From the NCBI GenBank assembly GCA_030431255.1, contig JAUIJL010000006.1, forward strand, positions 155,850 to 219,849: a stretch of DNA of 64,000 nucleotides. The letters are read 5' to 3'. This DNA comes from Thermoanaerobaculia bacterium (GTDB lineage: Bacteria > Acidobacteriota > Thermoanaerobaculia > Multivoradales > J023). The notes under the pieces are model-generated. The model ran no database searches. It saw only the letters and a program-made list of their open reading frames with translations, and was not told the origin of the DNA. This document shows positions 1 to 64,000 of the stretch, one piece after another (positions within the stretch are counted from its first letter, which is position 1; each line of letters begins with the position of its first letter). The position numbers and the translations under genes were made by a program.

Positions 1-1
1 C

Positions 2-1192
2 GGCTGCCATTGGTGGGCTTGGTCGGCCCTTTCCGGCATGGAAATCCTATTGTTCTCGAATTTGGCGATTTGGGGTTTGATCCTTCACCAGCGGGAGGCC
101 GACGACGAGCACGCAGCCCCCATTTCCGTCGCCGTGCTGGCCGTCGCATGCTTGGCCCGGCCCGAGGGGCTGTTGCTGTGGGCTCTCGCCGTGGGTGAGC
201 GTATCTTGGACGAACGCGCCCGCTTGTCTCGAACGATGCCCGGACTAGCGGTGGGTCTGATGGTGCTGTCGTCGGTCTTGCTTTACAACATCTGGGTCGG
301 GGGCTCACCCCTGCCGACCACCTTCCATGCCAAGACCCACACCGACTGGGTGTTGGTGCCCAACGCCGGCTATCTGCGATCGGTGCTGAACGTGCTGTGG
401 GACGCCCAGCCGATCCTCAGTCTGTTGGCCCTAGCAGGCGGTATTCGCCTGGCGGCCCATGCCGATGTCCTACGCCCCCCGCGGCTGCTGCCGGTGCTGT
501 GGTTGATCGGCCAACCCCTGGCCTATTCGATCCTCACCTCTCCCCAAGGACCCCAGCCCCTGGGCAACTTCGGCCGCTACTATTTTCCCTTGGTGCCGGT
601 GGTGGTGGTGCTCGGGTTGGCGGCCCTGGAGCCGTTGCTCTCGGCCCCTGCCCTTGCGTTGCGCCGATGGCGATTAAGCTGGACGCCGTTGCTGACGATT
701 CTTCTTCTGACGCCCATGGCGTTTTCGGTCTGGAAAGGGCCTGGTCGATATCTGCAAACCGTGGCCAATGTGGAAGATTCGGACGTCCGGATGGCCCGAT
801 GGCTGCAACAACGGTTGCCCCCCGGCGCCCGCTTGGCGGCCCAAGATATCGGCGCGCTCAAATTCTTCCTACCCGACCATTACTTTGTCGATCTAGCGGG
901 CATCATCACCCCGGAAACCCGACGCATCCTTCACCGGTCCATGCAGGCGAGGTCGGGTGCAAACGGCGGCTCGGAACCTTATTGGGAGCTTCAGCTCGCC
1001 GACTACTTACAACGGTCTCAAGTGGACTACGTGGTGCTCTTCGAGGAGTCCTATCCCGCCTTGAGCCGGAGCCCCGATCTCGGCTTTGCCCGCATGCACC
1101 AGATAGCGATCGAGCGCAACGTCACCATGGCAGGAAAGACCTTGGTGGTGCTGAGGACCCCTTGGAGCCGCGGTCCTCTGCTTCAAGATTGA
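2..1192 (+). CDS. 3' part of a polytopic membrane protein gene (continues upstream of window); possibly the C-terminal/periplasmic part of a GT-C type glycosyltransferase
   Basis: Frame is open from pos 2 (first ATG at 38) to the stop at 1192. Several hydrophobic helices (LLWALAV.., VLWLIGQPLAYSIL.., LVPVVVVLGLAAL..) are followed by a charged soluble tail. No family-specific motif recognised. Confidence 0.45.
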   Translation, partial: GCHWWAWSALSGMEILLFSNLAIWGLILHQREADDEHAAPISVAVLAVACLARPEGLLLWALAVGERILDERARLSRTMPGLAVGLMVLSSVLLYNIWVGGSPLPTTFHAKTHTDWVLVPNAGYLRSVLNVLWDAQPILSLLALAGGIRLAAHADVLRPPRLLPVLWLIGQPLAYSILTSPQGPQPLGNFGRYYFPLVPVVVVLGLAALEPLLSAPALALRRWRLSWTPLLTILLLTPMAFSVWKGPGRYLQTVANVEDSDVRMARWLQQRLPPGARLAAQDIGALKFFLPDHYFVDLAGIITPETRRILHRSMQARSGANGGSEPYWELQLADYLQRSQVDYVVLFEESYPALSRSPDLGFARMHQIAIERNVTMAGKTLVVLRTPWSRGPLLQD

Positions 1193-1229
1193 ATCGACCC
1201 TCTTCGACCGCCGTCTTCAGCCCCTGTCT

Positions 1230-3131
1230 TCAACCCCCGTCTTTTCCGAGAATTTTCTCGTCGTTGGCCGCCCAGAAGAGATCCGTCGCCCGGAGATGCG
1301 CCAATAAGGTCTGCTCGAGGCGCCGGACCTCGGCTTCGGGAACGGACGAAGCAAGGTTGTCGAGCTCAAGGGGGTCTTGGGAAAGGTCGAAAAGCTGGGT
1401 CGGGCGCAATCCGAAATGATAGACCACCTTTAGATCCCCCTCGCGCAAGCCGGCACAGGTTCGGCTGCCCCAACAGCTGCTCCACACGCGCTCGTGAGGA
1501 ACCGAGTCGAACAGATCCCTTCCCGGCAACGCTCCCTGCCAAGACACGGAAAGCAGGCTCAGGAGGGTAGGCATCAGATCGACGTGATGGCTCAGGCCCT
1601 CCATTCGACGGGCGGGTCCGACCCCGGGACCACGCATCAATAAGGGCACTCTCACCACTTCTTCGTAGGGCACCCAATTGTGCTGCATGCCCACGTGCTC
1701 GCCAAAGGCCTCGCCGTGATCACCGACGACAATAAGAAGTGTGTCCTCCTTTAGCCCCGCGCTCTCCAACCCATGCACGAGCTCGCCCAGGAATCGATCC
1801 TGCTGCCTCAGGGTTTCGCGGTAATAAGCGGGGAATCGGCTGGGGTCCCGATTGATCGGCAGTCCGGGCACGTCGTACGGGTGGTGGGCGGAGGATGTCA
1901 GCAGCGTGAGGAAGAAGGGACCCTCGCCACCTTGCCGGGCCCACTGCAACGCCGGCTCGACCATCGCCCGATCTTCCATCGAGAAATATCCGAGCTTCTG
2001 GAACGGCTCCCGGAACAAGGTCTCCTGAAAGGCCGCGGTCGAGAACCCCATATTTCGCACCAAGACCATGCGGTTCTCAAAGACCTCTTCAGCGCTTTGC
2101 ATGAACGCGGTTCGGTAACCGGCCGCCTCCAACATGGACGGCAGACATTCCAAGGGCCAAGGCCAGCCCGCTACGGCTTCCCGAATATCCAAAACGGATC
2201 GGGGAAAGGTTCCGCAAAGCAGGCCCACCAAAGCTTTCGACGTGTGGGTCACCGACGAGTAGACGGGGTCGAAAACCACCGATTCCCGGGCCAGCTCGGC
2301 CATGGCCGGCAGCTGGCTCCAAACCTGCGGATCAGAGTAGGGCGGCACCACCGCCGCTCCCGTAGATTCGAGGATGACCAACACCACATTGGGGCGAGCC
2401 TCGGCCGAGACCTGCGACTGGGCAGCTACTACCGAAGGTTTTGAATAGCCAGGGACTTGCTCGAGGATCGGCTGGGGGATCGTGGCATAAAGCCGGTCGA
2501 GGTCCGGTGCGGGTTTCACCAGCTCCACGGCCATCGCCCCGGCCAACCCGGCATCCTGCAAGCTATCCGGCATGGGCACGATCGACAGCAAGACTCCCAC
2601 CGCGAGGCAGGCCACGAGACATTTCGGGCCGACCCCTTCGGCACGACGCCTGAGCAGCCAAAAGAGCACCCATGCCATGAGCAGCACCGCGAACGCGACG
2701 GCCATCCGCCAATAGAAAACCGGTCCGATCACCCGCTGAATAATTAACCGCAGCTCTTCGAAATTGAACACGCCGTATTTCACCGTCCGAAAATGCATCC
2801 GCATACCGGTGTGCTCCACATAGCAATGCTCGGCGACACTCAGCGCGTAATAGCCGGCGGAGACACCCACAAATAGAGGCCACCACAGCTTGCCGACCAA
2901 GCCAGGAACCGCCGCCAACAGCATGAGCAGCGCCGCCCCCAGACACCAAACCGCCAGCTCGGGCACAAATCCCATGAGGATTTCGAAGCCCCCGAAGGTC
3001 GGCATCATCAGGGTCTTTTCGAGGCGGAAAAGCAATCCGGGCAAAAGCCAAAAACCGCCGACGACACAAACCGCCATGGCACGGAGGCGCCATGCCGGAG
3101 TCTGGAACAGGAACATCGGGCTCGAGCTCAT
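1230..3131 (-). CDS. LtaS/phosphoglycerol-transferase-like membrane-anchored alkaline-phosphatase-superfamily ('sulfatase-like') enzyme
   Basis: N-terminal multi-TM region, then an extracytoplasmic domain with NVVLVILESTG...HTSKALVGLLCG and DHGEAFGEHVGMQHNW, typical of LtaS/MdoB/EptA-type metal-dependent transferases. ORF track starts at 3215; probable ATG start at 3131 (MSSSPMFLF...). Confidence 0.7.
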   Translation of the reverse strand: MSSSPMFLFQTPAWRLRAMAVCVVGGFWLLPGLLFRLEKTLMMPTFGGFEILMGFVPELAVWCLGAALLMLLAAVPGLVGKLWWPLFVGVSAGYYALSVAEHCYVEHTGMRMHFRTVKYGVFNFEELRLIIQRVIGPVFYWRMAVAFAVLLMAWVLFWLLRRRAEGVGPKCLVACLAVGVLLSIVPMPDSLQDAGLAGAMAVELVKPAPDLDRLYATIPQPILEQVPGYSKPSVVAAQSQVSAEARPNVVLVILESTGAAVVPPYSDPQVWSQLPAMAELARESVVFDPVYSSVTHTSKALVGLLCGTFPRSVLDIREAVAGWPWPLECLPSMLEAAGYRTAFMQSAEEVFENRMVLVRNMGFSTAAFQETLFREPFQKLGYFSMEDRAMVEPALQWARQGGEGPFFLTLLTSSAHHPYDVPGLPINRDPSRFPAYYRETLRQQDRFLGELVHGLESAGLKEDTLLIVVGDHGEAFGEHVGMQHNWVPYEEVVRVPLLMRGPGVGPARRMEGLSHHVDLMPTLLSLLSVSWQGALPGRDLFDSVPHERVWSSCWGSRTCAGLREGDLKVVYHFGLRPTQLFDLSQDPLELDNLASSVPEAEVRRLEQTLLAHLRATDLFWAANDEKILGKDGG

Positions 3132-3387
3132 GGCGGCAGTCTCGCAGAATCGGAAACTGCGGGAAACCCCTCCGATTCGACAGCCGACCGGCCACCGAGT
3201 CGGAGATTGCCTCACCGATGCGCCGGTGCTAAAGTGCCGCCGATTAGCCTGCTCTGCTGATTTCGTGTATTTGTCGATTCTAGTCTGGAACTCTTACCGA
3301 AGACCCATACATGCCCCATTGGCCCAGCTCCGCGGACGGTTGCCGACAGCGGCGTCATCCCGCTGAAGTCGGCCGACGAAGCCCGCA

Positions 3388-4605
3388 ATGAACGATCTGA
3401 GCGCCAATCCAGCACAGGGCGACGCCGTCGAGGCGTCCGTCGACACTGCCGCTTCGGCCCCTTCCCAAGAGCCGACTTCGCAAAGGCCGACTTCCCAAGA
3501 GCCGACTTCGCAAAGGCCGACCTGGCCGGAACGGATCAGCTCTTGGTTGAGCAAGCTCCATCCGGAAGAAAAATACGTCATCGCTTTGTCCCTCGTGGGC
3601 ATTCTGGTTTGCCACTTCTTTGGCAAGGGATTCAGCTTTTTCGTCGCCTACGAATATCTGATGATCTTTGCCCGGCACCTGGGGCTGTACTACATGGTCT
3701 CTCGGGTGTTCCTCTTCGTGGGAGAAAATTGGCGACCCACCGGGGCGGCCGGGATCTATTTCCGCCGTTTCTTCTTCGGCCCGATCCGCCCCCGCCACAG
3801 CTATTACGAGGCGGACATCGCGTTCCTCCGGGGTTTCTTCCTGATGTTCGGCGCACTGAGCGTTTACACGAACCTCAAAATTCGTATCCCGTTCATCAAC
3901 GCCTACACGGGCGACGAATTCTTCAAGCAGGTCGACTCCTGGCTCTTCGGCGATCAGCTCTGGCCTTGGCTGACCCAGGTGGTCCGATCTGACCCGGAAT
4001 GGACCAACTTCTTCCAGAATCTCTACTCCCACGACTATATGTACATGGTGATTCTGGTCATGCTGTTCCACATGCGGCGCGATATTTTCGCGATGCGCTG
4101 GTGTTTTGCCTCGGTCGGCGTGCTTTACATCGGCACAATTTTCGTCACCCTCGCCTATCCGTCCCTCGGCCCGTGCTTTTACGCCTGGGAGGAATGGCAA
4201 TGGCTGGCGGACTTGGATCCGCCTCAGATCCACCAAACTCAGTGGAGCCTGGCCCAAACCTTGATTAGCCTGGTGGGCATGGCCGATGTCCAGCCGCGTA
4301 TCGAGGCCCACGCTTTCTACGGCATCGCCGCCTTCCCGAGCCTGCACTGCGGCCACATGATGCTGCTCGTGGTTATCGCTTGGTATCGCTATCGTCTTTA
4401 CACCCTGGTGGCGGCCTCCATGACCTTCCTGACATTCATCGCCACCATGGCCTTCGGTTGGCATTGGGCCGTGGACGGCGTTGCCGGCGCCGCGATTGCG
4501 GTAGTGGTGCCGATCTTCTTGCTGAAGGTCATGCAGAAAGAAGAGGGCGAGGCGTCTTCTTCGCCGGTTTCGGACGCACCCACCGCCGTGGCCGATGCCC
4601 GATGA
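3388..4605 (+). CDS. PAP2_C-type (Aur1/sphingomyelin-synthase-like) lipid phosphotransferase/phosphatase family membrane protein
   Basis: Polytopic membrane protein. C-terminal motifs FPSLHCGH (PSxH-like) and HWAVDGVAGAAI (H-x3-D-V-x2-G) fit the PAP2/PAP2_C C2/C3 motifs. N-terminus carries a perfect 10-aa tandem repeat SQEPTSQRPT x2. Confidence 0.5.
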   Translation: MNDLSANPAQGDAVEASVDTAASAPSQEPTSQRPTSQEPTSQRPTWPERISSWLSKLHPEEKYVIALSLVGILVCHFFGKGFSFFVAYEYLMIFARHLGLYYMVSRVFLFVGENWRPTGAAGIYFRRFFFGPIRPRHSYYEADIAFLRGFFLMFGALSVYTNLKIRIPFINAYTGDEFFKQVDSWLFGDQLWPWLTQVVRSDPEWTNFFQNLYSHDYMYMVILVMLFHMRRDIFAMRWCFASVGVLYIGTIFVTLAYPSLGPCFYAWEEWQWLADLDPPQIHQTQWSLAQTLISLVGMADVQPRIEAHAFYGIAAFPSLHCGHMMLLVVIAWYRYRLYTLVAASMTFLTFIATMAFGWHWAVDGVAGAAIAVVVPIFLLKVMQKEEGEASSSPVSDAPTAVADAR

Positions 4606-6370
4606 TCAAAAGCCGGACGAGCTGGAGCCGGACAAGCTGACACAGGACGAGCTGGAGCCGCATCGTCCCAGGCTCGTCGGCCTCGTACGCGGGCCGCTCA
4701 TCCCCGGGCTGCTCGTTCTCGGGATCCTCGGCTTCGGCTTTGCCAACCTTCACCACTACAACATCACCTGGGACGATGCGCTGGGCGACCTCTTCTACGG
4801 CCAGCGCTATCTGAGCTTTTTCCTGAGCTGGGATCCTGTCTATCTGGACTTTGACGGCGACCCTTATCCGCCGGATCACACTCCCGACCTGAGCGCTTCA
4901 CCGTTTCGAGGACGCCCTTGGGAGTACTATCCGGTGGCCAATACCTTGGCGGCGGCCACCTCGGCCGTGCTCTCGGGCGCCTTGGGATGGATGGACCCAT
5001 TCGACGGATTTCACGCGCTCAATCTCTTCCTTGCCGCGAGCCTGGCGTGGGTTCTGTTCACATTTCTCGAGCGCCGATTCGACGGGGTTGTAGCCCTTGC
5101 GGCCGTGGTGTTTCTATTCGGCTCCCCGCGAATAGTGGCCCACATGATGGCCAACATCAAAGACTTTCCCCTGATGGTGCTGTTCAGCCTAGGAGCCCTG
5201 GCCTTCTATCGGGCCTTCGAGAGCGGATCGGCCCGTGGGCTGTGGCTTTTCGGCGGGCTGCTCGGCTTGGCCCTCGGCACCAAAGCAAATGCCCTCTTCT
5301 TGCCCTTAATCCCTGCCCTGACCCTCTTGCTCGGGGGGGTGCCCGAGGCTTGGCGGGGGAGAGAGGCGCGCCTTTTCTCCACCTTGATCGGCGCCGGCGC
5401 TCTCGGCGTGGTGGTGATGGTCGTCACGTGGCCCTATCTTTGGGGCGATCCTATCGGGGGCTTCTCAGAGCATCTGAAATTCGTGCTCTCCCGAAAGGAG
5501 TCCACCTCCCAGGGCAGTGTGGCGCCGGCTTACGAAGCGATCCTCTACACCACGCCGCCGTTGTTCCTCGTCGCTTTTGCATTGGGCGCCGTGCTTTCCG
5601 TCGGATCCTTGCGCCGAGGGCATCGCCCGCTGCTTTTCCTGTGGGTGTGGATCGCCGCGGTGCTCGGTCGGTACCTGCTGCCCCAGGCGATCAACTACGA
5701 TGGCGTCCGCCATTTCCTGGAGCTCTTTCCGCCCATGGCCGCGATTGGGGCCTACGGGCTCGCTACGGTCGCCGGCCGAGTGGCCACGCCACGGGACCCG
5801 CAGATTCGCTCCCAACATCATCGAGCTCTTTTCGTTAAGCTGGCCTTAGTGCTCCTATTCACCCTGCCCGGGGCCGTGCAAGTCTTCAAGACCCATCCCT
5901 TCCAATTGGCCTATTGGAGCTCATTGGCCGGGGGCTACCCGGGGGCCCGGGCATCGGACCAGCCCCAGGCTTCGGATTATTGGGGTTTGAGCTATCGGCT
6001 CGGCATGCGATGGCTGAACGAAAACGCGGAGCGCGACGCTCTCCTAGCCGTGCCGGTGGTCGAGCATGCCGTGCGACTGGTGGCACCGCAGCGCTTGCGG
6101 TCGGACATCCAGCTGCTGCCGATCACCACGCCGTTTTCGCCCCACATCCAACCGGAGCGGCTACGGCGCACCCTCGAGCTATCTCTGGAACGACCCCTCT
6201 ACGTGATGTTCGTAGAGCGCAGGGATTGGATGAACCCCCTGATGGTGGATTGCTTGCGGCGACTAAAACCCGTCAAGGAATGGCGGCTGGAAGGCGATCC
6301 GATCCTGCAGATCTACCGCTATCAGCCCCCTCGCCGGGGCGAGCGTCTCAGGCAAAGCGGTCAGCCGTAG
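4595..6370 (+). CDS. GT-C fold membrane glycosyltransferase (ArnT/PMT-like, GT39/GT83-type; polyprenyl-phosphate-sugar dependent)
   Basis: About 11 predicted TM helices with an N-terminal extracytoplasmic loop carrying acidic residues (ITWDDALGD). Overall ArnT/PMT_2-like architecture (…GTKANALFLPLIPALTLLLGG…). ATG at 4595 overlaps the upstream stop by 11 nt. Confidence 0.6.
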   Translation: MPDDQKPDELEPDKLTQDELEPHRPRLVGLVRGPLIPGLLVLGILGFGFANLHHYNITWDDALGDLFYGQRYLSFFLSWDPVYLDFDGDPYPPDHTPDLSASPFRGRPWEYYPVANTLAAATSAVLSGALGWMDPFDGFHALNLFLAASLAWVLFTFLERRFDGVVALAAVVFLFGSPRIVAHMMANIKDFPLMVLFSLGALAFYRAFESGSARGLWLFGGLLGLALGTKANALFLPLIPALTLLLGGVPEAWRGREARLFSTLIGAGALGVVVMVVTWPYLWGDPIGGFSEHLKFVLSRKESTSQGSVAPAYEAILYTTPPLFLVAFALGAVLSVGSLRRGHRPLLFLWVWIAAVLGRYLLPQAINYDGVRHFLELFPPMAAIGAYGLATVAGRVATPRDPQIRSQHHRALFVKLALVLLFTLPGAVQVFKTHPFQLAYWSSLAGGYPGARASDQPQASDYWGLSYRLGMRWLNENAERDALLAVPVVEHAVRLVAPQRLRSDIQLLPITTPFSPHIQPERLRRTLELSLERPLYVMFVERRDWMNPLMVDCLRRLKPVKEWRLEGDPILQIYRYQPPRRGERLRQSGQP

Positions 6371-7230
6371 ACGATCCACAGCACGAGCACTCCCCAAAGC
6401 ACGACGTTGACCACGAACGGCACGTCGCTGAGCAAGGCTTCCGTGGGATTGCGCTCTTCGGGTTGTTGGTAGATCAGGTAGAGATAGCGAAAGATGCCGA
6501 AGAGCACCAAGGGGATGGTGTAGATCAGGTTGTCGGTCCCGAAGCGCTCGATGGTGCCCTGGTCCACGCAGTAGAGGGCGTAAGACACCACGGTCGACGC
6601 GGTCACCACATTGATCATCTGATCGAGAAAGGCTGGGCTGTAGTGGCTCAACACCGAGCGATGGCTGGCGGCATCACCGGCCAACAGCACCAGCTCGTGG
6701 CGGCGTTTCGAAAAGATCAAGAAGAGGGCCAAGAAGATGCTGCACAGGAGGAGCCACTTGGACACTTCCACGTCGATCGCCGCGCCACCGGCCATCACCC
6801 GCAGAACATAACCGCTCGACACCGCCATCACGTCGAGGATGACCTTGCGCTTCAGCCAGCTCGAATAGAGCAAGTTGATGACGATATAGACCGCGAGAAT
6901 CGCCAAGAAGACCAGATTCAGGCTGAAGGAGATGGCCATGGCCAACAAGCCGAGCACCACCGCGGCCCCGGTCGCGACCGGCACCGGCAACGCTCCGGAA
7001 GCAATGGGGCGATTTTTTTTGAGGGGATGGAGGCGGTCGTCCTCCCGATCTCGCAGGTCATTGACCAAATAAATGCAGCTGGCAGCAAAGCAGAAGGCAA
7101 TGAAGGCCAAAGCCACCTTGATCAACAGGTCAGGGTCCGCCAATTGCTCGGCAAAAACAATCGGGGCCAACACAAAGACATTCTTGACCCATTGAATGGG
7201 CCGCATCGCTTTCATCAACGGCAAGATCAT
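6361..7230 (-). CDS. UbiA-family decaprenyl-phosphate phosphoribosyltransferase-like (DPPR synthase, Rv3806c-like)
   Basis: MILPLMKAMRPIQWVKNVFVLAPIVFA...CIYLVNDLRDREDDRLHPLKKNRPIASGAL is near-colinear with the mycobacterial Rv3806c Asp-rich NDxxDxxxD region. About 9 TM helices. ORF track starts at 7392; the likely start is ATG 7228-7230 (MILPLMK). Confidence 0.8.
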   Translation of the reverse strand: MILPLMKAMRPIQWVKNVFVLAPIVFAEQLADPDLLIKVALAFIAFCFAASCIYLVNDLRDREDDRLHPLKKNRPIASGALPVPVATGAAVVLGLLAMAISFSLNLVFLAILAVYIVINLLYSSWLKRKVILDVMAVSSGYVLRVMAGGAAIDVEVSKWLLLCSIFLALFLIFSKRRHELVLLAGDAASHRSVLSHYSPAFLDQMINVVTASTVVSYALYCVDQGTIERFGTDNLIYTIPLVLFGIFRYLYLIYQQPEERNPTEALLSDVPFVVNVVLWGVLVLWIVYG

Positions 7231-7241
7231 GGGCGTATTAT

Positions 7242-9818
7242 ATGGATCCGATGTCCGTTTCGCCCGACGATCACGCCCAAAAGTCAACCCGGGGCCAGAA
7301 TTTGCGAGCTCGAGCCGCGTCGATCTTGAAGAGCCGATTTGCCCGTTTCTACATGGCCCCGACCTTGTTGGTGATGGCCATGGCCGTTGCACCGCTGGTC
7401 AGCGGCTCGGGAACCCTCTACCACCGTGACGTCCTGGTGAGCCACTACCCGCTGAAAGCGGCGCACGCGCAGGTCATGGCCGACGGCCATTTCATGCCGT
7501 TGATCGACCCCTACCGATCCGGTGGCCAGCCTCTGATGGGCAATCCCAACGCTTTGCCCTTCTATCCCACCAACTTGCTCTATCGAATCGCCGAGCCCCT
7601 TTGGGCCCTCAACGCCCATTTTTGGCTGCATCTCTTGGCGGCGCCCCTGGCTTTGTTTTGGCTCGCCAGGGTTTGGGGGCTGTCTCGACCCGCCGCCTGG
7701 GCAGCGGCATCGACCTACGCCGTCAGTGGCTACGTCCTATCGCTGATGAATCTCTACAACCTGGTGGCGGCCGCGGTTTGGGTGCCCGCCTTTGCCGCGG
7801 CCTGCCTGCGTGCCGGACAAGATCGTCGGGCCGGGCCGTCCGTGGCTATCACCCTCACTTGGACCCTGCTGATCCTCGGGGGTGACCCCATGACCGCCTT
7901 GCTGGGAGGGGTCCTCGGGCTCAGCACCTGGCTTCTGCGCCGACCCGTCCAGGCGCGGGCGGCCACGGTTTCGCTGGTCGTCTCGGTGACCCTGGGCACC
8001 TTGATCGCGGCTCCCATGTGGATCGAGTTTCTCCGCATCTTGCCCTTGTCCTATCGGGGCTATTGGCGTTACTCCGTGGCCACCAGCTTGGCCCAAAGCT
8101 GGAATCCCTGGACCGTGCTCGATTGGATCGTGCCTTTCTTCTTCGGCAATTTGGATTACAACTTTTGGGGCTACTCCTTCTTCGGCGGCAACCCCCCGCT
8201 GCTTTACTCCCTCTTTCCCGGCGTATTGGCGATCGCCCTCGTGCTCGCCGCCGGCCTGCCGGGCCGGTCGAAGGTGATCGTCGAGAGCGCTGCCGATGGA
8301 TCGGGCCCGGGGGAGGCGGAGCAAGAAGAGGAAGCCCCGGGGAAGACCTCGGGGAAGGCCTCGGACGAATCTCCTTCCGAGACCCACTCCACAAAACGGC
8401 TCCAGATTTGGTGTTGGGCCTGGATCGGAGCCGGGGCCTTTGTGGCCGCGGGTTTCTACAACCCGGTGATGCACTGGCTCTACCAGCTACCGGGAGCTTC
8501 GGCCCTCCGCTATCCGGTGAAAGTTTGGATTCTGGTCGCGATCACGGCATCTTTGCTCGCCGGAGTCGGTTTCGAGCGATTTCTGGCCGGGGATCGACGC
8601 CTGAGCCGAATTTTGGGGTTTGCGACCTTGGGCTATGGCCTGCTTTGGGTAGCCCTGATCATTCTTCCGCCTCCCCTGGCCAAGGCCCTCCAAAGCCTCA
8701 ACCCCGAAGTGCTGGCCACCGGGCTCTTCGCGCATCAACGGCTGCAATGGGCGACCACTACGTTCTTTGTGCTCATCGGCTGTCTCGTCCTCTGGTTGAC
8801 GGCTCGCCAAGCCGATCGGCGATCCGCCTTTCACGTCGGCGCGGTGCTTTTGGTGTTACACACCGCCCTCCAGAGCTTCCTCCTCAATCCGCTGATCGCC
8901 ACCGACGAGTCGTCTCATTACACCGGGCTGCCCGAGGTCGCTCGCAGCCTACCGCCCGGATCACGGGTGGCCCACGGCACCTTCAGCGAGATCTTCGGCC
9001 CACGGGACAAGTCGATCTTCCCCAAGCTCCCCGGCACGGAATTTTTCTGGCTGACCCGTGAGGAATTCGCCTCTTTCGCCCATTTTTCGGCGGTTCCCCA
9101 CGGATACCGATTCGAGCTCAATCAAAGCCCGGAAGGTCTCGACTCGTTCTTCAGCCTCGCTCTGGGCAAAGCTTTCAAGAACCTGGACGATCTCTCGCGG
9201 GTTCGCCTGCTGGCCGCGGCGGGAACGGAGCATCTGCTGTTGCCGCGACCGCTGGACGCTTCGGCCGAAGCCCAAGCCACCCTCGTAACCCGGACCCCCG
9301 GCAGCGCATTCGACACCTGGCACTACGCCCTCGAGCGGGTCTTGCCGGAGCACCAGGTGGTGGGGAAGGTCCGCCGGGCGGACGACATGAATCAGGCCCT
9401 GAGCTTGCTGGCGGATCCCGACCTCGACCCCCGCGTCACCGCCGTGCTGCCCGCTCCGGGCCCAGAGCTCGACGGCCCGGGAGGGACCGCCGAGCTGGTC
9501 TCCGAGTCCCTGGAACGCATGGAAGTGACGGTCAGCTCGCCGAGCGGAGGGCTTTTGACCACCCGCCGCGCGTGGCTGCCTATCTACCGAGCCTGGGTCG
9601 ACGGCGAGCCGGCCACCGTGGAGAAGGTCAACATCTACAAGCTCGGTGTCCTCGTGCCGGCCGGAGAGCATTCCGTGGTGATCGCCACGGATCGCCGTCC
9701 CACCCTCGCGGCCGCCGCCACGTCGTTCACGGCACTGGCTTTCGTGCTCTTCTCGGCAGGCCACCGGCGACGCAAGACCCGCCCCGAGTTGGAAACCGAA
9801 GGGCCTGCTGCCCGATGA
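7242..9818 (+). CDS. YfhO-family GT-C membrane glycosyltransferase
   Basis: 858-aa polytopic membrane protein. N-terminal ...SGSGTLYHRDVLVSHYPLK...DPYRSGGQPLMGNPNALPFYPTNLLY matches the conserved YfhO N-terminal region (B. subtilis SHYYPFK...NPY...FYPLNLL); length also matches. Start uncertain (ATG 7242, or 7353 MAPTLLV). Confidence 0.7.
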   Translation: MDPMSVSPDDHAQKSTRGQNLRARAASILKSRFARFYMAPTLLVMAMAVAPLVSGSGTLYHRDVLVSHYPLKAAHAQVMADGHFMPLIDPYRSGGQPLMGNPNALPFYPTNLLYRIAEPLWALNAHFWLHLLAAPLALFWLARVWGLSRPAAWAAASTYAVSGYVLSLMNLYNLVAAAVWVPAFAAACLRAGQDRRAGPSVAITLTWTLLILGGDPMTALLGGVLGLSTWLLRRPVQARAATVSLVVSVTLGTLIAAPMWIEFLRILPLSYRGYWRYSVATSLAQSWNPWTVLDWIVPFFFGNLDYNFWGYSFFGGNPPLLYSLFPGVLAIALVLAAGLPGRSKVIVESAADGSGPGEAEQEEEAPGKTSGKASDESPSETHSTKRLQIWCWAWIGAGAFVAAGFYNPVMHWLYQLPGASALRYPVKVWILVAITASLLAGVGFERFLAGDRRLSRILGFATLGYGLLWVALIILPPPLAKALQSLNPEVLATGLFAHQRLQWATTTFFVLIGCLVLWLTARQADRRSAFHVGAVLLVLHTALQSFLLNPLIATDESSHYTGLPEVARSLPPGSRVAHGTFSEIFGPRDKSIFPKLPGTEFFWLTREEFASFAHFSAVPHGYRFELNQSPEGLDSFFSLALGKAFKNLDDLSRVRLLAAAGTEHLLLPRPLDASAEAQATLVTRTPGSAFDTWHYALERVLPEHQVVGKVRRADDMNQALSLLADPDLDPRVTAVLPAPGPELDGPGGTAELVSESLERMEVTVSSPSGGLLTTRRAWLPIYRAWVDGEPATVEKVNIYKLGVLVPAGEHSVVIATDRRPTLAAAATSFTALAFVLFSAGHRRRKTRPELETEGPAAR

Positions 9819-12118
9819 CCCCAACCCGGCTGCCCAGATCGGCCTACGCGTGGGCAGTGGGCTTTGTGTCTCTGGCGGTCCATGGGCTGTTGTCCCTGTG
9901 GTTCCCGGCCCCTCTTTTCGAAAAATACACGGTGGCAGCGGAGCTCTTTCTCGACGGCCGAATGGCGTCGGAGCGATGGCTGGATTTCAGCCCCCTCTAC
10001 CTCCATCTGGCCATGTTCCTGCGTCGACTCACGGAGGACGTGGAGTCGGTGCTGCTGATCCTGCAGCTGGGCTTGCTAGCAGCCACCTCGGCCCTGTTCT
10101 TTCTCTGGGCGGAGCGGCGGCTCGGTATTCGCTGGGCGCTGCTCGGGGCGGCGGTGATCACCCTCGATCGGCATGTGCTGATCTATTCCAGGATTCTCGA
10201 GCCGGAAGCGATCTTCCTCTTTCTGTTGATGCTCTTCCTCTATTGGGTGGACGGTCCAGAAGGGGAGCCGACGCGCCCTTTCGCCGCGGGTATCGTCGGG
10301 GCTTTGGGCATCGCCACCCGGCCGACCTTTCTACCGATTTGCTTGTGGGTGCTCGTGCTCTGGGGCTGGCATCGACGCGAGCAGCTGCGCCCGTGGGCGC
10401 GGCCGGCGGTCTATTTCTTGGCCGCCCCAGCCCTGATGCTGATGCTGCTCGCCGTTCGCGCGCAGGTCGTGGCCGGATCCTGGCGCGCGCCGACCATGAA
10501 TCCGGGCACCGTGCTCTACGAAGGCAATCAGCCCATGTCTCGGGGTACCAGCGCGGTCTACCCCCCTCTCGTGCATCAGCTTTCGAGCGGACAGGACTCC
10601 ACGCCGGATCCGGCCCACGTTTACTACCGAGAGATCGCCCGCCGGGAAGTCGGCTCCGGCGTGTCGGGAGACTTTGGAGACGGCGACCGAGGTGGCCGGC
10701 TTCTGGGGGTTCGCGACGTCAACCGGCTGTGGACACGGCGGGCCCTGGATTTCACCCTCGACCACCCGGGATTCGCCCTTCGCCGGCTCCAAACCAAGCT
10801 GCTCTACGCCTTCCACAATTTCCGCTGGCATGATCTTCCCGCGGCCTGGCTCTACGATCGAGCCTTGCCCCTTTCCGGGGTGCCGTTCGCCCTGCTCTCC
10901 GCCCTGGCGCTGCCCGGTCTGCTGCTGGAGATTCGCGGCCGACGGAACAGCCTCTTGCTCTACGGATTGTTGGGATCTCAGCTCTTGGTGATGCTGGTCT
11001 TCTACGTCTCACCACGCCAGCGCCTGATGTGGATCCCATTGCTGATCTACTTCAGCCTCGTCACCCTTCGCGATACGGTCCGTCAGCGCACCCTCTGGCC
11101 AGCCTTGCTGGCCCTGGTGCTGGTGCCCGCGTTCACCTTGCCGGACGACGCCATGCGGGACGAGATCTACCAGCGGAATCAGATGGAGCTGGCTCGGCCC
11201 ATCCTCCAGGAGATCTCAGGTCGAATCGCGGACGGTGAGCCCATAAGCGCCATGGCCGACGGCTTCGCCCAAGCTCTCGCCCACGCTCCTTGGTGGCTCG
11301 AGGGCCTTCAACCGGCTTTTCTCGATCGCTCGGGGCAAAGTCTAGAGCGGGCCATCGCGTCCAAGCTCGATCCCAGCCGGCTGTCGCTCTTCGATCAGGC
11401 CGAGATGTGGATGCGAGCGGGCGACGTAGAGCGGGCCCGAGCGCTCTTGCTCCAATGCCTAGAAACGGGAGAGCAGCTCTATCGAAAGGGTCGCCTCAAC
11501 ACCTCACCGGAGCTGCTCTTGGCGAGATTGGACCTGCTCGATGGGCGAAGGCAGGACGCCGAGGTCCGGCTCCGACGAGGGCTGAGAGCCCATCCCGGAG
11601 ATGCCTTTCTACTGGCAGAGCTGGTCGCCTTGGAATCGACCACCCACGCCGCAGGGGTTGGATCTCCCCTCTTCGACAGCCTGGAGACCTACTACGGCCG
11701 GCAAAGCGCACATTTTCTGGTGGGTCGAGCCTTGTTGGCCCAAGACGAGCCCGCCGCCGCCATCCGACATCTGGAGATCACCGTCCACGCTTTTCCTCAG
11801 CTGCGGGAGGCCCGGTTGGCCTTGGCGGCAGCGTTTTTTCGGACGAGCCGGCTCGATGACGCGCTGAAGCAGGTCCTGGTCGCGGATCGCATCCGGGCCG
11901 AGCCGGCGCTCTATGCGGACGATATGGCCGAGATCTACGGAGCTGCGGCCCAACAATCTTCTGCTCCCGATCAGGTGTTGCGGGCCGCCCAGGGTCTCTT
12001 CCACTACGGCCGGCCCCACCGCGCCTTGAGGGTGCTCGACCGACCTTGGCCCCCGGCCGAGCAGAAAAAAGTGGCCGCGCTTCAGCGGCGTCTACGTTCG
12101 GCGATCTCAAAACCCTAA
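9815..12118 (+). CDS. GT-C-like polytopic membrane protein with C-terminal TPR domain (PMT/DUF2723-like putative glycosyltransferase)
   Basis: ATG at 9815 overlaps the upstream stop (ATGA). N-terminal ~480 aa have about 11 TM helices. C-terminal ~250 aa carry TPR-like helical repeats (…AIRHLEITVHAFPQLREARLALAAAFFRTSRLDDALKQVL…). Confidence 0.55.
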   Translation: MTPTRLPRSAYAWAVGFVSLAVHGLLSLWFPAPLFEKYTVAAELFLDGRMASERWLDFSPLYLHLAMFLRRLTEDVESVLLILQLGLLAATSALFFLWAERRLGIRWALLGAAVITLDRHVLIYSRILEPEAIFLFLLMLFLYWVDGPEGEPTRPFAAGIVGALGIATRPTFLPICLWVLVLWGWHRREQLRPWARPAVYFLAAPALMLMLLAVRAQVVAGSWRAPTMNPGTVLYEGNQPMSRGTSAVYPPLVHQLSSGQDSTPDPAHVYYREIARREVGSGVSGDFGDGDRGGRLLGVRDVNRLWTRRALDFTLDHPGFALRRLQTKLLYAFHNFRWHDLPAAWLYDRALPLSGVPFALLSALALPGLLLEIRGRRNSLLLYGLLGSQLLVMLVFYVSPRQRLMWIPLLIYFSLVTLRDTVRQRTLWPALLALVLVPAFTLPDDAMRDEIYQRNQMELARPILQEISGRIADGEPISAMADGFAQALAHAPWWLEGLQPAFLDRSGQSLERAIASKLDPSRLSLFDQAEMWMRAGDVERARALLLQCLETGEQLYRKGRLNTSPELLLARLDLLDGRRQDAEVRLRRGLRAHPGDAFLLAELVALESTTHAAGVGSPLFDSLETYYGRQSAHFLVGRALLAQDEPAAAIRHLEITVHAFPQLREARLALAAAFFRTSRLDDALKQVLVADRIRAEPALYADDMAEIYGAAAQQSSAPDQVLRAAQGLFHYGRPHRALRVLDRPWPPAEQKKVAALQRRLRSAISKP

Positions 12119-12199
12119 ACACACCGTCACCACAGCGGCGCCTGAGACGGATGCCCAGGTGCCTGTGGTCAAGGCGACGGAATACGATAGGCTCGCGCC

Positions 12200-13978
12200 A
12201 TGATTGGCAACCTTTCGCAGACCGATCGAGCACTTCGATTCGTCGGCGCCTTTGTTTTAGCTCTCATGATCGGCCTTGGGATCTGGACTTTGTTCCAGAT
12301 TTCCGCCAACCGGGCCTATCAGGTCGATGAGGTGGAGCACCTGCACGCCGCCTACAATCTGCACATCGGCAAGCTGCCTTATTACGACTTCTATCAGGTC
12401 CATCCACCGCTCCTGCACTTCATGCTGTATCCGTTCACGGATCCGGACGACCCCGAAGCCAGCTATATTCGAGGCCGCCATCTTTCTTTGGTGGTGCTGT
12501 TGATCTCCCTGGCGCTTTGCGCGGGATGCGCAGCTCGCCTCTCCAATCCCCTCGGGGGTCTGATCGCCTTGGGTCTTGCGCTTTCCCATACGACTCTCAT
12601 GGAACGGGGAATGGAGATCCGACCCGACAACTCGGTGAATCTCCTGGCTTTTCTGGCCCTCTATCTGGAGCTGAGGGCCGACAAACCCTCGATCAAGCGT
12701 TATATGTTGCAGGGATTCCTGCTCGGCCTCGGTTTGCTGCTTGCCCAAAAGACCGCCTTTCCCAGCTTCGCCTTCGGTTGCTTGTGGCTGTTCACCGCGA
12801 TTCGGATTCGCAACCTTTGGTGGGCCATTCTGCCGGTTTGCGTGTGGGCCGTTCCCGCCTTGCTCGGAGCAGCGTGGCTGCTGTCGAACGGCATCCTTCA
12901 CGAAGCTTTCGTCTCCATTTTCGGCGGCGCCTACGACGCGGCTTCCGGGGCTGAGCACCGAGATACCTTCAGCCCTTGGGGTTACATCAAGAGCGAATCC
13001 GAGCGCAACGTGCCTTTTGTGATCTTCGGCGTCTTGGGCACCCTGCGGGGTTTGCTCGATCTCCTGGCACCCTCCAAATGGCTGAGCAAGCAACGTGCTC
13101 CTTTCCCCATTCAGGCCGGCCGACCGTTCGCCTTCCCAGCGTTCTTTACTTTGATCACGATCGCTTCTTTGTGGCTGAACCCGTTCCCGTGGCCGTACGT
13201 GCACCCGGCTCCGGCTCTGGCCCTGGCGATGATGGCCGGCGCCCTCATCGGGGGCATGTTGGTGCAGCGGCTCAAGTCTCCCTTTTCGTATACGGCCTTA
13301 TTCGGAGCCGCGCTAGTCATCGCCATGGCCGCCATGGTCAGCGCGCCGCGCCTGATCGAGAAATCCCAGCATCGGGGCGATCCCAACAGCACGGGATTCC
13401 AAATGTTCGTGCTCAAGGAGCTGACCCGCATTACCGAGCCCGACGACGCGGTCTTCGATTTGGTGGGCTTCTATTTCCGACCTGACGCCTATCCCGCCTA
13501 CAGCCTGAGCAAGGATTTGGTGGGTTGGTACAAAGACGGCGCCTATCCGCGCATGATCCCGACCCTGCGCCAAAACGAGACGGTGGCGTTCATCCACACC
13601 TATCGCAAGAAATGGCTGCCCGACGAAGAGCTCGACTTCCTGAAACACCGCTTCATTCGTTATTTCGGCAATATTTTCATTCTCGGCACCGACGTCTCCA
13701 ATTGCGAGCCGGACAAGGAGTATTTCTTCGAGGTGCTGAAAACCAAACCCTTCGTCTACGAGGGACCGGGCGAAATGACCGTCAACGGCCGGCCGTTCAC
13801 CCGCGGCGTCCTCGGCAAGGGGCATCACGTCATCACCGTCAAAGACAACCAGGGCCAGGGGCGGTTGATCATGGACACGCCTGCCCCCAAACCGCCTTTC
13901 CCGCAGGACAAGATTCCCGGGCCGGGCAATATGTTCCGAGCGCAGGTGGACGAAGAAAAATATTGGGTCTTCGACTGA
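12200..13978 (+). CDS. GT-C fold membrane glycosyltransferase, ArnT/PMT-like
   Basis: N-terminal TM then loop with YQVDEVEHLHAAYNL (acidic D/E motif of GT-C first loop). Multiple TM helices, C-terminal soluble domain. Confidence 0.6.
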   Translation: MIGNLSQTDRALRFVGAFVLALMIGLGIWTLFQISANRAYQVDEVEHLHAAYNLHIGKLPYYDFYQVHPPLLHFMLYPFTDPDDPEASYIRGRHLSLVVLLISLALCAGCAARLSNPLGGLIALGLALSHTTLMERGMEIRPDNSVNLLAFLALYLELRADKPSIKRYMLQGFLLGLGLLLAQKTAFPSFAFGCLWLFTAIRIRNLWWAILPVCVWAVPALLGAAWLLSNGILHEAFVSIFGGAYDAASGAEHRDTFSPWGYIKSESERNVPFVIFGVLGTLRGLLDLLAPSKWLSKQRAPFPIQAGRPFAFPAFFTLITIASLWLNPFPWPYVHPAPALALAMMAGALIGGMLVQRLKSPFSYTALFGAALVIAMAAMVSAPRLIEKSQHRGDPNSTGFQMFVLKELTRITEPDDAVFDLVGFYFRPDAYPAYSLSKDLVGWYKDGAYPRMIPTLRQNETVAFIHTYRKKWLPDEELDFLKHRFIRYFGNIFILGTDVSNCEPDKEYFFEVLKTKPFVYEGPGEMTVNGRPFTRGVLGKGHHVITVKDNQGQGRLIMDTPAPKPPFPQDKIPGPGNMFRAQVDEEKYWVFD

Positions 13979-14046
13979 GGTCCGTTCGATTGAGCCCTTT
14001 CGGTCGGGCCCGTTCTTTCAGCTTTTCTAGATTCCAAGGAGCACCT

Positions 14047-15216
14047 ATGGCCAGCTCACCTTCCGAGCCGACATCCGACGACAGCCCGATGATCTCCGTG
14101 GTCATCCCGTGTTTGAACGAGGTCCAAAGTGTCGGCAAATGCGTCCAAAAAGCCTTGGCGGGCATCGAGCGCTCCGGGCTCACCGGCGAGGTGGTGGTCA
14201 GCGACAACGACTCCGAGGACGGCTCGGCGGATGCGGCCCGGGCCGCCGGCGCGCGGGTGGTGCACGAGCCGCGACGGGGTTACGGCTCCGCCTATTTGCG
14301 CGGCTTCGAGGCGGCTCGCGGAAAATATTTCGTCATGGGCGATGCCGACGAGACCTACGATTTCGAAGATATCCCACGGTTTATCGAGCCCTTGCACGAA
14401 AAGGGCTTCGACATGGTCATGGGCACCCGGCTCAAGGGAGAGATCCTGCCCGGTGCCATGCCGTGGTCCCACCGTTGGATCGGCAACCCGATCCTCTCGG
14501 GCATGTTGAAGCTGCTCTTCCGCACTAAGATCTCCGACTCCCACTGCGGTATGCGCTCCTTCACCCGCGACGCCTACGAGCGCATGGGGCTGCGGACCAC
14601 GGGCATGGAATTCGCGTCGGAGATCGTGGTCAACGCCTTGCGCAACCAGCTCAAGATCGACGAGATCCCGATCACTTACTATCCGCGGGAAGGGGAGTCC
14701 AAGCTCCAAGGCTTCCGCGACGCTTGGCGCCACGTGCGTTTCATGTTGCTCTTTTCACCGTCCTACCTCTTCCAACTGCCGGGTTTCCTCTTGTCGCTTT
14801 TCGGCCTGCTGTCGATCGGCCTGCTGGCCGCCGGGCCCCGGGAGCTGCTGGGACGCACCTGGGATTTCCACGTGCTGCTCTTCGGCTGCTTGTCGTTGAT
14901 TCTCGGCTACAACCTGGTGATTTTCGACATCCTGGCCAAGCGCTTTTCCGTGGCCGCGGGTTTCGTCAAACCCAACGAATACCTTTCGGGGTTGGTGAGA
15001 TTCTTCACCTTGGAGAAGGGCCTCGTGCTCGGCGTGCTGGTCTTGATCGCCGGTCTCGGCCTGGAGCTCAAAATCGTCTACGACTGGGCCCAAGGTGGCT
15101 TCGGCCAGCTGATGGCGGTACGCGGGGTCGCCCTGGGCATGACCGCCATGGTGCTCGGCGCCCAAACCGTCTTCGCGTCGTTCCTATTCAGCTTGACGTT
15201 GATCCAGAGGCGCTGA
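14047..15216 (+). CDS. GT2 polyprenyl-phosphate sugar synthase (ArnC/CsbB/GtrB/DPM1-like) with C-terminal TM helices
   Basis: ISVVIPCLNE...VVVSDNDSEDGSA...GDADETYDF...MPWSHRWIGNPILS is the classic GT-A DxD fold of the Dpm1/ArnC family, followed by 2-4 C-terminal TM helices. The ORF-track long N-terminus is rejected; start at ATG 14047 (MASSPSEP). Confidence 0.8.
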   Translation: MASSPSEPTSDDSPMISVVIPCLNEVQSVGKCVQKALAGIERSGLTGEVVVSDNDSEDGSADAARAAGARVVHEPRRGYGSAYLRGFEAARGKYFVMGDADETYDFEDIPRFIEPLHEKGFDMVMGTRLKGEILPGAMPWSHRWIGNPILSGMLKLLFRTKISDSHCGMRSFTRDAYERMGLRTTGMEFASEIVVNALRNQLKIDEIPITYYPREGESKLQGFRDAWRHVRFMLLFSPSYLFQLPGFLLSLFGLLSIGLLAAGPRELLGRTWDFHVLLFGCLSLILGYNLVIFDILAKRFSVAAGFVKPNEYLSGLVRFFTLEKGLVLGVLVLIAGLGLELKIVYDWAQGGFGQLMAVRGVALGMTAMVLGAQTVFASFLFSLTLIQRR

Positions 15217-15930
15217 CTTCTTGACCGCCACGACCAGGAAACACTTGGCGATCCACCAGAAAATCGGCAGCCGTTCCAATAAGGCGACCCCCAGACGGTA
15301 GTGCCAGGGCCCGCCGGCCATGGTCAGCGAGATGTCCGCCGGGGGCACCAGGTGCATGTCGAGCTCGGGCCGACGTTTGAACATCCGCCTCAAGCCCCAA
15401 AGGGTCGGGGCGTAGCTGGCATCCTCGTAGTCTTCTCCGCGACCGGATAGGCGCAGGTAGGCGTTGGCCAAGGGCAGGGGTAAATATCCCAAGAAGGGCA
15501 GGAAATAGTGATGCTCAATGGGCCACAGCTTGTTGGGCACCACAATGTAGATCAACCCACCGGGTTTGAGGCTACGGCTGATGCGCTCCAGGGAGTCGTC
15601 GGCATTGGGCAGGTGCTCGAGCACGTTGTCGAGGATCACCAGGTCGAAGACCTCCTCCTCTTCCAGCTCCTCGACGGAGCGGTGGAGGATCTCCACATGG
15701 TCCAATCCCGAGCTCTCGGCCAACCGCGCGCCGAATTCCGCCAGCGGCAAGCTGGGCTCGATGCCCACCACCTTGCGGCAGGTACGGGCCAGCTCGATGG
15801 CGGTGTGACCATAGCCACAACCGACGTCCAACACCGCCAGCTCCTCTGCGGCTAGGGACCGAAAAGGCTCAGTGGTCGCCAAGGCCTGTCGGCAGAGCTG
15901 CTCCGCCAGAGGTCCGCGGCTTTCCAGCAT
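15184..15930 (-). CDS. Class I SAM-dependent methyltransferase
   Basis: VLDVGCGYGHTAIELA...VFDLVILDNVLEHLP...LKPGGLIYIVVPN are Rossmann MTase motifs I, post-I and II. ORF extends to 16170 but would overlap the upstream GT2 by 130 nt, so ATG 15930 (MLESRG) was chosen. Convergent 33-nt overlap with the GT2 gene ending at 15216. Confidence 0.65.
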   Translation of the reverse strand: MLESRGPLAEQLCRQALATTEPFRSLAAEELAVLDVGCGYGHTAIELARTCRKVVGIEPSLPLAEFGARLAESSGLDHVEILHRSVEELEEEEVFDLVILDNVLEHLPNADDSLERISRSLKPGGLIYIVVPNKLWPIEHHYFLPFLGYLPLPLANAYLRLSGRGEDYEDASYAPTLWGLRRMFKRRPELDMHLVPPADISLTMAGGPWHYRLGVALLERLPIFWWIAKCFLVVAVKKSAPLDQRQAE

Positions 15931-16040
15931 GGAGTCGCCGTGGGCATCGTATTGCGGCCGATGCTCCGTTTTCTGTTCTTGTGCCGATGTTTCCTGTGCG
16001 GTCACGCTGGATCCTTCCCATATCGCCCTGGACAACCGGA

Positions 16041-16868
16041 TCAGCCGTCGGCGACCTTTTGGTATCGCGCTTTGGTGCCGGCCCAGTACACCCATTTCGG
16101 CGGAAGCAGCCAAGCGATTCGTTCCATCCACATCTGAGCCCGATCCGACGCGGTCATATGCCCCATCCAATGGAGCCGTTTGGTCAGCAGCGTCGCCTCC
16201 AGGGTCCGACGGATTTTTTGGGCTTTGACCCCTTGCTCATGTAGACGATAGCGCACCTGGGCCGACTCCAGGTTGGCAAAGTGAGCATTGGCGTGGGCCA
16301 TGCGGCTCCAAAGCTCGTAGTCCTCCGCCGGCTCACCAGGATACCGATACCCACCCAGTTGCAGCGCTAGAGACTTGCGAAAGACCACGCTCGGATGGGA
16401 AATGGGATTGTGGCTGGCCAGAGCTCTGACGATATCCCGATGGGATTCCGGGAATTGACGGAAACCCAACAGCCGGCTGTGGTGGTCGATGACCTCGATT
16501 TGGGTGCCGAGCACATCGAGATCGGGATCTTGCTCAAGGCGCTTCTTTTGCTCCGCCAGACGCTCCGGCAGGGCGATGTCGTCCGCGTCCATGCGCGCAA
16601 TCCAGGGGGCACGGGCGATCCTCAGCCCGCGGTTGAGCTGTCCCACCAAAGACGACCGACTCTCCAGCCGCAGCCATCGGATGCGAGGGTCCTGAACACC
16701 CTCCATGAGATCTTCGGCCGACGACCCCGGGCTCGGATCCTCGACCACAAGGAGCTCAAAATCCCCGAATGTCTGACCCAAGATGCTGTCCAAGGCTTCC
16801 TTGAAAATCCTCGGATCCGGTCGATAGACCGGCATCAAAACGGAGAAATACGGGGTGGTTTCGTGCAT
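16041..16868 (-). CDS. Family 2 glycosyltransferase (soluble GT-A)
   Basis: FSVLMPVYRPDPRIFKEALDSILGQTFGDFELLVVEDPS...WIARMDADDIALPERL carries the GT2 DxD/DAD signature. Confidence 0.75.
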   Translation of the reverse strand: MHETTPYFSVLMPVYRPDPRIFKEALDSILGQTFGDFELLVVEDPSPGSSAEDLMEGVQDPRIRWLRLESRSSLVGQLNRGLRIARAPWIARMDADDIALPERLAEQKKRLEQDPDLDVLGTQIEVIDHHSRLLGFRQFPESHRDIVRALASHNPISHPSVVFRKSLALQLGGYRYPGEPAEDYELWSRMAHANAHFANLESAQVRYRLHEQGVKAQKIRRTLEATLLTKRLHWMGHMTASDRAQMWMERIAWLLPPKWVYWAGTKARYQKVADG

Positions 16869-17950
16869 CAGCTTTCCGTGGAGCCCGGCGACATGGAACC
16901 GTCGGTTTCAGCAGCCGTCCGTTCTACAGTGTCGGGCGGCGCGGTCCGGCTCAGGTCCGTGGGATCCGAACGTAACATGTGGACCGCGGCACCTACACAG
17001 GCGTAGAAAAGACTCAGGCTGAAAATGGTCAACGACAAGGCCACCGCCCGAGACGGGGAGATGCCTTGGGCCCCGAGAAGGGTGACGTAGACCCCCTCGC
17101 GCACCCCGAGACCGCTGACCGTGATCGGCAAGGCGATGGCCAAGTAGGTCGCGGGCATGAGATAGCAGAAGTGGATCCACTCCACCTGCAATCCGAGACT
17201 GCGGGAAACCCAGAAACAACCCACGATGTTGAGCCCCAAAGCCAACGCCTGGCAGACCACGAGGGCGATCAGCGGCCCGGCTCCCATCCGGCGCAAAGCT
17301 CCCACGGCCTCCTGGAGCTGGCGTCCCAGGGATTCTCGCCGGGTCGGGGTCAATAAGAAAGGCGACACGGCGACGACGATCATCACCGCGGCGGCGATCC
17401 ACGGCCACAGGCCGGCCAAACGCCCAAAAAGCCGGCCGAAATCCAGCTCCACCGCCGCCGGCAGGGTGACGGCCAAAGTACCGAGCACCATCATCAAAGC
17501 CACCGCCCGCTGGGCCGCCACCCCGAGGCCGACGTGGATCCAGCGTCGGGTACGGCGTCCGAGGTCGATCACCTTGAACACGTCGGCCCCCAGGCTGCTG
17601 GGCAGAAAACTGCCGACAAAGAGGGCTTCGAAGTGGGTGGCGGCGATTTGACCCCGCCGCACCTCGACCTTGAGGGCGGTCAAGCTGATGCGCAAACCCT
17701 CCGCCAGCGACAGATGCGCCAGGCCGAAAAGCGCGGCCGCGGGTAGAAACCACCGCCAAGAAATGCCGGTCCAGGCGGTCCAAATTTGCTTCGGATCCGC
17801 GTAGGTGAGAATCAGGGCCAAGAGCACCCATCCCACCACCCAGCGCCACCACCTGGCTATCCCCGAAGCCCGGGGGCTTTCTGAAGCCAGGGTGGTTTCT
17901 GAAGCCAGGGTGGTTCCCGAATCCGGCGGCCCAGCATGCTCGGATTTCAC
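16868..17950 (-). CDS. Flippase-like / lysylphosphatidylglycerol-synthase-TM-domain family membrane protein
   Basis: About 8 TM helices with an architecture like the flippase-like domain (TIGR00374 type) usually paired with GT2 polyprenyl-P glycosyltransferases. Start and stop overlap neighbours by 1-4 nt. N-terminus has an 18-bp tandem duplication (TTLASETTLASES). Confidence 0.5.
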   Translation of the reverse strand: MKSEHAGPPDSGTTLASETTLASESPRASGIARWWRWVVGWVLLALILTYADPKQIWTAWTGISWRWFLPAAALFGLAHLSLAEGLRISLTALKVEVRRGQIAATHFEALFVGSFLPSSLGADVFKVIDLGRRTRRWIHVGLGVAAQRAVALMMVLGTLAVTLPAAVELDFGRLFGRLAGLWPWIAAAVMIVVAVSPFLLTPTRRESLGRQLQEAVGALRRMGAGPLIALVVCQALALGLNIVGCFWVSRSLGLQVEWIHFCYLMPATYLAIALPITVSGLGVREGVYVTLLGAQGISPSRAVALSLTIFSLSLFYACVGAAVHMLRSDPTDLSRTAPPDTVERTAAETDGSMSPGSTES

Positions 17951-19656
17951 GGGAAGGGCCTCCGTCGCACCTTGCGCCTCACCATGCCGAACGACTCCAG
18001 CTCTTGGGGGGATACCCAGAGATAGTCCCTCCCTTTGATCAGCTGTCGGACTTGTTCTCGTTTCAGCTTATTGGCGGAAACGATGATCGGCCGATCGCGG
18101 AAGTAGGGATCGTTGCGCAGCAAATCCCAGCCGTACCACGAGCCTCCGCCGTCGATCAGCACCATGTCCGTATCCCGAGTCTCCAAGAAACGGGTGGCGT
18201 CCGCAAAGGGCTGAACGAAGGCGTGGACCTGAGCCAAGCGCACGGGTACCGCCAACATCACGGCTGCCAAAAGGCCCACGGTCACAAAGGCCGTCGCCCG
18301 ACTCTGCCCGAGCGTGCTTTTCAGCTCCTTCCAGCCGTACACCGCCAACAACACCCAATTACCGAGCACCGGCATGAAGTAGCGGTATCCCCAGCCATGG
18401 CCTTGATTGAGCTTGAAAAACCAGTAGAAGACGAAGGTGAAGGCGGCGCTCAAGGCCACATCCTGGAGAAATGGGCTCATGCGCCGAGCTTTGAATAGGC
18501 CGAGCAACACCAACACGGCCACCACCGGTGCCTGCCAGCCGACGATCATGCTCAGATTCATGCCCTGATCCGCCCATTGCTGAAAACGCGGAAAACCCCA
18601 ATCGTTGGCCATGGCGTTGACCGAGATGCTGCTCCGGGACCACCGCACCCAAGCCATCCAACCGTAGAGACCGGCGCCATAGGTGGCGGCCATCAACACC
18701 GACGGGATCCACCGACGTTTCAGGACCCACCGAAAAAGAAATGGGAAAGCGAAGAGCACATGCATCACGAATTGATGCAAGCCCATGGTCAGGAAGCCGA
18801 GAATCGCCAGGCACACCCAGCTCCATCGACGATCTTCTAGGTAGAGCCACATCCAAAGCAGGTTGAACACCAAGTGGGCGCTCATGGAGTAGAACGACAT
18901 GCCGTAGACCAAATGCACGCTGGATGTCGCCAACAGGAGGGCGGCCAGCCATCCCGCCTCCTCGAGATCCGGAAACACCCGGCGAGCCACCACGGCCATC
19001 CACCACACCGCCAACCCTGCCAGGATGGGATTGAGCAGCATTTGGGGGTGAATCGCCAGGGTCGCCGCACGCATCAGGGCGTAGATCGGCAAGTAGAAAG
19101 AGACCCAATGCTGCTGCTCGGTGACCGTAACGAAGATCGGCGTGATGCCTCTCTCGAGCGGTATCCACTCTTCGGGCAGGGGAGCGGTGAGCTCGCCGTT
19201 GAGAAAAATCTGAGCCTGAAACTCGGCGCCGTATTCGTCCATGCTGAAGGGATGGCTGTGGTAGACGGTCCGGCTGCCGACCCAGCACACCGCGCAGGTC
19301 AGCAGCGCCAGACCCACCACCCAACGGGTGCCGAGGTAGAGCCCAGGCTGGGGATCGGGCTCGGACTGCCTATCTCGGTCCAACTTTCCGCGCACGAAAG
19401 CCGCGGCCACGGCGAGCATCAACACCAAGAGCGACACGAGCAAACCCCAATGCTCGTTGGTTTCGAAGAGGGCGTAGAAGATATTCAGCTTGTTACGGCT
19501 CGAGCCGAGCTTTCCGAGGCCGTAGGACCGGCTGTAGCTCCACAACCACCATCCCAGGACGTGGATCAGGGCGACCAAGATCCACGCGCTCGGCCAGGGC
19601 TTCAACCGGCGGAGCAGCGCTTTGAGGTCGATGCGGATTTCCTGGTTCAGGTTCAT
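17947..19656 (-). CDS. Polytopic integral membrane protein of unknown family (possibly another GT-C-like enzyme)
   Basis: 569 aa with at least 12 hydrophobic helices; Trp/Tyr-rich. Lies in an operon with glycosylation genes. No diagnostic motif recognised. Confidence 0.45.
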   Translation of the reverse strand: MNLNQEIRIDLKALLRRLKPWPSAWILVALIHVLGWWLWSYSRSYGLGKLGSSRNKLNIFYALFETNEHWGLLVSLLVLMLAVAAAFVRGKLDRDRQSEPDPQPGLYLGTRWVVGLALLTCAVCWVGSRTVYHSHPFSMDEYGAEFQAQIFLNGELTAPLPEEWIPLERGITPIFVTVTEQQHWVSFYLPIYALMRAATLAIHPQMLLNPILAGLAVWWMAVVARRVFPDLEEAGWLAALLLATSSVHLVYGMSFYSMSAHLVFNLLWMWLYLEDRRWSWVCLAILGFLTMGLHQFVMHVLFAFPFLFRWVLKRRWIPSVLMAATYGAGLYGWMAWVRWSRSSISVNAMANDWGFPRFQQWADQGMNLSMIVGWQAPVVAVLVLLGLFKARRMSPFLQDVALSAAFTFVFYWFFKLNQGHGWGYRYFMPVLGNWVLLAVYGWKELKSTLGQSRATAFVTVGLLAAVMLAVPVRLAQVHAFVQPFADATRFLETRDTDMVLIDGGGSWYGWDLLRNDPYFRDRPIIVSANKLKREQVRQLIKGRDYLWVSPQELESFGMVRRKVRRRPFP

Positions 19657-19674
19657 GGGTCGCGAAGCATGGAT

Positions 19675-21534
19675 CTAGTCCAAATAGCCGAGACTCTTCA
19701 GCTGCTCCAACGTCTCCTCGTCCATTTCAGCTTCCGGCTCGACCTGCCCCGTCCGCTGCCAATCCAAGGCGCCGAAGACCACCTCGGTCTTGGGCTCAGC
19801 CCCCCCGCTCGGCTGGACCTGAACATCCACACGCCAATAGCCGTCTCGAACCTCAACCTCACCGAGATCCGCGTCCGTCTCACCCGAGACATCGGTGATC
19901 ACGGTTTGCCCTCGGCTGTGGCGAATATAGATCTTCGGCCCGGCCTGATGGATGTTGAGCCGCCAGCTCGCTTGGTAGATGCCGTCCGGCACGGCGATCC
20001 TCAGGGCCAGCGGCTTACAGCTCGCTTCAGCCTCGCCGGTGAACCTTATCTTGCGTTGCCAGTCGTCGCCGGCTCCGAAATCCCAACAGGGCGGCGAAGC
20101 TCCGAGCGGGGTTTCAATCTCCCGTGCGGGAATATGCATGGCACCCACTTGCCCGTCGACTTTGCGACCGCTTTGCCGTTCGAGATAAGTCTTGATGAAT
20201 CTCTTGAATTCCCGCGGCAGCTGGGCCCCGGAGGTCCGCACGAGGCCCAACGGCTCCTTCACAGGCCCGGCGTCCGACTCAGTGAGGCGGGAGATCTCTT
20301 GCCGCTCGTTGAGCATCCACGTCTGACCTGCGTCGCGATAGCCGAATCGTACGGCACGCCATCCCGCACGGAAGGTGTAGGCCACCCATTCGCGGGTGAC
20401 GGGCTCGGAGCCCGGGCCGCCCAACAGGTTCTGGCCGTCCAGAAGGGCGCCCTCCGGGGGCTTGATATCGGTCAAACCGAGCAGGGTGGGCATCACATCA
20501 ACGGTGCCGGTGAAGCCTCGGACCACCTTGCCCTCCGGCACTCCGTGGCCGAACAACAGCAGGGGTATGCGGTGCACCGCGTCCATGCCGAAGGTCGGAA
20601 AGGTGTGCTCGAAATGGCCGCCTTCCCCCATGGCATCGCCGTGATCGGCAGTGATCACCCCCACCACCTTGGTGCCGAGCCGGCTTTCGACCGATCTCAT
20701 CAGCGCACCCACCTGGGTATCCAACCGGCGCAACGACGAGCGAGCCGCGCCCTTGAACGTTTCCACCAGGAGCGGGTCCGGGTCGGCGATGAATTTGGTG
20801 TCCTTGCGAGCCGGCTGCTTTCGCGCCCATTCCGCACGATTCCAACCCAGGGCTTCGAGGGAGAAGAGCTCGTCTTCTTCGGGTGGATTGTGGGGCGTGT
20901 GTGTGTCGAGAAAGTGGACGTAGAGGAAGATGGGCTCGCCCTCGCGATCACGATGCTCCTTCAAGACTTCCTGGGCTTTCGCCACCAGAGCCTGGGCATC
21001 GGCATAGGGCCCGGATTTCGGTTTGACGAAATGGACCTCCTGAAACGACGCTCCGAGCCGTGAGTCGGCGGAGGTCCAAGGGTGGGCGGTCACCATCACC
21101 GTGCGATAACCCGCGTCGGCCAGAAGATCGGTCAGCAGCACCAAATCGTCCTGCGGCACCTCGTCCCGGCGCCACCAAGGCTCGTCCTGCCCCGGCGGAT
21201 AGTAGAGCAAGGACGGGGCATCGTAGCGGGAGGTGAAGAGCTGGGGCACCGATTGGCGGGTGGTGTGACCATGGCTGACGTGATGGTCGAAGCGTATGCC
21301 GCCGGCCGCGAGTCGATCCATTTCCGGCGTGGTGTCGTAGGGGTGCCCGTAGGATCCAAAGAAGTCGGCCCGCGCCGCGTCGAGCATCAACATCACCAAG
21401 TGGGGTCGTTCGGGATCCGGGGGTGGTCCACAGGCCGTCGCCAACACCACGACACAAAGAAAAGCCGACAGCCGAAGGCTCCTGCCGAGCCGGCAGAACG
21501 GGGTGTGGGGCAGCCATGGGCCTCTTCGTTTCAA
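19675..21534 (-). CDS. Alkaline-phosphatase-superfamily 'sulfatase-like' lipoprotein (paralog A)
   Basis: [29 protein letters not shown]...[16 protein letters not shown] has Thr/Ser in the nucleophile region, with no C/S-x-P-x-R. Lipobox-like VVLATAC. C-terminus ends ...EQLKSLGYLD. The first-ATG ORF would overlap the upstream gene by 180 nt; a TTG near 21534 with a GGAGA SD 6 nt upstream is the proposed start. Confidence 0.65.
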   Translation of the reverse strand: MKRRGPWLPHTPFCRLGRSLRLSAFLCVVVLATACGPPPDPERPHLVMLMLDAARADFFGSYGHPYDTTPEMDRLAAGGIRFDHHVSHGHTTRQSVPQLFTSRYDAPSLLYYPPGQDEPWWRRDEVPQDDLVLLTDLLADAGYRTVMVTAHPWTSADSRLGASFQEVHFVKPKSGPYADAQALVAKAQEVLKEHRDREGEPIFLYVHFLDTHTPHNPPEEDELFSLEALGWNRAEWARKQPARKDTKFIADPDPLLVETFKGAARSSLRRLDTQVGALMRSVESRLGTKVVGVITADHGDAMGEGGHFEHTFPTFGMDAVHRIPLLLFGHGVPEGKVVRGFTGTVDVMPTLLGLTDIKPPEGALLDGQNLLGGPGSEPVTREWVAYTFRAGWRAVRFGYRDAGQTWMLNERQEISRLTESDAGPVKEPLGLVRTSGAQLPREFKRFIKTYLERQSGRKVDGQVGAMHIPAREIETPLGASPPCWDFGAGDDWQRKIRFTGEAEASCKPLALRIAVPDGIYQASWRLNIHQAGPKIYIRHSRGQTVITDVSGETDADLGEVEVRDGYWRVDVQVQPSGGAEPKTEVVFGALDWQRTGQVEPEAEMDEETLEQLKSLGYLD

Positions 21535-21556
21535 GCGGGATCTCCGTCGTTTCGGC

Positions 21557-23431
21557 TCAGTCGAGATAACCCAAGCTTCTGAGCTGCTCGATGGTTTCCG
21601 GATCGAGCTCCTCGAGCTCCTCCGGTTGCAGGCTGCCCACCCTGAACAGCCGAAGGCTTTTGAGCTCCACAGGCCCCGATCCGGAGAGCGGCTCGACCCG
21701 AATCCGGGTCCGGCCCGTCGGCGCGGGAATGACCCCAAGCTTCAGCTCATCGTCACCGACGTGCTCGGACCCCACCTCCCAAGAGGCTCCGATCTCGGGC
21801 AAGCTCACCCGCAACCGGGTATCCGGATCAAATTCGCCCACCTTCCACCGTATCTCATATTCCTCCAACGGCACCTCGACCACCGCCTCGAACGGCCGGC
21901 AGCCGGCACCGTCCAGAGCCTTGAAGCGGATCTGCTTGCGCTCGCGACGCCATTCCGGGATTTGCCAACAACCCTCGGTAGACCCCAGCTCGCCCTGAAT
22001 CTCCAGCTCGGACAGGGGCACGTTCATCGACCGGGCCATGGGCTCGAACGGTCGACCTTTTAGCCGGGCTCGAATCCCCTCCACCAGCCGACGAAAGGGC
22101 TCCGGCGTTTGGTCGGCCACGTCTCGCCATGTGCCGAGCTCTTGGAAATCAAAGCCACTGTCGTTGCGAAAAAGACTCCCGTCCTCGGAAAGCACCATCG
22201 AGGTGTTTTCGTCGCGGAAGCCCATGCGCGCCCGCACCCAGCCCATTCGGTGGACATAGGGCACCAAGCGACCGGATCTCGCCCGGGGATCTGCCATCAG
22301 CCGGACGGTCGAGCGACCGTCCACGGCGATGCCACCGGGGATCTCGAGACCCAGCAGATCGAGCACGGTGGGCAGCACGTCCACGGTTCCGGTCAAGCTT
22401 TCGACCACCTTGCCGGACGGCACGCCGTGACCCGACAGGATCAGCGGGATGTGATGCACCGCATCGGTACCGAAGGTGGGCAGGATGTGCTCGAAATACC
22501 CTTGCTCGCCGATGGCGTCGCCGTGATCCGAGGTGATCACGTGCAAGGTCGGGGCGTCGAGGGTGTCTTCCAGCCAGCTCTTGAATCGTCCCAGCTCCCG
22601 GTCGGTATAGGCCAGCGACGAGCGAATGGCGCCGTGATACGCCTCTACCAGCTTCGGATCGGGATCTTTGAGGACCTTTCGATTGCGGATGCCCGGCTGC
22701 TTCTTGCGCCAATCCTCGAAGGTCCAACCGAGCTCGTCGAGGGAGAAGAATGTATCGTTCGGCGGCCGCGGCTCGTGGGGGGTGTGGGTGTCCAACAGGT
22801 GAATGTATAGGAAGAGCGGTCGGTCCAAGCCGTCGGCGATGTAGTCCCCCAGGGCCTTGCGGGCGTGTTTGAACACCTGCTCGGCCGAAGCGTAATAAGA
22901 CCGCCGCGGCACCTCGTAGTAGCTCTCGAATCCGCGGCTGAACCTGGACTCTTCGGTGGTCCAGGGGTGGGTGGTCACGATTTGGGTGGCATAACCCTGC
23001 TCACTCAGGAAAGGCGGCAGGAAGAGCATGTCTCGGGTCGCGACCTCATCCCGATCCCACCAGGGCATGTCCCACCCCGGCGGAAAAATCACCAACGGCG
23101 GAGCGTCGAGCCGTGAGGTGAAGAGCTGGGGCACCGAGCGCGCGGTAATGTGGGAATGGCTGTAGTGTCGCGCGAATCGTGTCCCTTGAGCGGCCATCCG
23201 GTCCATCTCGGGGGTGGTCTCGAAGGGGTGGCCGTAGCTGCTGAAAAAGTCGGCGCGGGCGGCATCGAGCAGATAGACGACCACCACCGGATGTGACGAC
23301 TTCTTCGGTCCGCCGAGCCCACAGCCCAGCAAGCTCAAGACACCGAAGCACACGAAATACACACGGCTTCGGCGGAGAGCGCGTCGAATCACCGGCCACC
23401 GGGAGCCCTTGAGCCGAGCCCCGTCGGTCAC
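21557..23431 (-). CDS. Alkaline-phosphatase-superfamily 'sulfatase-like' lipoprotein (paralog B)
   Basis: Signal peptide with lipobox LLGC; [29 protein letters not shown]...[17 protein letters not shown]-terminus ends ...[10 protein letters not shown]. About 45% identical to paralog A over its length by eye. Confidence 0.7.
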
Positions 23432-25005
23432 GCGCTCTTTTCCTCGTGGTATTCCTCTTCAGTATTGACGTCCCACAAATTGCTCTTGTCGGTTCGTCCC
23501 TCGAGAATATTCTCCACCGCCATCATGGCGGTGAGCATGGAGTGATCCTGATTGTTGTAGCGGTGCATGCCGTTTCGACCCACCAAGAAGAGATTCTCGA
23601 AGCCGTCGACGAAACCCCGCAGCTCGTCGAAGCGGTCGTAGCTGCCGAAGTAGGCGGGGTAGGTCTTGGGCATTTTGATCACCACCGCGTCGCTGACCCT
23701 ATCCGCCCGGATAATCTCGATCCGTTCCAGCTCGTCTTTCGCCAAAGCCACCAGGTCGTCGTCGCTTTTCTTCCACAGCTCGTCGGTGTCGTTGCAGAAG
23801 TACTCGAGGCCGATCCAGACCTTGGAGGAGTCGGCCACCATGTAGGGGCTCCAATTGTTGAAGATCTGCATCCGGCCCACCAACACGTCGGGTTCTTGGA
23901 TGTAGATCCAATTGTCTTGGATCAACTGGGTCCCGGCTTTGTCCTCGTGGATCTCCAGATCGTCCAGGAGCAGGCCGACGGTGAGGAAATCGCGGTAGAT
24001 CAGGCCATCGGAGATCTCCTGAAATTCGGCCGGTGCCGCCGGCTCCAAACCGCGAACGAGCTCTTTCATCGGCATGGTGGAGAAGAAATAGTCCCCTTCG
24101 AGCACCTGCCGCTCGCCGGTCTGGGTGTCGACCCACTTCACCGCCACCACCCGATCCCCTTCGGTCACGATGCCGTCCACCCGGGCGAAGGTGCGAATCT
24201 CGCCACCTTGCTCCACCACCCGCCGGGCCACTTCTTCCCACATCTGTCCAGGGCCGAGCTTGGGGTAGAGGAAGCGCTCGATCAGCGAGGTCTCCATGTC
24301 TTTTTGGGCGACGTCACTCCCGGATTTGGGCAACAGGGATTTGAAGAAATGCTTGAGCGCCGAGATGATCGACAGACCTTTGATCCGCTGGGCTCCCCAT
24401 TCGGCGCTGATCTGATCGCAGGCGGTGCCCCAGACTTTTTCGGTGTAGGACTTGAAGAACGTCAGATAGAGCTCTTTGCCGAAGCGGTTGATCAGGAATT
24501 GCTCCAGGCTCTTCTCGTTGCGGATCGGCAAGGCCAAGCTTTTCAGATAGCTCGCACCGATTTTGATCGAGCGCAAGAGACCGAGGTTTGCCAGCGTCTG
24601 CAAGCTCAAGCTGATGGGGTAGTCGAAGAATTTGCGCAAATAGTAGATCCGCGACCGCCGGTTGCGCACCAACATGACCAGATCTTCTTGCTCTGGATCC
24701 ACCACCTTGTCACCGGATACCTCGGTGGTCCGACGGTGATAGGTGATTTGCGCCTCCCCCTCGGACGAGGCTTCCAAGGGCATGATGTCCAGCCACCAAT
24801 TCATCACACGATCGGACTTCGAGAAGAAGCGGTGGCCACCGATGTCGATGCGGTTGCCGTTGTGCTCAACGGTGCGGGCGATGCCGCCCATGTAAGAGCT
24901 CATCTCCAGCACAATCGGCTGGATGTCCGACTGCTTCAATAGCTCGTAGGCAGCGGTCAGCCCCGCGGGGCCCGCGCCGATAATGATCGCCTTGCGGTCG
25001 GACAT
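23428..25005 (-). CDS. FAD-dependent oxidoreductase, long UDP-galactopyranose-mutase-like (Glf family) flavoenzyme
   Basis: N-terminal Rossmann [18 protein letters not shown]...GGHRFF. Central [24 protein letters not shown] matches the Glf motif FIGKELYEAFFKGYTxKQWG. 525 aa; stop overlaps the downstream start (ATGA). Confidence 0.65.
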
Positions 25006-25153
25006 GGGGTGAGGTCGACCTCCTTAAATAAAAACGGATGTGTTTCCGAGGCCGTCGGATCTTACCAGCCAAGTCGATGGTCGACAGCCCAGTGATCGTC
25101 GACAGCCCAGTGATCGTCGACACCGTTCGTGCGGAGCGGTTACCATCGATCCC

Positions 25154-27196
25154 ATGCTCGCTTTGCCGAACCAGCTCTCGCCCCCTGCTCGACTGGCGAT
25201 CCTGCTCTTATGCGCGGTGCTCGGCGGCGCCCTCGGCGGGCTCGCGGTCTTCGTAGCCGACCAGCTGCGTCTGTGGATTTTTGACGGCTATCTCGTCGCC
25301 GCCGGCTCGTACCTACCGCACTATTGGCGACCGGGCGCTACGTTGGGGCTGGTTTCCTTCCTGGTGACCGCCGGCTTCGACCGCTTCAAGCCGCCGGCTC
25401 ATGCAAGAACGATCCCCCGGATAGCCCTAGACGGAGCTTTGATCGCCTGCGCCGGCTTGTGGGTATTTGCATTCATCCGTCATCACCTGGAGGTCTTCGG
25501 CCCGGTCGCGGACGGCTATTCCCACGAGCCGGCTTGGAGGCCGGCCCTGCTGTGCCTGGCGTTCGCCCTTCCCGCCACGGCCCTAGCGATCGGCCTGCGC
25601 AAGCTTTCTCACCTTTCCTGGCCCCCGGCCCTTTGGCTGGCGTTTCTACCCTTCGCCATCAGCGTGACGTTTCGGGCCCATGGCCGACGTGATGCGGGGG
25701 CCGCGTGGTGGGCCCTGGTGGTCGCGGCAGTCGTGCTCTCAGTGATCGCTCGCCTCGGACGTGGGAATGCCCGTCGGCTTTTCGCGACCGTCACGGCGAC
25801 CCTGATGGCGGCATCCATCGCCGGTGCGTGGTCTCAACGTCCGACCTCGGCACTGGCACCGGCACCGACCTCGAATCCCCCCAACCTGCTGCTCTTGGTG
25901 GTCGACACCCTGAGGTTCGACATCTTCCAGCAGGTGGTGAACGAAACCCCGGAAGGACGCCGCTTTGCCGAGGCCATCAACGGCTCGGCTTGGTTCAGTC
26001 ACACCTTGGCGACGGGACCATGGACCGCGCCGTCCATGGGTTCTGTGCTCACAGGTCTCTATCCCGAAGAGCACGGCTTCATCTCAGCCTCTGACCAGAG
26101 CAGCCACGCGGTCCGTCCCCTGACCGACGCCGCGCCCACCCTGGCGGAAAGGCTCCAAGAGCAAGGCTTTTGGACCGAAGCCGTGATCAGCAATCCACTG
26201 TTGAAGGAATCCAGCGGCATCTCTAGGGGTTTTCACAGATATCGAATTTACGCCGGACCTACGGGTCGGCTCACGGTGTTGGGCACTTTGGAACGATTGG
26301 GTTGGATTGCCGCCGACTACTACCAAAACGCCGACGTCGTGGCCGGCGCCTTTGAAAAGCGGCTGCCGAAAGCCTTGAACAAAGGGCGGCCGTTCTTCTT
26401 CTGGGTGCACTTCATGGATCCCCATGCGCCCCTGAAGAGGCACAGCTTGCCGTGGTTGAAACCGGGGAAGCGCAAGCTGCCGAGCCCGACTGTTTTGCTC
26501 TATCGGGACGAGGTGCGCTTTGTGCTCCGGGAGATCGCCGTCCTGCTGGAGCGGCTCAAAAAACAGGGCCTGCTCGACAACACCACCCTCTTATTTGTGT
26601 CCGACCACGGCGAGATGCTCTCCATGGATCAACGGTCGTCACCACCCCTGGCCCGTACAAAAGGCCACGGTCACGCTTTGCATCAAGAGCTCATGCACGT
26701 GCCGCTGGTGATCCGTCCCGCCGGAGGTCTGCCACAGAATCGTCGGATCGAAGCCCAGGCCAGTCTGGTGGACCTCCACGACACGATTTTGGATCTAGCG
26801 GAGCTCGACAACCCGCGGATCGGATTTGATCGAAAAAGCCTGGCACCTTGGCTGAGCCCAACCGCTCCAGAGGGGCCCGACGTCGCTCGGACCTGGACCT
26901 ACGGCGGCTCGGTGCAAATCGGCGACCCCCAGCACGCCTTCGTCGTCGGCAGCTCAAAGCTCATTCTGCACGACGGACCCCGGCGGCCCGAGCTCTACGA
27001 CCTCGAAACCGACCGCCGGGAGCTTCGGAATCTGGCCCAGGAACAACCGGAGCAGCTCAACCAGCTGCGGCAAAAGCTGTCGTTGATCCGCTCCCAGCTG
27101 CGTCCCGTGGAAGAGAGCGGTCCCTTGGTTTTCGACGACGAAACCCGCCGCCAACTGGAGGCCCTGGGTTATCTAGGCGGCAGCGACGACAACTGA
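25154..27196 (+). CDS. Membrane-anchored alkaline-phosphatase-superfamily 'sulfatase-like' enzyme (paralog C; EptA/LtaS-like topology)
   Basis: N-terminal ~5 TM helices, then LLLVVDTLRFDIF...ATGPWTAPSMGSVLTG and DHGEMLS. C-terminus ...RRQLEALGYLGGSDDN shares its tail with paralogs A/B. Start ATG 25154 (MLALPNQ) was chosen over the ORF-track 25040. Confidence 0.7.
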   Translation: MLALPNQLSPPARLAILLLCAVLGGALGGLAVFVADQLRLWIFDGYLVAAGSYLPHYWRPGATLGLVSFLVTAGFDRFKPPAHARTIPRIALDGALIACAGLWVFAFIRHHLEVFGPVADGYSHEPAWRPALLCLAFALPATALAIGLRKLSHLSWPPALWLAFLPFAISVTFRAHGRRDAGAAWWALVVAAVVLSVIARLGRGNARRLFATVTATLMAASIAGAWSQRPTSALAPAPTSNPPNLLLLVVDTLRFDIFQQVVNETPEGRRFAEAINGSAWFSHTLATGPWTAPSMGSVLTGLYPEEHGFISASDQSSHAVRPLTDAAPTLAERLQEQGFWTEAVISNPLLKESSGISRGFHRYRIYAGPTGRLTVLGTLERLGWIAADYYQNADVVAGAFEKRLPKALNKGRPFFFWVHFMDPHAPLKRHSLPWLKPGKRKLPSPTVLLYRDEVRFVLREIAVLLERLKKQGLLDNTTLLFVSDHGEMLSMDQRSSPPLARTKGHGHALHQELMHVPLVIRPAGGLPQNRRIEAQASLVDLHDTILDLAELDNPRIGFDRKSLAPWLSPTAPEGPDVARTWTYGGSVQIGDPQHAFVVGSSKLILHDGPRRPELYDLETDRRELRNLAQEQPEQLNQLRQKLSLIRSQLRPVEESGPLVFDDETRRQLEALGYLGGSDDN

Positions 27197-27219
27197 TAGA
27201 TCGCCTCATCCACGAAACG

Positions 27220-27320
27220 CCTGGCACCTCTCACGAAACGCCTGGCACCGCGATGAAGCGCCTGGCACCGCGAAGTGCCCGGCACCGCAAAATCTGCACC
27301 GCAAAATCTGCAGCACCGAG
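27220..27320 (+). repeat. Cluster of 4-5 direct copies of a GAAA[CT]GCCTGGCACC-core repeat (REP-like) in a convergent intergenic gap
   Basis: cacgaaacgcctggcacc x2, then gaagcgcctggcacc, gtgcccggcacc, and a degenerate atctgcaccgcaaaatctgcagcacc. All in the same orientation. Confidence 0.7.
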
Positions 27321-27355
27321 CCGAACCCCTGATTCAGCGGTCCGTCAAACGGAAG

Positions 27356-29419
27356 TCACGGGGCGGAACAATATTGAGCGAGCTGGTAATACCCCTCTTG
27401 CCAGTTGATAGGAGTCTCGGCGCACGCCGGCTGCTGAAGGGAAGCACAGGCCTCAACCATGGGATAAGCGCAGACGTTGTCGACGGTCGTATCCCAAGCA
27501 GGACACGGACAGTCGAGTCGGCCGCCCATCGCCGTCAACTGAGACGAGTCGAGAACGCAGCTATCGGTCGCACACGCCTTGTATGCGTCCCACGCCAGAC
27601 GTCGCTCAAGGTCAACATCGATGAGCCCCATGCGCCCGCCACCGTTCACGGAATCCTGCACGTAGTCGCTCCAAGCGAACCAGAAGGCGTGGGCGACTTC
27701 GTCCTCGCTGTATTGGCCGAATAGCGTATAAGCAGCCGACAGGTAGTCGGCCTGCACCGCCGCCGGATCGCCGAAACTCTGCAGGTCGACGAGTGGCACA
27801 CCAAACTCAGTAATCCACAGCGGCACCGGCCGGGACATCAGATTGAGCACGTCGTCGATCGCGCTCTCCATGGTCTGCCCCTGGGGATACGCAGGCACCC
27901 CGGCGAGTCTTTTCCCGTAAGGGTGTACTGCAACGCCGTCGTAGGCCAAGGTTGCGTCGGTTTCGAGCTCGAAGAGGATCTCGTCGAAATAGTCCAACCA
28001 ATTCTGCCCCGCCGGCCCGCTGAGAATTACCGGTTTCGAGCTGACCGTACGCAAAGCCGCAGAGCCCTGGCGGATCAAATCCGGGAAAGCGTTCGACGGG
28101 ACGTCGGTGAGATCGGGTTCGTTCCAGAGCTCGTAAGCATCGACGTAGTCATCGTAGGAATTAGCAAATGACAGCAGATTGTCGGCGAATTGATCTTGGT
28201 ACGCGTACCAAAAGCAATTGCCGGGAATCTGAAAGCGATCCGTCTCACATAAGGTATCGACGAAGGATTGCGAATTGAAGACGACGATCAGATTGATGTT
28301 GGCTTGATTCAACGCTTCGCCGAGGTTGCGGACCATCTCCCAGTTGCCCGCATAAACGATCGTCCGCACCCAGCGCACACCGAGCGCCTGCAGCTGCGCT
28401 ACGGTCGGCGCCGAAACTGGCGGACCGTTAGCGTTGATGGCCAGCCCAAAGCAATTCAGGTTACGTGGACCACCATCGGCGCATGGCGAGCCGCCGATCG
28501 CCTGCCAACCATCGGGATCGCAGCGATACTGCTGGTTGTCGCCGCCGCACACCGTGTAGCCACAATAGGTCGAGTCGGGGTTGATCGCGTTACCCCAGTA
28601 GTCCGAGCCGTTGGTGCAGCGGCAACTCGGCGAAGGGGTCGCGCACGGCGAGCCGCCGCGCGACTGCCAGCCGGAGGTCGTGCACTCGTAGATCTGATTG
28701 TCGGCTCCGCAGACGTCGAGCCCGCAATAGGTCGACGCGGGATCGATTGCATGACCCCAATAGTCGGTTCCACCAGTGCATGTGCAGCTTGTCGGAGAGC
28801 CCGCGCAGGGGCTGCCGCCGCGCGACGCCCAACCTGTCGAAGTGCACTCATAGTTCTGGTTGTCGCCGCCACACACCGTGTAGCCGCAGTACGTTGAGGC
28901 TGGATTGATCGCGTTACCCCAATAATCCGAGCCGCCAGAGCATGAGCAGGACGGTGAAGGCGGCGGTGTGGAGCCGCAGCCACTCGGAAAGGAGTCTTGA
29001 TAGTCGTAGTAGCCGCGCACCCAATCCGCGTCGCTATAAGACGCGTCGCCGTTCGGATCGCAATAACCACCGGGCCAAGTCATGCCACAGCCGGGGGTCG
29101 ATGGCGCATGGTGGCAGAAATTGTCGAAACCGGCCGCCGAGCTGCACGGGCAGCTCTCTGATGCGTTGCAGCCATTCGGATACTGGCCCCGATATTCGTT
29201 GTAGCCACGCACCCAATCAGCGTCGGTGTAAGACGCGTCACCGTTCGGGTCACAATAGCCGCCGGGCCAGGTCATGCTGCAGCCGGCAGTCGAGGGCGCA
29301 TGATGGCAGAAATTGTCAAAACCGGCCGCTGAGCTACACGGACAAACTGCGCCGGCCGTCGCGGGCAGCAGGAGGCAGGTGAAGGCAAGCACGGCGAGAG
29401 CTAAGATAAATCGATGCAT
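27356..29419 (-). CDS. Secreted GH5-family glycoside hydrolase with N-terminal tandem Cys-rich modules
   Basis: Signal peptide. 2 x ~70-aa module (CPCSSAAGFDNFCHHAPST.GC.MTWPGGYCDPNGDASY.DADWVRGY). 3 x ~50-aa module (C.C.GG.DYWG.AI.P.STYCG..VCG.DNQ.Y.C...GW...GGSPCA). Catalytic domain has ELWNEPDL (acid/base NEP) and LWITEFGVP (nucleophile TEFG), the GH5 hallmarks. Cys-rich C-tail. Confidence 0.7.
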   Translation of the reverse strand: MHRFILALAVLAFTCLLLPATAGAVCPCSSAAGFDNFCHHAPSTAGCSMTWPGGYCDPNGDASYTDADWVRGYNEYRGQYPNGCNASESCPCSSAAGFDNFCHHAPSTPGCGMTWPGGYCDPNGDASYSDADWVRGYYDYQDSFPSGCGSTPPPSPSCSCSGGSDYWGNAINPASTYCGYTVCGGDNQNYECTSTGWASRGGSPCAGSPTSCTCTGGTDYWGHAIDPASTYCGLDVCGADNQIYECTTSGWQSRGGSPCATPSPSCRCTNGSDYWGNAINPDSTYCGYTVCGGDNQQYRCDPDGWQAIGGSPCADGGPRNLNCFGLAINANGPPVSAPTVAQLQALGVRWVRTIVYAGNWEMVRNLGEALNQANINLIVVFNSQSFVDTLCETDRFQIPGNCFWYAYQDQFADNLLSFANSYDDYVDAYELWNEPDLTDVPSNAFPDLIRQGSAALRTVSSKPVILSGPAGQNWLDYFDEILFELETDATLAYDGVAVHPYGKRLAGVPAYPQGQTMESAIDDVLNLMSRPVPLWITEFGVPLVDLQSFGDPAAVQADYLSAAYTLFGQYSEDEVAHAFWFAWSDYVQDSVNGGGRMGLIDVDLERRLAWDAYKACATDSCVLDSSQLTAMGGRLDCPCPAWDTTVDNVCAYPMVEACASLQQPACAETPINWQEGYYQLAQYCSAP
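28460..29350 (-). repeat. Intragenic tandem DNA repeats encoding the Cys-rich modules of the GH5 protein
   Basis: Repeated protein modules listed above. Spurious antisense ORFs in this region translate to repetitive peptides. Confidence 0.6.
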
Positions 29420-29682
29420 TGTATTTCCTTGAGAACAGAGTAGACAGGTTTTCGGTAAGCGTACGCGTAAAAAGCATGTTTATTGACCAGTAATATCATC
29501 AGATGACCGCGAATAGATCAGCGACCTAGCTCAATCTGCACATTGTACTTAAAGAGAGACATATTTACAATTTTCGAAATAACGCCCTCAGTGAGTCCAG
29601 CAGACACGCTATGGGAGGCTCCGTCCAGGAGCCCGCCCCGCCGGCCCATAACGGGAAACCTGCGCAATACCCGCCGTAACAA

Positions 29683-29752
29683 AGTACCCGGCACCCACGA
29701 TGAAGGGCACCACGATGAAGTGCCTGGCACCGCGAAATGCCCGGCACCGCGA
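29683..29752 (+). repeat. GCCTGGCACC-core repeat cluster (3-4 copies) upstream of the transposase-like gene
   Basis: gtacccggcacc, gaagtgcctggcaccgcga, aatgcccggcaccgcga; same orientation as the other clusters. Confidence 0.65.
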
Positions 29753-29896
29753 GGTCTCCCGCCAGACCCCAAAAGACGCTCAGCGTCAAGTTTTTTGCCT
29801 CCACTGCAGAATTGGCGCTCTTTTTTCCGTCCTAGCTTCTAAGAAGCCCCGAAGTATGTCTTCTTCGGCCGCCAAACACTCTTAGGAGGCAAAACC

Positions 29897-30877
29897 ATGG
29901 GACGCGAGCCAAGATACGTTCCCCCCAACAGTCTGCAACACGTTACCGACGTCACTTTTCAGAATCGTCCACTTTTACGCCCGTCGAAGGAGGTCAACGA
30001 ACGCATTCTCGGCGTGATTGGGCGAGCGCAAAAGAAATACGAGATGACCATTTGCGGGATAGTCGTTTTATCCACCCACTGGCATTTTCTCCTTCGGCCC
30101 AAGGACGCCTTCCACCTGTCGTCCTTCATGTGCTTCGTTAAAACCAATGTTTCCAAGGAGATCGGCATACATCTTCTCGGCTGGAGAGGTTCCCTCTTCG
30201 GTGGTCGATACCACTCGTCGACTGTCTCTGACGAGGAGATCGCTCAAGTTGGCGTGCTTCGCTATCTCCTCGCTCATGGCCCAAAGGAGCTCTTGGTGGA
30301 TTCCGTCGCGGAGTGGCCCGGAGCCCATAGCGCCGTCCCCACCGTCAAGGGCCAATGCATGGTCGGTGAGTGGATCGATCGCACCTCGTCCTACAGCGCC
30401 CGATCCCGACGGGGCGGATTGATCGACCTGAACGCTTTTACGATCGAGGAGAAGGTTGTGATCTCGCCTCTCCCTTGCTGGGAGCACCTACCCGAGTCCC
30501 AGTGGCGCGGGGCGGTTGGGGCTTTGGTCGACGACATCAACCGTGAGGCTGCTGTGATCCGACGGGATCTCAAGAAAACCAGCCTGGGTGTCACCCGAAT
30601 CTTGGCCAACGATCCGGAGAAACGTCCGAATCACGTGGAAAAGTCTCCGAAACCTAGATTCCATGCCCGAGATCCGGCCGTCTATCGAGCAATGCTCAGC
30701 ATTTGGCGTGAGGTGATCCAAAGCTTTCGAGAGGCCTCGGAGAAGCTTCGCTCCGGGATCCGAAGCGTGGCATTCCCAGAGGGGACTTTCCCGCCTGGGT
30801 TACCGTTCGTACCCTTCAGCGAAGAGACCCTCTTGGGAACTGGGTTGGTCCTGAACCGAGGTCAACCGACCTGCTGA
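29897..30877 (+). CDS. IS200-like HuH/Y1 tyrosine transposase-like protein with ~150-aa C-terminal extension (RAYT-like)
   Basis: MTICGIVVLSTHWHFLL (HuH motif H-x-H + hydrophobics), KTNVSKEI, and WRGSLFGGRYHSSTV (catalytic Tyr region) are colinear with IS200 TnpA (DHVHLL ... WSRGYFVSTVG). The gene and its flanks are visibly AT-richer than the surrounding genome. Confidence 0.55.
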   Translation: MGREPRYVPPNSLQHVTDVTFQNRPLLRPSKEVNERILGVIGRAQKKYEMTICGIVVLSTHWHFLLRPKDAFHLSSFMCFVKTNVSKEIGIHLLGWRGSLFGGRYHSSTVSDEEIAQVGVLRYLLAHGPKELLVDSVAEWPGAHSAVPTVKGQCMVGEWIDRTSSYSARSRRGGLIDLNAFTIEEKVVISPLPCWEHLPESQWRGAVGALVDDINREAAVIRRDLKKTSLGVTRILANDPEKRPNHVEKSPKPRFHARDPAVYRAMLSIWREVIQSFREASEKLRSGIRSVAFPEGTFPPGLPFVPFSEETLLGTGLVLNRGQPTC

Positions 30878-31159
30878 AGCCAGGGTGTCGTCAGCTCTGC
30901 CGGAAGAGCCTCGAACCGGCCCCATTCCTCTTTGATTTCCGGGATCTCGTCCGACGATCTGTCGGACTAGGGAGAGGTACGCCTTGGAGCAGCACTCGCG
31001 ACCCCGACTCGCAGGACGAACGAGCCATCAGCACAGATTGGGCCATTCACCCGTAGATATGCCTGGCACCCTTTCGAGGCTGAGCGCACTTGTAGTGCCG
31101 ACTTTTTTGCTAAGTCATTGAAAACATTAGACCGGGCATCGTGAGCTGCGGAAGTTGGG

Positions 31160-31200
31160 CTAGGCACCGCCGTCAGCGAAATGCCCGGCACCTCTACGAA
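31160..31200 (+). repeat. GCCTGGCACC-core repeat copies (2) downstream of the transposase-like gene; a further single copy lies at ~31055-31071
   Basis: ctaggcaccgcc...gaaatgcccggcacctctacgaa; gatatgcctggcaccc at 31055. Confidence 0.55.
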
Positions 31201-31203
31201 AAG

Positions 31204-32367
31204 CTAAGCCTCCCGCAGCAGACCCGTGATCTCGCGAGTCGACACCGCGATCGCCGGTGCCAGGCCTCCCAGCACACCGGTGAGCACCGCCAAACCCACT
31301 CCCAAAAGCAGGACCGGTGCCGTCAAAGTCAGCTCAAAGGTGATCTCACTAAAAGTGATGAAATTCGTCGTGCCGGCCGAAATCCCATTGAGCGGCAACG
31401 ACAACACCACCCCCAGCAAACCACCGAAGAAACCCAGAATGGCCGACTCCAGCAAAACCGCCGTGAACGTGTGGCTGCGACGAAAGCCGATCGCCCGCAA
31501 GGTCCCGAGCTCCCGGCTGCGGTTGGAGATTTGGGAATACATGGTGTTGGCGGCGGCAAAGCACGCGCCAAAGCCCATGAGCACCGCCATCAGGGTTCCC
31601 AATATCTCGAACATCGCGGTGTTGGCGCTGGTCTGCTCTTCGTAATACTGCACCTCGGGCAACACCTTCGTCCGCCATCGCTGATCCCCTTCGATGGTGG
31701 CCACCAGCTGATCGGCGCTTTCCTTCGACGAGGTGCGCAACCGGATGGAGGACACCGCGTTCGACCGATTGAACGCGTTGCCGATGTCTTCGATGGCCCC
31801 CAGCACCTCCGACTCAGCGCCCCCGCCCCCGGCGGTAAACACGCCGACGACCTGAAAATCGATTCGCCCAAAGCGGACACTCTGGCCGATGGACAGATCC
31901 GGGAATCGCCCGGCCAGGTTGTCGCCGACGATGATCTCCCCCTTGCCGGGCTCGAAATCACGCCCTTCGACGATCTCGAACCCGGGCCGCACGTCTCGGG
32001 TCGTCGGCATGATGCCGCGCACCGTGACGTTGGACTCACTGCCGTCGGTGCGAGAAAAGATTTGCAGCACCACCAGCTCACCGGAGGCCAGGGAGCCCGA
32101 CGGTCCCTGCTCGACCCCCGGCAACGCCGCGATATCGCGGAACACATCCATGGAGAAGCCGCTTTCGGTCTCGCTACGAGCACCGTCGCGCAGGACGATC
32201 AAATTGTCGGGGTCGCCGGTGGCGGAGAAGGCTTTTTCGAGACCCGCGGCCAGGGAGAACACCCCGATGAAAACGATCACCACAAAGGCGATCGACAACA
32301 TGGTCATGAAGGTCGTGGCCTTGCGCACGAAGAGGCTTCGCAGGTTGTATTTGAATGGAATCTTCAT
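31204..32367 (-). CDS. ABC transporter permease, FtsX/MacB-like (4 TM with large periplasmic domain)
   Basis: N-terminal TM (TFMTMLSIAFVVIVFIGVF), a ~220-aa periplasmic domain, and three C-terminal TM helices with the typical FtsX C-terminus ...GLAPAIAVSTREITGLLREA. Confidence 0.8.
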   Translation of the reverse strand: MKIPFKYNLRSLFVRKATTFMTMLSIAFVVIVFIGVFSLAAGLEKAFSATGDPDNLIVLRDGARSETESGFSMDVFRDIAALPGVEQGPSGSLASGELVVLQIFSRTDGSESNVTVRGIMPTTRDVRPGFEIVEGRDFEPGKGEIIVGDNLAGRFPDLSIGQSVRFGRIDFQVVGVFTAGGGGAESEVLGAIEDIGNAFNRSNAVSSIRLRTSSKESADQLVATIEGDQRWRTKVLPEVQYYEEQTSANTAMFEILGTLMAVLMGFGACFAAANTMYSQISNRSRELGTLRAIGFRRSHTFTAVLLESAILGFFGGLLGVVLSLPLNGISAGTTNFITFSEITFELTLTAPVLLLGVGLAVLTGVLGGLAPAIAVSTREITGLLREA

Positions 32368-32383
32368 CGTTTGCTCCTCGGCA

Positions 32384-33532
32384 TTACGCCACTTTGCGAA
32401 GACCTTCGACGATATCGATGCGGGCCGCCGACCATGCCGGAAAGACGCCGGAGACGAATCCGATGCTCAAACCGATGAATAGGGAGAGCCCGAGCATGCC
32501 CGGCGTGGGCTGCATGGCGCTCAAGGCGGGGAAGAAGCCCTCTGCGGCCTTGGCGGCGAAGCCGATCAATCCACTGGCACCGGCGGCCCCGATCACCGCT
32601 CCCAGCACGCCTACCAACAGGCTTTCAGCCAGCACCAGCGTGGTGACCTGACCGCGCTGGAAGCCGAGCGTTCTCAGCACAGCCACTTCCCGCACCCGGT
32701 CCCGGGCTGCCATCGCCATGGTGTTGGCGGTGATGAACAGAATCGAGATCACAATCGCCAAGCCGATCGAGGAGAAAAGCAGACGGATATTGCCCATCAT
32801 CTCCAAAAACGACAGGGCGAACGCCTCCTCGGTCTCCGCTCGAACCGGCGCCGCAGAGCTCTCGTACATGGCCTCGACGGTTTTCACCACCGCGGGCACA
32901 TGCTCCGGCGAGTCGAGCTTGAGCCAATAGGTGCCGACAATGCCCGGGTTGCTCATGGCTTCTTCCACGTACCGACGATGGAAGAAGATCTGCTTCTCTT
33001 GGGCCAAAGCGTCCGGTTGCTCGAAGATGCCCCGCAGGGTCAGCTCCAGGTCCAGCGGGTAGATATCACCCTTGATCGTGATCACATCCCCCAGCTCCCA
33101 ACCCTGTTTCTCCGCCAGGGACTTGCCGGCGATAAAACCAGAGCGGTCCGCCTCAAAAGCCCTTTGTTGCTCCTCACCCACCCTATACTCGGGAAAGACG
33201 TCGAAGAGGGTCTCCGGCTCGGCCCCGAAACGCGGGAAGAAATTCTCCGGCCGTTGATCTTTGTAGGTGCCGCCGAACCAATTCAGAATGGTCACTCCTT
33301 CCACGTGATCCACCGTTTTCAACCGCTTCTCGTAGGCTTCCGGCAGCTGGAAGGTCAGCGATACGGCGTGGCGGACCACCACCCGGCTATCCGACGAGCC
33401 TTGGGCGGACTCCATGGCGTCGAGCACCGCCCCGAGGAAGGTCAGAATGAAAAGGGCCAAACCGACACTGGCCAGGGTCAGGAATGTTCGGGTTTTGTTG
33501 CGCAGCAAATTGCGCCAGATGAGCTTGAGCAT
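32384..33532 (-). CDS. ABC transporter permease, FtsX/MacB-like (second paralog)
   Basis: [32 protein letters not shown]... has the same FtsX architecture. C-terminus ...[17 protein letters not shown]. Confidence 0.8.
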
Positions 33533-33542
33533 CTCGACCTCC

Positions 33543-34235
33543 TCACGCCGCCTCGGCGCCTACCAGCAGACCTTTTTCCAACCGAACCAAACGCTTGGCA
33601 CGACGGGCGGCCCCCGGATCGTGGGTCACCATCACGATGGTCTTGCCGAAATCTTCGTTGAGCTGCTGCAAGAGATCGAGGATCTCGCCGGCGCTCTCGC
33701 TGTCGAGGTCACCGGTCGGCTCGTCGGCGAGCAGCAAGGCGGGATCGGTCACGATCGAGCGGGCAATGGCCACCCGCTGCTCCTGGCCGCCCGAGAGCTG
33801 ACGGGGGTAGTGGTCCATGCGATCCGCCAGCCCCACCACCTGCAAGGCCGTCTCCACTTTCTGTCGCCGCTTGGCCTTGCTCAGCCGGGTCAGCGTCAGC
33901 GGCAGCTCGACATTCTCGAAGGCGGTCAGCACCGGCAACAAATTGTAGAACTGAAAGATGAAGCCGATGTGCCGGTGACGCCACCGGGCCAGCTTGCTGT
34001 CGCTGAGCTTCGACATATCGCTGCCACCGACCACGATCTTGCCGGCGGTGGGTTTATCGATCCCGGCCAGGAGATTGAGCAAGGTGCTCTTGCCGGACCC
34101 GGAGGGGCCCATCAGGGCCACGTACTCACCGGAGTGAATCTCCAAATCGATACCTTGAAGCACCTGAACCTCAAAGCTCTCCTTCTTATAAGTTTTCTCA
34201 AGGCCCGAAACCTCGACAATCACTTGCTGAGACAT
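33543..34235 (-). CDS. ABC transporter ATP-binding protein (MacB/LolD-type ATPase)
   Basis: Walker [10 protein letters not shown], signature [14 protein letters not shown], Walker [14 protein letters not shown]-loop VMVTHD. Start at ATG 34235 (MSQQVIVEV). Confidence 0.85.
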
Positions 34236-34303
34236 GCTCGTATCTCCCCTATCGCCTGATGATCGGCTTCCGCCGCTGATTGCTCTCTCCAATCCGTAAA
34301 TCT

Positions 34304-35530
34304 CTAGTCGCCGGCTTCCTTGACCTGCTGTCCGTCTTTGAGATCCGCGACCTCAGAGACCACCACTCGATCTCCGGCCTTCAAACCCGACAGCACGACC
34401 CGCTCGTTGCCTTCGCTTTGCCCGAGCTCCACGGCACGCAGCTCGAGGACGTTCTTGCCGAGCACGAACACCCGATTCTCCCCACCACGCTTGAAGACCG
34501 CGCCGGACGGCACGTAGAGCACCGGCTCGGCTTCCAAGGTTTCCGCCACGGTGCCCTCTTCGAGAAAGGTCACTGTACAGCTCATATCCGGCACCAGCCG
34601 CTCGTCGCGATCATCGATCGTGACCTTGACCTGAACCACCGCACGCTGCCGATCCGCGGTCGGAACGATTTGCCGCAGCCGCCCCCGATAGGCCTTGTCC
34701 GGCACCGCGTCGACCTTGATCGACACCGGTTGCTCGCGCCGCAAGCGGGCGATATAGCTCTCGTTGATGTCCGCTTCTATCTCCAGGGACGTCGGGTCCG
34801 CCATGCGCAGGATGGCGCCGGTGGACTGCTGGGAGGTGAAGCCGCCCGGGGCGACCATTTCGCCCACCTCGACGTTTTTCTCGATCACCACACCGTCGAT
34901 CGGCGCGTAGACCCTGGCGTATGCCAGCTGGGCCTCGGCCGATTCGAGCCGCGCCTTCGCCAGCTCTACTTGAGCAGCCACCACATCGGTTCGAGTGGAC
35001 GCGGCGTCCAGCTCCGCTTGCGCCGAAACCCCCGCCTCGACCAGGCGGGTCAACCGAGCTTGCTCGCGTTTCGCATCCGCCAGCTGAGCCTCAGCTTCCA
35101 AGATAGCGGCCTCGGCTTGTGCCCTCGATGCTTCCAAATCGTCACTGTCCAGAACGGCGATCAGGTCTCCCTCTTGGAGGGTATCCCCTTCATCAACGTC
35201 GATCTGCAGAATGCGACCGACGATCTTGGCCCCCACTGCCGCCCGCTTTCTGGCATAGGTATAGCCCGTGGCGGTGAGCACCGTGGACTTTTGGGTCGGG
35301 GTCTCCATGCGCACCGACGCCGTTTCCACCTTCGGCAGGAGAAAAGAAAGCGGCACGTAAGCCCAGGCCCCGTAGCCCGCGGCGACCAATAGGGCCAAGC
35401 CCAACAACCAACCCAACCAACCCGCGCTCCTGCGTTCTTCGAGCTCTTCCGGATCCATCCTCAAGACGGAGAGATCCGGCCTACCGGAACGATCGTCACT
35501 ATCTGCCATAGGAAGTGGTTCCTTATTCAA
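34304..35530 (-). CDS. Periplasmic adaptor / membrane fusion protein (HlyD/MacA/DevB family)
   Basis: N-terminal TM, then a coiled-coil (ASRAQAEAAILEAEAQLADAKREQARLTRL), lipoyl and beta-barrel segments typical of MFPs. First gene of an MFP-ATPase-permease-permease operon. Confidence 0.75.
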   Translation of the reverse strand: MNKEPLPMADSDDRSGRPDLSVLRMDPEELEERRSAGWLGWLLGLALLVAAGYGAWAYVPLSFLLPKVETASVRMETPTQKSTVLTATGYTYARKRAAVGAKIVGRILQIDVDEGDTLQEGDLIAVLDSDDLEASRAQAEAAILEAEAQLADAKREQARLTRLVEAGVSAQAELDAASTRTDVVAAQVELAKARLESAEAQLAYARVYAPIDGVVIEKNVEVGEMVAPGGFTSQQSTGAILRMADPTSLEIEADINESYIARLRREQPVSIKVDAVPDKAYRGRLRQIVPTADRQRAVVQVKVTIDDRDERLVPDMSCTVTFLEEGTVAETLEAEPVLYVPSGAVFKRGGENRVFVLGKNVLELRAVELGQSEGNERVVLSGLKAGDRVVVSEVADLKDGQQVKEAGD

Positions 35531-35755
35531 AAGCTCACATTCAACCCACGCCCAAAGAGGGGGCGCGTTGTATTCATGGGTCTTACGCTCAGCGGTGAGC
35601 CGTGTTCATGCCGTTCGGTGAACGGAGGTTGTGCCTCGGTGAACGACGCTGCTAGCCGGAAATCTCCGGGCAGGGACAGGTAGATACTGGTCTGGATGCT
35701 ATCCGATTCGCCAAGTCGACAGACGCGGAAGGAGGGCGGGCCCGACGATAAGGGC

Positions 35756-36466
35756 TCAGACGCCGCGGGTTTCCGGGCTCCAGATCAGCTTGTGCATCTG
35801 GAGCTGCAGCCGCATGGGAAACCGATCTCGCAGGATCCAGCCTGCCAAGGCTTCCAAGTCCACCGTGCCGTGGACCGGCGAAATATGAACCGGGCAGATC
35901 TCGCCCAGCTTGCGATCCCGAACCAGGCCGGCGGCCCATCGGTAGTCGTTCTCGTCAGCGATGACGAATTTAAGCTCGTCGGTGGCCCGCAAGACGTCCA
36001 GATTCGGCCAGTGGTTGGCCTCGGACTCGCCGCTGGCGGGGCATTTGACGTCGAGGATTCGGCGCACCCGCGGGTCGACGCGGGAGATGTCGACCCCGCC
36101 TCCGGTTTCCACCAACACCTCATAACCCGCGTCGCAGAGCTCGGTCAGCAGGGGAAAGGCTCCGGGTTGAAGCAACGGCTCGCCGCCGGTCAGCTCCACC
36201 AGCGGACAGCCGTGGTCGGCCACTTGCTCGAGGATTTGATCCCGGGTCATCCAAGAGCCTTCGTAGAAGGCGTATTCGGTATCGCACCAGGTGCAGCGCA
36301 TCTGGCAGCCGGTCAGCCGCACCAGCACGCACGGGCGACCGGCGAAAGTGCTCTCACCCTGGATGGAGTAGAAGATCTCGTGGACCTTGAGGCGATCCTC
36401 CACCGGCAAGGCGGCGACCGGGTCCACCGGCCGCTTGTCGGAAGAGCGTTCGTCGGAAGAGATCAT
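35756..36466 (-). CDS. queE: 7-carboxy-7-deazaguanine synthase QueE (radical SAM)
   Basis: LTGCQMRCTWCDTEYAF matches the QueE CxxxCxxC cluster motif (E. coli TGCNLRCTWCDTPY). About 236 aa. Confidence 0.85.
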   Translation of the reverse strand: MISSDERSSDKRPVDPVAALPVEDRLKVHEIFYSIQGESTFAGRPCVLVRLTGCQMRCTWCDTEYAFYEGSWMTRDQILEQVADHGCPLVELTGGEPLLQPGAFPLLTELCDAGYEVLVETGGGVDISRVDPRVRRILDVKCPASGESEANHWPNLDVLRATDELKFVIADENDYRWAAGLVRDRKLGEICPVHISPVHGTVDLEALAGWILRDRFPMRLQLQMHKLIWSPETRGV

Positions 36467-36503
36467 GTCCTGCTCCGCTGGGAGGCGCGGTCCGTGAGTG
36501 CGA

Positions 36504-36890
36504 TCAAGCTTCGTAGATCGCGCAACAGCTGTCGTTTTCCCACAGCTCCACTTTGGCGATTTCTACCCGACCGGCCGCGGTCTCGTCTTTTGCCAGCCGC
36601 TGGGCGACCTCGGTGAAGATGTACTCGGATAGGTTTTCCGCGGTGGGATTGCGCTCGTCGAAAGGTGGCAGGTCATTGATGACCCGGTGGTCGAACGGCC
36701 CGACCACCTCGTTCATCAGAACCTTCAAACGCGCGAAGTCAAAGACCATGCCGAGCTCATCGAGGGTCTCCGAGCGTAAAAACACCCTCGTCCGGTAGTT
36801 GTGACCGTGTAGATTGCGGCATTTTCCGGGATGGTCGGGAATGTGATGTCCCGCGGCGAATTCGAATTCTTTGAATATGGTGTAAGGCAC
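36504..36890 (-). CDS. queD: 6-carboxy-5,6,7,8-tetrahydropterin synthase QueD
   Basis: TIFKEFEFAAGHHIPDHPGKCRNLHGHNY matches the QueD/PTPS motif (C..HGH). ORF extends to a TTG at 36926. A GTG at 36888-36890 preceded by GGGGG gives a 128-aa product close to E. coli QueD length. Start uncertain. Confidence 0.8.
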   Translation of the reverse strand: MPYTIFKEFEFAAGHHIPDHPGKCRNLHGHNYRTRVFLRSETLDELGMVFDFARLKVLMNEVVGPFDHRVINDLPPFDERNPTAENLSEYIFTEVAQRLAKDETAAGRVEIAKVELWENDSCCAIYEA

Positions 36891-37024
36891 CCTAGGGCCC
36901 CCATGAGCTTTTTTCACTGGAAGCAATCCATTCGGACCTACCGCCCGAACAAATATCTGCGACGCCGGTGACCTCGCGGGTCACCGCACGAAGCGAACAC
37001 GAGACTCTTCAGGATTCTCTCCTC

Positions 37025-37062
37025 CCCCGCGCTTTACTCTCAAAGAGCGCGGGGTGTTTTTT
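37025..37062 (+). terminator. Intrinsic-terminator-like element: 9-bp GC-rich stem (CCCCGCGCT/AGCGCGGGG) + TGTTTTTT on the + strand, orphan (no + strand gene upstream)
   Basis: Sequence cccccgcgctttactctcaaagagcgcggggtgttttttg read directly. Lies in the queD(−)/acnA(−) intergenic region. Confidence 0.4.
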
Positions 37063-37153
37063 GTGCCCACCCAGCGAAACCGAAACATCTGCGGTGGCGA
37101 CCCGGGCCGCCCCTCAAAGGCCTGCGCCGAGCGGCCAACCGCGGAATTCACGA

Positions 37154-39865
37154 TCAGAGCAGCTGACGCAGCACGTACTGCAAAATGCCACCGTGGTGGT
37201 AATAAGCCACCTCTTGAGGGGTGTCCAACCGAACCACGACTTTAAACTCGGTCTTGGTTCCGTCGTCGGCGGTGGCAACCACGTCGAGCTTACGCCCCCC
37301 CTCGAACTCTCCTTCCACCAAGCCGGCGATACCTTCGATGTCGATCGTCTCCCGGCCGGTGAGCCCCAGGCCCTCCGCGGTGGTGCCGGGCTCGAGCTCC
37401 AGGGGCAGCACCCCCATGCCGATCAGATTCGACCGATGGATGCGCTCGTAGCTTTGGGTGATCACCGCCCGAATGCCCAGCAGCCGGGAGCCCTTGGCGG
37501 CCCAATCCCGCGACGAGCCGGTGCCGTATTCCTTGCCGGCGATCACCACCAGCGGCACGTTCTCTTCCTGGTATTTCATCGCCGCGTCGTAAATCGACAT
37601 CGACTCGCCGGAAGGAATGTGCTCCGTATAGCCGCCCTCGATCTCCGGCACCAATTTGTTGCGCAGTCGCACGTTGGCAAAGGTGCCGCGCATCATCACC
37701 TCGTGGTTGCCGCGCCGGGATCCATAGGAGTTGAAGTCCCGAACGTGGACCCCATGGCTGGTCAGATACTCGCCGGCGGGGCTCTTCAGCTTGATGGCAC
37801 CGGCCGGTGAGATGTGATCGGTGGTGACGGTATCGCCCAAATAGGCCAGCACCCGGGCGCCGTGGATGTCCGACGGAACGGAGGGCTCCCGATCCATGTC
37901 GGTGAAGAAGCTCGGCAGACGCACGTAGGTCGAATCCGCTTGCCAATCGAAAGTCGAGCCTTTGGGGGTCGGCAGCGCCTGCCACTGCTCCGGACCGGTG
38001 AAGACGTCACGATATTCCGTCTCGAACATTTCCGCTTTCAAACAAGCATTAACCGCCGCGGCGATCTCGTCATTCGAGGGCCAAACATCTTTCAGATACA
38101 CCGGGCCGTTTTTGCCCTCGCCCAGCGGCTCGTTGTAGATGTCGATATCCACCCGGCCGGCCAGGGCGTAGGCCACCACCAGGGGCGGCGAAGCCAGGTA
38201 GTTGGCGCGCACATCGGAGCTGATGCGCCCTTCGAAGTTGCGGTTGCCGGACAACACGGACGTCGCCACCAAGCCGTTGTCGTTGATCGCTTTGGAGATC
38301 TCGGGCCGAAGCGGTCCGCTATTGCCGATGCAAGTGGTGCACCCGTAACCCACCACGTGGAAGCGCAAGGCTTCCAGGTGGTCCATGAGATTCGCTTCCT
38401 CCAGGTAGCGGGTCACGACCTTGGAGCCGGGGGCCAGGCTGGACTTGACCCACGGACGGGTCTGCAGACCCAGCTCGTGGGCTTTCTTGGCCACCAAGCC
38501 GGCCGCCACCATGACCGACGGGTTGGAGGTATTGGTACAGCTGGTGATCGCCGCGATCACCACCGAGCCGTGGTCGATTTCGAAGGTCTCGCCGTCCATG
38601 GTGACCTGCACCGCGGTTTTCTCCGCCACCGCCGCGCCACCGCCCTCGTCCGCCGCGGACGACACTCCCTTGAGGCTGTCGAGCTGGGACTCGAAGGTGG
38701 TGTGCACCTTGGATAGGAGGATGCGATCTTGAGGCCGCTTCGGGCCCGCGAGACTCGGCTCGACCGTGGAGAGATCCAGCTCGAGCACATCGGTGTAGAT
38801 GGCTTCCGGAGTCGACGCGGTGTGGAAGAGACCTTGCTCTTTCATATACGCCTCAGCCAAGGCCACCTGCTCGGGAGAGCGGTTGGTGAAGCGCATGTAG
38901 TCGAGGCTCACCTCGTCGACGGGGAAGATGCCACAAGTGGCGCCATATTCCGGCGCCATATTGCTGATGGTGGCGCGATCGGCGAGCGGCAGATTCTCCA
39001 AACCGGGGCCGAAGAACTCGACGAATTTGCCCACCACACCGCGGGCGCGCAACATCTCGACCACCCGCAACACCAAGTCCGTGGCCGTGGCCCCTTCCGA
39101 CAGACGACCCTTGAGGCGGAAACCCACCACCTGCGGAATGAGCATCGAAATCGGTTGGCCGAGCATGGCCGCCTCGGCTTCAATGCCGCCGACGCCCCAG
39201 CCGAGCACACCGATGCCGTTGATCATGGTGGTGTGGGAGTCGGTGCCGACCAGGGTGTCGGGGTAGGCGAAGGGGTTGTCTCCTTCGCCGGCCATCACCA
39301 CCCGGGCGAGATACTCCAGGTTGACCTGGTGCACGATGCCGGTGGCCGGGGGCACGACTTTGAAATTCTTGAAGGCGTTTTGGCCCCAACGCAAGAAGGC
39401 GTAGCGCTCGTAGTTGCGCTCGAACTCGCGCTCGGCATTGATCAGCAGCGCCGCCTCTTTGCCGTATTCGTCGACCTGCACGGAATGGTCGATCACCAAC
39501 TCGGCCGGCTGGAGCGGGTTGATCTTCTCCGGATCGCCACCCATGGCGACCATGGCGTCGCGCATGGCGGCCAAATCCACCACCGCGGGCACGCCGGTGA
39601 AGTCTTGTAGCAGGACCCTTCCGGGCATGAAAGCAATCTCTACGCTCGGCTCGGCATCGGGATCCCAATTCGCAACCGCTTCAATATCACCGGCGTCGAC
39701 GGCACCACCGTCCTCGCGACGCAGCAGATTTTCGAGCAAGATGCGGGTTGCGAACGGCAACCGGGACAAATCGTAGCCTTGGTCGGCCAGGGCAGGCAGA
39801 CTCGCGATGCGGTAGCTACGGTCGCCGACCTTCAATTCCTTAAGCGTAGAGAAGCTATCCTTCAT
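37154..39865 (-). CDS. acnA: Aconitate hydratase A
   Basis: 903 aa. N-terminus [26 protein letters not shown]...[12 protein letters not shown] and C-terminal swivel domain are typical of AcnA/IRP-type aconitases. Confidence 0.9.
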
Positions 39866-40147
39866 TCTGGACCTCGTCTGGAGCTCACGTTGGGCGGCGA
39901 GGCCTGACTCGGCGCCGCACCGTGGCCGGGGATATTTGACGTAAATTGAGTCTTTGGACAGCCGTTGGGATCGACAATTCAGGGATGGCTAGAGTCCGAA
40001 TCGATGGCTCCAGAGACACGGACCCAAAGACTATCGAAAAACGGCCTTCCAAGGAAGACCGCTAGCCCATGGCGAGCCGATGTCGAGAGCACGACCGCTC
40101 AGAATTTAGCGACCGGCTCCAGCCAGGGCTGTTAAGATAAGAGGCCT

Positions 40148-40702
40148 ATGTCTGACACGAGCACCTTAGACACACCCCTCCTGCTCCTGGCCATGCCCCA
40201 GGTCCACGATCCCTGTTTCCATCGCAGTGTCGTCTTGCTGGTTCGACACGAGCAAGAAGGTAGCCTGGGATTTATCGTCAACCGACCGACCGAGCTCAAA
40301 ATCGGCGAGATTCTCGAAGATTTAGAGGTCGATTGGGTCGGTGACGAAAACTCGCCGGCCTACTTTGGAGGGCCCGTCAATCCTGAGCTCGGCACCCTCG
40401 TGTACCTCGAACGGGAGCTCGAAGACGACGAGCTACCGGTGAATCCTCAAACCATCGGTGATTTGGACGAGGTCTCCCAGCTGCCTCCCGGATCCTTCCG
40501 CCTATTTCTCGGTTATGCCGGTTGGGGCGAAGGTCAGCTCGAGCAGGAGCTGCTACGAAACGATTGGCTGATCGCGCCGGTTCAACGCCGGCTGATCTTT
40601 ACGGATTCGCCCGATTCCGTCTGGCGCAACGCTTTTGAATCGGTGGGGGTCAATCCCGACCTGCTGGCCTCTTATAACCACGACGGCTCGGACGTGAATT
40701 GA
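40148..40702 (+). CDS. yqgE: YqgE/AlgH family protein (UPF0301)
   Basis: 184 aa. LLLAMPQVHDPCFHRSVVLLVRHEQEGSLGFIVNRP...LFLGYAGWGEGQLEQE is the conserved YqgE/AlgH signature. Confidence 0.8.
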   Translation: MSDTSTLDTPLLLLAMPQVHDPCFHRSVVLLVRHEQEGSLGFIVNRPTELKIGEILEDLEVDWVGDENSPAYFGGPVNPELGTLVYLERELEDDELPVNPQTIGDLDEVSQLPPGSFRLFLGYAGWGEGQLEQELLRNDWLIAPVQRRLIFTDSPDSVWRNAFESVGVNPDLLASYNHDGSDVN

Positions 40703-40724
40703 CGCCCTGAGGAGGGCTTTCCCC

Positions 40725-41480
40725 ATGAAAACAGCCATTGTCACCGGCGGCAGCGCCGGTATTGGTGAAGCGACGGTACGCCGACTTCACCACGACGGGT
40801 TTCGCGTGATCACCGGCGCCCGCCGGCTCGACAAGCTCGAGCACATCACCGGGCCCCTCGACCACGCCACCGCGCTCTCCCTCGACGTCACCGACCCGGA
40901 TAGCATCGATCGTTTCGTCGCCGACGCCGTGGCTGCGGCCGGAGACGACGGCATCGCGGTGTTGGTCAACAATGCCGGGGCGGCCCTGGGGTTGGAATCC
41001 GTGGCCGAGGCGCGGGAGGATCTCTGGCAGCGCATGTTCGAGCTCAACGTCATGGGCGTGCTGCGCATGACCAAAGCTCTGCTTCCCCAGCTGATCGCCT
41101 CCGGAGACGGCCATATTTTGAACGTCGGCTCCATCGCGGGATTCGAGACCTATCCCGGCGGCGGCGGTTATACCGCGTCCAAGCACGCCTTGCGCGCGGT
41201 CACCCGGACCTTGCGGATCGAGCTGCTCGGCAAGCCCGTGCGGGTCACGGAGGTGGCCCCGGGGCTGGTGGAAACCGAGTTTTCCCTGGTGCGATTCGAG
41301 CAAGACGCTAAACGGGCCAAGGGCGTTTATTCGGGCATGCAGCCGCTCACCGGCGAGGACATCGCCGACTGCATTGCCTGGGCGGTCACCCGGCCGGCCC
41401 ACGTCAACATCGATGAAATCCTGGTCCGTCCACGGGCCCAAGCCACTGCCACCGCGGTTTACCGTGAGCCGACTAGCTGA
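40725..41480 (+). CDS. SDR family NAD(P)-dependent oxidoreductase (YdfG/serine-3-dehydrogenase-like)
   Basis: TGGSAGIG (TGxxxGxG), NNAG, and catalytic S...YxxxK (YTASKHA). Confidence 0.8.
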   Translation: MKTAIVTGGSAGIGEATVRRLHHDGFRVITGARRLDKLEHITGPLDHATALSLDVTDPDSIDRFVADAVAAAGDDGIAVLVNNAGAALGLESVAEAREDLWQRMFELNVMGVLRMTKALLPQLIASGDGHILNVGSIAGFETYPGGGGYTASKHALRAVTRTLRIELLGKPVRVTEVAPGLVETEFSLVRFEQDAKRAKGVYSGMQPLTGEDIADCIAWAVTRPAHVNIDEILVRPRAQATATAVYREPTS

Positions 41481-41498
41481 CCGAGGGTAGGAGAGAAC

Positions 41499-41705
41499 AT
41501 GGATCCCGAAAAGATGAAGGCGGCCTACCAGCGATTGGAAGCTCTTGACGAACGGCTGAGCTACAAGATTCGCCCAAAGAGCGGTTATACCCAGCCGAGC
41601 GCCGACCAAATCAACGCTCACCTCACCGATGTGGCCAACTACACCCTCGAGCTTAAAGACATCGTCCGCGACCTGATGCTCGCCTTCGCCAGCCGCAAGA
41701 CCTAA
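41499..41705 (+). CDS. Small hypothetical protein (68 aa)
   Basis: ORF preceded by a GGAGAG SD-like sequence. Coiled, charged sequence; no family recognised. Confidence 0.35.
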   Translation: MDPEKMKAAYQRLEALDERLSYKIRPKSGYTQPSADQINAHLTDVANYTLELKDIVRDLMLAFASRKT

Positions 41706-41717
41706 CGACGATCACGA

Positions 41718-42161
41718 TCAGCTCAGCCCGGAAGAGCCGAAGCCGCCGCTGCCGCGCTCGGTCTCGGGCAGAGCATCGACCACTTGCCATTCCACGGCCT
41801 CGACCCGGGCGAAGACGACCTGGGCGATGCGATGTCCCCGTTCGATGACGAAAGGCTCGGGGCCGTGGTTGATCAACAACACCTGGACCTCACCGCGATA
41901 GTCGCTGTCGATGGTGCCCGGGCTGTTGAGCACGGTGATGCCGTGGCGACGGGCCAGACCGCTGCGGGGCCTTACCTGAGCTTCCCAGCTCGCCGGCAAG
42001 GCCATGGCGAGGCCCGTGGGGATTGCGACGAAGGACCCGGGCACTAGGGTGACCGGCTCGTCGACCGCGGCACGCAGGTCGAAGCCGGCGCTGCCGCCCG
42101 ACGCACGTTCGGGCAGGGGTAGGCCCCGCCCGTGGTCCAGGATTGAAATCAGCACGCCCAT
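41718..42161 (-). CDS. dut: dUTP diphosphatase
   Basis: [36 protein letters not shown] are the dUTPase motifs 1-5. 147 aa. Confidence 0.9.
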
Positions 42162-42169
42162 ACCCTGAT

Positions 42170-43069
42170 CTATCCCTTGGATTGGATCGGCGGTGCGCCG
42201 TCACCCCGAATGTCCGGTCGGGTCGTGGGAGATGGGGGAGCGTTCAGATCGCCGCCGCCACCGCCCGGATTGTTGGGGTTCGGTTTCTGTTGCTTCGGCT
42301 CGCTCGATGGCTGGGGCGTTTGGGGGACCACCCCTTCGGGCCAATTACCCGTGATCTCCCAGGCCAAAAACGGCGTCAGCAACGACGGATTCGCGGGTCC
42401 ACCCTGCTTTTGGGTGGCGTAGAGCTCGACCGTGAACTGCCATTCGTTGAGATTTTCTTTTCCCAGAAATCGCAAGACCGACTCCTCGGACATCGCCGCG
42501 TAAACACCCCGGATCTGCATGTTTGAAGGGGGTGCGCCGAAGGTCTCCTCGGGGTCGGCCGAGAGAATGGTGCCGGGCGCCTCACCACCTCGCCCTTGGT
42601 CGAGCTCGTCATCCTCACCGAAACCATCGTCTTCGCCGAAGCCGCCACCCAGCTCCTGCGGCTGACCGGGCTGCCCCTGTTGACCTGGCTGACCTGGCTG
42701 ACCGGGCCGCAGCCCCGCCGGCACCAATCCCCAGCGGCCGTCCTCGCGCATGGGGTTTTCCCACAGCCGCCGGATACATCGAGGCTCGACCTCGATCAAC
42801 TCCTTGAGCTGGTTCGGATATCGGTTGTAGCGGGCCTGAAAAACCCGGATCGCCTCGGCGTATTGCATGCCGCGGAAGATCAGCTCCGCCTCTTTATCCC
42901 GTTGGATTTGATGGCTCCACACCGGCAAGCTGGACGCCACCCAGATGTTGAGCAGGGTCACCGCCACCGTCAGCACCACCAAGTTGTAGGCCCGCCGGCT
43001 CCCTGGTGCACGAAACGACAAGTCCGAGACGCGGCGTCTCAAACGCGTCAGGCGGCCCTGCGGCGTCAT
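42170..43069 (-). CDS. Putative type II secretion minor component (GspK-like?) with Gln/Pro/Gly-rich C-terminus
   Basis: Start ATG 43069 overlaps the upstream pseudopilin stop (ATGA). N-terminal single TM ([19 protein letters not shown]), then a periplasmic domain. Placement after pseudopilins suggests GspK/minor pseudopilin. Weak. Confidence 0.35.
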
Positions 43070-43085
43070 CCCGTCACCCACGACG

Positions 43086-43553
43086 TCACCACTCGGAGTA
43101 GGGCTCGCCTTCGAGGGAGCTTTGGGTCGACTTGGAGTAGACGTCGATGATGCCCGCGGCCGCGCCACCGTCGATGAAGTCCGATTCGACCGCCCCTTCT
43201 TCGGCGCCTTCCTGATCGTAGACCAAGCCCCAATCCTCCGATTCCATGATCGGATCGATGGGCACGTTGCGCAGATAACCCTCCTCGACCAGCGCGTCGA
43301 GGGACGGCGGATAGACCCCTTTGTCGCCATAGTGCTGATCGATCACCTCGCGCAGAGTGCGCAGATTCGTTTTCAGCACCGCTTCTTTGGCCCGGCGTGG
43401 GGTGTTGATCATGTTCGGCATGGCGATCGCCGCCAAAATGCCGATGATCGAGATGACGATGATCAGCTCCAAGAGGGTAAATCCTCGGCGACGCGATGCG
43501 ACGTTTTGGCTGGGCGCCGGCACCAAAGAGCTGGGGTGGGGATTGGGAATCAT
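43086..43553 (-). CDS. gspG: Type II secretion major pseudopilin (GspG-like) / type IV pilin-like protein
   Basis: Prepilin leader ending ...RRRG|FTLLELIIVISIIGILAAIA (class III signal, Glu+5), then NTPRRAKEAV. Start ATG 43553. The overlapping ORF 43066..43710 in another frame is rejected. Confidence 0.75.
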   Translation of the reverse strand: MIPNPHPSSLVPAPSQNVASRRRGFTLLELIIVISIIGILAAIAMPNMINTPRRAKEAVLKTNLRTLREVIDQHYGDKGVYPPSLDALVEEGYLRNVPIDPIMESEDWGLVYDQEGAEEGAVESDFIDGGAAAGIIDVYSKSTQSSLEGEPYSEW

Positions 43554-43576
43554 GGGAATACCTTTTCGCTCGCGGC

Positions 43577-44062
43577 TCACCACTCGGAGTAGGGGATGTC
43601 GTTGAGACCGATGCCGCTCGACAGGGAGTAGACGTCGTATACGTTCTCTCCTCCCCACGAGCTGGCGTCGAAATCGTCTTGATAGCTGCGCAAGCCCCAT
43701 TCCGCTTCACCGGTCATGGGATCGATCGGAATCCGACGCAAGAACCTTTGGTTTTTGTCGATCTGGCCTACCAGCTCGACCCCTTCGACCAAGATTTCGA
43801 GCTCGGCGGGATAACCCTCGGTGCCGAGCTCCACCGGTAGAAGCCCGGCGTCGCTGAAGCGCTTGTAGTCGTCGATAGCGTTGCGCATTTGGCGCAGAGC
43901 TTTTCGCAGCTCGATTTCCTTCTGGCGCCGGACGGTAAATCTAGCGACCGGGAAGACCGTCAAGGAAAGTATCGAGAGCAGGGTGCAGACCACCAACAGC
44001 TCCGTCATGCTATAACCCGCCATCGCGCGACGCTTGCGAGTCATTTGATTCAAGACGGTCAT
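43577..44062 (-). CDS. Pseudopilin / type IV pilin-like protein (second copy)
   Basis: ...AMAG|YSMTELLVVCTLLSILSLTV is a prepilin N-terminal methylation motif. Start uncertain (ATG 44062 or 44044). Confidence 0.65.
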   Translation of the reverse strand: MTVLNQMTRKRRAMAGYSMTELLVVCTLLSILSLTVFPVARFTVRRQKEIELRKALRQMRNAIDDYKRFSDAGLLPVELGTEGYPAELEILVEGVELVGQIDKNQRFLRRIPIDPMTGEAEWGLRSYQDDFDASSWGGENVYDVYSLSSGIGLNDIPYSEW

Positions 44063-44197
44063 AGCTTGGGTCCTAGGCTCATGGAACGGATGGTGAAGAA
44101 CAGATGCCGGCTGCCGGCGCACTGTATTTGCCGGAGCAAAGGGCGGCCGCGGCCGCCCTTTGCTTTCAGTCCTTTTACGTAATCGGGCCCCGGAGCG

Positions 44198-46126
44198 TTA
44201 GTTCTCTTCCTCGTCGTCACTCTTCTTGAACGGATCGTCGAAACCGGACGGCGCCAAGTCCACCCCTTGGGGGGCTTCCTCGACCGGCTCCTCAGAGCCC
44301 TCGTCACCGGCGTCTTGGAGACCTCGGGGAAGAGAGCGTAGGCGCTCACGCAAACGCTCGCGGACTCGGGTGCGGGCATCGGCATCGCCGTCGAACGGAC
44401 CTTCGACATCCGACTCGACCCGCGGGCTACCGCCCCGGAAGGTGATGTTGCTTTCGGTGCCGACCCAGATGGGCAGCAGGTCGTTGCGCTCGATGGACGC
44501 CCGACGGATCACGTGCGGGGTCAAGGTGAGCACGATGTCGGTCCGGCGACGCTCGTTGGAGACGTTGGTGAAAAGGCGGCCGAGCACCGGAATATCCGAA
44601 AGGCCCGGAATGCCCGACTCCGATTGGGATTCCTCGGCGCGGATCAAACCGGCGAGGAAATTGGTCTCGCCGTCGCGCAGGCGGATATTGGACTCGATGG
44701 TTCGGGTTCCGATCACCGGCTGCTGCTGACCGCCGGAGCCGGTGACGAACGAGGTGATGTCGGACACCTCGACCTTCACCTTGAGGGAGACCTCTTGGTT
44801 GTGGTGAACCCGCGGCTCGAGCTCAATCTTGATGCCGACCTCTTGGTATTGAAAGGAGGTCACCGGGACGATGTTGCCGCCCACCGTATTCGAGGTGTTG
44901 AAGGTGGTGGTAGGAATCGGCACCCGATCACCGATCACCAACGAAGCCTTCTCGCCCTCGGTGATGCGCAGCTTCGGCTGGGCCAACGCTTGGGCGTCGC
45001 CGGCGCTTTTCAGGAAATCGAAAAGGAAGCTAGGCACGGTGAGCACCCAGTTGTTCTGATTCAGATACTGCAGGTCGGAGATGCGCAGGGGCACATTCTC
45101 ACCACCGAGGTCGAGGCTCGAGCTGATGCTGTTCTCCGACAGGCTCAAACCCAGATCCTGCAATTTGTTGGTGTTGATCTGCAGCAGCTCGACGTCGACC
45201 ACCACCTCGGCCTTGGCCTTGTCGTTGGCCAGGATGATCTGCTCGGCGACCTTCACCTTGTCGGCGGTGTCGCGCAACACGATGGCGTTGAGCTGCTCGT
45301 TGGCGGCCACGTGCTTGGCACCGATCAAGCTGCGCACCATGGTCATCACGTCCTTCACCTCGGCGTTGTCGAGGAAGAAGGTCTGGATGACTTGGTCTTC
45401 GTAGTTGCGACGATTCTGCGGTGTGTCGTCGGCGATGATGATCGAGTGCTCGTCCAACACCTTGTAGAAGTGGCCGACGGTGCGCATCAGGATTTCCAGG
45501 CCACCTTGAGCGGTCACTTCCTTGAGCTCGATGGAGATCTCTTGGTCCTTCAGCTTGGGATCGAAGAGCACATTGACGCCGAACGCCTTGCCCAACGCCC
45601 GGTAGATATCCATCACCGACGCGGGCTTGGAGAAGATCAAATCGATGGGGTCGTCGGAGCGCGGGTTGAGGATCGGCGGCTGCGCCCGCGCGCCTTCCAC
45701 CCCCTCCTTCATCTCCGCGATGGTCTGGATGCCCTCTCCGCCTTCGGCCAGGGCTTTCATCTCGTCGACCACCCGGCCGAGCTCGGCCTCGGCAAATTGA
45801 TTCGTGGGGTCGAGCTCAATGGCTTGGCGATATTCCACCAAAGCCCGCTCCAGGACACCGGCGTTGTGGAATTTCTTGCCCCTCTGGACGTGCTTTTGCG
45901 AAGCCTGGATCTTGGCCCGCATCAACGCGGCGCGATAGGCGATGTTGTCCGGGTCCTGACGAACCGCCTCCAGGTATCTGAGGACCGCTTCGTCCCAATC
46001 TCCGGTCTGCTCCGCGGCTTGGGCCTGGCGGAAATGGCCTTGGGTGGCACAGCCCGAGATAAGGACCGCCATCAATAGTGCCGAAAGTGCGCCGATCCAC
46101 GGCCGCACCGGTCGTGCGTTTCGCAT
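44198..46126 (-). CDS. gspD: Secretin (GspD/PilQ family) with N-terminal lipoprotein signal and TPR module
   Basis: Signal LLMAVLISGC (lipobox). TPR-like AVLRYLEAVRQDPDNIAYRAALMRAKIQ...ERALVEYRQAIELDPTNQF. N-domains, then C-terminal secretin domain (...VLTLTPHVIR). Start ATG 46126. Confidence 0.8.
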   Translation of the reverse strand: MRNARPVRPWIGALSALLMAVLISGCATQGHFRQAQAAEQTGDWDEAVLRYLEAVRQDPDNIAYRAALMRAKIQASQKHVQRGKKFHNAGVLERALVEYRQAIELDPTNQFAEAELGRVVDEMKALAEGGEGIQTIAEMKEGVEGARAQPPILNPRSDDPIDLIFSKPASVMDIYRALGKAFGVNVLFDPKLKDQEISIELKEVTAQGGLEILMRTVGHFYKVLDEHSIIIADDTPQNRRNYEDQVIQTFFLDNAEVKDVMTMVRSLIGAKHVAANEQLNAIVLRDTADKVKVAEQIILANDKAKAEVVVDVELLQINTNKLQDLGLSLSENSISSSLDLGGENVPLRISDLQYLNQNNWVLTVPSFLFDFLKSAGDAQALAQPKLRITEGEKASLVIGDRVPIPTTTFNTSNTVGGNIVPVTSFQYQEVGIKIELEPRVHHNQEVSLKVKVEVSDITSFVTGSGGQQQPVIGTRTIESNIRLRDGETNFLAGLIRAEESQSESGIPGLSDIPVLGRLFTNVSNERRRTDIVLTLTPHVIRRASIERNDLLPIWVGTESNITFRGGSPRVESDVEGPFDGDADARTRVRERLRERLRSLPRGLQDAGDEGSEEPVEEAPQGVDLAPSGFDDPFKKSDDEEEN

Positions 46127-46173
46127 GCTTCTCAATCTCCTCGCTCCCTCGAGCGAATCCAAGGGACCCACGA

Positions 46174-46758
46174 TCAGCGCTCGCCGATCTCGATTCGGGT
46201 CGTTTCGTCTTCTGGAAAATCGACGAAACGAAATTCCACCCACTGAAGGCCTATTTCGTTGACGATGAATTGATCCTTGATCACGTCCTCGTGCAACGCA
46301 TTGATGATCTCTTTGCCGTCTATCAACACCGCGATTCGGCGATCCTCAGGGCCGAAAATGCCGAGCAGGTCCAGATCCACCGGCGGCGGTCGACGAACCG
46401 GCGGCCCCGGATCCACCACCGGCGGCGGAGGGGGAGGGGGCACATACGGCGGAGGAGGGGGCGGTGGGGGCGGTGCCACCCGACGTTGACCGTAGCGGAA
46501 AATATTCCGGTTCGGCTCGTAGGTGGCAGCCTCGGCGTTCAGGTCTTCCAGCTTGACCATCACCACGGGTCTTTTGGTGATTCGCTTGGTTTTGGCCACC
46601 CTCTTACTGGCTCTCGATTGCCCAGCCTTCTCACTGGTCCAACCCTTCATCGCCGGCAAGACGAACCGCCAACCGACCACCAGAAGCAAAGCGATCAGCA
46701 GAAGATTGAGCATCTTCTTTTGTTGCTCGGGGCTGCCCAGCCCGCCGCCTTGTCTCAT
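46174..46758 (-). CDS. PilP/GspC-like secretin-interacting protein (TM + poly-Pro linker + C-terminal beta domain)
   Basis: TM LLLIALLLVVGW, linker APPPPPPPPPYVPPPPPPP, C-terminal RIAVLIDGKEIINALHEDVIKDQFIVNEI (PilP/HR-domain-like). Sits immediately upstream of the secretin. Confidence 0.45.
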   Translation of the reverse strand: MRQGGGLGSPEQQKKMLNLLLIALLLVVGWRFVLPAMKGWTSEKAGQSRASKRVAKTKRITKRPVVMVKLEDLNAEAATYEPNRNIFRYGQRRVAPPPPPPPPPYVPPPPPPPVVDPGPPVRRPPPVDLDLLGIFGPEDRRIAVLIDGKEIINALHEDVIKDQFIVNEIGLQWVEFRFVDFPEDETTRIEIGER

Positions 46759-47558
46759 GTTTCTTCGTCCTCTTCAGGCGTCGACCCGTTGTCGCCTTCC
46801 GGCAAACCTTCTGTCGACAGCTCTTGGCTCGGCAAAGCTCGTGTCGATTCTTCTACGCTGCCCGGGCTCTCCGCATCTAGGCTTTCTTCGCCCTCGGGAT
46901 CTTCTTCGTCGTCGATGTCTACCGACAGCTCCATCGTCGGATCGAGGGCGGTGCCTTCGGTGAGCACCTCGTTGGCCAGCTCCAGGGATTCGGCATCGTT
47001 CTGGGCAAACATGGTGGAGGCACCGAAGCGCAATTGCAGGCGCGCGTCGCGATCCCCTTTGCCACCGGCCAGCTTCACCGATTCCAGGGTCAGAAATTGA
47101 TCGGTCAGCTCCAGAAAGTTGATGAACGTCCGGAGCTGGTCGTAGGTGCCGTCGACGGAAAAGCGAATTCCCAGTCGATTGAGCTCGTAGGCGTCGATCT
47201 CACTACCCGGGTAGGAAAAGCTCCGCGGATCCAAGCCGGCTCGCCGAGCGAGGGTTCGAATTTCCCGAAGCACCCGCGTGAATCGCTCACTTTCAGTGGC
47301 GAAGTGATCTCTGTACAAGGTGCCGACCTGGCGGTCCTGCTCGGCGACTCGTTGCAGGAATTCCTCTGCTCGCTCCACCTCCGAGCGGTGGCTTTCGAGC
47401 CTCGTCGCCCGATTGCCGTAGCGATCTTCCAACTTGTCCAGCTGGCCCGCATAGGTCGCCTGGTAGTAGAAGATCCCACCCAGGCAGAGTGAGACGAAGG
47501 CCGCGGGGAGCCACCAGACCCAGGAGCGCTGACGCCAAGCCGCGAATTTATCGTTCAT
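46755..47558 (-). CDS. PilO/GspM-like inner-membrane alignment protein
   Basis: Start ATG 47558 overlaps the upstream stop. N-terminal TM (WVWWLPAAFVSLCLGGIFYY), a coiled coil, then a domain. Acidic C-terminal tail. Confidence 0.5.
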   Translation of the reverse strand: MNDKFAAWRQRSWVWWLPAAFVSLCLGGIFYYQATYAGQLDKLEDRYGNRATRLESHRSEVERAEEFLQRVAEQDRQVGTLYRDHFATESERFTRVLREIRTLARRAGLDPRSFSYPGSEIDAYELNRLGIRFSVDGTYDQLRTFINFLELTDQFLTLESVKLAGGKGDRDARLQLRFGASTMFAQNDAESLELANEVLTEGTALDPTMELSVDIDDEEDPEGEESLDAESPGSVEESTRALPSQELSTEGLPEGDNGSTPEEDEET

Positions 47559-48985
47559 GACGTCACCTCCGTCCCGCGCTCGCTGGGCTCGGAATAGCTC
47601 GGCTCGGAAATATCCGGCGTCCAGAGCAAGAAGTCCGGTATCCAACGGTCGAAGAGACTGCCCTGCAACCTAGGAGACGAGGATGCCGCGGGCAAAGTGG
47701 GTGAAGGCGTAGTGGCACCCGAACGGGTGGTGGATGGCCGTGCCCCGGGTCGCGCGGGGCTCGGCGTGGTTTGCGGAACCACGTTTTGCTGTTGCAGCCT
47801 CCTTTGGGCCCGCTCACGTGCTCGGGCTTCTTTCTCAGCCTGCTCTCGCGCCCTGGCGTCTTCGATGCTCGACGTGCTCGAGCCGGCTCCGGGAGCCACG
47901 GACACCGTCGATCGTGGGCGAGTGACCGAGCGAGACCCCCTCGAGCGGCTATGTCGACGTCGGGTAGCTTCCTCGACCTCGGACTCGCCTTCTTCCGGTG
48001 GAAAGCCCGTGCTCGCCTGGGGCTCTGCCCGCCTCACGTCGCGAGAGCTCCGGCCGCGATCAGCCCTCGACGAGGTCCTTGACCGCGAGTCGGTTGTGAC
48101 CGGAGATCCCGTGGGTCGCAAGGTCGAGGGTTGCCCTTCGATCTCGGGTACGGGTTCTTCGATCACGGAGACCATCTCGGGACGAGCTCCCGCGTCGGTG
48201 CGATCGGAGGCGCTGCCGGACGCGAGGGCGAGCTGCTCGGCGCCGGGGTCACCTTCCTCCGGCGGCGGAGCGTTTCGTTTCGGCGTGAGATAAACCGTTT
48301 TGATGTTGAAGCTCAGCTTGCCCGTCTTGTCCTTGCTCTCGCGAGACAAGGTGGGATCCAAGAAAGACGGGCTTTGGTAGAGCAAATCGACAAACTCAAA
48401 GAGGGCTTCGTCGTTTTTGGCGTAACCGCGCAAGGTCAGAGTCACGCGATCTCCGGAGAAGTACGACTCTTCGTCCTGCTCGTCCTCGAGCTCATCACTG
48501 TCGTCGATGTCGTCGGCGTCGCTCTCACCCCGCGCCCGAGCTCGCGCCTCGCGGGCGGTGAGGGCTCGACTGGGCCTCGCCGACTCGGAAATCGCCGGCT
48601 GCTTGGCCAAACGCAGGGAGGGCTGCACCGACCCCAAATACACGTCGATCGGTAGCACTTTCTCAAGATCGTCGAAAAGCGCGCTCCAAGGAAAGGTGCG
48701 ATTGTGGATCAACGAGTTCAGATAGCGAGCTTTGCGGTTGCGGTCACCGAGATTCAGGCTCCTCAGCTCTTTCCACAGCTCCGCCAAGCGATCTTCTTCC
48801 TGCTGGATTTGGCGGTTGAGGGATTGCAAACGACCCTTGCCTTTCTCGGACCCGCTGAAGTGACTGGCATAGAGCCAGATATTCACCAACAACAGGAGCG
48901 CACCCAAGACCCACAAACAGGCCGCGACCCGCACCACCGGCCGACGATTGATAAACGGTCGGCGTGAAAGATTGACCACCTTCAC
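47555..48985 (-). CDS. PilN-like protein (GspL periplasmic-part homolog) with long disordered Ser/Arg/Glu-rich C-terminus
   Basis: N-terminus NLSRRPFINRRPVVRVAACLWVLGALLLL resembles the PilN INLLP...RR + TM. GTG start adjacent to the PilM-like stop. Confidence 0.5.
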   Translation of the reverse strand: MKVVNLSRRPFINRRPVVRVAACLWVLGALLLLVNIWLYASHFSGSEKGKGRLQSLNRQIQQEEDRLAELWKELRSLNLGDRNRKARYLNSLIHNRTFPWSALFDDLEKVLPIDVYLGSVQPSLRLAKQPAISESARPSRALTAREARARARGESDADDIDDSDELEDEQDEESYFSGDRVTLTLRGYAKNDEALFEFVDLLYQSPSFLDPTLSRESKDKTGKLSFNIKTVYLTPKRNAPPPEEGDPGAEQLALASGSASDRTDAGARPEMVSVIEEPVPEIEGQPSTLRPTGSPVTTDSRSRTSSRADRGRSSRDVRRAEPQASTGFPPEEGESEVEEATRRRHSRSRGSRSVTRPRSTVSVAPGAGSSTSSIEDARAREQAEKEARARERAQRRLQQQNVVPQTTPSPARPGARPSTTRSGATTPSPTLPAASSSPRLQGSLFDRWIPDFLLWTPDISEPSYSEPSERGTEVTS

Positions 48986-48986
48986 G

Positions 48987-49961
48987 TCAATACACCTCTA
49001 AGCTCGCTGCGCCGAGCAATGGCGCCGTTCTCACCCAAGAAACACCGGCTCGACCCCGGGTCAGCTCAAAATGCTCGAATCTCAGGGGCTCCGGAGTGAG
49101 ATCCAGCTCCCCTTGGAGCCATCCCAACCACTGCTCTTCAAGCTCTTCCGGAGCGGCCAAGAACGCCCGATGGAGGGGCGTGTCCGGGAAGTGACGCCCA
49201 AGAAAGCTGATCGTCATCCGCAGATCTCTGAGCACGGAGTCGCCGTAGGCGCCACCGTCGGCGAACGCTTTGTAGCGATAAAGCAACGGCTCGCCGGAGC
49301 GGAAGAAGCTGAGGGAGTAGGAGTCGTCGAAGACGCTGACCAGGGCCGCCAGCTCGTCCGGTGCCACCGTATGCTCCACGCTCGACAATAGGGCCAGGGT
49401 GGTGTTGGTGATGTTGCCCAATTGAACGCCGGCTTGCTCGAAAGCGTTTTCGAGCTGGGTCATCAACAGCTCGATGGCGAAGCCCAACAGCAGACGCATG
49501 GGCTCTTCTTGGTTGGGGAACGGGGTCACCTGCATGGCCGAGATGCGCAGATCGTCGACCGAGAAGGGCACCAAGCGCTTGAGCTTCCAGGCCAAGATTT
49601 CGTGACGATCCGCCGGATTGCGGGGCAAATCGGAGATCTCGGAGAACACCAGGCGCATCCAGGTGTCGGGCAGCACGAGGGACGCCACGGGCACGGGCGC
49701 CCCGACGTCGGCCACCAAGGCTTCGAGGCTTTTTTGGAAGCCCTTGATGTCGCGCATGGGGCCTCCGAGCACCCCGTTGACGAAGGTTTCCTCGGGCAGC
49801 TCGACGCTTTTCTCGACGTCGAAAGCATAGCCTTGCGGACCCAAGTGGAACGCGCCGTAACGCAGCTCGTTTTGGGACACGGAGAAAACGTGCGGGGGAG
49901 ACGCGATCGGGTCGAAACCCAGGGCTCGCTCAATCCACGAAGGTAACTTTATTGATTTCAC
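48987..49961 (-). CDS. PilM-like / GspL-cytoplasmic-domain-like actin-fold protein
   Basis: ELPEETFVNG...LVLPDTWMRLVFSEISDLPRNPADRHEILAWKLKRLVPFSVDDL is colinear with the PilM N-terminal region. GTG start; overlaps the GspE stop by ~32 nt. Confidence 0.5.
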   Translation of the reverse strand: MKSIKLPSWIERALGFDPIASPPHVFSVSQNELRYGAFHLGPQGYAFDVEKSVELPEETFVNGVLGGPMRDIKGFQKSLEALVADVGAPVPVASLVLPDTWMRLVFSEISDLPRNPADRHEILAWKLKRLVPFSVDDLRISAMQVTPFPNQEEPMRLLLGFAIELLMTQLENAFEQAGVQLGNITNTTLALLSSVEHTVAPDELAALVSVFDDSYSLSFFRSGEPLLYRYKAFADGGAYGDSVLRDLRMTISFLGRHFPDTPLHRAFLAAPEELEEQWLGWLQGELDLTPEPLRFEHFELTRGRAGVSWVRTAPLLGAASLEVY

Positions 49962-51654
49962 GAAGCGTCGTGACTCCCTGGAAAACTTTCTCGAGGGCGG
50001 ATTCCCGCAAGAAGCTCATGCCTTCTTCCTTGGCGGCTCGTCGAATTTCGGCGGCCGGGCGGCGCGACAAAATGAGCTCACGGATCGGATCGGAAAGATG
50101 CAAAAGCTCGGTGACGGCGAGTCGTCCGTGGTAACCCGCACCGTTGCATTCGATGCACCCCTTGCCTTCGTAGAACGTGGTGTCCTCATAGGCGTCGGGA
50201 TCCAAACCGCTGTAATCCAACAGCTCACGGGAAAGATGAACCGGAGCTTTGCAGTGCTCGCAGATCCGGCGAACGAGCCGTTGGGCCAAAACGCAGTTGA
50301 GCGCGGAGACGAAATTGTACAGATCCACGTTCATATTGAGAAATCGGCCCAGGACGTCGACCACGTTGTTGGCGTGAACGGTAGTAAAGACCAAGTGTCC
50401 GGTCAACGCGGATTGAATGGCGATCTGGGCGGTTTCCTCGTCTCGAATCTCACCGATCATCACCTTGTCCGGATCGTGGCGCAGGATCGAGCGCAGACCC
50501 CTGGCAAATGTCAGGCCCTTCTTTTCGTTCACCGGAATCTGGGTGATGCCTTTGAGCTGATACTCCACCGGATCCTCAATGGTGATGATCTTGTCTTCCG
50601 GGGAGTTGATCTCGTTCAAACAAGCGTAGAGGGTGGTGGTTTTACCGGAACCCGTGGGGCCCGTCACCAACACCATGCCGTAGGGCTCGCGAATCGATTT
50701 GTTCAGCTTGCGCTGGGTTTCTTCGTCGATGCCCAGAACGTTGAGGCTCAGGTTGCGAAACTCCTTGTTCATCGACTCTTTGTCGAGCACACGGATCACG
50801 CAGTCTTCGCCGTGGACCGTCGGCAGGATGGAGACACGGAAATCAATGGTTCGGCCCCGAAGACGCAGCTTGAAGCGCCCGTCCTGGGGCACGCGCTTTT
50901 CAGAGATGTCGAGCTCGGACATCACCTTGATGCGGGAGATGATGGTCTGGTGATGTTTTTTGTCGATCGCTTCCATGGCCTGGAAGAGGGCGCCGTCGAT
51001 GCGGTACTTGATGTTGACCTCGGTGTCGCCGGTTTCAACGTGGATGTCGCTGGCGCGGCGCTCGATGGCGTTGAAGAGGGTGGAATCCACCAAGCGGATG
51101 ATGGGATTCTGCTCTTCGGCGGTGATGCTTTTGATCGAGACTTCTTCGTCGTCGTCACCGTGGACCAAGGTGATCTTGAAGTCTTCCGTGGCCTCTTCAA
51201 GGGCCCGCTGCGCGCTGTCGGACTTTTCCAACAGCTCGCGGATCGCCGACACCGCGCCGACTTTGACCTCCACCGGCTGGGCGAGCAGCATTTCCAGCTC
51301 GTCGATCTTGCGCACATCCGTGGGATCCGCCATCACCACGGTCATCCGTCCGTTGCCCTGAGATTCCGGCACGAATTGATAACGCAACATGACGTCGAAG
51401 GGCACCCGGCGGAAGAGATCGCTTTGAATGCGGAAATCGAAGACGTCGACGTATTCGAGCCCGTAGGCCTCGGCGATTTCCTGCGCCTTTTCCTCTTCCT
51501 CCCGGCGCTGCTCGGCGGACAGGCGCCCGGAGCCGCCGCTATCCACGGCTGCCGCGGTCGCGGTGTCGTTTTCGACCACCGCTTCCAGCACGTTGGTCAA
51601 CGGCTCGTCGGCGCTCGGATCGATTTCGATCGGGTTTTCGCTCTGAAATTCCAT
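49930..51654 (-). CDS. gspE: Type II secretion / type IV pilus assembly ATPase (GspE/PilB family)
   Basis: Walker A VLVTGPTGSGKTTTLYACL, Asp box, Walker B VMIGEIRDEETAQIAIQSALTGHLVFTTVHAN, tetracysteine CEHCK...CIECNGAGYHGR. Confidence 0.9.
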   Translation of the reverse strand: MEFQSENPIEIDPSADEPLTNVLEAVVENDTATAAAVDSGGSGRLSAEQRREEEEKAQEIAEAYGLEYVDVFDFRIQSDLFRRVPFDVMLRYQFVPESQGNGRMTVVMADPTDVRKIDELEMLLAQPVEVKVGAVSAIRELLEKSDSAQRALEEATEDFKITLVHGDDDEEVSIKSITAEEQNPIIRLVDSTLFNAIERRASDIHVETGDTEVNIKYRIDGALFQAMEAIDKKHHQTIISRIKVMSELDISEKRVPQDGRFKLRLRGRTIDFRVSILPTVHGEDCVIRVLDKESMNKEFRNLSLNVLGIDEETQRKLNKSIREPYGMVLVTGPTGSGKTTTLYACLNEINSPEDKIITIEDPVEYQLKGITQIPVNEKKGLTFARGLRSILRHDPDKVMIGEIRDEETAQIAIQSALTGHLVFTTVHANNVVDVLGRFLNMNVDLYNFVSALNCVLAQRLVRRICEHCKAPVHLSRELLDYSGLDPDAYEDTTFYEGKGCIECNGAGYHGRLAVTELLHLSDPIRELILSRRPAAEIRRAAKEEGMSFLRESALEKVFQGVTTLREINKVTFVD

Positions 51655-51682
51655 GCCTAGAGATTCTCCTCGGACCCCGGGC

Positions 51683-52897
51683 TTAGGCCCTGACCTGGCT
51701 TAGGGCGCCGAACATGGGCATATAAATCGACACCAAGAGAATACCGATCAGCAGACCCATGATGATCAACATCACCGGCTCGATCAACGCCAATAGACGC
51801 TCAACCCGAGTCTCCACATGCTCGTCGAAATAGTCGGCTACGGACGACAACATTTCGTCTAATGAGCCCGTGGCCTCTCCGACTTTGATCATGTCGATCG
51901 ACATGTGTGGGAAGACCTCGGTCTGCTCCAGCGCTTCGTTGAAGCTGGTGCCTTGGCGGACCCTTTCGATCGCCGGACCGATCTGCCCGCTGATGTGCTT
52001 ATTACCGATCGCGGTATTGGCGGTTTCGAAGGCCGACACGAAGGGAATACCGCCGGCGATCAAGGTCGACAAGGAACGGCAAAACTCGGACAACGAAAAG
52101 TAGAGGAAGATCGTGCCCAGCAGGGGGATGTACAGCTTCCAGCGATCGGCGGTCGCGCGTCCCGAGGGGCTCCGGCTCCAAATTCGGAAGGCGATACCTC
52201 CGATCAACAAGGCCCCGAAGGTGATCGCATAATAATCTCTCAAGAAAGAAGAGACGCTCAGGGTCACCTTGGTAATGGTCGGCAGCTCGGCCTCCAAATC
52301 GCCGTAGAACTGCGCGAACATAGGCACCACGTAGATCGCCATCACGACCAACATGGCGATCGACAATAGGATCAGCACCGACGGATAAACCATGGCCGAC
52401 ACCACCCGCTTGCGGGCATCGATCACCAAGCGCAAATAGCGGATAAACCGACGGATCACCTGCTCGAGCTCGCCGGATCGCTCGCCGGCCTTGAGGGTCG
52501 AGGCGTAGAGCGGCGGAAACATATCTCCGAAGCTGGCAAAGGCGTCCGACAGCTCCTCACCGGACTTCACCTTGTCGCGAATCTCGGTCAGGACCTCCTT
52601 CAGACCGGGATCCTCCATACGTTCCAGCATCATTTCCAGGCCCTGAAGCAGCGGCAGACCCGCGCGCAGCAGGGCCGCCAGCTCTTGGTTGAACGCCAAG
52701 AAAGCCGGCATGCTCATCTTTTTGCGACGGTTCGCGAACGGCAGCTGGAGCTGCATCAGGGGCGACCGAGGCTTTACCTCGAAGATGTGGCAGCCTTGCC
52801 TCTCCAGCTCTCGGCGCACAGCGCCGACATCGGTACCTTGTTGAACCTCGGTAAGAACCCGGCCGTCCGGGGTTCCGTAGCGACAAACGAATTGCAT
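51683..52897 (-). CDS. gspF: Type II secretion / T4P inner-membrane platform protein (GspF/PilC family)
   Basis: 404 aa with two GspF repeats (…LLRAGLPLLQGLEMM… and …LSTLIAGGIPFVSAFETA…) and 3 TM. Confidence 0.85.
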   Translation of the reverse strand: MQFVCRYGTPDGRVLTEVQQGTDVGAVRRELERQGCHIFEVKPRSPLMQLQLPFANRRKKMSMPAFLAFNQELAALLRAGLPLLQGLEMMLERMEDPGLKEVLTEIRDKVKSGEELSDAFASFGDMFPPLYASTLKAGERSGELEQVIRRFIRYLRLVIDARKRVVSAMVYPSVLILLSIAMLVVMAIYVVPMFAQFYGDLEAELPTITKVTLSVSSFLRDYYAITFGALLIGGIAFRIWSRSPSGRATADRWKLYIPLLGTIFLYFSLSEFCRSLSTLIAGGIPFVSAFETANTAIGNKHISGQIGPAIERVRQGTSFNEALEQTEVFPHMSIDMIKVGEATGSLDEMLSSVADYFDEHVETRVERLLALIEPVMLIIMGLLIGILLVSIYMPMFGALSQVRA

Positions 52898-52980
52898 GGT
52901 CTTAGGGCTCGGTCGAAGTCATCACGTGGAGGTCATTACAAAAAAGGAATCAGGTCTCGGATTTCTGCGGATTCTCAACC

Positions 52981-53781
52981 CTAGCGAGCGGGCGCCGGAT
53001 CAGCGGGAACGGGCTCCCGATGACACGAGATGGCGATCATCAGCGCCTCTTGCTTGGAATCGTCTTGGGCCAATACCAGCGTGAACGGCTTCTCCAACCA
53101 TAGGTTGAGGGTGGCATGAAAAAGCTGACGCGGGGGCAATCGCCGTCCCTTGTTGGTGGCCGGAATCTTCTTGACGATTTTGAAGCCCTCGAGCTTCAAC
53201 CGACGCCCCGCCATCACCGAGCCGAGCTTGAAGCTGACGTCGTAGCGCTCTCCGAGGGAATAGGTGACCTCATCCCCCTCCTTAGAGCTGACGCCCGCCT
53301 TGGCCAGAACCTGATAGTCCTCATAGCGGAGAAGGTTTCGGAGCCGATTCTCCAAATCTTCCGGCAGCTCGGCCACCGCCTGCTCTGCGGAGACGCTCGG
53401 CGGAGAGATGATGCTGCGGGTTTTCGGCCCCGCCTTCACCACCTGAATGTCGAGTCTCAGGTTCTCGGGCGGACGATCGAATTCGGCCAAGGTCGCTTTG
53501 ACCCTGGAGAGAGCGGCGACCGTATCCCGAAATACCAGGGTGTTGCTACCCGGTTGCTCCTCAATGGTGCCCCGATTCGTCAATTGAGGACGAATCAGCG
53601 CCATCGCATCCTTGGCGGAGCGATGCTGGAGGGTGTGAGCATAGACCTTGAGCACCTCGTTCGGAGCTTCGGCCGATGCCGGCCCTGCGCTCAAAAGCGA
53701 CAAGATGCAGAGGAGCCAAAGGCCGAGCGCTGAAGTGGCTCGGCCTCGGGATGCCGTCGACTGGGCTCGCTGGACGTTCAT
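52981..53781 (-). CDS. Secreted protein with secretin-N/STN-like domain (possible GspC/GspN-type accessory)
   Basis: Signal peptide LGLWLLCILSLLSAGPASAEA. LKVYAHTLQHRSAKDAMALIRPQL...NTLVFRDTVAALSRVKATLAEFD resembles the small secretin-N/STN fold. ATG 53781 chosen; ORF extends to 53892. Confidence 0.35.
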   Translation of the reverse strand: MNVQRAQSTASRGRATSALGLWLLCILSLLSAGPASAEAPNEVLKVYAHTLQHRSAKDAMALIRPQLTNRGTIEEQPGSNTLVFRDTVAALSRVKATLAEFDRPPENLRLDIQVVKAGPKTRSIISPPSVSAEQAVAELPEDLENRLRNLLRYEDYQVLAKAGVSSKEGDEVTYSLGERYDVSFKLGSVMAGRRLKLEGFKIVKKIPATNKGRRLPPRQLFHATLNLWLEKPFTLVLAQDDSKQEALMIAISCHREPVPADPAPAR

Positions 53782-53878
53782 GGGCTCAGGGATTCTCTTC
53801 CTTCGTTCTTGGATAGCTCGGAGATCATTCGGATTCTCTTCCGGAAAGCGGGGCGCCAAGGCCCCGCGGGCTCGACGA

Positions 53879-54496
53879 TCAGGCATCCCCACTACTGGGT
53901 GAAAGGCTGCTTGGTGAAAGGCCGTCCGGCGAAGGGTTGCCCGTCGGAAGGAGGTCCGACGAAAGGTCGCTGTCGGCGGCCATCACCACGACCAGAGACA
54001 CTCCGTCGTCTTCGATTTGCATCAGCGGGCCCATCTCCGGGGAAACGTCCTCGACCAACGGCAGCTGGGCGATCTCACTCGGTACCGGGGCAGGTCGCTG
54101 GGAGGCTTGCTCCCAAGTCGGAACGTCCGCCGAGTCCATGGTGATTCCGGTCAAACCGGCGACGGATACCGCCAGGGCCAGTAGCGCGGCGATCGACCAA
54201 TTTCGTGCCCGATCCGCGCTGCCGTCCACTTGGTCCCGCAGCCCGTCGGCCCGGCGCATAGACGCTTGGGTCCGCCTCATGGAAGCCACCGCATCTTTCA
54301 TCGCCTCGATATCCGCGGGTCCGGTTTCCACTTCCGGCAAGCCGTGGAAGAGCATCAACGGATCCGCGTCCACGGCAGCGTCCCACGCTTCGGGATCGTC
54401 GTCCATGGAGGCCAGAGCGGCCAGCCATTCGTCGGCATCCCGCTCGGGGTGACGGTCGTGCTCCGCCGTCAGGCGTTGCCAATCGATTTCGCTCAT
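53879..54496 (-). CDS. Putative anti-sigma factor (single-pass membrane protein)
   Basis: Start overlaps the ECF sigma stop (ATGA). Acidic cytoplasmic N-domain, one TM (WSIAALLALAVSVAGL), then a Pro/Ser-rich periplasmic tail. The position after the ECF sigma gene is the main evidence. Confidence 0.45.
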   Translation of the reverse strand: MSEIDWQRLTAEHDRHPERDADEWLAALASMDDDPEAWDAAVDADPLMLFHGLPEVETGPADIEAMKDAVASMRRTQASMRRADGLRDQVDGSADRARNWSIAALLALAVSVAGLTGITMDSADVPTWEQASQRPAPVPSEIAQLPLVEDVSPEMGPLMQIEDDGVSLVVVMAADSDLSSDLLPTGNPSPDGLSPSSLSPSSGDA

Positions 54497-55275
54497 CGAG
54501 AGCCCTCCGCCCGGCGTCCGCGGGCATATTCCGGATATTTTTCGACCAGCTTTTGGCGCAGCTGCTTGCGCGCGTTGAAAAGATGATTGCGCACGGTGGA
54601 TTCTCGGCAGCCGACGATCTCCGACACCTCTTTCGAGGGCAGGCCCTCGACTTCGCGCAGCAAAAAGACCATGCGCTGTTTTTCGGTCAGGTCGGCGGAA
54701 AGCTCTTGGAAGATGTCCATGATCTCGCGCTCGTGCAGATTGGCGCGATCCCGGCGAGCGCGATCCTCAAAGCCGGTTTGGATGTGCAGGCGGACCGGAT
54801 CGGTGTTGCGTTGCTTGCTCTGGCGCGACCTCAGCTGGTCGATGGCCAGGTTGGTGGCGATCCGATAGATCCACGTGTTCGGGCTCCACCGATCGTCGAA
54901 TCGATCCCGGTGCTCCCACAGACGAAAAAAGGTGATCTGCACGATGTCGCGCGCCTCTTCGGCGTCGTGGAGGATTCGGTTCACCGTGTTGACGAGGGGT
55001 CCGGTCTTGCGCTCGATCAGCTCGTCAAGGGCCAGCTCGTCGTCGTTCTTCAGGGCCCAGAGCAGCTCCTTGTCGGTGGCCTCCCGCAGCTCGACCCGGT
55101 GTCGGTTGACGGAGAAGGCCAGCTTGGGGCCGGTCGGCGTCGAGCCTGTTGTCTGTGCTGCGGTTAAGGTGGACATGGTTTGCTCTCTGGGTGCGTCGAC
55201 CTCCGCCCTGGGCGGATCGTCGTGGGTCTCGGGCGGGTCTTTGGTCGAGACCCCGTCGTCTGTTGTGGATGCCAT
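54493..55275 (-). CDS. RNA polymerase sigma-70 factor, ECF subfamily
   Basis: Region 2 (ITFFRLWEHRDRFDDRWSPNTWIYRIATNLAIDQLR) and region 4 (LPSKEVSEIVGCRESTVRNHLFNARKQLR). Start either 55275 or ATG 55176. Confidence 0.8.
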   Translation of the reverse strand: MASTTDDGVSTKDPPETHDDPPRAEVDAPREQTMSTLTAAQTTGSTPTGPKLAFSVNRHRVELREATDKELLWALKNDDELALDELIERKTGPLVNTVNRILHDAEEARDIVQITFFRLWEHRDRFDDRWSPNTWIYRIATNLAIDQLRSRQSKQRNTDPVRLHIQTGFEDRARRDRANLHEREIMDIFQELSADLTEKQRMVFLLREVEGLPSKEVSEIVGCRESTVRNHLFNARKQLRQKLVEKYPEYARGRRAEGSR

Positions 55276-55392
55276 GGATCTTGGCCTGCTTTCGTGGGAT
55301 GTATACGGTCACACCGAGAGGAGCGTCTAAAGACAATCGATTTTTTCCGGAATCGATCGACGACGACCGGCAGGCATTATACTCCCGGCTTC

Positions 55393-56730
55393 ATGGGATT
55401 CCTTCGCGCATTCGCTTGGTGGCTCTACCAGGGCTTGCAGATCTTGTTTCTGGGCCTCAGCGGCCCCTTCTACGCCTTGCGCCGTGGCGGCAAGGGTTTG
55501 GGGCACTACCTGCCGACCCTACGCGGTCGAGCGACCCTGGACGCCCCACCCGCCGGACCGGAGCCCGCGGAGCCACCGGTTTGGATCCACGCGGTATCCG
55601 TCGGAGAGGTGGGGGTGGCAGCCACCTTCGCCTCCCGCCTACCGAGCTCCCTGCCGCTGGTGATCACCACCGTGACGCCGACCGGACAAGCCCAGGCTAG
55701 CCGTCTTTTCCAAGGCAAAGCTTTCCAGGGACGACACGTCCGCGTGGCTTACCTGCCCTTCGACCTCGGCCCGATCGTGCGCCGATTCCTGCGCCGATTC
55801 CGACCCCGAGCCTTGGTGCTGACCGAAGGTGACTATTGGCCGTTGACCCTCTCGATCTTGCGGCGAAGGGGTCTTCCCATCGCCGTGGTCAACGGTCGCA
55901 TCAGCGATCGAGCTTTTCGACGCCAACAGCGCATCGGGCGAATCAACGACCTCTTTTATGCACCGGTCCAACGTTTCGGCCTGCAAACCGAGCAGGACCG
56001 AAGCCGATTGGTGGATCTGGGGGCCGATCCCGCGCGGGTCCATGTGACCGGCAATCTGAAATTCGACAGCCGCCCGCCCGCCGAGGTGCTCGACGTCGAG
56101 AAGCTGATCGAGGAGCTGGCGGCCGGTCGCCCGATCCTGGTCGCCGGCTCGACCATGGACGGCGAGGACGAGCTGGTGCTCGACGCATTCAGCGGGTTGG
56201 GGGCAGGAGAACGCGCCCTCCTGGTGATCGCCCCGCGTCACCCAGAACGCTGGGATCGGGTCGCGGGCTTGATGCTCGACCGCGGATATACCGTGGCTCG
56301 GCGCAGCGCCTTCGGTCCGGAATCCACAGGTCTGCGGTCAGAGCAGCGGGTCGATCTCGTGCTTCTGGACAGCCTCGGGGAGCTGGCGTCGATCTATCGC
56401 GTCGCGGCCGCGGCCTTCATCGGCGGAACCCTGGTGCCCACGGGCGGACACAATCCCCTGGAGCCGGCGGTCTTCGGCACGCCGACCGTGGTCGGGCCCT
56501 CGATGTTCAATTTTCAGGAAATGGCCGACTCCTTTGACCAATTCAATGCTTGGGGTCGAGCCGCCGATAGCGACGAGCTGGGGCGCATCTGGGATTCTTG
56601 GCTGGAGCAGCCTGAGCTCGGCCAAGCCGTGGGCGGGCGGGCCCTGGAGCTCTTGGAAGCCAATCGAGGTGCATTGGATCGCACCCTGGAGCTGCTTCAA
56701 CCCTTGTTGGACCGGAGCCCGGAGCCGTGA
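55393..56730 (+). CDS. waaA: 3-deoxy-D-manno-octulosonic acid (Kdo) transferase
   Basis: IHAVSVGEVGVAATFASRLP...LVITTVTPTG, and a C-terminal GT-B half with ...GGHNPLEPAVFGTPTVVGP. ATG 55393 chosen (ORF track 55180). Confidence 0.85.
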   Translation: MGFLRAFAWWLYQGLQILFLGLSGPFYALRRGGKGLGHYLPTLRGRATLDAPPAGPEPAEPPVWIHAVSVGEVGVAATFASRLPSSLPLVITTVTPTGQAQASRLFQGKAFQGRHVRVAYLPFDLGPIVRRFLRRFRPRALVLTEGDYWPLTLSILRRRGLPIAVVNGRISDRAFRRQQRIGRINDLFYAPVQRFGLQTEQDRSRLVDLGADPARVHVTGNLKFDSRPPAEVLDVEKLIEELAAGRPILVAGSTMDGEDELVLDAFSGLGAGERALLVIAPRHPERWDRVAGLMLDRGYTVARRSAFGPESTGLRSEQRVDLVLLDSLGELASIYRVAAAAFIGGTLVPTGGHNPLEPAVFGTPTVVGPSMFNFQEMADSFDQFNAWGRAADSDELGRIWDSWLEQPELGQAVGGRALELLEANRGALDRTLELLQPLLDRSPEP

Positions 56731-57770
56731 CGTCCCAAAAGCTGATCGCTCCGCCGAAACCGGGCTCACCCTGGCAGCGCTTCTATGGCGGCGTCCACGG
56801 TCTGCGCGCTCGCTACTATCGAAGCCGCGCCCTCAGGCTTCCACGCCCCGTGGTCAGCATCGGCAACTTGCATTGGGGCGGCAGCGGCAAGACCCCCATG
56901 ACCGCGGCCGTGGCCACCCATCTCCGGGATCGAGGCTGGTCGCCCGCCATTTTGTCGCGGGGTTACGGCAGCAAAGGTAAAGGCGTGCGCATCGTCAGCA
57001 GGGGGCAAGGACCTCTGCTCGGCCCGCGGCTGGCCGGTGACGAGCCGGTTTTGCTCGCGGGCATGTTGCAAGGCGTCTCCGTAGTGGTGTGCCCCGATCG
57101 TCACCACGCCGGCGAGCATGCCTTGGAGCGGCTGGACCCGGCCCCCGACATCTTCTTGCTCGACGACGGTTTTTCCCACCTCCGCCTCTACCGCGATCTG
57201 GACATCCTGGTCTTTCCCGCCTCCGACCCCTTTGCCGGCGGTCGACTCCTGCCGTCGGGGCGACTGCGGGAACCGCTGGCCGCCAGCCGTCGTGCCCATG
57301 CCGCCGTCCTCTCCGGCTTTTCCGGCAGCCTCGCCCGGGGCGACGCCCTGGCCAAGGCCCTACGCCCCCACGGTTTTGCCGGACCGGGATTCGTGTCCAG
57401 CACGGTCAGCGAGCCGGCCAGACCCTTCGGTCCAGGACATATCGAGCCCGGGGCCTCGGTCTTCGCGGTCTCCGCTATAGCTCGACCCGAGCGTTTTCTA
57501 GACACCGTGCAAGAGCAGGGTTTCAGGATCGTCGACCACCTGTCTTTTCCGGACCATCATCGCTATTCCGACGCCGCTCTCCAGCAGATTCGGAAAGTCT
57601 TCGAAGGCAGCGGAGCGGAGTGGCTGATCACCACCGGCAAGGACAGGGTCAAGCTCCAGGGTCGTCTCGAGCTGCCGGCCGCTGAGATCCCGGTCCGCGC
57701 CCAACCGGACCCTGAGCTCTTCCACTGGCTGGACCTGCGCTTGGACGAAATCCGAGGCCGCAAACCATGA
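56727..57770 (+). CDS. lpxK: Tetraacyldisaccharide 4'-kinase
   Basis: VVSIGNLHWGGSGKTPMTAAVA...ILSRGYGSKGKG is the LpxK P-loop signature. GTG start overlaps the waaA stop (GTGA). Confidence 0.85.
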   Translation: MTSQKLIAPPKPGSPWQRFYGGVHGLRARYYRSRALRLPRPVVSIGNLHWGGSGKTPMTAAVATHLRDRGWSPAILSRGYGSKGKGVRIVSRGQGPLLGPRLAGDEPVLLAGMLQGVSVVVCPDRHHAGEHALERLDPAPDIFLLDDGFSHLRLYRDLDILVFPASDPFAGGRLLPSGRLREPLAASRRAHAAVLSGFSGSLARGDALAKALRPHGFAGPGFVSSTVSEPARPFGPGHIEPGASVFAVSAIARPERFLDTVQEQGFRIVDHLSFPDHHRYSDAALQQIRKVFEGSGAEWLITTGKDRVKLQGRLELPAAEIPVRAQPDPELFHWLDLRLDEIRGRKP

Positions 57771-58768
57771 CCGATGCTGAGACCGAGCCACGCCGTCGAT
57801 GTTTGGTGGTCTTGCCGGCCGATCTCGGCGCGGCCCTCTGGAGCTTGCCGGCCCTGGCGTCCTTGAGCCGATCCAGAAGGCTGTTGGTGGTGCTCGCCAC
57901 CGAGGATCAGATGGCGATCCTCGACCCGACCCTTCTGCGATGGCGGCTGCGGGACTACCCCAAGCACGTGGCCGTGCCGGTGACCCTGCTGCGGGACACT
58001 GTCACCGCGAAGAGCTTGGCAGCGCTCGCCTTCGACGAAGCCCTCTTCGTGTCGCCCGATTGGCGCGATGTCGGCTTGGCGCGCAAAGCCGACATCCGCC
58101 GCCTGTGGGGCTTCCGCGGAGGCGCGGCAGGATTTCGGCTGAGCCATCCGGTCCCTATGCCCGCAGACCCGCCGGAGCATCGGTCTGAGCGTCTGAAGCC
58201 CTTGGTACGAGCCATGGACGTCGCTTGGCGACCCGTCGAGCTCGACTCGGAGCTTCATATTCCCGAGACCTGGAATAGAGTGGGCAAAGAACGCCTGGAG
58301 AAAGCGCGGCTGAAGGTCGGCGAATCACCCATCGTCGGTGTCTTCATCGGTGGCGACGGGGGAGAAGCTTGGCCCGCCGAGTCGTTCGAAGCGCTCCTGC
58401 AAGGGCTTCGACGACATCATCCGGATTGGCAATTCGTGATCCTCTCCACCGATGCCGAGCTGTGGTCGTCAGTGCTCTTGCACGAGCGCACGGGCAAAAT
58501 CCACCCGGTGATCGGTCCGGAGCTGAGCCTCGACGGGCTGGCCGCGGTATTGCTCCATCTCGAGCTCCTCATCAGCAGCGGCTCCGAGCTGTTGCAGCTC
58601 AGCGCCCTCGTCGGCACTCCGACCCTGGGTCTCTTTCAAAGAAACGGTCGACGTCGGGCACCGCGAGGCAAAAAGCATCGCCACCTGGAGCGCAGCCCGC
58701 TCAAAAGCCTAACGGTCGAGGACGTGCTGGCGGTCTGCGAAGCCATGATGGCGCGTCGGCAAGGCTGA
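57767..58768 (+). CDS. Family 9 glycosyltransferase (LPS heptosyltransferase-like)
   Basis: ATG overlaps the lpxK stop. GT9 architecture (…VVLPADLGAALWSLPALASL…, C-terminal …LISSGSELLQLSALVGTPTLGLF). Sits in the LPS core operon. Confidence 0.65.
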   Translation: MTDAETEPRRRCLVVLPADLGAALWSLPALASLSRSRRLLVVLATEDQMAILDPTLLRWRLRDYPKHVAVPVTLLRDTVTAKSLAALAFDEALFVSPDWRDVGLARKADIRRLWGFRGGAAGFRLSHPVPMPADPPEHRSERLKPLVRAMDVAWRPVELDSELHIPETWNRVGKERLEKARLKVGESPIVGVFIGGDGGEAWPAESFEALLQGLRRHHPDWQFVILSTDAELWSSVLLHERTGKIHPVIGPELSLDGLAAVLLHLELLISSGSELLQLSALVGTPTLGLFQRNGRRRAPRGKKHRHLERSPLKSLTVEDVLAVCEAMMARRQG

Positions 58769-58857
58769 GTCTCCTCCGGGCCACCCATCGGACGGACGAT
58801 TTCTCGGGATCGGGAATTCTCGAAGACCGTTTTCTGTTATCTTCAACGAAGACTCAC

Positions 58858-59210
58858 GGGGGCGCACCGGTTTCGACGGGTAACAGGCAGCTCCGTAGTC
58901 GCGTGCCGGATCCATCCGTTAATTGGAACAAAAACACAAAAGCCAACGATAATTTGGCCCTCGCGGCAGCTTGACCGCGCGTCTTGATGACGAGCCCTGA
59001 TCTACGGCTCCCATCAAGGCGCTACTTAAAGTAGATCAATGGGACGCGGTTGGCTTCGGGCCACGTCCCGGATACTTACCGAAGCTGGCCGAGGGGCCGG
59101 GTTGCTTTCCGCCCAAACTCCTCGGCGAGACAAAAACCGGAAAGCTACGCACGTAGAAGCTGCGGATCTGAGTTGCTCGGACGTGGGTTCGATTCCCACC
59201 GCCTCCACCA
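58858..59210 (+). ncRNA. ssrA: tmRNA (ssrA), standard one-piece; tag reading frame GCC AAC GAT AAT TTG GCC CTC GCG GCA GCT TGA = (A)NDNLALAAA
   Basis: 5' GGGGGCGCACCGGUUUCGACGGG (canonical tmRNA 5' end) pairs with the 3' acceptor strand CGCCUCC + A + CCA, including a G3:U wobble. T-arm GGGUUCGAUUCCCAC. The tag ORF ends in ALAAA and is followed by a stop. Confidence 0.85.
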
Positions 59211-59254
59211 TCTTCCCTTTCCCTCCTTGCTTCACCTCCCCTTGTCGGGAACCC

Positions 59255-59445
59255 TTGCCCGGCACCATTTCGAGAAACGCCTGGCACCTCATACTCGGCC
59301 TCTCTGAAGCCATTTCGAGAAATGCCTGGCACCTCATATTCGGCCTCTCTGAAAGATGCCTGGCACCGCTGAGATGCCATTTCGAGAAATGCCTGGCACC
59401 TCATATTTTGCCTCTCTGAAAAATGCCTGGCACCGCTGAGAAGCT
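59255..59445 (+). repeat. Cluster of ~6 GCCTGGCACC-core repeats, including three ~45-bp units (catttcgagaaa[ct]gcctggcacctcata[ct]tcggcctctctgaa), immediately 3' of ssrA
   Basis: Read directly from sequence; same orientation and same core as the clusters at 27.2, 29.7 and 31.1-31.2 kb. Confidence 0.75.
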
Positions 59446-59495
59446 GAACACGAGCTTTCCGTGCTCAGGATTCCTGGACGTTGCCCGGCGTTGTC

Positions 59496-59840
59496 CTAAC
59501 AGTCGAAGCACACCGGGTTGAGCAGAAGGAAGACCCGGTCGGGCGCACTAGGATCCTGGCCCTGGATGGACAGGGGGTAACTCGCGGTCGACGCAAAACC
59601 TTCGAGCGTGCCCGTCCCCGCATACGTCCCTGGCGCGATGGACCGAAACCACGCCTTTCCCTCGGCGTCGGTGGCTTGTTGAGCACACCGCTCGGAGCTT
59701 GCGATGTAGGGACAGAGCGCCAATGTCACCCCGGCAAGGGCTGACCCCCCGCTTCCATGGCCACCACCTCGAGAGAGTCCTTGTGGCTGAAGATAAAGGC
59801 AGCCTCGCCTTGGAACGAGCGGGCCTGTGCTCGGTAGAGC
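59496..59840 (-). other. Out-of-frame C-terminal segment resembling a carboxypeptidase-regulatory-like/SdrD-B-like beta-sandwich domain; may be a frameshifted continuation of the upstream large gene or a separate short ORF
   Basis: Frame-B translation ...ALAGVTLALCPYIASSERCAQQATDAEGKAWFRSIAPGTYAGTGTLEGFAS... is protein-like (LAG.TV.L...TDA.G...F..L.PGTY pattern). Further upstream in the same frame it turns into an Arg-rich off-frame artefact. Confidence 0.25.
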
Positions 59841-59902
59841 TCCACCGGCTTCTCTGTGCTCGGCTCGAAGGGAATCAGCGGTGGCTTCCAATCCGGGGCC
59901 GG

Positions 59903-62900
59903 CTACGGGGACGACCAAGCCGAGGTGTCGCCGGACTCGAAGCCGTCGGCGAAGAGCTCCTCCAGGGCGCCGAAGAAGAGGACGTCGTAGTAGACGTCGA
60001 AGGCCGTCGTGTCGCCCGGGAGCGCGGCGAAGGTGACCAGGGCCGAGAGCGCCCCGCCCGGGGCCTGGCCGGCGATCTCCACCGCGATCCAGGTCGCACC
60101 GGTGTCGCCGGCAGCGGCGTCGCCGAAAGAGGCGATGGGGTCGCCCTCGCACCCGGCCGCGGAGAAGAGCTCGGCCAGCAGGCCGGCGCTCGCCGGCAGC
60201 GCCCCGGGGGCGTCGACGCGGGCGCGGGCCCGGAGGACCAGATGGGTGGCGTCGACGGGCACACACTGGCTGAGCCCTATCGGTCCCCCGCCGGTGCCGT
60301 CGCTGCGCGAAAGCCGAGCGGAGCCGGACGTGGGGAGCCCGTCGGCGTCGAGCGTGTCGTGGAGGATCGGGCTGCCGAGAGCCTCCACCGTCATCCAACC
60401 GCCCAGCCCCTCGTCGAGGTTCGGATTGCGCAGCAGGTTCGTCGTCGACACGACGAAGTCGAGGACGAAGTCGCCGCCCGGGGCGCCGTCGGCGTCGCCG
60501 TCCAGCGGATCGTCTGCTTCGTCGTGCAGTCCCGCGGCGCAGCCGAGGAGCCGATGGCGACCCTTACCGAGCGCCAGGTCGTCGGCGAGCCAGATCTGGG
60601 CTCGGCGCGGCGTGGCGAAGTACTCCACCCGCTCGATCTCGATCACGTCGTCGGAGGGGGCGACGCCGGCGCAGTCGGAGGTCTCCACCGTGCCGTCGCC
60701 GCCGTCGACGACGAGCCTCCAACTCGCCGGGTTGGTGACGTCAACCGGGTCGATGTCGCCCGCAGGATCGGTCAGTGCCCGGCTGAAATCGACCGCGAGC
60801 TGGGTGATCGGGATCCCCACCACTTCGCCGTCGTCGAGTCGGCCATCGCCCGTGTCGGCGACGGTCGCGACGGCGGTCACGCTCGCCGGAACAGTGGAGA
60901 TGGCGTAGGGACCGGCCGTCGCCACCTCAGTCCAGTTCCCTGCCGCGTCGACCCCGCAAACGTGGGCGTACCAGGTCCCGTCGGCGAGCGTCGGGCTCGA
61001 CGCCTCCGTCGTCGAGGGGTCGACGTCGGCTACCTCGTCACAGGTCCACTGCGGGTCGAGCTCGAAAGCGACGGCATAACCGGCGACGCCGCTCGAGGCG
61101 TCGCTTGAGGCGTCGCTTGAGGCGTCCCAGACGATGTCGATGACCTGCAGCGTCGAGGTGTCGTCGGTCGGGTGGCTGGTGCTGACGAGTCCGGTAACGG
61201 GCGACGGCGGCACCGTGTCGATCCAGAACGGTCCCGCCGTGGCGACCGGGCTCGCGTTGCCGACGGCGTCGGCGGCGCAGAGATGGAAGTACCAGGTGCC
61301 GTCCGCGAGCGGTGGGCTCGAGGTGCCGACGGCGTTCGCCGGCAGGCTCTGGGCGAAGTCGCAGCCCCAGGTCGTGGAGGCATTGAAGGCGTAGCCGTAG
61401 GCGGCGACGCCGGAGAGCGCGTCGATGGCCGCGGTCCACACCACGTCGATCACCGCCTCGTGGCTCGGGGCACCGCCCAGACCATGACTCGGGCTGTCGA
61501 GCGCGGTGGGCGGCGTGGGCGGCGTGGCGTCGACGCGGAAGGGTCCGGCGTGGCTCACGGTGCAGTTGTCGGCGTGGTCGCAGGTCAGGAGATGGGCGTA
61601 GCGGTCGCCGTCAGGCTGGGGATCGGTCGCGGCCCCATGCGGGTCGAGCCCGTGAGGAAAAAAGACGTCGCCGGCGTCGGGAACCGTGTCGGGCGCCGAA
61701 TCGAGGCGGAGGAAGTAGCCGCCGATGCCCGAGCCGGCGTCCTCGTCGAAGGCGCCGGACCACACGAGATCGATCACCGGCTCGACCGAGTAGGTGCCGG
61801 CCATGTGGCTGGTGCTGGTCAGCTCCTCGGGAGCGGTCGGAGCGACCCGGTCGCGCCGGAAGACGGCCAGGGCATCGTCGAGGGTGCCGGTGGCGTAGAC
61901 GCTGAGATCGTCCGGAGAAACGGCCACGGCGGTGGCGCCGTCGAGGCCGTCGATGCCGCCGATGTCGTCGCGCTCGGCCTCGACGGGCGAGAGCGTGCCG
62001 TCGGCCGCGCGCGCGAAGACGACCAGGGCGTCGCCGCCGAAGCCGGTGGCATAGACCAGGGCCCCGTCCGGGCTCACGGCGACGTCGGTGGCGATGCCGA
62101 GGCCCTGGACGCCGCCCGTGCCATCGAGGTGCGCCTCGAGGAAGATGAGCCGGCCGTCGGCCTGGCGCTCGAAGACGGCTAGGCCGTTGTCGTCCTGACC
62201 CGTCACGTAGACGGTGGCGCCGTCGGGCGACACGGCGACGGCGGAGGCACCGGCGAGCCCGTCGATGGCACCGCCATCGACGTGGACCTCGACGAAGCTC
62301 AGCTCACCGGTCAGGGGATCGCGGTCGAAGACCGCCACCGAGTCGCCGTCGAGGCCGGCGGCGTAGAGCTGCTCGCCGCCCGGGGCGAGGGCGAGGGCGA
62401 CGACGCGGCCGAGGCCGTCGACGCCGGGGTCGGAGTCGTTCAGGACGCCTTCGAAGCTCAGCCGACCGTCGATCGGATGGCGCGAGAAGACGGTCAAGGC
62501 GTCGGACTCGCTGCCGGCCACGTAGATGTGCTCCCCGCTCGGACCGATGGCGACGGCGAGCGCGATGGCCCCCTCGAGCCCCTCGACCGTCTCGCTGGTC
62601 TCGACGTCTCGCTGTCCATCGCGTTCGAGCTCGACGAGGGTCAGCGTGCCGTCGGCCGGATCGCGCTCGAAGACCGCCAGGGCGCCGTCGTCGAAGGCCG
62701 CGGCGTAGACGCGGTCGCCGGCGGGCGAGACGGCGACGGCTTCGATGCCGGAGAGCCCCGCCAGGCCTTCGGAGCCGTCACGGTAGGCGGCGACGAAGGC
62801 GAGGCGCCCAGTGCCGTCCTCGCGCTCGAAGACCGTGAGGGCGTCGTCGCCCCGGCCCGCGACGTAGACGTGCCGTCCGTCGGGAGCGACGTCGACGTCG

Positions 62901-63991
62901 ATGGCGCCGAAGAGGCCGTCGACGCCGGCCTCGCCGTCGCGCTGACGCTCGATGAAGGTGAGGAGACGCGGCGCGGCGAGGATGGTGCCGAGGCCGCCGC
63001 CGGGCCGAATGCCCGCACCGATCGGATCTGCGAGGACCAACGTGAAGGTCTCGTCCGCCTCGCTCTCGGCGTCGGCCGGCACCCGGACCGGGATCTCGGC
63101 CTCGAGCTCGCCGGCGGGGATGACCGCGCTCCCCGGTTCGAGCTCGTAGTCTTCGGGTCCCGCGGTGCCGGGGACGGCGGACCAGGAGAACGAGACGTCC
63201 TCGTCCCAGACATGGCTGAGGCGTACCGTGAACGAGGCTTCGACGGCCTCGTTCGGGGGCTCGACCACGGAGAGATTGGTGACGGAGAGTGCCGGCGGAG
63301 TGTCGTCGTCGAGGATCGTCACCTTGGCGACGGGGTCGAGCAGGACGGCCTCCGTGGGGTTCGAGAGCTCGACGAAGAACGCCTCGCCGAGGATCCGGCG
63401 CATCGGGTCCGCCTCCGGCAGGGCGTCGTCGAAGACGGTGACGACGGCGGTCGCGACCGTCTCGCCGGGAGCAAAGGTCGCGACGCCCGAGGCCGCGGCG
63501 TAGTCGTCGCCCGAGACGGCGTCGCCGTCCATCGTCGACCACTCGACGGTGACCGGCTCGTCGGCGGCGAAGGAGAGCCGGAGGGTGACCGGCACCTCGA
63601 GCCCGAAGGGGCCCGCCACGCGCTCGGCCCCGGCCGTGTCGACCACCACCAACCCCGGAAAGCGGGGAACGAAGTTGGTGTCGAGGTCGAGGGCCTGGAC
63701 CTCGCCGGGATCGCCGATCACCGCTTCGCCGGCGAGCGCACCGTCGAGGAAGAGGGTGGCGTCGTCGCCGGGCCGGGCGCGGCCCGGAAGCGCGGGGTCG
63801 GCGAAGTCCATCGGCACCCGCAGCGCGAAGTAGCATGCTCCGACACCGTCGCACGGTCCGAGGAGCGGGTCGCTGCCGAGCTCATAGCTCGCCAGCACCT
63901 CACCGCCCACCGCCAGGGTGACGGTGCCCAGGGTGGCCATGGCGTCGTCGACCGTCGCCGCGCCGTAGATCGTGTGGTCGGGGTCCGGCAA
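59903..63991 (-). CDS. Large secreted/surface multidomain protein: Calx-beta domains + ~7-8 bladed YVTN/lactonase-type beta-propeller + Ig/FN3-like modules (N-terminus probably beyond window end)
   Basis: Calx-beta signatures (VTVFDDALPEADP..., VTILDDDTP). Propeller blades DGRHVYVAGRGDDALTVFER, DGATVYVTGQDDNGLAVFERQ and similar, x7-8. Repeated ...ADGTWY.H.C..DA.GN modules. Ends ...FADGFESGDTSAWSSP. Confidence 0.65.
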   Translation of the reverse strand: MPDPDHTIYGAATVDDAMATLGTVTLAVGGEVLASYELGSDPLLGPCDGVGACYFALRVPMDFADPALPGRARPGDDATLFLDGALAGEAVIGDPGEVQALDLDTNFVPRFPGLVVVDTAGAERVAGPFGLEVPVTLRLSFAADEPVTVEWSTMDGDAVSGDDYAAASGVATFAPGETVATAVVTVFDDALPEADPMRRILGEAFFVELSNPTEAVLLDPVAKVTILDDDTPPALSVTNLSVVEPPNEAVEASFTVRLSHVWDEDVSFSWSAVPGTAGPEDYELEPGSAVIPAGELEAEIPVRVPADAESEADETFTLVLADPIGAGIRPGGGLGTILAAPRLLTFIERQRDGEAGVDGLFGAIDVDVAPDGRHVYVAGRGDDALTVFEREDGTGRLAFVAAYRDGSEGLAGLSGIEAVAVSPAGDRVYAAAFDDGALAVFERDPADGTLTLVELERDGQRDVETSETVEGLEGAIALAVAIGPSGEHIYVAGSESDALTVFSRHPIDGRLSFEGVLNDSDPGVDGLGRVVALALAPGGEQLYAAGLDGDSVAVFDRDPLTGELSFVEVHVDGGAIDGLAGASAVAVSPDGATVYVTGQDDNGLAVFERQADGRLIFLEAHLDGTGGVQGLGIATDVAVSPDGALVYATGFGGDALVVFARAADGTLSPVEAERDDIGGIDGLDGATAVAVSPDDLSVYATGTLDDALAVFRRDRVAPTAPEELTSTSHMAGTYSVEPVIDLVWSGAFDEDAGSGIGGYFLRLDSAPDTVPDAGDVFFPHGLDPHGAATDPQPDGDRYAHLLTCDHADNCTVSHAGPFRVDATPPTPPTALDSPSHGLGGAPSHEAVIDVVWTAAIDALSGVAAYGYAFNASTTWGCDFAQSLPANAVGTSSPPLADGTWYFHLCAADAVGNASPVATAGPFWIDTVPPSPVTGLVSTSHPTDDTSTLQVIDIVWDASSDASSDASSGVAGYAVAFELDPQWTCDEVADVDPSTTEASSPTLADGTWYAHVCGVDAAGNWTEVATAGPYAISTVPASVTAVATVADTGDGRLDDGEVVGIPITQLAVDFSRALTDPAGDIDPVDVTNPASWRLVVDGGDGTVETSDCAGVAPSDDVIEIERVEYFATPRRAQIWLADDLALGKGRHRLLGCAAGLHDEADDPLDGDADGAPGGDFVLDFVVSTTNLLRNPNLDEGLGGWMTVEALGSPILHDTLDADGLPTSGSARLSRSDGTGGGPIGLSQCVPVDATHLVLRARARVDAPGALPASAGLLAELFSAAGCEGDPIASFGDAAAGDTGATWIAVEIAGQAPGGALSALVTFAALPGDTTAFDVYYDVLFFGALEELFADGFESGDTSAWSSP

Positions 63992-64000
63992 GGCGGCGGC

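Follow-up and report, generated by a model that had tools for sequence, protein, structure and literature searches.

Gene and module organization

The window, that is, the whole 64,000-nucleotide stretch of DNA that was analyzed, contains at 27356-29419 of the minus strand an open reading frame that had been reported in an earlier note on this DNA and that proved to be genuine. It encodes a 687-aa protein with a canonical signal peptide (MHRFILALAVLAFTCLLLPATAGA), and a Shine–Dalgarno sequence (AAGGAA) is located 6 nt upstream of its ATG. A protein identical to this product was found in public assemblies (P0001). A promoter and terminator scan yielded nothing above chance, and no regulatory RNA was found near it using Rfam. 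The gene and its flanks contain the following features:

27356..29419 (−): whole gene, 687 aa, in the order signal peptide, A, A, B, B, B, catalytic domain assigned to clan GH-A, A′
29348..29419 (−), aa 1-24: Sec signal peptide, read from the sequence, with cleavage predicted after AGA
29168..29344 (−), aa 26-84: module A copy 1, with 6 Cys and the loop DPNGDASYTDAD followed by a predicted helix
28976..29152 (−), aa 90-148: module A copy 2 (repeat family D2)
28805..28948 (−), aa 158-205: module B copy 1, with 6 Cys and the DYWG and GW positions
28643..28786 (−), aa 212-259: module B copy 2, from the repeat search
28481..28624 (−), aa 266-313: module B copy 3, from the repeat search
27575..28462 (−), aa about 320-615: predicted clan GH-A catalytic domain, PslG/GH39-like, from an alignment of 13 homologs
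28118..28120 (−): codon of E434 (in WNEPD), the predicted general acid/base, invariant in 13/13 homologs
27806..27808 (−): codon of E538 (in WITEFG), the predicted nucleophile, invariant in 13/13 homologs
27368..27514 (−), aa 636-684: module A′, degenerate, A-like, 6 Cys, C-terminal
27210..27290 (+): REP-like array downstream of the gene and outside it, with the core GCCYGGCACC four times at a period of 17-21 nt
29680..29750 (+): REP-like array upstream, between the gene and a RAYT-type gene, from repeat searches

As had been claimed, the protein is secreted in the sense that a Sec signal peptide is present (its n, h, and c regions were judged by eye), and it represents an exported modular glycoside hydrolase. 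Such a peptide in a diderm bacterium is evidence for periplasmic export only, and we infer an extracellular location of the enzyme.

The 2 + 3 tandem Cys-rich modules described in the earlier note were recovered as two A and three B modules in tandem, connected by short Pro/Ser/Thr linkers, and the DYWG and GW aromatic positions mentioned there are present in B. Their lengths are 59 aa (A) and 48 aa (B) instead of the proposed ~70 and ~50 aa, and the proposed counts of 8 and 6 Cys were correct for B, which has six, and incorrect for A, which also has six. The A modules repeat with a period of 64 aa (A1 versus A2, phmmer E 4e-34; copy 1 versus the family profile, i-E 4e-31) and the B modules with a period of 54 aa (pairwise E about 1e-23), while an hhalign comparison of A with B indicated that the two are unrelated (probability 1%). 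In addition, we found a sixth module at the C-terminus that had been overlooked, namely the degenerate A-like A′, which is without the GGYCDPNGDG loop, retains the skeleton CxC..DNxC..C..C..W..GY..C, and matches the A profile weakly (i-E 0.005-0.02). Equivalent tails are present in the homologs P0002 (i-E 2e-4) and P0003 (9e-4), and HMMER scored P0001 as three A stretches in the whole-library search. No extra copies of A, B, or the catalytic domain were present elsewhere in the window.

Module divergence and flanking repeats

Near-identity of the modules at the DNA level, and hence their recent duplication, had been assumed. The copies turned out to be 67-83% identical in nucleotide sequence: A1 and A2 share 83% identity at both the nt and aa levels, and the B pairs share 72% (B1/B2), 74% (B1/B3), and 67% (B2/B3) nt identity. 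Identity at third codon positions between module copies was 50-66%, and no in-register stretch of identity exceeded 17 nt. Consistent with this divergence, none of the repeats within the gene was picked up by Tandem Repeats Finder. Moreover, a sister strain (98.45% nt identity) has the same module count.

The repeat clusters said to flank the gene were confirmed. Clusters of GCCTGGCACC lie on both sides of it, and 12 exact copies were counted across the window versus 0.25 expected by chance. The downstream array comprises four cores over 159 bp in the window; its counterpart in the sister strain spans 304 bp and has six. The same repeat arrays recur 30 kb away beside the tmRNA gene. The flanking repeats are dispersed REP-like arrays adjoining a Y1/RAYT-type transposase gene; a literature search for RAYTs in Myxococcota gave nothing relevant.

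The clusters had also been taken as a hint of horizontal acquisition, a view that gained no support from the dispersed arrays or from the composition of the gene (GC 0.607, GC3 0.714, codon-usage distance 0.110), which falls within the range of the neighboring genes (GC3 0.67-0.82; codon-usage distance 0.069-0.134). The closest taxon-labeled homologs are from Myxococcota (Polyangiales, Kofleriaceae, and Haliangium). A recent horizontal transfer of the gene as cargo of a repeat-flanked "islet", with modules that are recent, recombination-prone duplications, would fit the REP-like arrays on both sides and the adjoining Y1 transposase gene, as well as the occurrence of module A in a small number of Gammaproteobacteria, among them the isolate Tahibacter aquaticus, and the difference of one B module between the near-identical P0003 and P0109 from another lineage. 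However, P0109 comes from a 2.3-kb short-read contig, in which this difference possibly reflects repeat collapse in assembly. In addition to the compositional data, recurrence of the arrays by the tmRNA gene is what dispersed REPs should show, 34-50% of third codon positions differ between module copies, and module number has remained constant in a strain that is 1.5% diverged. We consider such an origin very improbable.

Gene neighborhood

The gene is convergent with a sulfatase-family gene, divergent from the RAYT-type gene, and separated by a REP array from the nearest sulfatase-family gene; it appears to be monocistronic. The adjacent locus at 12-27 kb contains two GT2 genes, a PMT_2-like gene, an LPG_synthase_TM gene, a methyltransferase gene, and three sulfatase-family genes, and no recognizable polymerase or export genes were found in it. 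It had been suggested that the enzyme processes the glycan built by this locus. This suggestion was not upheld by the genomic contexts of five homologs (P0002, P0003, P0006, P0010, and P0026), which are unrelated to one another and all without polysaccharide synthesis genes.

Alternatively, the enzyme could be of the PslG type with a housekeeping role, trimming or releasing a glycan of the producer itself that the neighboring GT2/PMT_2-like/sulfatase-family locus makes. This would be in line with the closest solved relative being PslG (see below) and with a glycan-type locus adjoining the gene in an arrangement whose synteny is kept in the sister strain. This synteny is little informative because the divergence of that strain is only 1.5%. 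Besides the contexts of the five homologs, the convergent neighbor, the intervening REP array, the apparently monocistronic gene, and the lack of recognizable polymerase or export genes in the locus argue against this role, as does the presence of the same modules on proteases and peptidoglycan hydrolases, which is better suited to extracellular attack enzymes. A function in processing the producer's own glycan therefore seems improbable.

Catalytic domain and family placement

The earlier note had placed the catalytic domain in GH5. The NEP (433-435) and TEFG (537-540) motifs on which it relied are present, both Glu residues are intact on alignment, and N433, E434, E538, R352, H499, Y501, and W583 are invariant or nearly so in 13 homologs. 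The view that the protein is a glycoside hydrolase of the clan of GH5 with both catalytic Glu residues was thus borne out. Membership in GH5 itself was not supported: Pfam PF00150 gave no match at E<=1. PF11790 was the sole Pfam model above its cut-off (26.5 bits versus 21), with a partial match covering profile positions 72-217 of 237, and the single sequence reached 23.1 bits with the GH39 model PF01229 (cut-off 26). A whole-protein phmmer search against the PDB returned spurious antibody matches only (E>0.03), and searching the genome contigs with the single protein revealed no relative.

Similarity to PslG emerged with the family profile, not from the single-sequence PDB search. The profile matched PslG (GH39) with an E-value of 9.5e-20 over profile positions 25-296, GH39 xylosidases with 3e-11 to 4e-5, and GH128 with 2.8e-5, versus 0.0075 (18.7 bits) for the best GH5 chain, 3amc. 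Further-off family members carry the JGI name PslG. In the alignment, E434 and E538 correspond to PslG chain positions 139 and 250, namely Glu165 and Glu276, the catalytic roles of which have been described (PMC11912335).

On sequence grounds, the catalytic domain can be assigned to clan GH-A outside GH5; it appears to be nearest to GH39 enzymes of the PslG branch, in a region between GH39, GH128/PF11790, and GH5 where classification is poor. It would adopt a (β/α)8 barrel fold, because ~270 positions align with the PslG barrel, and a retaining mechanism is expected because of its membership in clan GH-A. Judging from sequence and length, the ~70 residues after the barrel, occupied by the 6-Cys A′, are too short for the GH39 β-sandwich.

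A GH5 cellulase or mannanase with conventional carbohydrate-binding or lectin modules would also display NEP, TEFG, and the R/N/E/H/Y/E/W hallmarks, which occur throughout the clan as well as in GH5. Among distant relatives of the catalytic family, some have precomputed PF00150 matches, and one is a JGI-named GH5 cellulase. Against this assignment, PF00150 is silent for the gene product, the best GH5 structure lies far behind PslG, and the modules match no Pfam family, CBMs included, and no PDB sequence. It is thus highly unlikely that the protein is such an enzyme.

Predicted structures of modules A and B

Both modules gave confident AF2 models (pLDDT 90.6 for A and 93.0 for B). In its model, module A is mostly irregular and appears centered on an EF-hand/dockerin-type 12-residue loop with the pattern D-x-N-x-D-[G/A]-x-Y/F-x-D-x-D, leading into a helix at module positions 45-55 that is predicted to begin directly after loop position 12. 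Loop position 6 is Ala in the two A copies of the window and usually Gly. The canonical EF-hand-type loop pattern was found in 70/107 A copies, and module A probably binds Ca2+. Module B is modeled as a small three-stranded β "finger" with exposed aromatic residues.

No match to either module was found in Pfam, NCBIfam, or PDB sequences; in Pfam, this holds for CBMs and non-carbohydrate domains alike. Comparison of the module A model with PDB folds, including a Foldseek search, also gave no match, and the module B model gave noise-level, finger-like matches only. A literature search on modules A and B found nothing relevant. In the copies of Pfam-A, NCBIfam, and the PDB that were searched, neither of these two compact, confidently modeled families is represented.

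Distribution of the modules and their partner domains

Module A is rare, with 198 cluster representatives in 1.84 billion, mostly from Polyangia. Cultured organisms that carry it include Haliangium ochraceum (Hoch_2257), Enhygromyxa salina, and Nannocystis spp. A scan of genomes with a single peptide pattern identified 53 loci in 48 genomes, that is, about one per genome. Two or three copies of A are present in 34/163 proteins, and the module is located at the C-terminus in 117 of these 163, at the N-terminus in 32, and internally in 14. At the genome loci, the ORFs stop right behind the last Cys of module A. Module B was observed in 20 proteins; searching the protein library with the B-module alignment gave no match among 10 word candidates.

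The domains partnering module A include PA14, CARDB, LGFP, CBM60, trypsin, S8, M23, astacin, and Glyco_hydro_cc, with PF11790 in 11/82 module A proteins and CBM60 in 3/82. In Polyangia-type Myxococcota, the modules are attached to peptidases (trypsin-like, subtilisin-like, astacin, and M23), a GH25 muramidase, and other glycanases. Pfam matches to Dockerin_1 and EF-hand_1 in A proteins were not taken as evidence on module A; they most likely stem from canonical loops outside module A in P0155, P0142, and P0049.

Module A could alternatively be a dockerin-like docking, surface-retention, or sorting module for a protein partner or the cell surface. Its Ca-loop-plus-helix motif resembles half a dockerin, it mostly sits at the extreme C-terminus, where the ORFs end behind its last Cys, and it is attached to many unrelated enzymes. 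In contrast, no PDB fold, dockerin included, matches it, and it has a single loop, no duplicated segment, and three disulfides. Its occurrence in tandem and at N-terminal positions, both seen in the gene product, is unlike a sorting signal, and one locus or so per genome, as counted with the single peptide pattern, is far below the numbers that hosts of dockerins or of T9SS C-terminal domains carry. Furthermore, we know of no cohesin-like partner for module A, which we count against a docking role. Taken together, these observations make a docking or sorting function unlikely.

Proposed function

We favor, with moderate confidence, the explanation that the product is a modular retaining β-glycanase, exported by Sec and encoded by a stand-alone gene, with multivalent targeting/binding modules. 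It builds on direct observation of the gene, its module anatomy, the conservation of the catalytic residues, the closest solved relative, and the distribution and partner domains of the modules. E434 would serve as the acid/base and E538 as the nucleophile in a double-displacement mechanism. The six three-disulfide modules that flank the catalytic domain (A twice plus the degenerate C-terminal copy, and B three times) may act as targeting/binding units, with their multivalency keeping the enzyme attached to an extracellular polymer. A polysaccharide would be the most likely ligand, either one of the cell envelope or matrix of prey or competitors or one of the producer's own matrix. Both ligand binding by the modules and the substrate of the enzyme are presumed here, and a putative carbohydrate-binding role of the modules is plausible.

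More tentatively, A and B may found two new disulfide-braced targeting families, with A being Ca2+-dependent and having a fold absent from the PDB, which occur largely in Polyangia-type myxobacteria and in few Gammaproteobacteria. As CBM-like or "prey-targeting" modules, they would aim secreted lytic enzymes (proteases, peptidoglycan hydrolases, and glycanases) at a shared ligand on prey envelopes, the biofilm matrix, or the predator's matrix. We regard this broader proposal as possible but still somewhat doubtful.

The enzyme class, a secreted clan GH-A glycanase, is ordinary, and the value of this gene lies in its accessory modules, which predatory myxobacteria also carry on proteases, cell-wall hydrolases (M23 and GH25), and glycanases. 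Should they be binding modules, they would define new CBM-type families, offer a handle on how these bacteria retain or aim secreted lytic enzymes, and provide small Ca2+/disulfide-stabilized tags for biotechnology. A PslG-like domain combined with multivalent targeting modules would also be a candidate matrix-degrading (anti-biofilm) enzyme, and the shift from GH5 to a PslG/GH39-like placement alters which substrates deserve testing first.

Comparison with known systems

Among solved structures, PslG of Pseudomonas aeruginosa (GH39; PDB 5bx9 and 4zn2) is closest to the catalytic domain, with ~270 aligned positions. Since the catalytic Glu residues of the two proteins are in register at NEP and T/S-E-x-G, both enzymes would be expected to share the retaining chemistry of clan GH-A. 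The gene for PslG lies in the psl operon; PslG itself is periplasmic, acts on the cell's own Psl, and has a C-terminal β-sandwich domain. In contrast to PslG, which has no Cys-rich modules, the gene product carries six disulfide-rich modules and a ~70-aa tail after the barrel, its gene stands alone, and its score is below the Pfam GH39 cut-off. PF11790 (Glyco_hydro_cc) we take to represent the GH128 β-1,3-glucanases (PDB 6uaq and related); solved chains bearing the name "Glyco_hydro_cc domain-containing protein" matched the family profile far more weakly (E 2.8e-5) than PslG did. With GH5 (PF00150, Cellulase), the gene product has the clan, the NEP acid/base, the Glu nucleophile, and the hallmark residues in common, whereas it has no PF00150 match and the best GH5 structure scored as low as stated above.

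As for the modules, the loop of module A follows the pattern of type I dockerins and EF-hands (D-x-[DN]-x-[DN]-G-x-hydrophobic-x-x-x-[DE], then a helix) in the 70 canonical copies mentioned above. Module A differs from dockerins, which have two loops, in its single loop, its three disulfides, and the lack of an entering helix, and the isolated module had no match with Pfam Dockerin_1 or EF-hand_1 and no structural match. The closest known systems also include the fibronectin type I "finger", CCP/sushi, and β-microseminoprotein folds. Small CBMs that are Ca2+-dependent or disulfide-rich include CBM60, CBM36, CBM1, and the hevein-type CBM18. Compared from general knowledge, the modules resemble such small CBMs in their size of 50-60 aa, their tandem arrangement on Pro/Ser/Thr linkers beside a glycoside hydrolase, their conserved aromatic residues, and, for module A, the probable Ca2+ site.

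Anatomy of the hydrolase gene and its product

The hydrolase gene lies between intergenic arrays of GCC[T/C]GGCACC repeats, with the following surroundings in the window:

25040-27196, plus strand: sulfatase-family gene, convergent with the hydrolase gene
27210-27290: intergenic repeat array, on one side of the hydrolase gene
27356-29419, minus strand: hydrolase gene, encoding 687 aa
29680-29750: intergenic repeat array, on the other side
29897-30877, plus strand: Y1_Tnp transposase gene (PF01797, E 1e-7), IS200-like, divergent from the hydrolase gene
31061-31265: repeat array beyond the transposase gene
59257-59434: repeat array 30 kb off, adjoining a tmRNA gene

The product, identical to P0001 in public assemblies, begins with MHRFILALAVLAFTCLLLPATAGA, a predicted Sec signal peptide of typical form, and AAGGAA is located 6 nt upstream of the ATG. 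The mature protein contains 41 Cys, distributed as follows:

aa 26-84 and 90-148: module A, copies 1 and 2; 59 aa each, period 64 aa, 6 Cys each
aa 158-205, 212-259 and 266-313: module B, copies 1-3; 48 aa each, period 54 aa, 6 Cys each
catalytic region: 5 scattered Cys
aa 636-684: C-terminal module A', 6 Cys

The earlier note had described two A and three B tandem modules with aromatic DYWG and GW positions, and all of these were found: A1 matched A2 with a phmmer E of 4e-34 and B1 matched B2 and B3 with an E of about 1e-23, internal repetition far beyond chance. Its count of six Cys in module B was also correct, while the eight assigned to module A were a miscount for six. The gene is real, intact and stand-alone, and its product is a modular glycanase predicted to be exported and retaining.

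Modules A and B form two families absent from the databases searched

What is new in this protein is its accessory modules. Individual scans of 65 A sequences and 24 B sequences gave no Pfam match, and profile searches gave no match among PDB sequences; neither a known CBM nor a known non-carbohydrate domain was matched in these databases. Module A has no detectable structural relative in the PDB, and by hhalign A and B are mutually unrelated (probability 1%). Confident AlphaFold2 models built on the family alignments predicted a mostly irregular module A with a single helix at module positions 45-55 (pLDDT 90.6) and a module B with a three-stranded antiparallel sheet (pLDDT 93.0).

The consensus of module A is CxCxxGxDNFCxYxPxTxGCxMTxPGGYCDPNGDGSxxDADWVRGYxxYxxxC, in which DPNGDGS(F/Y)xDAD conforms to the canonical 12-residue loop of EF-hands and dockerins. 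The strict loop pattern was present in 70 of 107 A copies and a relaxed one in 85; in both copies from the window, Ala occupies loop position 6. Since the pattern is of the EF-hand type and the modelled helix starts immediately past loop position 12, we reasonably infer that module A may bind Ca2+. A' retains the Cys skeleton as well as DN-C and W-GY, and lacks the loop; it matched the A profile weakly (i-E 0.005-0.02), and the equivalent tails of the homologues P0002 (2e-4) and P0003 (9e-4) matched it too.

Distribution and partner domains

Searched exhaustively with the profile, 1.84 billion representatives yielded only 198 proteins with module A. When one genome per species was scanned with a single peptide pattern, 53 loci were found in 48 genomes: 38 labelled Myxococcota or older names (Nannocystis, Enhygromyxa salina, Polyangiaceae and others), nine from Gammaproteobacteria, including the isolate Tahibacter aquaticus, and a few from other MAGs. 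The few loci per genome in this single-pattern scan speak against a system for general sorting or docking. Of 163 A-containing proteins of at least 250 aa, 117 have the module at the C terminus, 32 at the N terminus and 14 internally, and 34 carry two or three copies. Its partners in 82 non-redundant proteins were PA14 (12), Glyco_hydro_cc (11), CARDB (10), LGFP (6), trypsin (5), subtilase, M23, N_BRCA1_IG and CBM60 (3 each), PKD (2), astacin (1) and 3D (1). Module B is found on a GH25 muramidase (P0050) as well, and Hoch_2257 of Haliangium ochraceum has an N-terminal B and a C-terminal A. The tandem copies, placement at either end, Pro/Ser/Thr linkers and many unrelated secreted hydrolase partners suggest, by analogy, that A and B function as substrate- or surface-targeting modules. 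Together, the two families characterise a limited group of secreted hydrolases, found chiefly in Polyangia.

Hoch_2257 (P0033/P0113) belongs to a second family, with P0020, P0027, P0029 and P0034, in which B precedes and A follows a domain of roughly 300 aa that has GPNEP and TE(I/T)G motifs and no Pfam match; this domain probably represents a further clan GH-A barrel yet to be classified. In gammaproteobacterial and Anaerolineales genomes (loci L036, from Tahibacter aquaticus, L005 and L025), module A ends a protein in which an NEP/TEF motif region without a Pfam match is followed by PA14 and then by an unassigned stretch, which suggests that the module or entire genes have spread between phyla. 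In Nannocystaceae (Enhygromyxa salina L017, Nannocystis pusilla L045, L014 and L041), module A often ends small proteins with many CGDGxC...C..C..DCG.C repeats, which had no Pfam match at E<=0.001.

Module divergence and genomic context

The modules had been described as near-identical at the DNA level, which is wrong: nucleotide identity was 83% for A1/A2 and 67-74% for B pairs, falling to 50-66% at third codon positions. The longest in-register identical run between copies was 17 nt, and Tandem Repeats Finder reported no in-gene repeats. The sister-strain gene (P0108, locus L057; 98.45% DNA identity, 32 substitutions, eight amino-acid changes) is identical to it in length and in number of modules. 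Between other family members the number of modules does differ, as in P0002 (A-B-B-B-GH-A') and P0003 (A-B-B-GH-A'). In another lineage, the near-identical orthologues P0003 (locus L058, 4467-6104) and P0109 differ by a clean 52-aa gap corresponding to one B module, and there B1 and B2 are identical over a run of 26 nt; the surviving module resembles a B1/B2 chimera. This difference reflects either unequal recombination or assembly collapse, the latter being possible because P0109 is encoded on a 2.3-kb contig assembled from short reads.

The window holds 19 copies of the flanking repeat, where 0.74 would be expected, in intergenic arrays of 17-21-nt period, and some copies make the palindrome GTGCC-N-GGCAC. 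Together with the Y1 transposase, they are arranged as REP elements are around a REP-associated tyrosine transposase, and look like a RAYT/REP system. Repeat clusters do flank the gene, as previously pointed out, but the hint of horizontal acquisition taken from them did not hold: GC (0.607), GC3 (0.714) and codon-usage distance (0.110) are inside the neighbours' range, and a dispersed, REP-like pattern is not one that marks acquired cargo. Plasticity lies in the intergenic array rather than in the gene, since the downstream array has four cores here and six in the sister strain (1.5% diverged). The distant array comes after the tmRNA gene (58858-59210, plus strand; Rfam 157 bits), and beyond it (59496-64000) GC rises abruptly from about 0.61 to about 0.72 across a 1362-aa ORF (59903-63991, minus strand) that extends nearly to the end of the window. 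The stretch could represent an island inserted at the tmRNA gene, or just a giant surface protein of odd composition.

The adjacent cluster (12200-27196) encodes two GT2 proteins, PMT_2-like and LPG_synthase_TM proteins, a methyltransferase, an amine oxidase and three membrane-anchored, LtaS/EptA-like sulfatase-family proteins. Genes for a polymerase or for export were not recognised in it. Its content suggests a locus for modifying envelope lipids or glycans more than one for making exopolysaccharide. Its position beside the hydrolase gene had raised the idea that the enzyme processes the neighbours' glycan, which we consider unlikely because five homologues (P0002, P0003, P0006, P0010 and P0026) lie in five unrelated contexts devoid of glycan-synthesis genes.

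Assignment of the catalytic domain

The enzyme class of the hydrolase is already known. The GH5 label first assigned is not supported. In Pfam, the protein matched Glyco_hydro_cc (PF11790) at 26.5 bits (cut-off 21) and the GH39 model at 23.1 bits, under the 26-bit cut-off, with no match to GH5 (PF00150) at E<=1; NCBIfam gave no match. We aligned 13 homologous catalytic domains and searched the resulting profile against all PDB sequences.

Matches of the catalytic profile to PDB sequences
PslG of Pseudomonas aeruginosa (GH39): E 9.5e-20, 74 bits
5jvk (uncharacterised protein): E 2.4e-14, 56.5 bits
GH39 beta-xylosidases: E 3e-11 to 4e-5, 46 to 26 bits
Glyco_hydro_cc chains (presumably GH128): E 2.8e-5, 26.7 bits
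3amc, the first GH5 chain: E 0.0075, 18.7 bits

Invariant in all 13 domains were G, I, P, W-V-R, N-E (433-434), H-x-Y (499, 501), W-x-x-E-x-G (E538) and F-x-F-x-W-x-D, among which are the hallmark residues of clan GH-A. The NEP (433-435) and TEFG (537-540) motifs named in the earlier note are thus present, with both Glu conserved. E434 of WNEP and E538 of TEFG aligned with PslG chain residues 139 and 250, i.e., Glu165 and Glu276 (offset 26). In PslG, Glu165 is the acid/base and Glu276 the nucleophile, the latter trapped covalently with an activity-based probe (PMC11912335). In a wider profile search, distant relatives, several named PslG by JGI, showed mixed PF11790, PF00150 and PF01229 matches, so the family appears to sit in a grey zone of classification. 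From these alignments, we conclude that the hydrolase is a predicted clan GH-A retaining glycanase nearest PslG/GH39 and not demonstrably GH5, which differs from GH39 enzymes in leaving no room for their beta-sandwich domain.

Follow-up and report, generated by a model that had tools for sequence, protein, structure and literature searches.

The window analysed here, a stretch of 64,000 nucleotides from a Thermoanaerobaculia bacterium, carries between a glycosidase-like gene and an ABC transporter operon a single gene of the Y1 (HUH) transposase type, flanked by short repeats. This locus raises the question of whether such a gene belongs to a mobile element, has been domesticated together with its repeats, or serves some other function. 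Among single-strand DNA transposases, those of the Y1/HUH type are the simplest, and the origin of REP sequences from IS200-like ancestors has been argued mostly from proteobacterial examples. On balance, the region is probably one copy of a compact IS200-like element that contains a Y1 gene only, belongs to a clade of long TnpA proteins seen here in Acidobacteriota only, and is accompanied by REP-like satellite repeats. The element represents no new kind but a variant, so far uncharacterised, of one already known. The gene, its two parts and its neighbours are as follows.

29897..30877, + strand: Y1 (HUH) transposase-like gene, 326 aa
29897-30331, + strand: N-terminal Y1 domain, aa 1 to about 145
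30332-30877, + strand: family-specific C-terminal extension, aa about 146 to 326
27356..29419, - strand: neighbouring gene for a Glyco_hydro_cc-like secreted protein
31204..32367, - strand: neighbouring MacB/FtsX ABC permease gene

The neighbours did not include a TnpB/IscB-like partner gene, as a previous sequence-only reading of this DNA had stated. That reading had also described a low-GC islet within DNA of about 67% GC. The contrast is real, but it is smaller than stated (56.2% versus about 62%): the GC content of 29420-31203 was 56.2% compared with a window mean of 61.7% (sd 2.0 among windows of equal length), and only 0.2% of those windows were as low. The Y1 gene itself has a GC content of 57.4%, and its GC3 is 66.7% versus 71-81% in the neighbour genes. 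The AT-rich DNA had been placed at 29420-29900 and in the gene itself; its AT-richest part, 29420-29680 (48.7% GC), belongs to the DNA upstream of 27356..29419, the divergent gene, and lies outside the Y1 element. The sole sigma-70-like promoter match of the stretch (29570-29542, - strand) is located there. Across the family, Y1 genes are just about 1 GC point below their surroundings, so that low GC is not a family trait. Low GC as a sign of foreign origin was rejected as a weak signal, on account of this small family-wide difference and because the AT-richest part is the promoter region of the neighbour gene.

Comparison of the protein with the Pfam Y1_Tnp profile (PF01797) gave a match of 32.5 bits (E=1.1e-7, aa 30-118), the gathering cut-off being 23 bits, and 32 of the 36 family members aligned also matched this profile. 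The open reading frame is real, and both histidines of the HuH motif (T-H61-W-H63) are invariant in the 36 members, which supports the assignment as an IS200-like Y1 gene. The catalytic tyrosine, in contrast, had been placed in GRYHSSTV, where the tyrosine is Y105. A profile search of the PDB found ISDra2 TnpA (E=1.6e-5), and in the profile alignment Y123 (VLRY123LLAHG), which is invariant in the 36 family members, falls on the tyrosine of KYIESQ, which we take to be the catalytic Y132 of ISDra2 TnpA. In the deposited 2xo6 variant of ISDra2 TnpA, presumably the Y132F mutant, the alignment stops at the residue before that tyrosine. Judged by this alignment, the catalytic tyrosine is Y123 and not Y105. 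In the AF2 model (pLDDT 83.5), helix 114-125 bears Y123; the Y1 protein has the TnpA fold. The context of the tyrosine is YLLAHGP in the window protein and Y---[HNQ][GS] in the family, the residue at Y+4 being H, N or Q (A in one member) and the following one G, S or T, while Y+5 is never Q.

The 326 aa of the Y1 protein are approximately twice the length of the IS200, IS608 and ISDra2 TnpA proteins (126-165 aa in the PDB), as had been noticed from the sequence. The family proteins are 310-326 aa long, this architecture of about 320 aa is conserved as a whole, and all of the extra length is C-terminal. The family alignment upheld the conserved C-terminal extension: its approximately 180 aa are strongly conserved, the domain occurs in 1305 clusters (50% identity), and the full-length members listed, three excepted, have it at positions of about 150-305. 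Our searches found no known relative of this 180-aa domain, which is a candidate for a new DNA-binding or partner-binding module of HUH enzymes. The C-terminal tail, FPEGTFPPxLPFVPF, is disordered in the AF2 model yet nearly invariant in the family alignment, and looks like a docking peptide. A Y1/HUH enzyme that performs another task on single-stranded DNA (replication-fork processing, regulation or defence) through its C-terminal domain, the repeats being incidental, would fit this conserved part without known relative and its docking-like tail, and long-tailed Y1 subclasses may have other roles (PMC6006769). We nevertheless consider this explanation very improbable, since the gene moves with its ends as discrete multi-copy units, the association with repeats is statistically strong, and the family members have no conserved neighbour genes.

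A protein search yielded 871 matches, nearly all of them full length (about 320 aa). In species-representative genomes there were 169 relatives, with several copies per genome, the closest being 66% identical to the window protein, and all 80 loci retained of these 169 were from Acidobacteriota. The comparison genomes are all MAGs. Short-read contigs that carry family genes often stop 190-250 nt from the gene, at repeat arrays, and such repeats may contribute to assembly breaks in Acidobacteriota MAGs. As for additional copies of the window gene, tblastn found no second Y1 copy within the 64-kb window, and the source organism contains diverged paralogues (P0006, P0008, P0010 and P0013, 63-73% amino acid identity) with no near-identical copy seen among them. 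An ECF sigma operon adjoins the paralogue P0008.

Comparison of loci within single genomes showed that the gene is part of a discrete unit. Two loci of one MAG, L005 and L006, share a block of 1222 bp of 98.5% identity between unrelated flanks, in which the gene is 100% identical and the non-coding part about 93%, a difference that could mean gene conversion or a collapsed short-read assembly. In all, near-identical multi-copy units were present in two MAGs other than that of the source organism, CBDUGP01 and JALXFE01; the five copies of JALXFE01 are 92-97% identical over approximately 1275 bp and have sharp ends and unrelated flanks. Further within-genome sets of the unit are 85-91% identical. 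At the family level, the unit is composed of the gene with approximately 130 nt upstream and 120-235 nt downstream, that is, about 1.2-1.25 kb. The presence of several near-identical copies with unrelated flanks in other genomes indicates that the family unit transposes, and the suggestion that the enzyme is not part of an autonomous IS is therefore not upheld at the family level. L085 and L086 carry the closest relatives of the ABC operon beside the window gene, and in neither is that operon followed by the Y1 unit. The window copy may be old or rarely mobile, since only diverged paralogues were seen in the source organism, and by itself it would fit either a low-activity IS or a domesticated RAYT-like gene.

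We then examined the layout of the window copy, from the upstream repeats to the 3' side of the gene.

29679..29748, + strand: upstream repeat array (sequence and repeat searches), with cores at 29686-29695 (ACCCGGCACC), 29722-29731 (GCCTGGCACC) and 29739-29748 (GCCCGGCACC)
29720-29747, + strand: imperfect palindrome of 28 nt, GTGCCTGGCA-CCGCGAAA-TGCCCGGCAC (ssDNA fold)
29775..29797, + strand: terminator-like hairpin and T-run between the array and the promoter-like block (consensus match only)
29805..29832, + strand: bipartite motif TGCAGAAT-N15-CGTCC (alignment of close homologues)
29835..29889, + strand: 5' leader (read from the sequence and its fold)
29835-29847, + strand: leader hairpin GCTTC-TAA-GAAGC
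29849-29868, + strand: leader hairpin CCGAAG-N8-CTTCGG
29884-29889, + strand: Shine-Dalgarno sequence AGGAGG
30878..30989, + strand: conserved structured 3' block (alignments)
30894-30909, + strand: hairpin P2, GCTCT-GCCGGA-AGAGC
30928-30943, + strand: conserved single-stranded stretch CTCTTTGATTTCCGGG
30949-30967, + strand: hairpin P3, GTCCGAC-GATCT-GTCGGAC
30968-30989, + strand: terminal stretch of the 3' block, TAGGGAGAGGTACGCCTTGGAG
31086..31108, + strand: terminator-like hairpin and T-run 3' of the gene (consensus match only)

The left end of the element would lie at about 29734, by homology with the boundary of the L005/L006 unit. The right boundary of that unit is located 123 nt past the stop codon, and we infer a right end at approximately 30990-31000 in the window. 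The two terminator-like hairpins are similar units (repeat family D5). The bipartite motif was present upstream of 33 of 85 family members versus 22 of 1464 random windows, its spacer being 15 nt in 24 of the 33, and had one match only in the window; it is a candidate ECF-sigma-type promoter. Hairpins occupy equivalent positions of the leader in L082, L083 and L005, with other sequences. The ends of the element are conserved and show covariation: P2 has compensatory changes at three pairs (e.g., UA:9 CG:7 AU:1), and the P3 stems vary in sequence between homologues while pairing is kept, a conservation that covers the closer homologues only (RNAalifold recovered P2 and left P3 unaligned, and the strict 3'-block pattern was found at 7 of 77 loci). 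The fold energies of the conserved hairpins in the 5' leader and the 3' block were not better than those of shuffled sequences. A small ORF following a Shine-Dalgarno-like GGAGGTG in the 3' block was rejected, its start codon and downstream sequence not being conserved.

On the right, the shared units end at a YGGCAC motif, and several left ends begin with GTGCC or GAAATGCCCGGCACC. Short inverted tips of 5-7 nt are found in some subfamilies (e.g., GTGCCAG...CTGGCAC), and no long terminal inverted repeats were seen on the units. The DNA to the left of each of the five JALXFE01 copies has ATT or ACT as its last three bases, with no clear consensus. The core of the arrays, GTGCC-N-GGCAC, looks like the left tip of the element abutted to its right tip. 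L067, L077, L039 and L054 have the terminal unit once more in the flank directly beyond their left end. AAGTGCCAC, an end motif of CBDCXM01, was found in the extra DNA of that genome only, and no solo dispersal of GGCTGCC, the end motif of JALXFE01, was seen in the latter.

In the window, the core GCCYGGCACC occurs 19 times versus 0.74 expected, and 16 of the 19 cores are on the C-rich (+) strand. Besides the array upstream of the gene, the repeats include the following.

27210..27288, + strand: solo array of four GCCYGGCACC-core repeats, between two convergent genes
31053..31070, + strand: downstream repeat copy GTAGATATGCCTGGCACC
31176..31192, + strand: downstream repeat copy GCGAAATGCCCGGCACC, a 17-mer identical to 29732-29748
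59250..59434, + strand: solo array of six GCCYGGCACC-core repeats, directly 3' of the tmRNA gene

The 17-mer of 29732-29748 occurs twice in the window, and its downstream copy is separated by 12 nt from the permease stop codon. A block of 45 nt, 27244-27288, is 93% identical to 29706-29750, 2.4 kb away. A core of the GCCYGGCACC type also flanks distant homologues, whose proteins are 43-66% identical to that of the window. The description of the gene as REP-associated is supported by observations beyond those of the sequence-only reading: the repeats bracket it, form solo arrays in the window and are found beside homologues elsewhere. Against a background that includes coding DNA, so that the enrichment may partly mirror the intergenic nature of the flanks, the density of CCYGGCACC was 0.68/kb within 500 bp of family genes versus 0.073/kb elsewhere, that of YGGCAC clusters was 0.32/kb in the flanks versus 0.033/kb elsewhere, and a 9-mer repeated at least three times was present in 28% of the 500-nt flank windows versus 9% of the background (p=7e-11). 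By our criterion, YGGCAC clusters were present at just about a quarter of the family loci. Away from Y1 genes, the motif was 3-4 times more frequent than estimated from base composition (about 6 per 100 kb), and only in two genomes, those whose elements carry the motif.

Single-stranded folding of the arrays was no better than that of shuffled sequences (z from +0.3 to -2.3), so that hairpin formation by the arrays would depend on the palindromic core alone. A metagenome scan for GAAATGCCYGGCACC returned 120 stretches, with a single match and no cluster in each of the 80 listed and no Y1 gene in these 80 loci; such single matches are taken to be due to chance. A reading of the repeats as sigma-54 promoters (TGGCAC as the -24 box) was rejected, as no copy had TTGC at the -12 spacing; tandem copies of the motif, and copies located where two genes converge, also speak against it.

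The orientation of the repeats bears on whether they are products or targets of the enzyme. Around the window gene they are in direct orientation on both sides, and the cores on either side of the gene are likewise in (+) orientation in L004, L005, L082, L083 and L052; they are inverted in L001, L022 and L061. Same-orientation repeats on both sides would be explained if GCCYGGCACC were an independent repeat family into which the Y1 element inserts. The solo arrays that have no Y1 gene nearby, and the repeats of the same type with different spacers outside the shared unit of L005 and L006, fit such targeting, and REP-targeting IS are documented, an example being ISPpu9 (PMC8450116). We consider it improbable, however, because the terminal unit is inside the transposed block of L005/L006 and the unit ends match the motif in several subfamilies, because subfamilies differ in their end motif (GGCTGCC in JALXFE01, AAGTGCCAC in CBDCXM01), and because the repeats flanking L067 and L077 copy, partially or almost exactly, the beginning of the element's own left end.

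In another explanation, the gene would be, as the sequence-only reading suggested, a domesticated RAYT-like gene; it would be immobile, vertically inherited and kept for spreading or maintaining the GCCYGGCACC repeats as a REP/REPIN-like population. The top NCBIfam match of the window protein is indeed REP_Tyr_transpos (NF047646), repeats with a palindromic core flank the gene and form solo arrays elsewhere, the paralogues of the source organism have diverged as RAYT paralogues do (criteria of PMC5581495), and a conserved host-type promoter motif suggests host-integrated expression. We regard domestication as possible but rather unlikely, since the NCBIfam score (41.6 bits) is half of the cut-off (80), near-identical, sharp-ended multi-copy units elsewhere in the family are IS behaviour by the same criteria, and the non-coding ends are conserved along with the gene. 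The gene is also missing at the equivalent locus of the nearest relatives, and the repeats are mostly direct or tandem and not inverted doublets, without a constant GTAG or CGTC head.

The reading that we prefer, an IS200-like element with satellite repeats, suggests the following mechanism. The element would consist of a terminal unit bearing the GCCYGGCACC core, the promoter-like bipartite motif and, after it, the structured leader, the 326-aa HUH/Y1 enzyme, in which a catalytic domain of the TnpA-REP/IS608 fold is joined to the 180-aa C-terminal part, and the conserved 3' block with its two hairpins. By analogy with IS608/ISDra2 and TnpA-REP, the enzyme would recognise hairpins formed by one strand at the element ends and in the palindromic-core repeats, the putative substrates being the GTGCCTGGCACCGCGAAATGCCCGGCAC hairpin and the 5' and 3' end hairpins. 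Tyr123 would cut the single-stranded DNA, with His61 and His63 holding the metal ion, and a 5'-phosphotyrosyl link would form; rejoining of the strands would then excise the element and reinsert it. The enzyme would moreover reiterate and disperse short terminal units, which would give the tandem arrays by the gene and the solo arrays elsewhere, and the arrays may relate to the enzyme as REP/BIME do to RAYTs. The chemistry, the strand acted upon, the points of cleavage and the function of the C-terminal part are inferred, as would be any present mobility of the window copy, and the analysis defined neither a cleavage site nor a target site. The arrays would likewise be products and not targets of the enzyme.

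A broader proposal, which we put forward as tentative and rather less likely than not to hold in full, is that the family is intermediate between IS200-type IS and domesticated RAYT/REP systems, so that one long enzyme, with its C-terminal domain and its disordered, docking-like tail, would move its own 1.2-kb cassette and build and disperse tandem arrays across Acidobacteriota under the control of a host ECF-type sigma factor. The papers and libraries searched contained no description of such an IS200-RAYT intermediate. With more than 1300 clusters at 50% identity, the clade is large, and it was found here only in Acidobacteriota, a phylum with few studied mobile elements. This one family shows multi-copy cassettes, single diverged copies among satellite arrays, and arrays that repeat the family's own terminal unit; since all three states occur side by side, the transition from an IS to a REP-associated gene is testable within it. 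For the window itself the result is modest, as it holds one copy, which may be old.

Comparison with known Y1 systems showed likenesses to several of them. Like members of the IS200 group of IS200/IS605, the element has a single Y1 HUH gene with no TnpB and is a small discrete unit whose ends may form hairpins, multi-copy in some genomes, and the HuH motif and tyrosine of the family align with those of ISDra2 TnpA, which together with IS608 TnpA served as the structural reference. IS200 itself has a hairpin-rich 5' leader, and a similar one was read from the sequence here. The family differs from IS200/IS605 in its longer proteins with the extra conserved domain, in an end motif, YGGCAC, that recurs both in tandem arrays and in dispersed form, and in lacking the Y----Q signature (PMC6006769).

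TIRYTs, or TnpA-Y1 subclass 2.1, include a group from Acidobacteria (Di Nocera 2013, PMC3733652; Quentin 2018, PMC6006769), and share with this family long Y1 proteins related to TnpA-REP in Acidobacteria, short terminal motifs, moderately abundant satellite repeats and, in some subfamilies, inverted tips (GTGCCAG...CTGGCAC). The family was set apart from TIRYTs by their described features: the C-terminal HTH domains of TIRYTs (Bac_DnaA_C, HTH_23 and HTH_28) had no match in the 36 members at E<=0.01, the window protein had none of them even at E<=1, and the TIRYT consensus GGGGWSAS was found neither close to the gene, within 4 kb, nor anywhere from 25014 to 42199 in the window. Subclass 2.3, which is proteobacterial (Chromatiales, Alteromonadales), has Y---NP and core insertions at beta1/alphaA and beta3/alphaC (Quentin 2018, PMC6006769); neither the insertions nor Y---NP were seen in this family, in which the added length is entirely C-terminal.

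The likeness to RAYT/TnpA-REP systems (E. coli TnpA-REP, PDB 4er8; Pseudomonas RAYTs) is that palindromic-core repeats bracket the gene and recur, often clustered, in other intergenic regions, and that there are several diverged paralogues per genome, as for Pseudomonas RAYTs. The window protein, however, is below the curated cut-off for this group and twice the length, and the class-2 signature Y---NP (PMC6006769) is replaced by Y---[HNQ][GS]. REPs are palindromes of 20-40 nt headed by GTAG or CGTC and arranged in inverted pairs, whereas the repeats of this family are head-to-tail with a 10-nt core; the same core recurs here in distantly related genomes, and some genomes hold several copies of the gene together with its ends.

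The Y1 gene occupies an ORF at 29897..30877 of the + strand and encodes 326 aa (ORF reading of the window). Residues 30-118 of its product matched the Pfam model Y1_Tnp (PF01797), which had been proposed as a check, at 32.5 bits (gathering score 23), and the top NCBIfam match, REP_Tyr_transpos, reached 41.6 bits, half of the cut-off of 80. The GC content of region 29420-31203 is 56.2%, below that of 99.8% of equal-sized windows; the dip seen by the sequence-only reading is genuine, yet modest, the mean of the window being only 61.7% and not the ~67% given for the surroundings. The AT-richest part, 29420-29680 (48.7% GC), is the upstream region of a divergent glycosidase-like gene and holds, on the minus strand, the sole sigma-70-like promoter match of the stretch. 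This neighbour (27356-29419, minus strand) encodes a 687-aa secreted protein in which a Cys-rich module of ~80 aa (CPCSSAAGFDNFCHHAPST...) is present twice and another module, of ~50 aa, three times, all ahead of a weak Glyco_hydro_cc / GH39-like catalytic region. As had been reported, no TnpB/IscB-like ORF was found near the Y1 gene, and a check for additional copies gave no second Y1 gene within the 64-kb window. An 18-nt unit, TTTCTGAAGCCAGGGTGG, stands twice in tandem at 17879-17914 near the 5' end of ORF 16868..17950 (minus strand); 14 nt of it recur exactly around the stop codon of the Y1 gene (30873-30886), probably by chance.

Among 5.8 billion proteins searched, 871 matched the window protein, nearly all of them ~320 aa long and aligned from end to end; public sources name members 'transposase', 'RayT' or 'hypothetical protein'. 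The C-terminal part alone matched 1305 clusters among 1.84 billion cluster representatives and, among the matches listed, lay at residues ~150-305 of full-length proteins, with three longer exceptions, so that the architecture is essentially fixed. In a 36-member alignment, H61 and H63 of the previously recognised HuH motif, Y123, K130 and E131 were invariant or nearly so, as were the C-terminal motifs PCW, KSPKPRFHA, FREAS, FPEGTFPPxLPFVPF and ARGQP. The profile of this alignment retrieved ISDra2 TnpA from the PDB (E=1.6e-5). The catalytic tyrosine had earlier been placed in GRYHSSTV (Y105), which is a mis-assignment, because it is Y123 that aligns with the tyrosine of KYIESQ, which we take to be the catalytic Y132 of ISDra2 TnpA; with the 2xo6 variant, presumably the Y132F mutant, the alignment stops at the residue preceding that tyrosine. 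The tail FPEGTFPPGLPFVPF (aa 293-307, nt 30773-30817) is almost invariant across the Y1 family and is predicted to be disordered, pLDDT falling from 68 to 46 along these residues, a modelled pattern such as short motifs that dock onto a partner protein typically show.

A scan of a collection with one genome per species, which left out the source genome, found 169 relatives of the window protein. The loci kept (80/80) are all from Acidobacteriota MAGs (Thermoanaerobaculia, Holophagales and others), with often 4-8 copies in each genome. Exact-protein look-ups placed four paralogues (P0006, P0008, P0010 and P0013) in the same sequencing samples as the window. They have 63-73% identity to the window protein and each has a different gene neighbourhood; P0013 probably shares the 553,685-bp contig with the window. 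The Logan contigs from these samples that carry paralogues (L084, L207, L208 and L001) break off at a distance of 190-250 nt from the Y1 gene, which would follow if the repeats beside it occur in many copies and interrupt the assembly.

Comparison of two loci of MAG CBDUGP01 (L005 and L006) showed a common block of 1222 bp, 98.5% identical (100% in the gene), between unrelated flanks. The block starts at a GAAATGCCCGGCACC unit, 132 nt ahead of the ATG, and stops 123 nt past the stop codon. Another MAG, JALXFE01, has five copies with 92-97% identity across ~1275 bp, sharp ends and unrelated flanks, and further genomes have sets 85-91% identical, whose right ends fall at a YGGCAC motif and whose left ends often begin with GTGCC. 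In several copies (L067, L077, L039 and L054) the terminal unit recurs in tandem immediately beyond the left end, in the flank, which could be a route to arrays. The operon adjoining the window Y1 gene has orthologues in two relatives (80% and 72% identity), and in both of them the last permease gene is followed by a spacer of only 49-64 nt, with neither repeats nor a Y1 gene; in one (L085) the spacer reads as a terminator-like hairpin. These results fit an IS200-like element with a Y1 gene only, of a distinct long-TnpA clade, plus REP-like satellites of its ends. The sequence-only reading had preferred a domesticated or REP-associated enzyme to an autonomous IS; repeats do flank the gene, and a RAYT-like 'domesticated' gene is possible for the window copy, because its genome shows only diverged paralogues, but the multi-copy units elsewhere fit an IS200-like element.

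Repeats with the core GCCYGGCACC in the window
27210-27288: array away from the Y1 gene, between convergent genes
29686-29748: three upstream cores, beside the Y1 gene
29732-29748 and 31176-31192: exact 17-mer on both sides of the Y1 gene
31061 and 31183: two downstream cores, beside the Y1 gene
59250-59434: array away from the Y1 gene, six cores, directly after the tmRNA gene

The core was observed 19 times in the window (0.74 expected), grouped in intergenic clusters, and a 45-nt block of the upstream array recurs at 27244-27288 with 93% identity. It is a short palindrome, GTGCC-N-GGCAC, and two adjacent units are predicted to pair as ssDNA into a REP-size hairpin (e.g. 29720-29747); the predicted hairpin energies of the arrays do not surpass those of shuffled sequence. 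Identical or related cores stand beside homologues in other genomes. In the fetched loci, CCYGGCACC was ~9x denser less than 500 bp from family genes than elsewhere, YGGCAC clusters were ~10x denser near them, and repeated 9-mers of any kind were 3x commoner in their flanks (p=7e-11), an enrichment that is perhaps partly a mere intergenic effect, because the backgrounds contain coding DNA. Distant from family genes, the motif was 3-4x commoner than the base-composition estimate (~6 per 100 kb) only in the two genomes that have it in their elements. Simple insertion of the element into arrays that already existed is another possibility; it agrees with the flanking repeats being in direct orientation, and less well with the variation of end motifs between subfamilies. 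Cumulative GC skew drops steadily along the window and the + strand carries 16 of the 19 exact cores; the repeats may be oriented relative to replication, like single-strand transposons. The tmRNA gene (58858-59210) has the tag peptide ANDNLALAAA, and from ~60000 to the window end GC climbs to 72% in a single ORF of 1362 aa (59903..63991, minus strand) with Lactonase beta-propeller and Calx-beta matches.

Alignments of close homologues showed that non-coding DNA is conserved on both sides of the gene.

Conserved non-coding features around the Y1 gene
29805-29832, upstream: TGCAGAAT-N15-CGTCC, then two hairpins and a ribosome-binding site
Downstream: hairpin P2, three of whose pairs show compensatory changes
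Downstream: CCTTTGAYATCCGGG, conserved single-stranded stretch
Downstream: hairpin P3, stem sequence varying among homologues with pairing kept
Downstream, after P3: GGAGGTGYGTCTTGG, conserved in close homologues

The motif CA[GA][AG]AT-N15-CGTC[CT] was found upstream of 33/85 family members versus 22/1464 random windows; 24 of these 33 have a 15-nt spacer, and the motif ends 8-12 nt or 55-108 nt before the start codon. An AAT/AAC-type -35 box and a CGTC -10 box are typical of ECF sigma factors, and the bipartite motif, judged by its sequence, is a lead towards an ECF-sigma-type promoter. Paralogue P0008 (L207/L208) is divergent from an adjoining ECF sigma factor operon. At another homologue locus (L004, 9780-10420), a 320-bp tandem duplication takes in the repeat array, promoter-like motif and leader together with 99 nt at the start of the gene. 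The duplication joins directly 3' of a GGCAC/CAC and may reflect either rearrangement at the repeat or faulty assembly.

By analogy with the established systems IS608/ISDra2 and TnpA-REP (see also PMC5027513, PMC3333891 and PMC3479197), the enzyme would recognise hairpins of one DNA strand, and Y123 would cut the DNA before the strands are rejoined; we infer the chemistry, the choice of strand and the sites of cleavage, as well as what the C-terminal domain does and whether the window copy is active. Y1 classes 1 and 3 have the signature Y----Q and class 2 has Y---NP (Quentin et al. 2018, PMC6006769), whereas the window family has Y---[HNQ][GS]. Subclass 2.1 is long with an HTH tail (PMC6006769), its equivalent being the TIRYTs (Di Nocera 2013, PMC3733652), while the window family gave no HTH match and the GGGGWSAS repeats of TIRYTs are absent near the window Y1 gene. 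Subclass 2.3, long and proteobacterial, has insertions in the core (PMC6006769), which the window family lacks. Judged by the stated features of the classes only, the long-TnpA family matches no class of PMC6006769 and would on that basis be a novel variant of the known Y1 kind.

Follow-up and report, generated by a model that had tools for sequence, protein, structure and literature searches.

The possession of separate PilM, PilN and PilO proteins is a hallmark of type IVa pili (T4aP). T4aP genes are commonly scattered in genomes (PMC6668835). For type II secretion systems (T2SS), regulation by an ECF sigma factor has a precedent in the VreAIR–Hxc system of Pseudomonas, in which overexpression of VreI induces the adjacent hxc genes (PMC2729926). 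That system is the nearest analogue of the locus described here, a 13.6-kb operon on the minus strand (positions 41718–55275) of a 64-kb stretch of DNA from a Thermoanaerobaculia bacterium. The whole stretch is hereafter called the window, and the operon was delineated in it by family searches and open reading frame (ORF) calls. Judging from the sequences, we consider it moderately probable that this is a T4aP/T2SS hybrid operon switched by its ECF sigma factor, with a non-retractile secretion pseudopilus.

The genes named in an initial annotation of the window were recovered on one strand and in the claimed order, bar small corrections to their coordinates (Table 1), and its list of components was borne out by family matches and, for PilM, by fold. 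Starting from the divergent kdtA, the order is sigma factor, anti-sigma factor, SecN, GspF, GspE, PilM, PilN, PilO, PilP, secretin, pseudopilins 1 and 2, pilin-like protein 3 and dut. An ORF at 43066–43710, taken earlier for the second pseudopilin, was rejected as lying in the wrong frame (the true gene is 43086–43553), and a 386-aa 'GspK-like' ORF was shortened to 299 aa, its true start being at ~43069.

Table 1. Features of the operon and its upstream spacer (window coordinates; arrows mark cleavage sites).
Feature	Position	Strand	Evidence and remarks
dUTPase (dut)	41718..42161	-	PF00692 116.5 bits; conserved last operon gene
Pilin-like protein 3, 299 aa	42170..43069	-	prepilin-like hydrophobic N-terminus without Glu5
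Pseudopilin 2	43086..43553	-	PF07963, TIGR02532; cleavage RRG↓FTLLEL; mature 131 aa
Pseudopilin 1	43577..44062	-	N_methyl and weak GspG matches; cleavage G↓YSMTELL; mature 145 aa
GC-rich hairpin, 15-bp	44133..44166	.	secretin–pseudopilin spacer; sense direction without U-tract
Secretin, lipoprotein, 642 aa	44198..46126	-	PF00263 142.9 bits; TPR_11, TPR_2, PF03958
PilP/GspC-like connector candidate, 194 aa	46174..46758	-	position, topology and composition only
PilO/GspM-like, 267 aa	46755..47558	-	PF04350 PilO 25.3 bits (cut-off 22)
PilN, 476 aa	47555..48985	-	PF05137 30.1 bits (cut-off 22.8); TM 20-38
Divergent PilM, actin-like, cytoplasmic, 324 aa	48987..49961	-	AlphaFold model fold
PilB/GspE-type assembly ATPase, 574 aa	49930..51654	-	PF00437 (T2SSE), PF05157 (MshEN)
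GspF/PilC inner-membrane platform, 404 aa	51683..52897	-	PF00482 x2 (T2SSF x2)
SecN, 266 aa	52981..53781	-	signal peptide, one Secretin_N (N3-like), secretin-like beta domain of ~8 strands
Anti-sigma factor candidate, 205 aa	53879..54496	-	single-pass, TM 102-120; ATGA overlap with sigma stop
ECF (group IV) sigma factor, 260 aa	54493..55275	-	PF04542, PF08281, PF07638
Predicted ECF-type promoter	55302..55329	-	-35 TAGACG (55329-55324), 16-nt spacer, -10 CGTATA (55307-55302)
Conserved AGTATAAT box	55376..55383	-	kdtA/sigma divergent spacer, 9 nt from kdtA ATG (55393, +)

Many 4-nt overlaps had been claimed between these genes; just three ATGA overlaps are clear in the window, at the sigma/anti-sigma, PilN/PilO and PilO/PilP junctions. 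The GspE and PilM genes overlap by 32 nt, those for PilM and PilN are 1 nt apart, and the remaining junctions are gaps of 8–135 nt. The larger of these, between SecN and gspF (83 nt), between the anti-sigma gene and the MNVQ start of SecN (97 nt) and between the secretin and pseudopilin 1 (135 nt), could leave room for other promoters. In many relatives the junctions leave scant or no space for a promoter: sigma and anti-sigma genes overlap by 4 nt in 17 of 23 relatives and those for PilM and PilN in 24 of 62, the 32-nt GspE/PilM overlap is found at 67 of 69 loci, the SecN–GspF spacing does not exceed 10 nt in 24 of 62 (median 19), and dut shares 4 nt with the gene before it in 12 of the 30 measured. 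Hairpins similar to the one in the secretin–pseudopilin spacer occur in relatives from the marine clade (L005, L008, L011, L021 and L022).

The full gene order is kept in ~80 species genomes of the class Thermoanaerobaculia (Acidobacteriota), and synteny persists in relatives with PilM identity as low as 36%. Chance falls far short of explaining the arrangement, which is found again at essentially all related loci with sufficient flanking sequence; dut is syntenic in all such loci. In a survey of the origin of the locus, covering 212 to 735 PilM-like homologues and 125 species genomes, every homologue or genome bearing a taxon name belonged to Acidobacteriota or Thermoanaerobaculia, save one MAG (L035) labelled Deltaproteobacteria. 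The region is probably a single operon of the class Thermoanaerobaculia, inherited vertically.

The operon would begin with a regulatory module of three genes and go on to encode a complete type IV filament machine that mixes T4aP and T2SS traits. Assembly would be powered by the PilB/GspE-type ATPase together with the GspF/PilC platform. The ATPase, which carries a Walker A motif (GPTGSGKT) and two CxxC motifs, scores slightly higher with the PilB model TIGR02538 (548 bits) than with the GspE model TIGR02533 (533 bits), both below cut-off; its nearest solved structures are the PilB proteins of Geobacter and Myxococcus (436 bits for Geobacter PilB, 370 for Vibrio GspE). The platform prefers the GspF model TIGR02120 (317 bits, cut-off 424) to the PilC models (274 and 262), and the secretin prefers the GspD model TIGR02517 (158 bits) to PilQ (101), again both below cut-off. 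As all T2SS and T4aP equivalog models stay below their cut-offs, the system has to be left as an unclassified intermediate. The earlier reading is upheld in part; its designation as type II secretion is tentative, the best-scoring models being mixed.

The PilM-like protein has no Pfam or NCBIfam match. Its profile matches Thermus PilM at E 0.003, and its AF2 model (pLDDT 85) retrieved the PilM structures 5eox, 3jc8 and 2ych as best Foldseek hits (E ~1e-18), the match to GspL-cyto being weaker (E ~1e-9). PilM would bind the N-terminus of PilN, where the motif VNLSRRPF is conserved in all loci. PilN does end, as had been noticed, in a long disordered tail (241 aa, periplasmic; S 15%, R 14%, P 12%, E 10%), which is confined to the marine subclade, given a median PilN length of 248 aa in the family. 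The PilO/GspM-like protein has an acidic C-terminal tail and also scores 23.3 bits with the GspM model NF040576, below cut-off. In the connector candidate, which is kept in relatives, a TM anchor at the N-terminus is followed by a poly-Pro linker and then by a beta-rich C-terminal domain (~70 aa); the protein returned no family or PDB match, profile search included. The proposed use of PilMNOP instead of GspL/M/C thus stands for the separate PilM (fold) and for PilN and PilO (Pfam), PilP being assigned by position and topology only; neither GspH/I/J nor a GspC PDZ domain was found. PilN, PilO and the PilP/GspC-like protein would together span the periplasm up to the TPR lipoprotein secretin (lipobox LISG↓C), in which N-terminal TPRs are followed by an N0/FecR_C-like region, one Secretin_N domain, as in PilQ, the secretin domain and an acidic tail.

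Separate PilM, PilN and PilO, the closer fit of the PilM model to PilM than to GspL, the PilB-leaning ATPase and the single Secretin_N domain would also suit a genuine type IVa-like pilus serving adhesion, twitching or DNA uptake, with piliation controlled by the ECF sigma factor and with genes elsewhere for PilT, for the prepilin peptidase and perhaps for additional pilins. We regard such a pilus as possible but doubtful. No PilT, PilA or PilD was found in the 64-kb window, and the absence of a retraction ATPase noted initially extends to the related loci: PilT is missing within ±10 kb in all 80, and a second ATPase in all but one genome. Since T4aP genes are commonly scattered, the lack of PilT at the locus is weak evidence (PMC6668835). 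A pilus is further disfavoured by the encoding of the whole machine at a single locus, which leans towards T2SS, by the higher scores of the GspF and GspD models than of PilC and PilQ, and by a search that found neither PilY1 nor a minor-pilin set. In at least one relative, a separate PilB-like ATPase and a PilW_C pilin adjoin the locus, suggesting that a distinct T4P coexists with this system there.

The pilins themselves also argue against a pilus, being short, devoid of Cys and similar to GspG alone beyond the N-terminal helix. Both GspG-like pseudopilins of the initial annotation are present, and both end in PYSEW. Pseudopilin 1 (start at 44062 or 44044) has the same mature length in ~49 loci. 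Pseudopilin 2, likely the major subunit, is kept in ~47 loci, lacks Cys and scores 53 bits with the GspG model TIGR01710 (cut-off 88.85); past the N-terminal helix, its profile aligns with GspG structures alone among those in the PDB. Pilin-like protein 3 has no family matches. Its leader (A↓YNLVVL in the window, G↓YNLV.L or G↓FTLVAL in orthologues) precedes a Gly/Pro/Gln-rich insert, and the label 'GspK-like' fits the prepilin-like leader without Glu5, whereas nothing indicates a GspK fold; the protein could serve as a tip or initiator subunit. The filament would accordingly be built of two short GspG-like pseudopilins, with pilin-like protein 3 probably priming or capping it. Most likely, a short non-retractile pseudopilus would push folded proteins through the secretin in a T2SS-like manner, a retractile pilus being less likely.

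The sigma factor, which matches Sigma70_r2, r4_2 and TIGR02937 (106.7 bits, cut-off 42.9) and has a low-complexity N-terminal extension of ~65 aa, keeps its syntenic position at nearly every related locus, and throughout the class the sigma/anti-sigma pair stays in synteny with the machine. The predicted promoter ends ~26 nt before the sigma start codon (ATG). TAGACG-N16-CGTA has a single exact match in the whole window; when one mismatch is allowed, there are 3 window matches against 1.2 expected, and the window site alone is statistically unremarkable. Among related loci, TAGAC[G/A]-N16-CGTA with an invariant 16-nt spacer lies upstream of sigma in 52 of 62 (window included), and 53 of its 54 occurrences in 1.31 Mb, both strands counted, are upstream of sigma. 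A relaxed motif matched at 59 sites before sigma and at 21 before gspE, compared with 9 on the entire antisense strand. The variant before gspE is found in 21–22 of 72 loci (~30%) and is nearly absent elsewhere in 1.27 Mb; the window has the sigma-proximal copy only and none before gspE. The suggested coupling of the machine to an ECF sigma/anti-sigma pair is thus upheld by class-wide synteny, a conserved sigma promoter, tight junctions and the gspE promoter copies, and these comparisons make predicted control of the machine by sigma through co-transcription well supported.

The anti-sigma candidate has one TM segment and a conserved periplasmic C-terminal beta segment. In RsrA-type proteins, a ZAS Cys/His set senses thiol oxidation. 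The window protein, in which the Zn ligands are lost, has no Pfam (including zf-HC2), NCBIfam or PDB match; of 61 orthologues, at least 35 have C...H-x3-C-x2-C, and the N-terminal domain is derived from a ZAS type. The next gene, annotated initially as encoding a secreted protein, encodes instead a truncated secretin paralogue of ~250 aa, SecN, with a Secretin_N domain and a secretin-like fold (an alternative start lies upstream at 53892). SecN represents a novel 'mini-secretin' protein.

The ZAS-like Cys/His set in most anti-sigma orthologues could indicate that sigma, anti-sigma and SecN form a general envelope-stress or redox module with its regulon elsewhere, the machine being expressed mainly from constitutive promoters. 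The window spacers of 83–135 nt would be compatible with this, as would two genomes (L061 and L064) in which the three genes are absent together as a block and the machine is kept. Upstream of the ECF promoter a TATAAT box is conserved, and this box and the housekeeping dut at the 3' end of the operon also argue for some sigma-independent expression. We nevertheless find a general module improbable, given that the three genes remain joined to the machine in L003 despite a changed upstream neighbour, that the SecN–gspF junction is so often tight, that the promoter motif recurs before gspE and almost nowhere else, and that the third gene is itself a secretin paralogue.

Within the secretin encoded by the same cluster, SecN aligns with N3 and with the beginning of the secretin domain. 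With its ring-building N-domain and secretin-like beta domain, it might be a structural outer-membrane part (such as an additional ring in the periplasm, a co-secretin or a factor assisting assembly of the TPR secretin) rather than a sensor, the anti-sigma factor then responding to something else; as the main secretin has just one Secretin_N domain, a ring supplied in trans is conceivable. A purely structural SecN appears unlikely to us, since it is lost with sigma and anti-sigma in the two genomes that retain an intact machine, and in two organisms the anti-sigma factor carries the SecN beta domain at its periplasmic end, as a fusion (anti-sigma–TM–SecN beta-domain proteins P0199 and P0200, 71% identical to each other). 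Because of this joint loss and these fusions, SecN is tied to the regulator and less to the machine; its genetic link is to the sigma/anti-sigma pair. That SecN interacts with the anti-sigma factor is suggested only by their linkage, their joint loss and the fusions. Structural and sensor roles are not mutually exclusive.

In the ECF-switched operon that we favour, sigma, preceded by its own ECF-type promoter and translationally coupled to the single-pass anti-sigma factor, would be kept inactive by the latter. A periplasmic or outer-membrane cue, sensed by the anti-sigma C-terminal segment together with SecN, would release sigma, which could then raise transcription of its own gene and, by read-through, of the whole machine; in ~30% of relatives the gspE-proximal promoter copy would add to read-through. 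Farther upstream, in the spacer between sigma and kdtA, AGTATA is conserved in 55 of 62 loci, and the complete AGTATAAT box in 41.

The minus strand of the 64-kb window carries an unbroken gene array, extending from 55275 to 41718, in which genes for a type IV filament machine (GspF through the third pilin-like protein, pp3) follow those for an ECF sigma factor, a candidate anti-sigma factor and a mini-secretin, SecN. The gene array and the family matches confirm the initial annotation in that a cluster of genes resembling those of type IVa pili (T4aP) and type II secretion systems (T2SS) lies behind an ECF sigma gene; its interpretation as a T4aP-like T2SS co-transcribed with the sigma/anti-sigma pair is partly supported and is extended below. 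Some details had to be revised. The third product, listed as a secreted protein, is secretin-related; an ORF placed at 43066–43710 was in the wrong frame; and the ORF described as GspK-like is not 386 aa long, its true start being near 43069. The '4-nt overlaps' said to be numerous were found as ATGA at three junctions (sigma/anti-sigma, PilN/PilO and PilO/PilP-like), the remaining genes being separated by spacers of 1–135 nt, apart from the 32-nt overlap of the GspE and PilM genes.

Genes of the minus-strand array and the predicted promoter of its first gene (window coordinates).
Feature	Position	Strand	Match or remark
Predicted ECF-type promoter of sigma	-35 55329–55324, -10 55307–55302	-	TAGACG-N16-CGTA
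ECF sigma	54493–55275	-	Sigma70_r2/r4_2; TIGR02937, 106.7 bits (cut-off 42.9)
Single-pass membrane protein (anti-sigma candidate)	53879–54496	-	no family match
SecN, Secretin_N-domain protein	52981–53781	-	PF03958
GspF/PilC	51683–52897	-	T2SSF x2
PilB/GspE-type ATPase	49930–51654	-	T2SSE + MshEN
PilM-like protein	48987–49961	-	no family match; fold only
PilN	47555–48985	-	PF05137, 30.1 bits (cut-off 22.8)
PilO	46755–47558	-	PF04350, 25.3 bits (cut-off 22)
PilP-like, Pro-rich, membrane-anchored	46174–46758	-	no family match
TPR-Secretin_N-Secretin lipoprotein	44198–46126	-	PF00263
pp1, prepilin-type protein	43577–44062	-	N_methyl
pp2, prepilin-type protein	43086–43553	-	N_methyl, TIGR02532
pp3, pilin-like protein	42170–43069	-	no family match
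dut (dUTPase)	41718–42161	-	PF00692

Homology or fold shows the machine to be a complete envelope-spanning type IV filament system. [quoted passage not shown] The model of the PilM-like protein (pLDDT 85) matched PilM of Pseudomonas, Myxococcus and Thermus at E ∼1e-18 (TM up to 0.70), compared with only ∼1e-9 for the cytoplasmic domain of GspL. The proposal that PilM, PilN and PilO take the place of GspL and GspM thus holds: PilM and PilN are products of separate genes, PilM being recognised by its fold and PilN and PilO by Pfam, while PilP was assigned from topology alone. In all loci PilN carries at its N-terminus a VNLxRRPF motif, which we take to be the counterpart of the PilM-binding INLLP peptide, and its long tail, noted earlier, measures 241 aa and is rich in S, R, P and E.

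Classification of the components with curated models gave a mixed picture, and none of them reached an equivalog cut-off. The ATPase scored 548 bits with the PilB model TIGR02538 (cut-off 676) and 533 with the GspE model TIGR02533 (cut-off 630), and among PDB sequences it matched Geobacter PilB (436 bits) better than Vibrio GspE (370 bits). For the platform protein the scores were 317 bits with GspF (TIGR02120, cut-off 424) and 274 with PilC, and for the secretin 158 bits with GspD (TIGR02517, cut-off 351) and 101 with PilQ (TIGR02515, cut-off 284). The prepilin-type proteins pp1 and pp2 are very uniform over ∼50 loci: they mature to 145 and ∼131 aa, respectively, and share a ...PY(S)EW C-terminus. 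The GspG model TIGR01710 gave 53 bits on pp2 (cut-off 88.85), and in the profile search of the PDB GspG structures were the only ones aligning with pp2 beyond the N-terminal helix. The GspE, GspF, GspD and GspG models were in each case the top match or close to it. The leader of the pp3 family is prepilin-like (G|YNLV.L or G|FTLVAL) and never contains Glu5, the absence of which sets apart the GspK-type tip subunits. The GspK-like designation of pp3 is upheld only as regards Glu5; a GspK domain was not detected in it. The three pilin-like genes are the only ones in the locus; GspI and GspJ had no match, and the sole GspH match (28.4 bits, cut-off 80) fell on the methylation motif of pp2. No GspC or PDZ match was obtained among the cluster proteins, and the GspM model NF040576 reached 23 bits against a cut-off of 60.

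The machine shares with the T4aP of Myxococcus, Pseudomonas and Thermus a separate actin-like PilM, bitopic PilN and PilO, a PilB-like ATPase with N-terminal MshEN and zinc-finger motifs, a PilC-like platform and a secretin with a single N3-type domain. It differs from them in that the secretin has no AMIN match and carries TPR repeats and a lipobox instead, the pilins are GspG-like and devoid of Cys, the minor-pilin/PilY1 set is absent, and all genes are in one operon. Furthermore, in agreement with the initial annotation, there is no PilT or PilU at the locus. A retraction ATPase was found neither in the 64-kb window nor in the ±10 kb around 80 related loci, and the remainder of the window contains neither a major pilin nor a prepilin peptidase gene. 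The only second ATPase this close to any of the 80 loci is a PilB-sized paralogue in one relative (L003/L009, ∼17768–20346). It is 38% identical to the ATPase of the window and is located, together with a PilW_C-type pilin, 1 kb beyond dut, so that in this relative the operon may coexist with a type IV pilus system of its own. With the canonical proteobacterial T2SS (GspC-O) the system has in common the single operon, the ATPase, GspF as the best platform model, a secretin nearer to GspD than to PilQ, GspG-like pseudopilins, a pilin lacking Glu5 as in GspK, and the absence of a retraction ATPase. Unlike that system, it possesses no fused GspL, no GspC PDZ domain and no recognisable GspH, GspI or GspJ, and all its scores lie under the TIGRFAM cut-offs. 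Judged by these searches, the system lacks defining features of both T4aP (PilT, AMIN) and T2SS (GspL/C/H/I/J). We lean slightly towards secretion rather than a pilus as its function. In L026 (13094–15661) and other soil-clade loci the secretin is 855 aa long and has an extra C-terminal beta-rich domain of ∼150 aa, cohesin-like by eye, which is missing from the secretin of the window.

[quoted passage not shown] T2SSE, two T2SSF domains, N_methyl/TIGR02532 pilins with G|FTLLEL and a Secretin domain were all found here, and on this domain content the system fits the generic category. A comparable ambiguity of classification, considered here at the superfamily level, is known for the 'T2SS' of Cytophaga hutchinsonii (Bacteroidetes), whose components group phylogenetically with those of T4aP and not with those of Gsp systems (PMC6668835; PMC5553014). 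That system belongs to a different phylum, and neither an ECF module nor a mini-secretin has been reported for it.

The distribution of the system was assessed from the PilM-like protein, for which 212 homologues were retrieved by a single-sequence search and 735 by a profile search with a broadened alignment (the best 120 matches were inspected); relatives were found in 125 species genomes. Among the matches listed, all relatives with a taxon name were from Acidobacteriota, Thermoanaerobaculia or 'Ca. Multivoradales', with the exception of L035, a MAG labelled as Deltaproteobacteria. When all 14 window proteins were compared by tblastn with 84 fetched loci, the order kdtA (divergent)-sigma-anti-sigma-SecN-GspF-GspE-PilM-PilN-PilO-PilP-like-secretin-pp1-pp2-pp3-dut was recovered in essentially every locus with sufficient flanking sequence, down to 36% PilM identity, and independent gene calls concurred. 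In L003 the upstream neighbour has changed and the sigma pair is still found with the machine. In L061 and L064 the sigma, anti-sigma and SecN genes are missing as a block and kdtA abuts gspF, which indicates that the three genes constitute one module. The dUTPase gene is the last of the operon in all related loci; for a housekeeping enzyme, this partnership is odd. No description of the system was found in the literature searched on T2SS in Thermoanaerobaculia or on ECF sigma factors with T2SS in Acidobacteria. From the genomes compared, it appears to be a class-wide variant, not described before, of kinds of system that are already known.

Is the machine under the control of the sigma factor? 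The latter has the features of ECF (group IV) sigma-70 factors, namely regions 2 and 4 only, an ATGA overlap with a downstream gene for a transmembrane protein, and a conserved predicted promoter. Two conserved elements were recognised in the spacer 5' of the sigma gene, which is also that of the divergent kdtA: the AGTATAAT box and, nearer to sigma, TAGAC[G/A]-N16-CGTA. The latter element is present in 52 of the 62 loci; its spacer is always 16 nt long and is not conserved in sequence. Such an architecture, the CGTA -10 above all, is typical of ECF promoters; that of Bacillus SigW is TGAAAC-N16-CGTATA. Of the 54 occurrences of the motif on both strands of 1.31 Mb of loci, 53 are upstream of sigma, which makes autoregulation of the sigma gene from this predicted promoter almost certain. 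In the window alone the motif is not significant (3 matches versus 1.2 expected, with one mismatch allowed), so that its weight derives only from conservation across the loci.

When the -10 element was loosened to CGT[AT], 59 sense-strand sites were found upstream of sigma, ∼13 at other sense-strand positions (apart from the GspF-GspE spacer) and 9 on the entire antisense strand. In the GspF-GspE spacer the relaxed motif occurs on the sense strand in 21–22 of 72 loci belonging to several subclades. This second copy, T[AG]GACG-N15-16-CGT[AT], immediately precedes gspE in ∼30% of the relatives (L011, L014, L015, L018, L033, L035–L037, L039, L044, L048, L049, L056, L060, L063, L066, L068, L071, L073, L077 and L079) and is lacking from the window, where the GspF-GspE spacer is only 28 nt long. 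No second good ECF-type promoter was found before gspF, gspE or the pilin genes of the window, and an ECF-like site inside pilO (46854–46879) is probably due to chance. A possible weak third promoter of this type is situated at the secretin stop codon (CTAACG 44201–44196, a 16-nt spacer and CGTAAA from 44179, minus strand). The corresponding layout, xxRACG-N16-CGTA, is seen in 9 marine-clade loci, although its conservation may be a coding effect, as the -35 overlaps codons of the acidic tail. It is followed by a 15-bp GC hairpin (44133–44166), which was considered as a terminator splitting the secretin from the pilins and rejected as a canonical one, since a U-tract is lacking in the sense direction and the hairpin is conserved only within the marine subclade.

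Junction statistics support co-transcription of the predicted operon. Overlaps of 4 nt were found between sigma and anti-sigma in 17 of 23 loci, between PilM and PilN in 24 of 62, and between pp3 and dut in 12 of the 30 relatives measured; the SecN and gspF genes are at most 10 nt apart in 24 of 62 (median 19 nt). In 67 of 69 related loci the PilM start codon lies 32 nt within the 3' end of the ATPase gene (49930–49961 in the window); an overlap so long and so strictly kept is unusual. In the window, spacers of 83–135 nt leave room for other promoters, and some sigma-independent expression is to be expected from the upstream TATAAT box and the presence of the housekeeping gene dut in the operon. 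The AGTATAAT box (window 55376–55383; in 55 of 62 related loci, from genomes of ∼62% G+C) is 8–11 nt from the start codon of kdtA (55393, plus strand, in the window). It could represent the -10 of a leaderless kdtA transcript (TATACT on the plus strand) or, alternatively, a housekeeping promoter directed towards the sigma operon. Taken together, the comparative evidence shows the machine genes to be the downstream part of a predicted operon whose first two genes are those of the autoregulated ECF sigma and of its anti-sigma, and we consider this regulatory link, taken on its own, to be quite probable.

The anti-sigma gene overlaps the sigma stop codon and encodes a protein with one transmembrane helix (residues 102–120). 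No match to it was found in Pfam or NCBIfam (even at E≤0.5) or in the profile search of PDB sequences. Its orthologues align well, and at least 35 of 61 display an N-terminal Cys followed by H-x3-C-x2-C, the ligand pattern of zinc-binding (ZAS) anti-sigma factors, whereas in the window protein and its closest relatives all four zinc ligands are gone. The family thus resembles RsrA, RslA and ChrR in the spacing of the ligands in most orthologues and in its position directly 3' of an ECF sigma gene, and differs from them in having a transmembrane helix and a short periplasmic segment conserved at the C-terminus (PLVE...ARVYQ...LSVVMIVDESLDV); PF13490 (zf-HC2) did not match any of the four orthologues tested, nor did PDB profiles. 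These alignments suggest that the family is probably ZAS-derived and that the window member has lost the zinc site.

The AlphaFold model of SecN (pLDDT 86) shows an N-domain of beta-alpha-beta-beta-alpha topology and, after it, a beta domain with approximately eight strands. Foldseek matched it to 31 full-length secretins with E-values of 2e-8 to 1.5e-5, and to isolated N-domains at ∼4e-3, while hhalign gave a weak alignment (E 0.005) of residues 47–204 with the secretin encoded in the cluster itself, covering its N3 domain and the beginning of its secretin domain. Judging from this model and these matches, SecN is probably a truncated secretin paralogue. Its family comprises 165 representatives at E≤1e-30, nearly all of 220–300 aa. 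In two proteins from different organisms, P0199 (L016 3722–4753) and P0200, which are 71% identical, a complete ZAS-type anti-sigma, with its transmembrane helix and periplasmic tail kept, is naturally fused to the SecN beta domain; the Secretin_N domain has been lost and a separate SecN gene is absent. The fusion and the joint loss of the trio both tie SecN to the anti-sigma and not to the machine.

The closest regulatory precedent appears to be PUMA3 (VreA-VreI-VreR), which adjoins the Hxc T2SS of Pseudomonas aeruginosa; overexpression of its ECF sigma induces the hxc genes, and VreA is a small receptor built of a Secretin/TonB-N-terminus-type domain (PMC2729926). In both cases the genes beside a T2SS-like machine encode a sigma factor of the ECF type, an anti-sigma that spans the membrane and a small periplasmic protein with a Secretin-type domain. 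However, the anti-sigma described here is probably ZAS-derived and that of PUMA3 FecR-like, a probable truncated secretin stands in place of a third protein of the STN+TolA/TonB-like type, and here the regulatory genes head the same operon. As neither FecR nor TonB-transducer domains are present, the likeness is one of analogy rather than homology. In the FecI-FecR-FecA system, a periplasmic or outer-membrane protein with a beta-alpha-beta domain signals through a single-pass anti-sigma to the ECF sigma, and an analogous logic may operate here; no FecR domain or TonB-dependent transducer was matched in the trio, the only FecR_C match being sub-threshold (19.2 bits versus 24.4) and in the main secretin.

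In the mechanism proposed, the C-terminal segment of the anti-sigma, together with SecN, would sense a signal from the periplasm or the outer membrane, release of sigma would raise expression of the machine, and the filament would be a short pseudopilus driving secretion. For this composite of machine, sigma control, sensing and secretion we have somewhat better than even confidence. A bolder reading, which we put forward tentatively and regard as rather doubtful, is that SecN serves the ZAS-derived anti-sigma as its sensing partner in the periplasm or outer membrane. The two would belong to a class-wide and undescribed cell-surface signalling route by which the machine, an evolutionary T4aP-T2SS intermediate, would report secretin or assembly state, or an external cue, to the autoregulated ECF sigma driving the operon of the machine. 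If the mini-secretin proved to be such a sensor, envelope-machine status would be coupled to transcription in a new way.

To our knowledge, nearly all that is known of T2SS and of type IV pili comes from Proteobacteria. The divergence of the two and the role of non-proteobacterial 'generic' systems are open questions (PMC6668835), for which a single-locus, class-conserved system with a T4aP alignment complex, GspG-like pseudopilins and no PilT nearby provides a useful intermediate. It also offers a defined regulatory circuit, with a sharply conserved predicted ECF promoter, a probably ZAS-derived anti-sigma and a new family of ∼250-aa mini-secretins, and would supply names for several 'hypothetical' families in hundreds of Acidobacteriota MAGs.

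Several other features of the window were recorded. The upstream sulfatase genes were considered as sources of secretion substrates and rejected, since the sulfatase domain mostly lies behind a long N-terminal region and the neighbouring genes are for glycosyltransferases and lipid modification; the cluster looks like one for envelope modification rather than exoenzymes. Between it and a MacB/FtsX-type ABC export operon (31204–35530) is an ORF of 326 aa (29897–30877, plus strand) whose product has an IS200-like Y1 transposase domain. A full-length tmRNA gene (Rfam RF00023, 156.9 bits) occupies 58858–59210 of the plus strand, and the ORFs listed there are spurious. The G+C content of 60001–64000 is 72–73%, versus 58–67% in the remaining window; a 1362-aa ORF with Calx-beta and lactonase beta-propeller domains (59903–63991, minus strand, continuing past the window end; GC3 0.91) may be a foreign or strongly biased gene.
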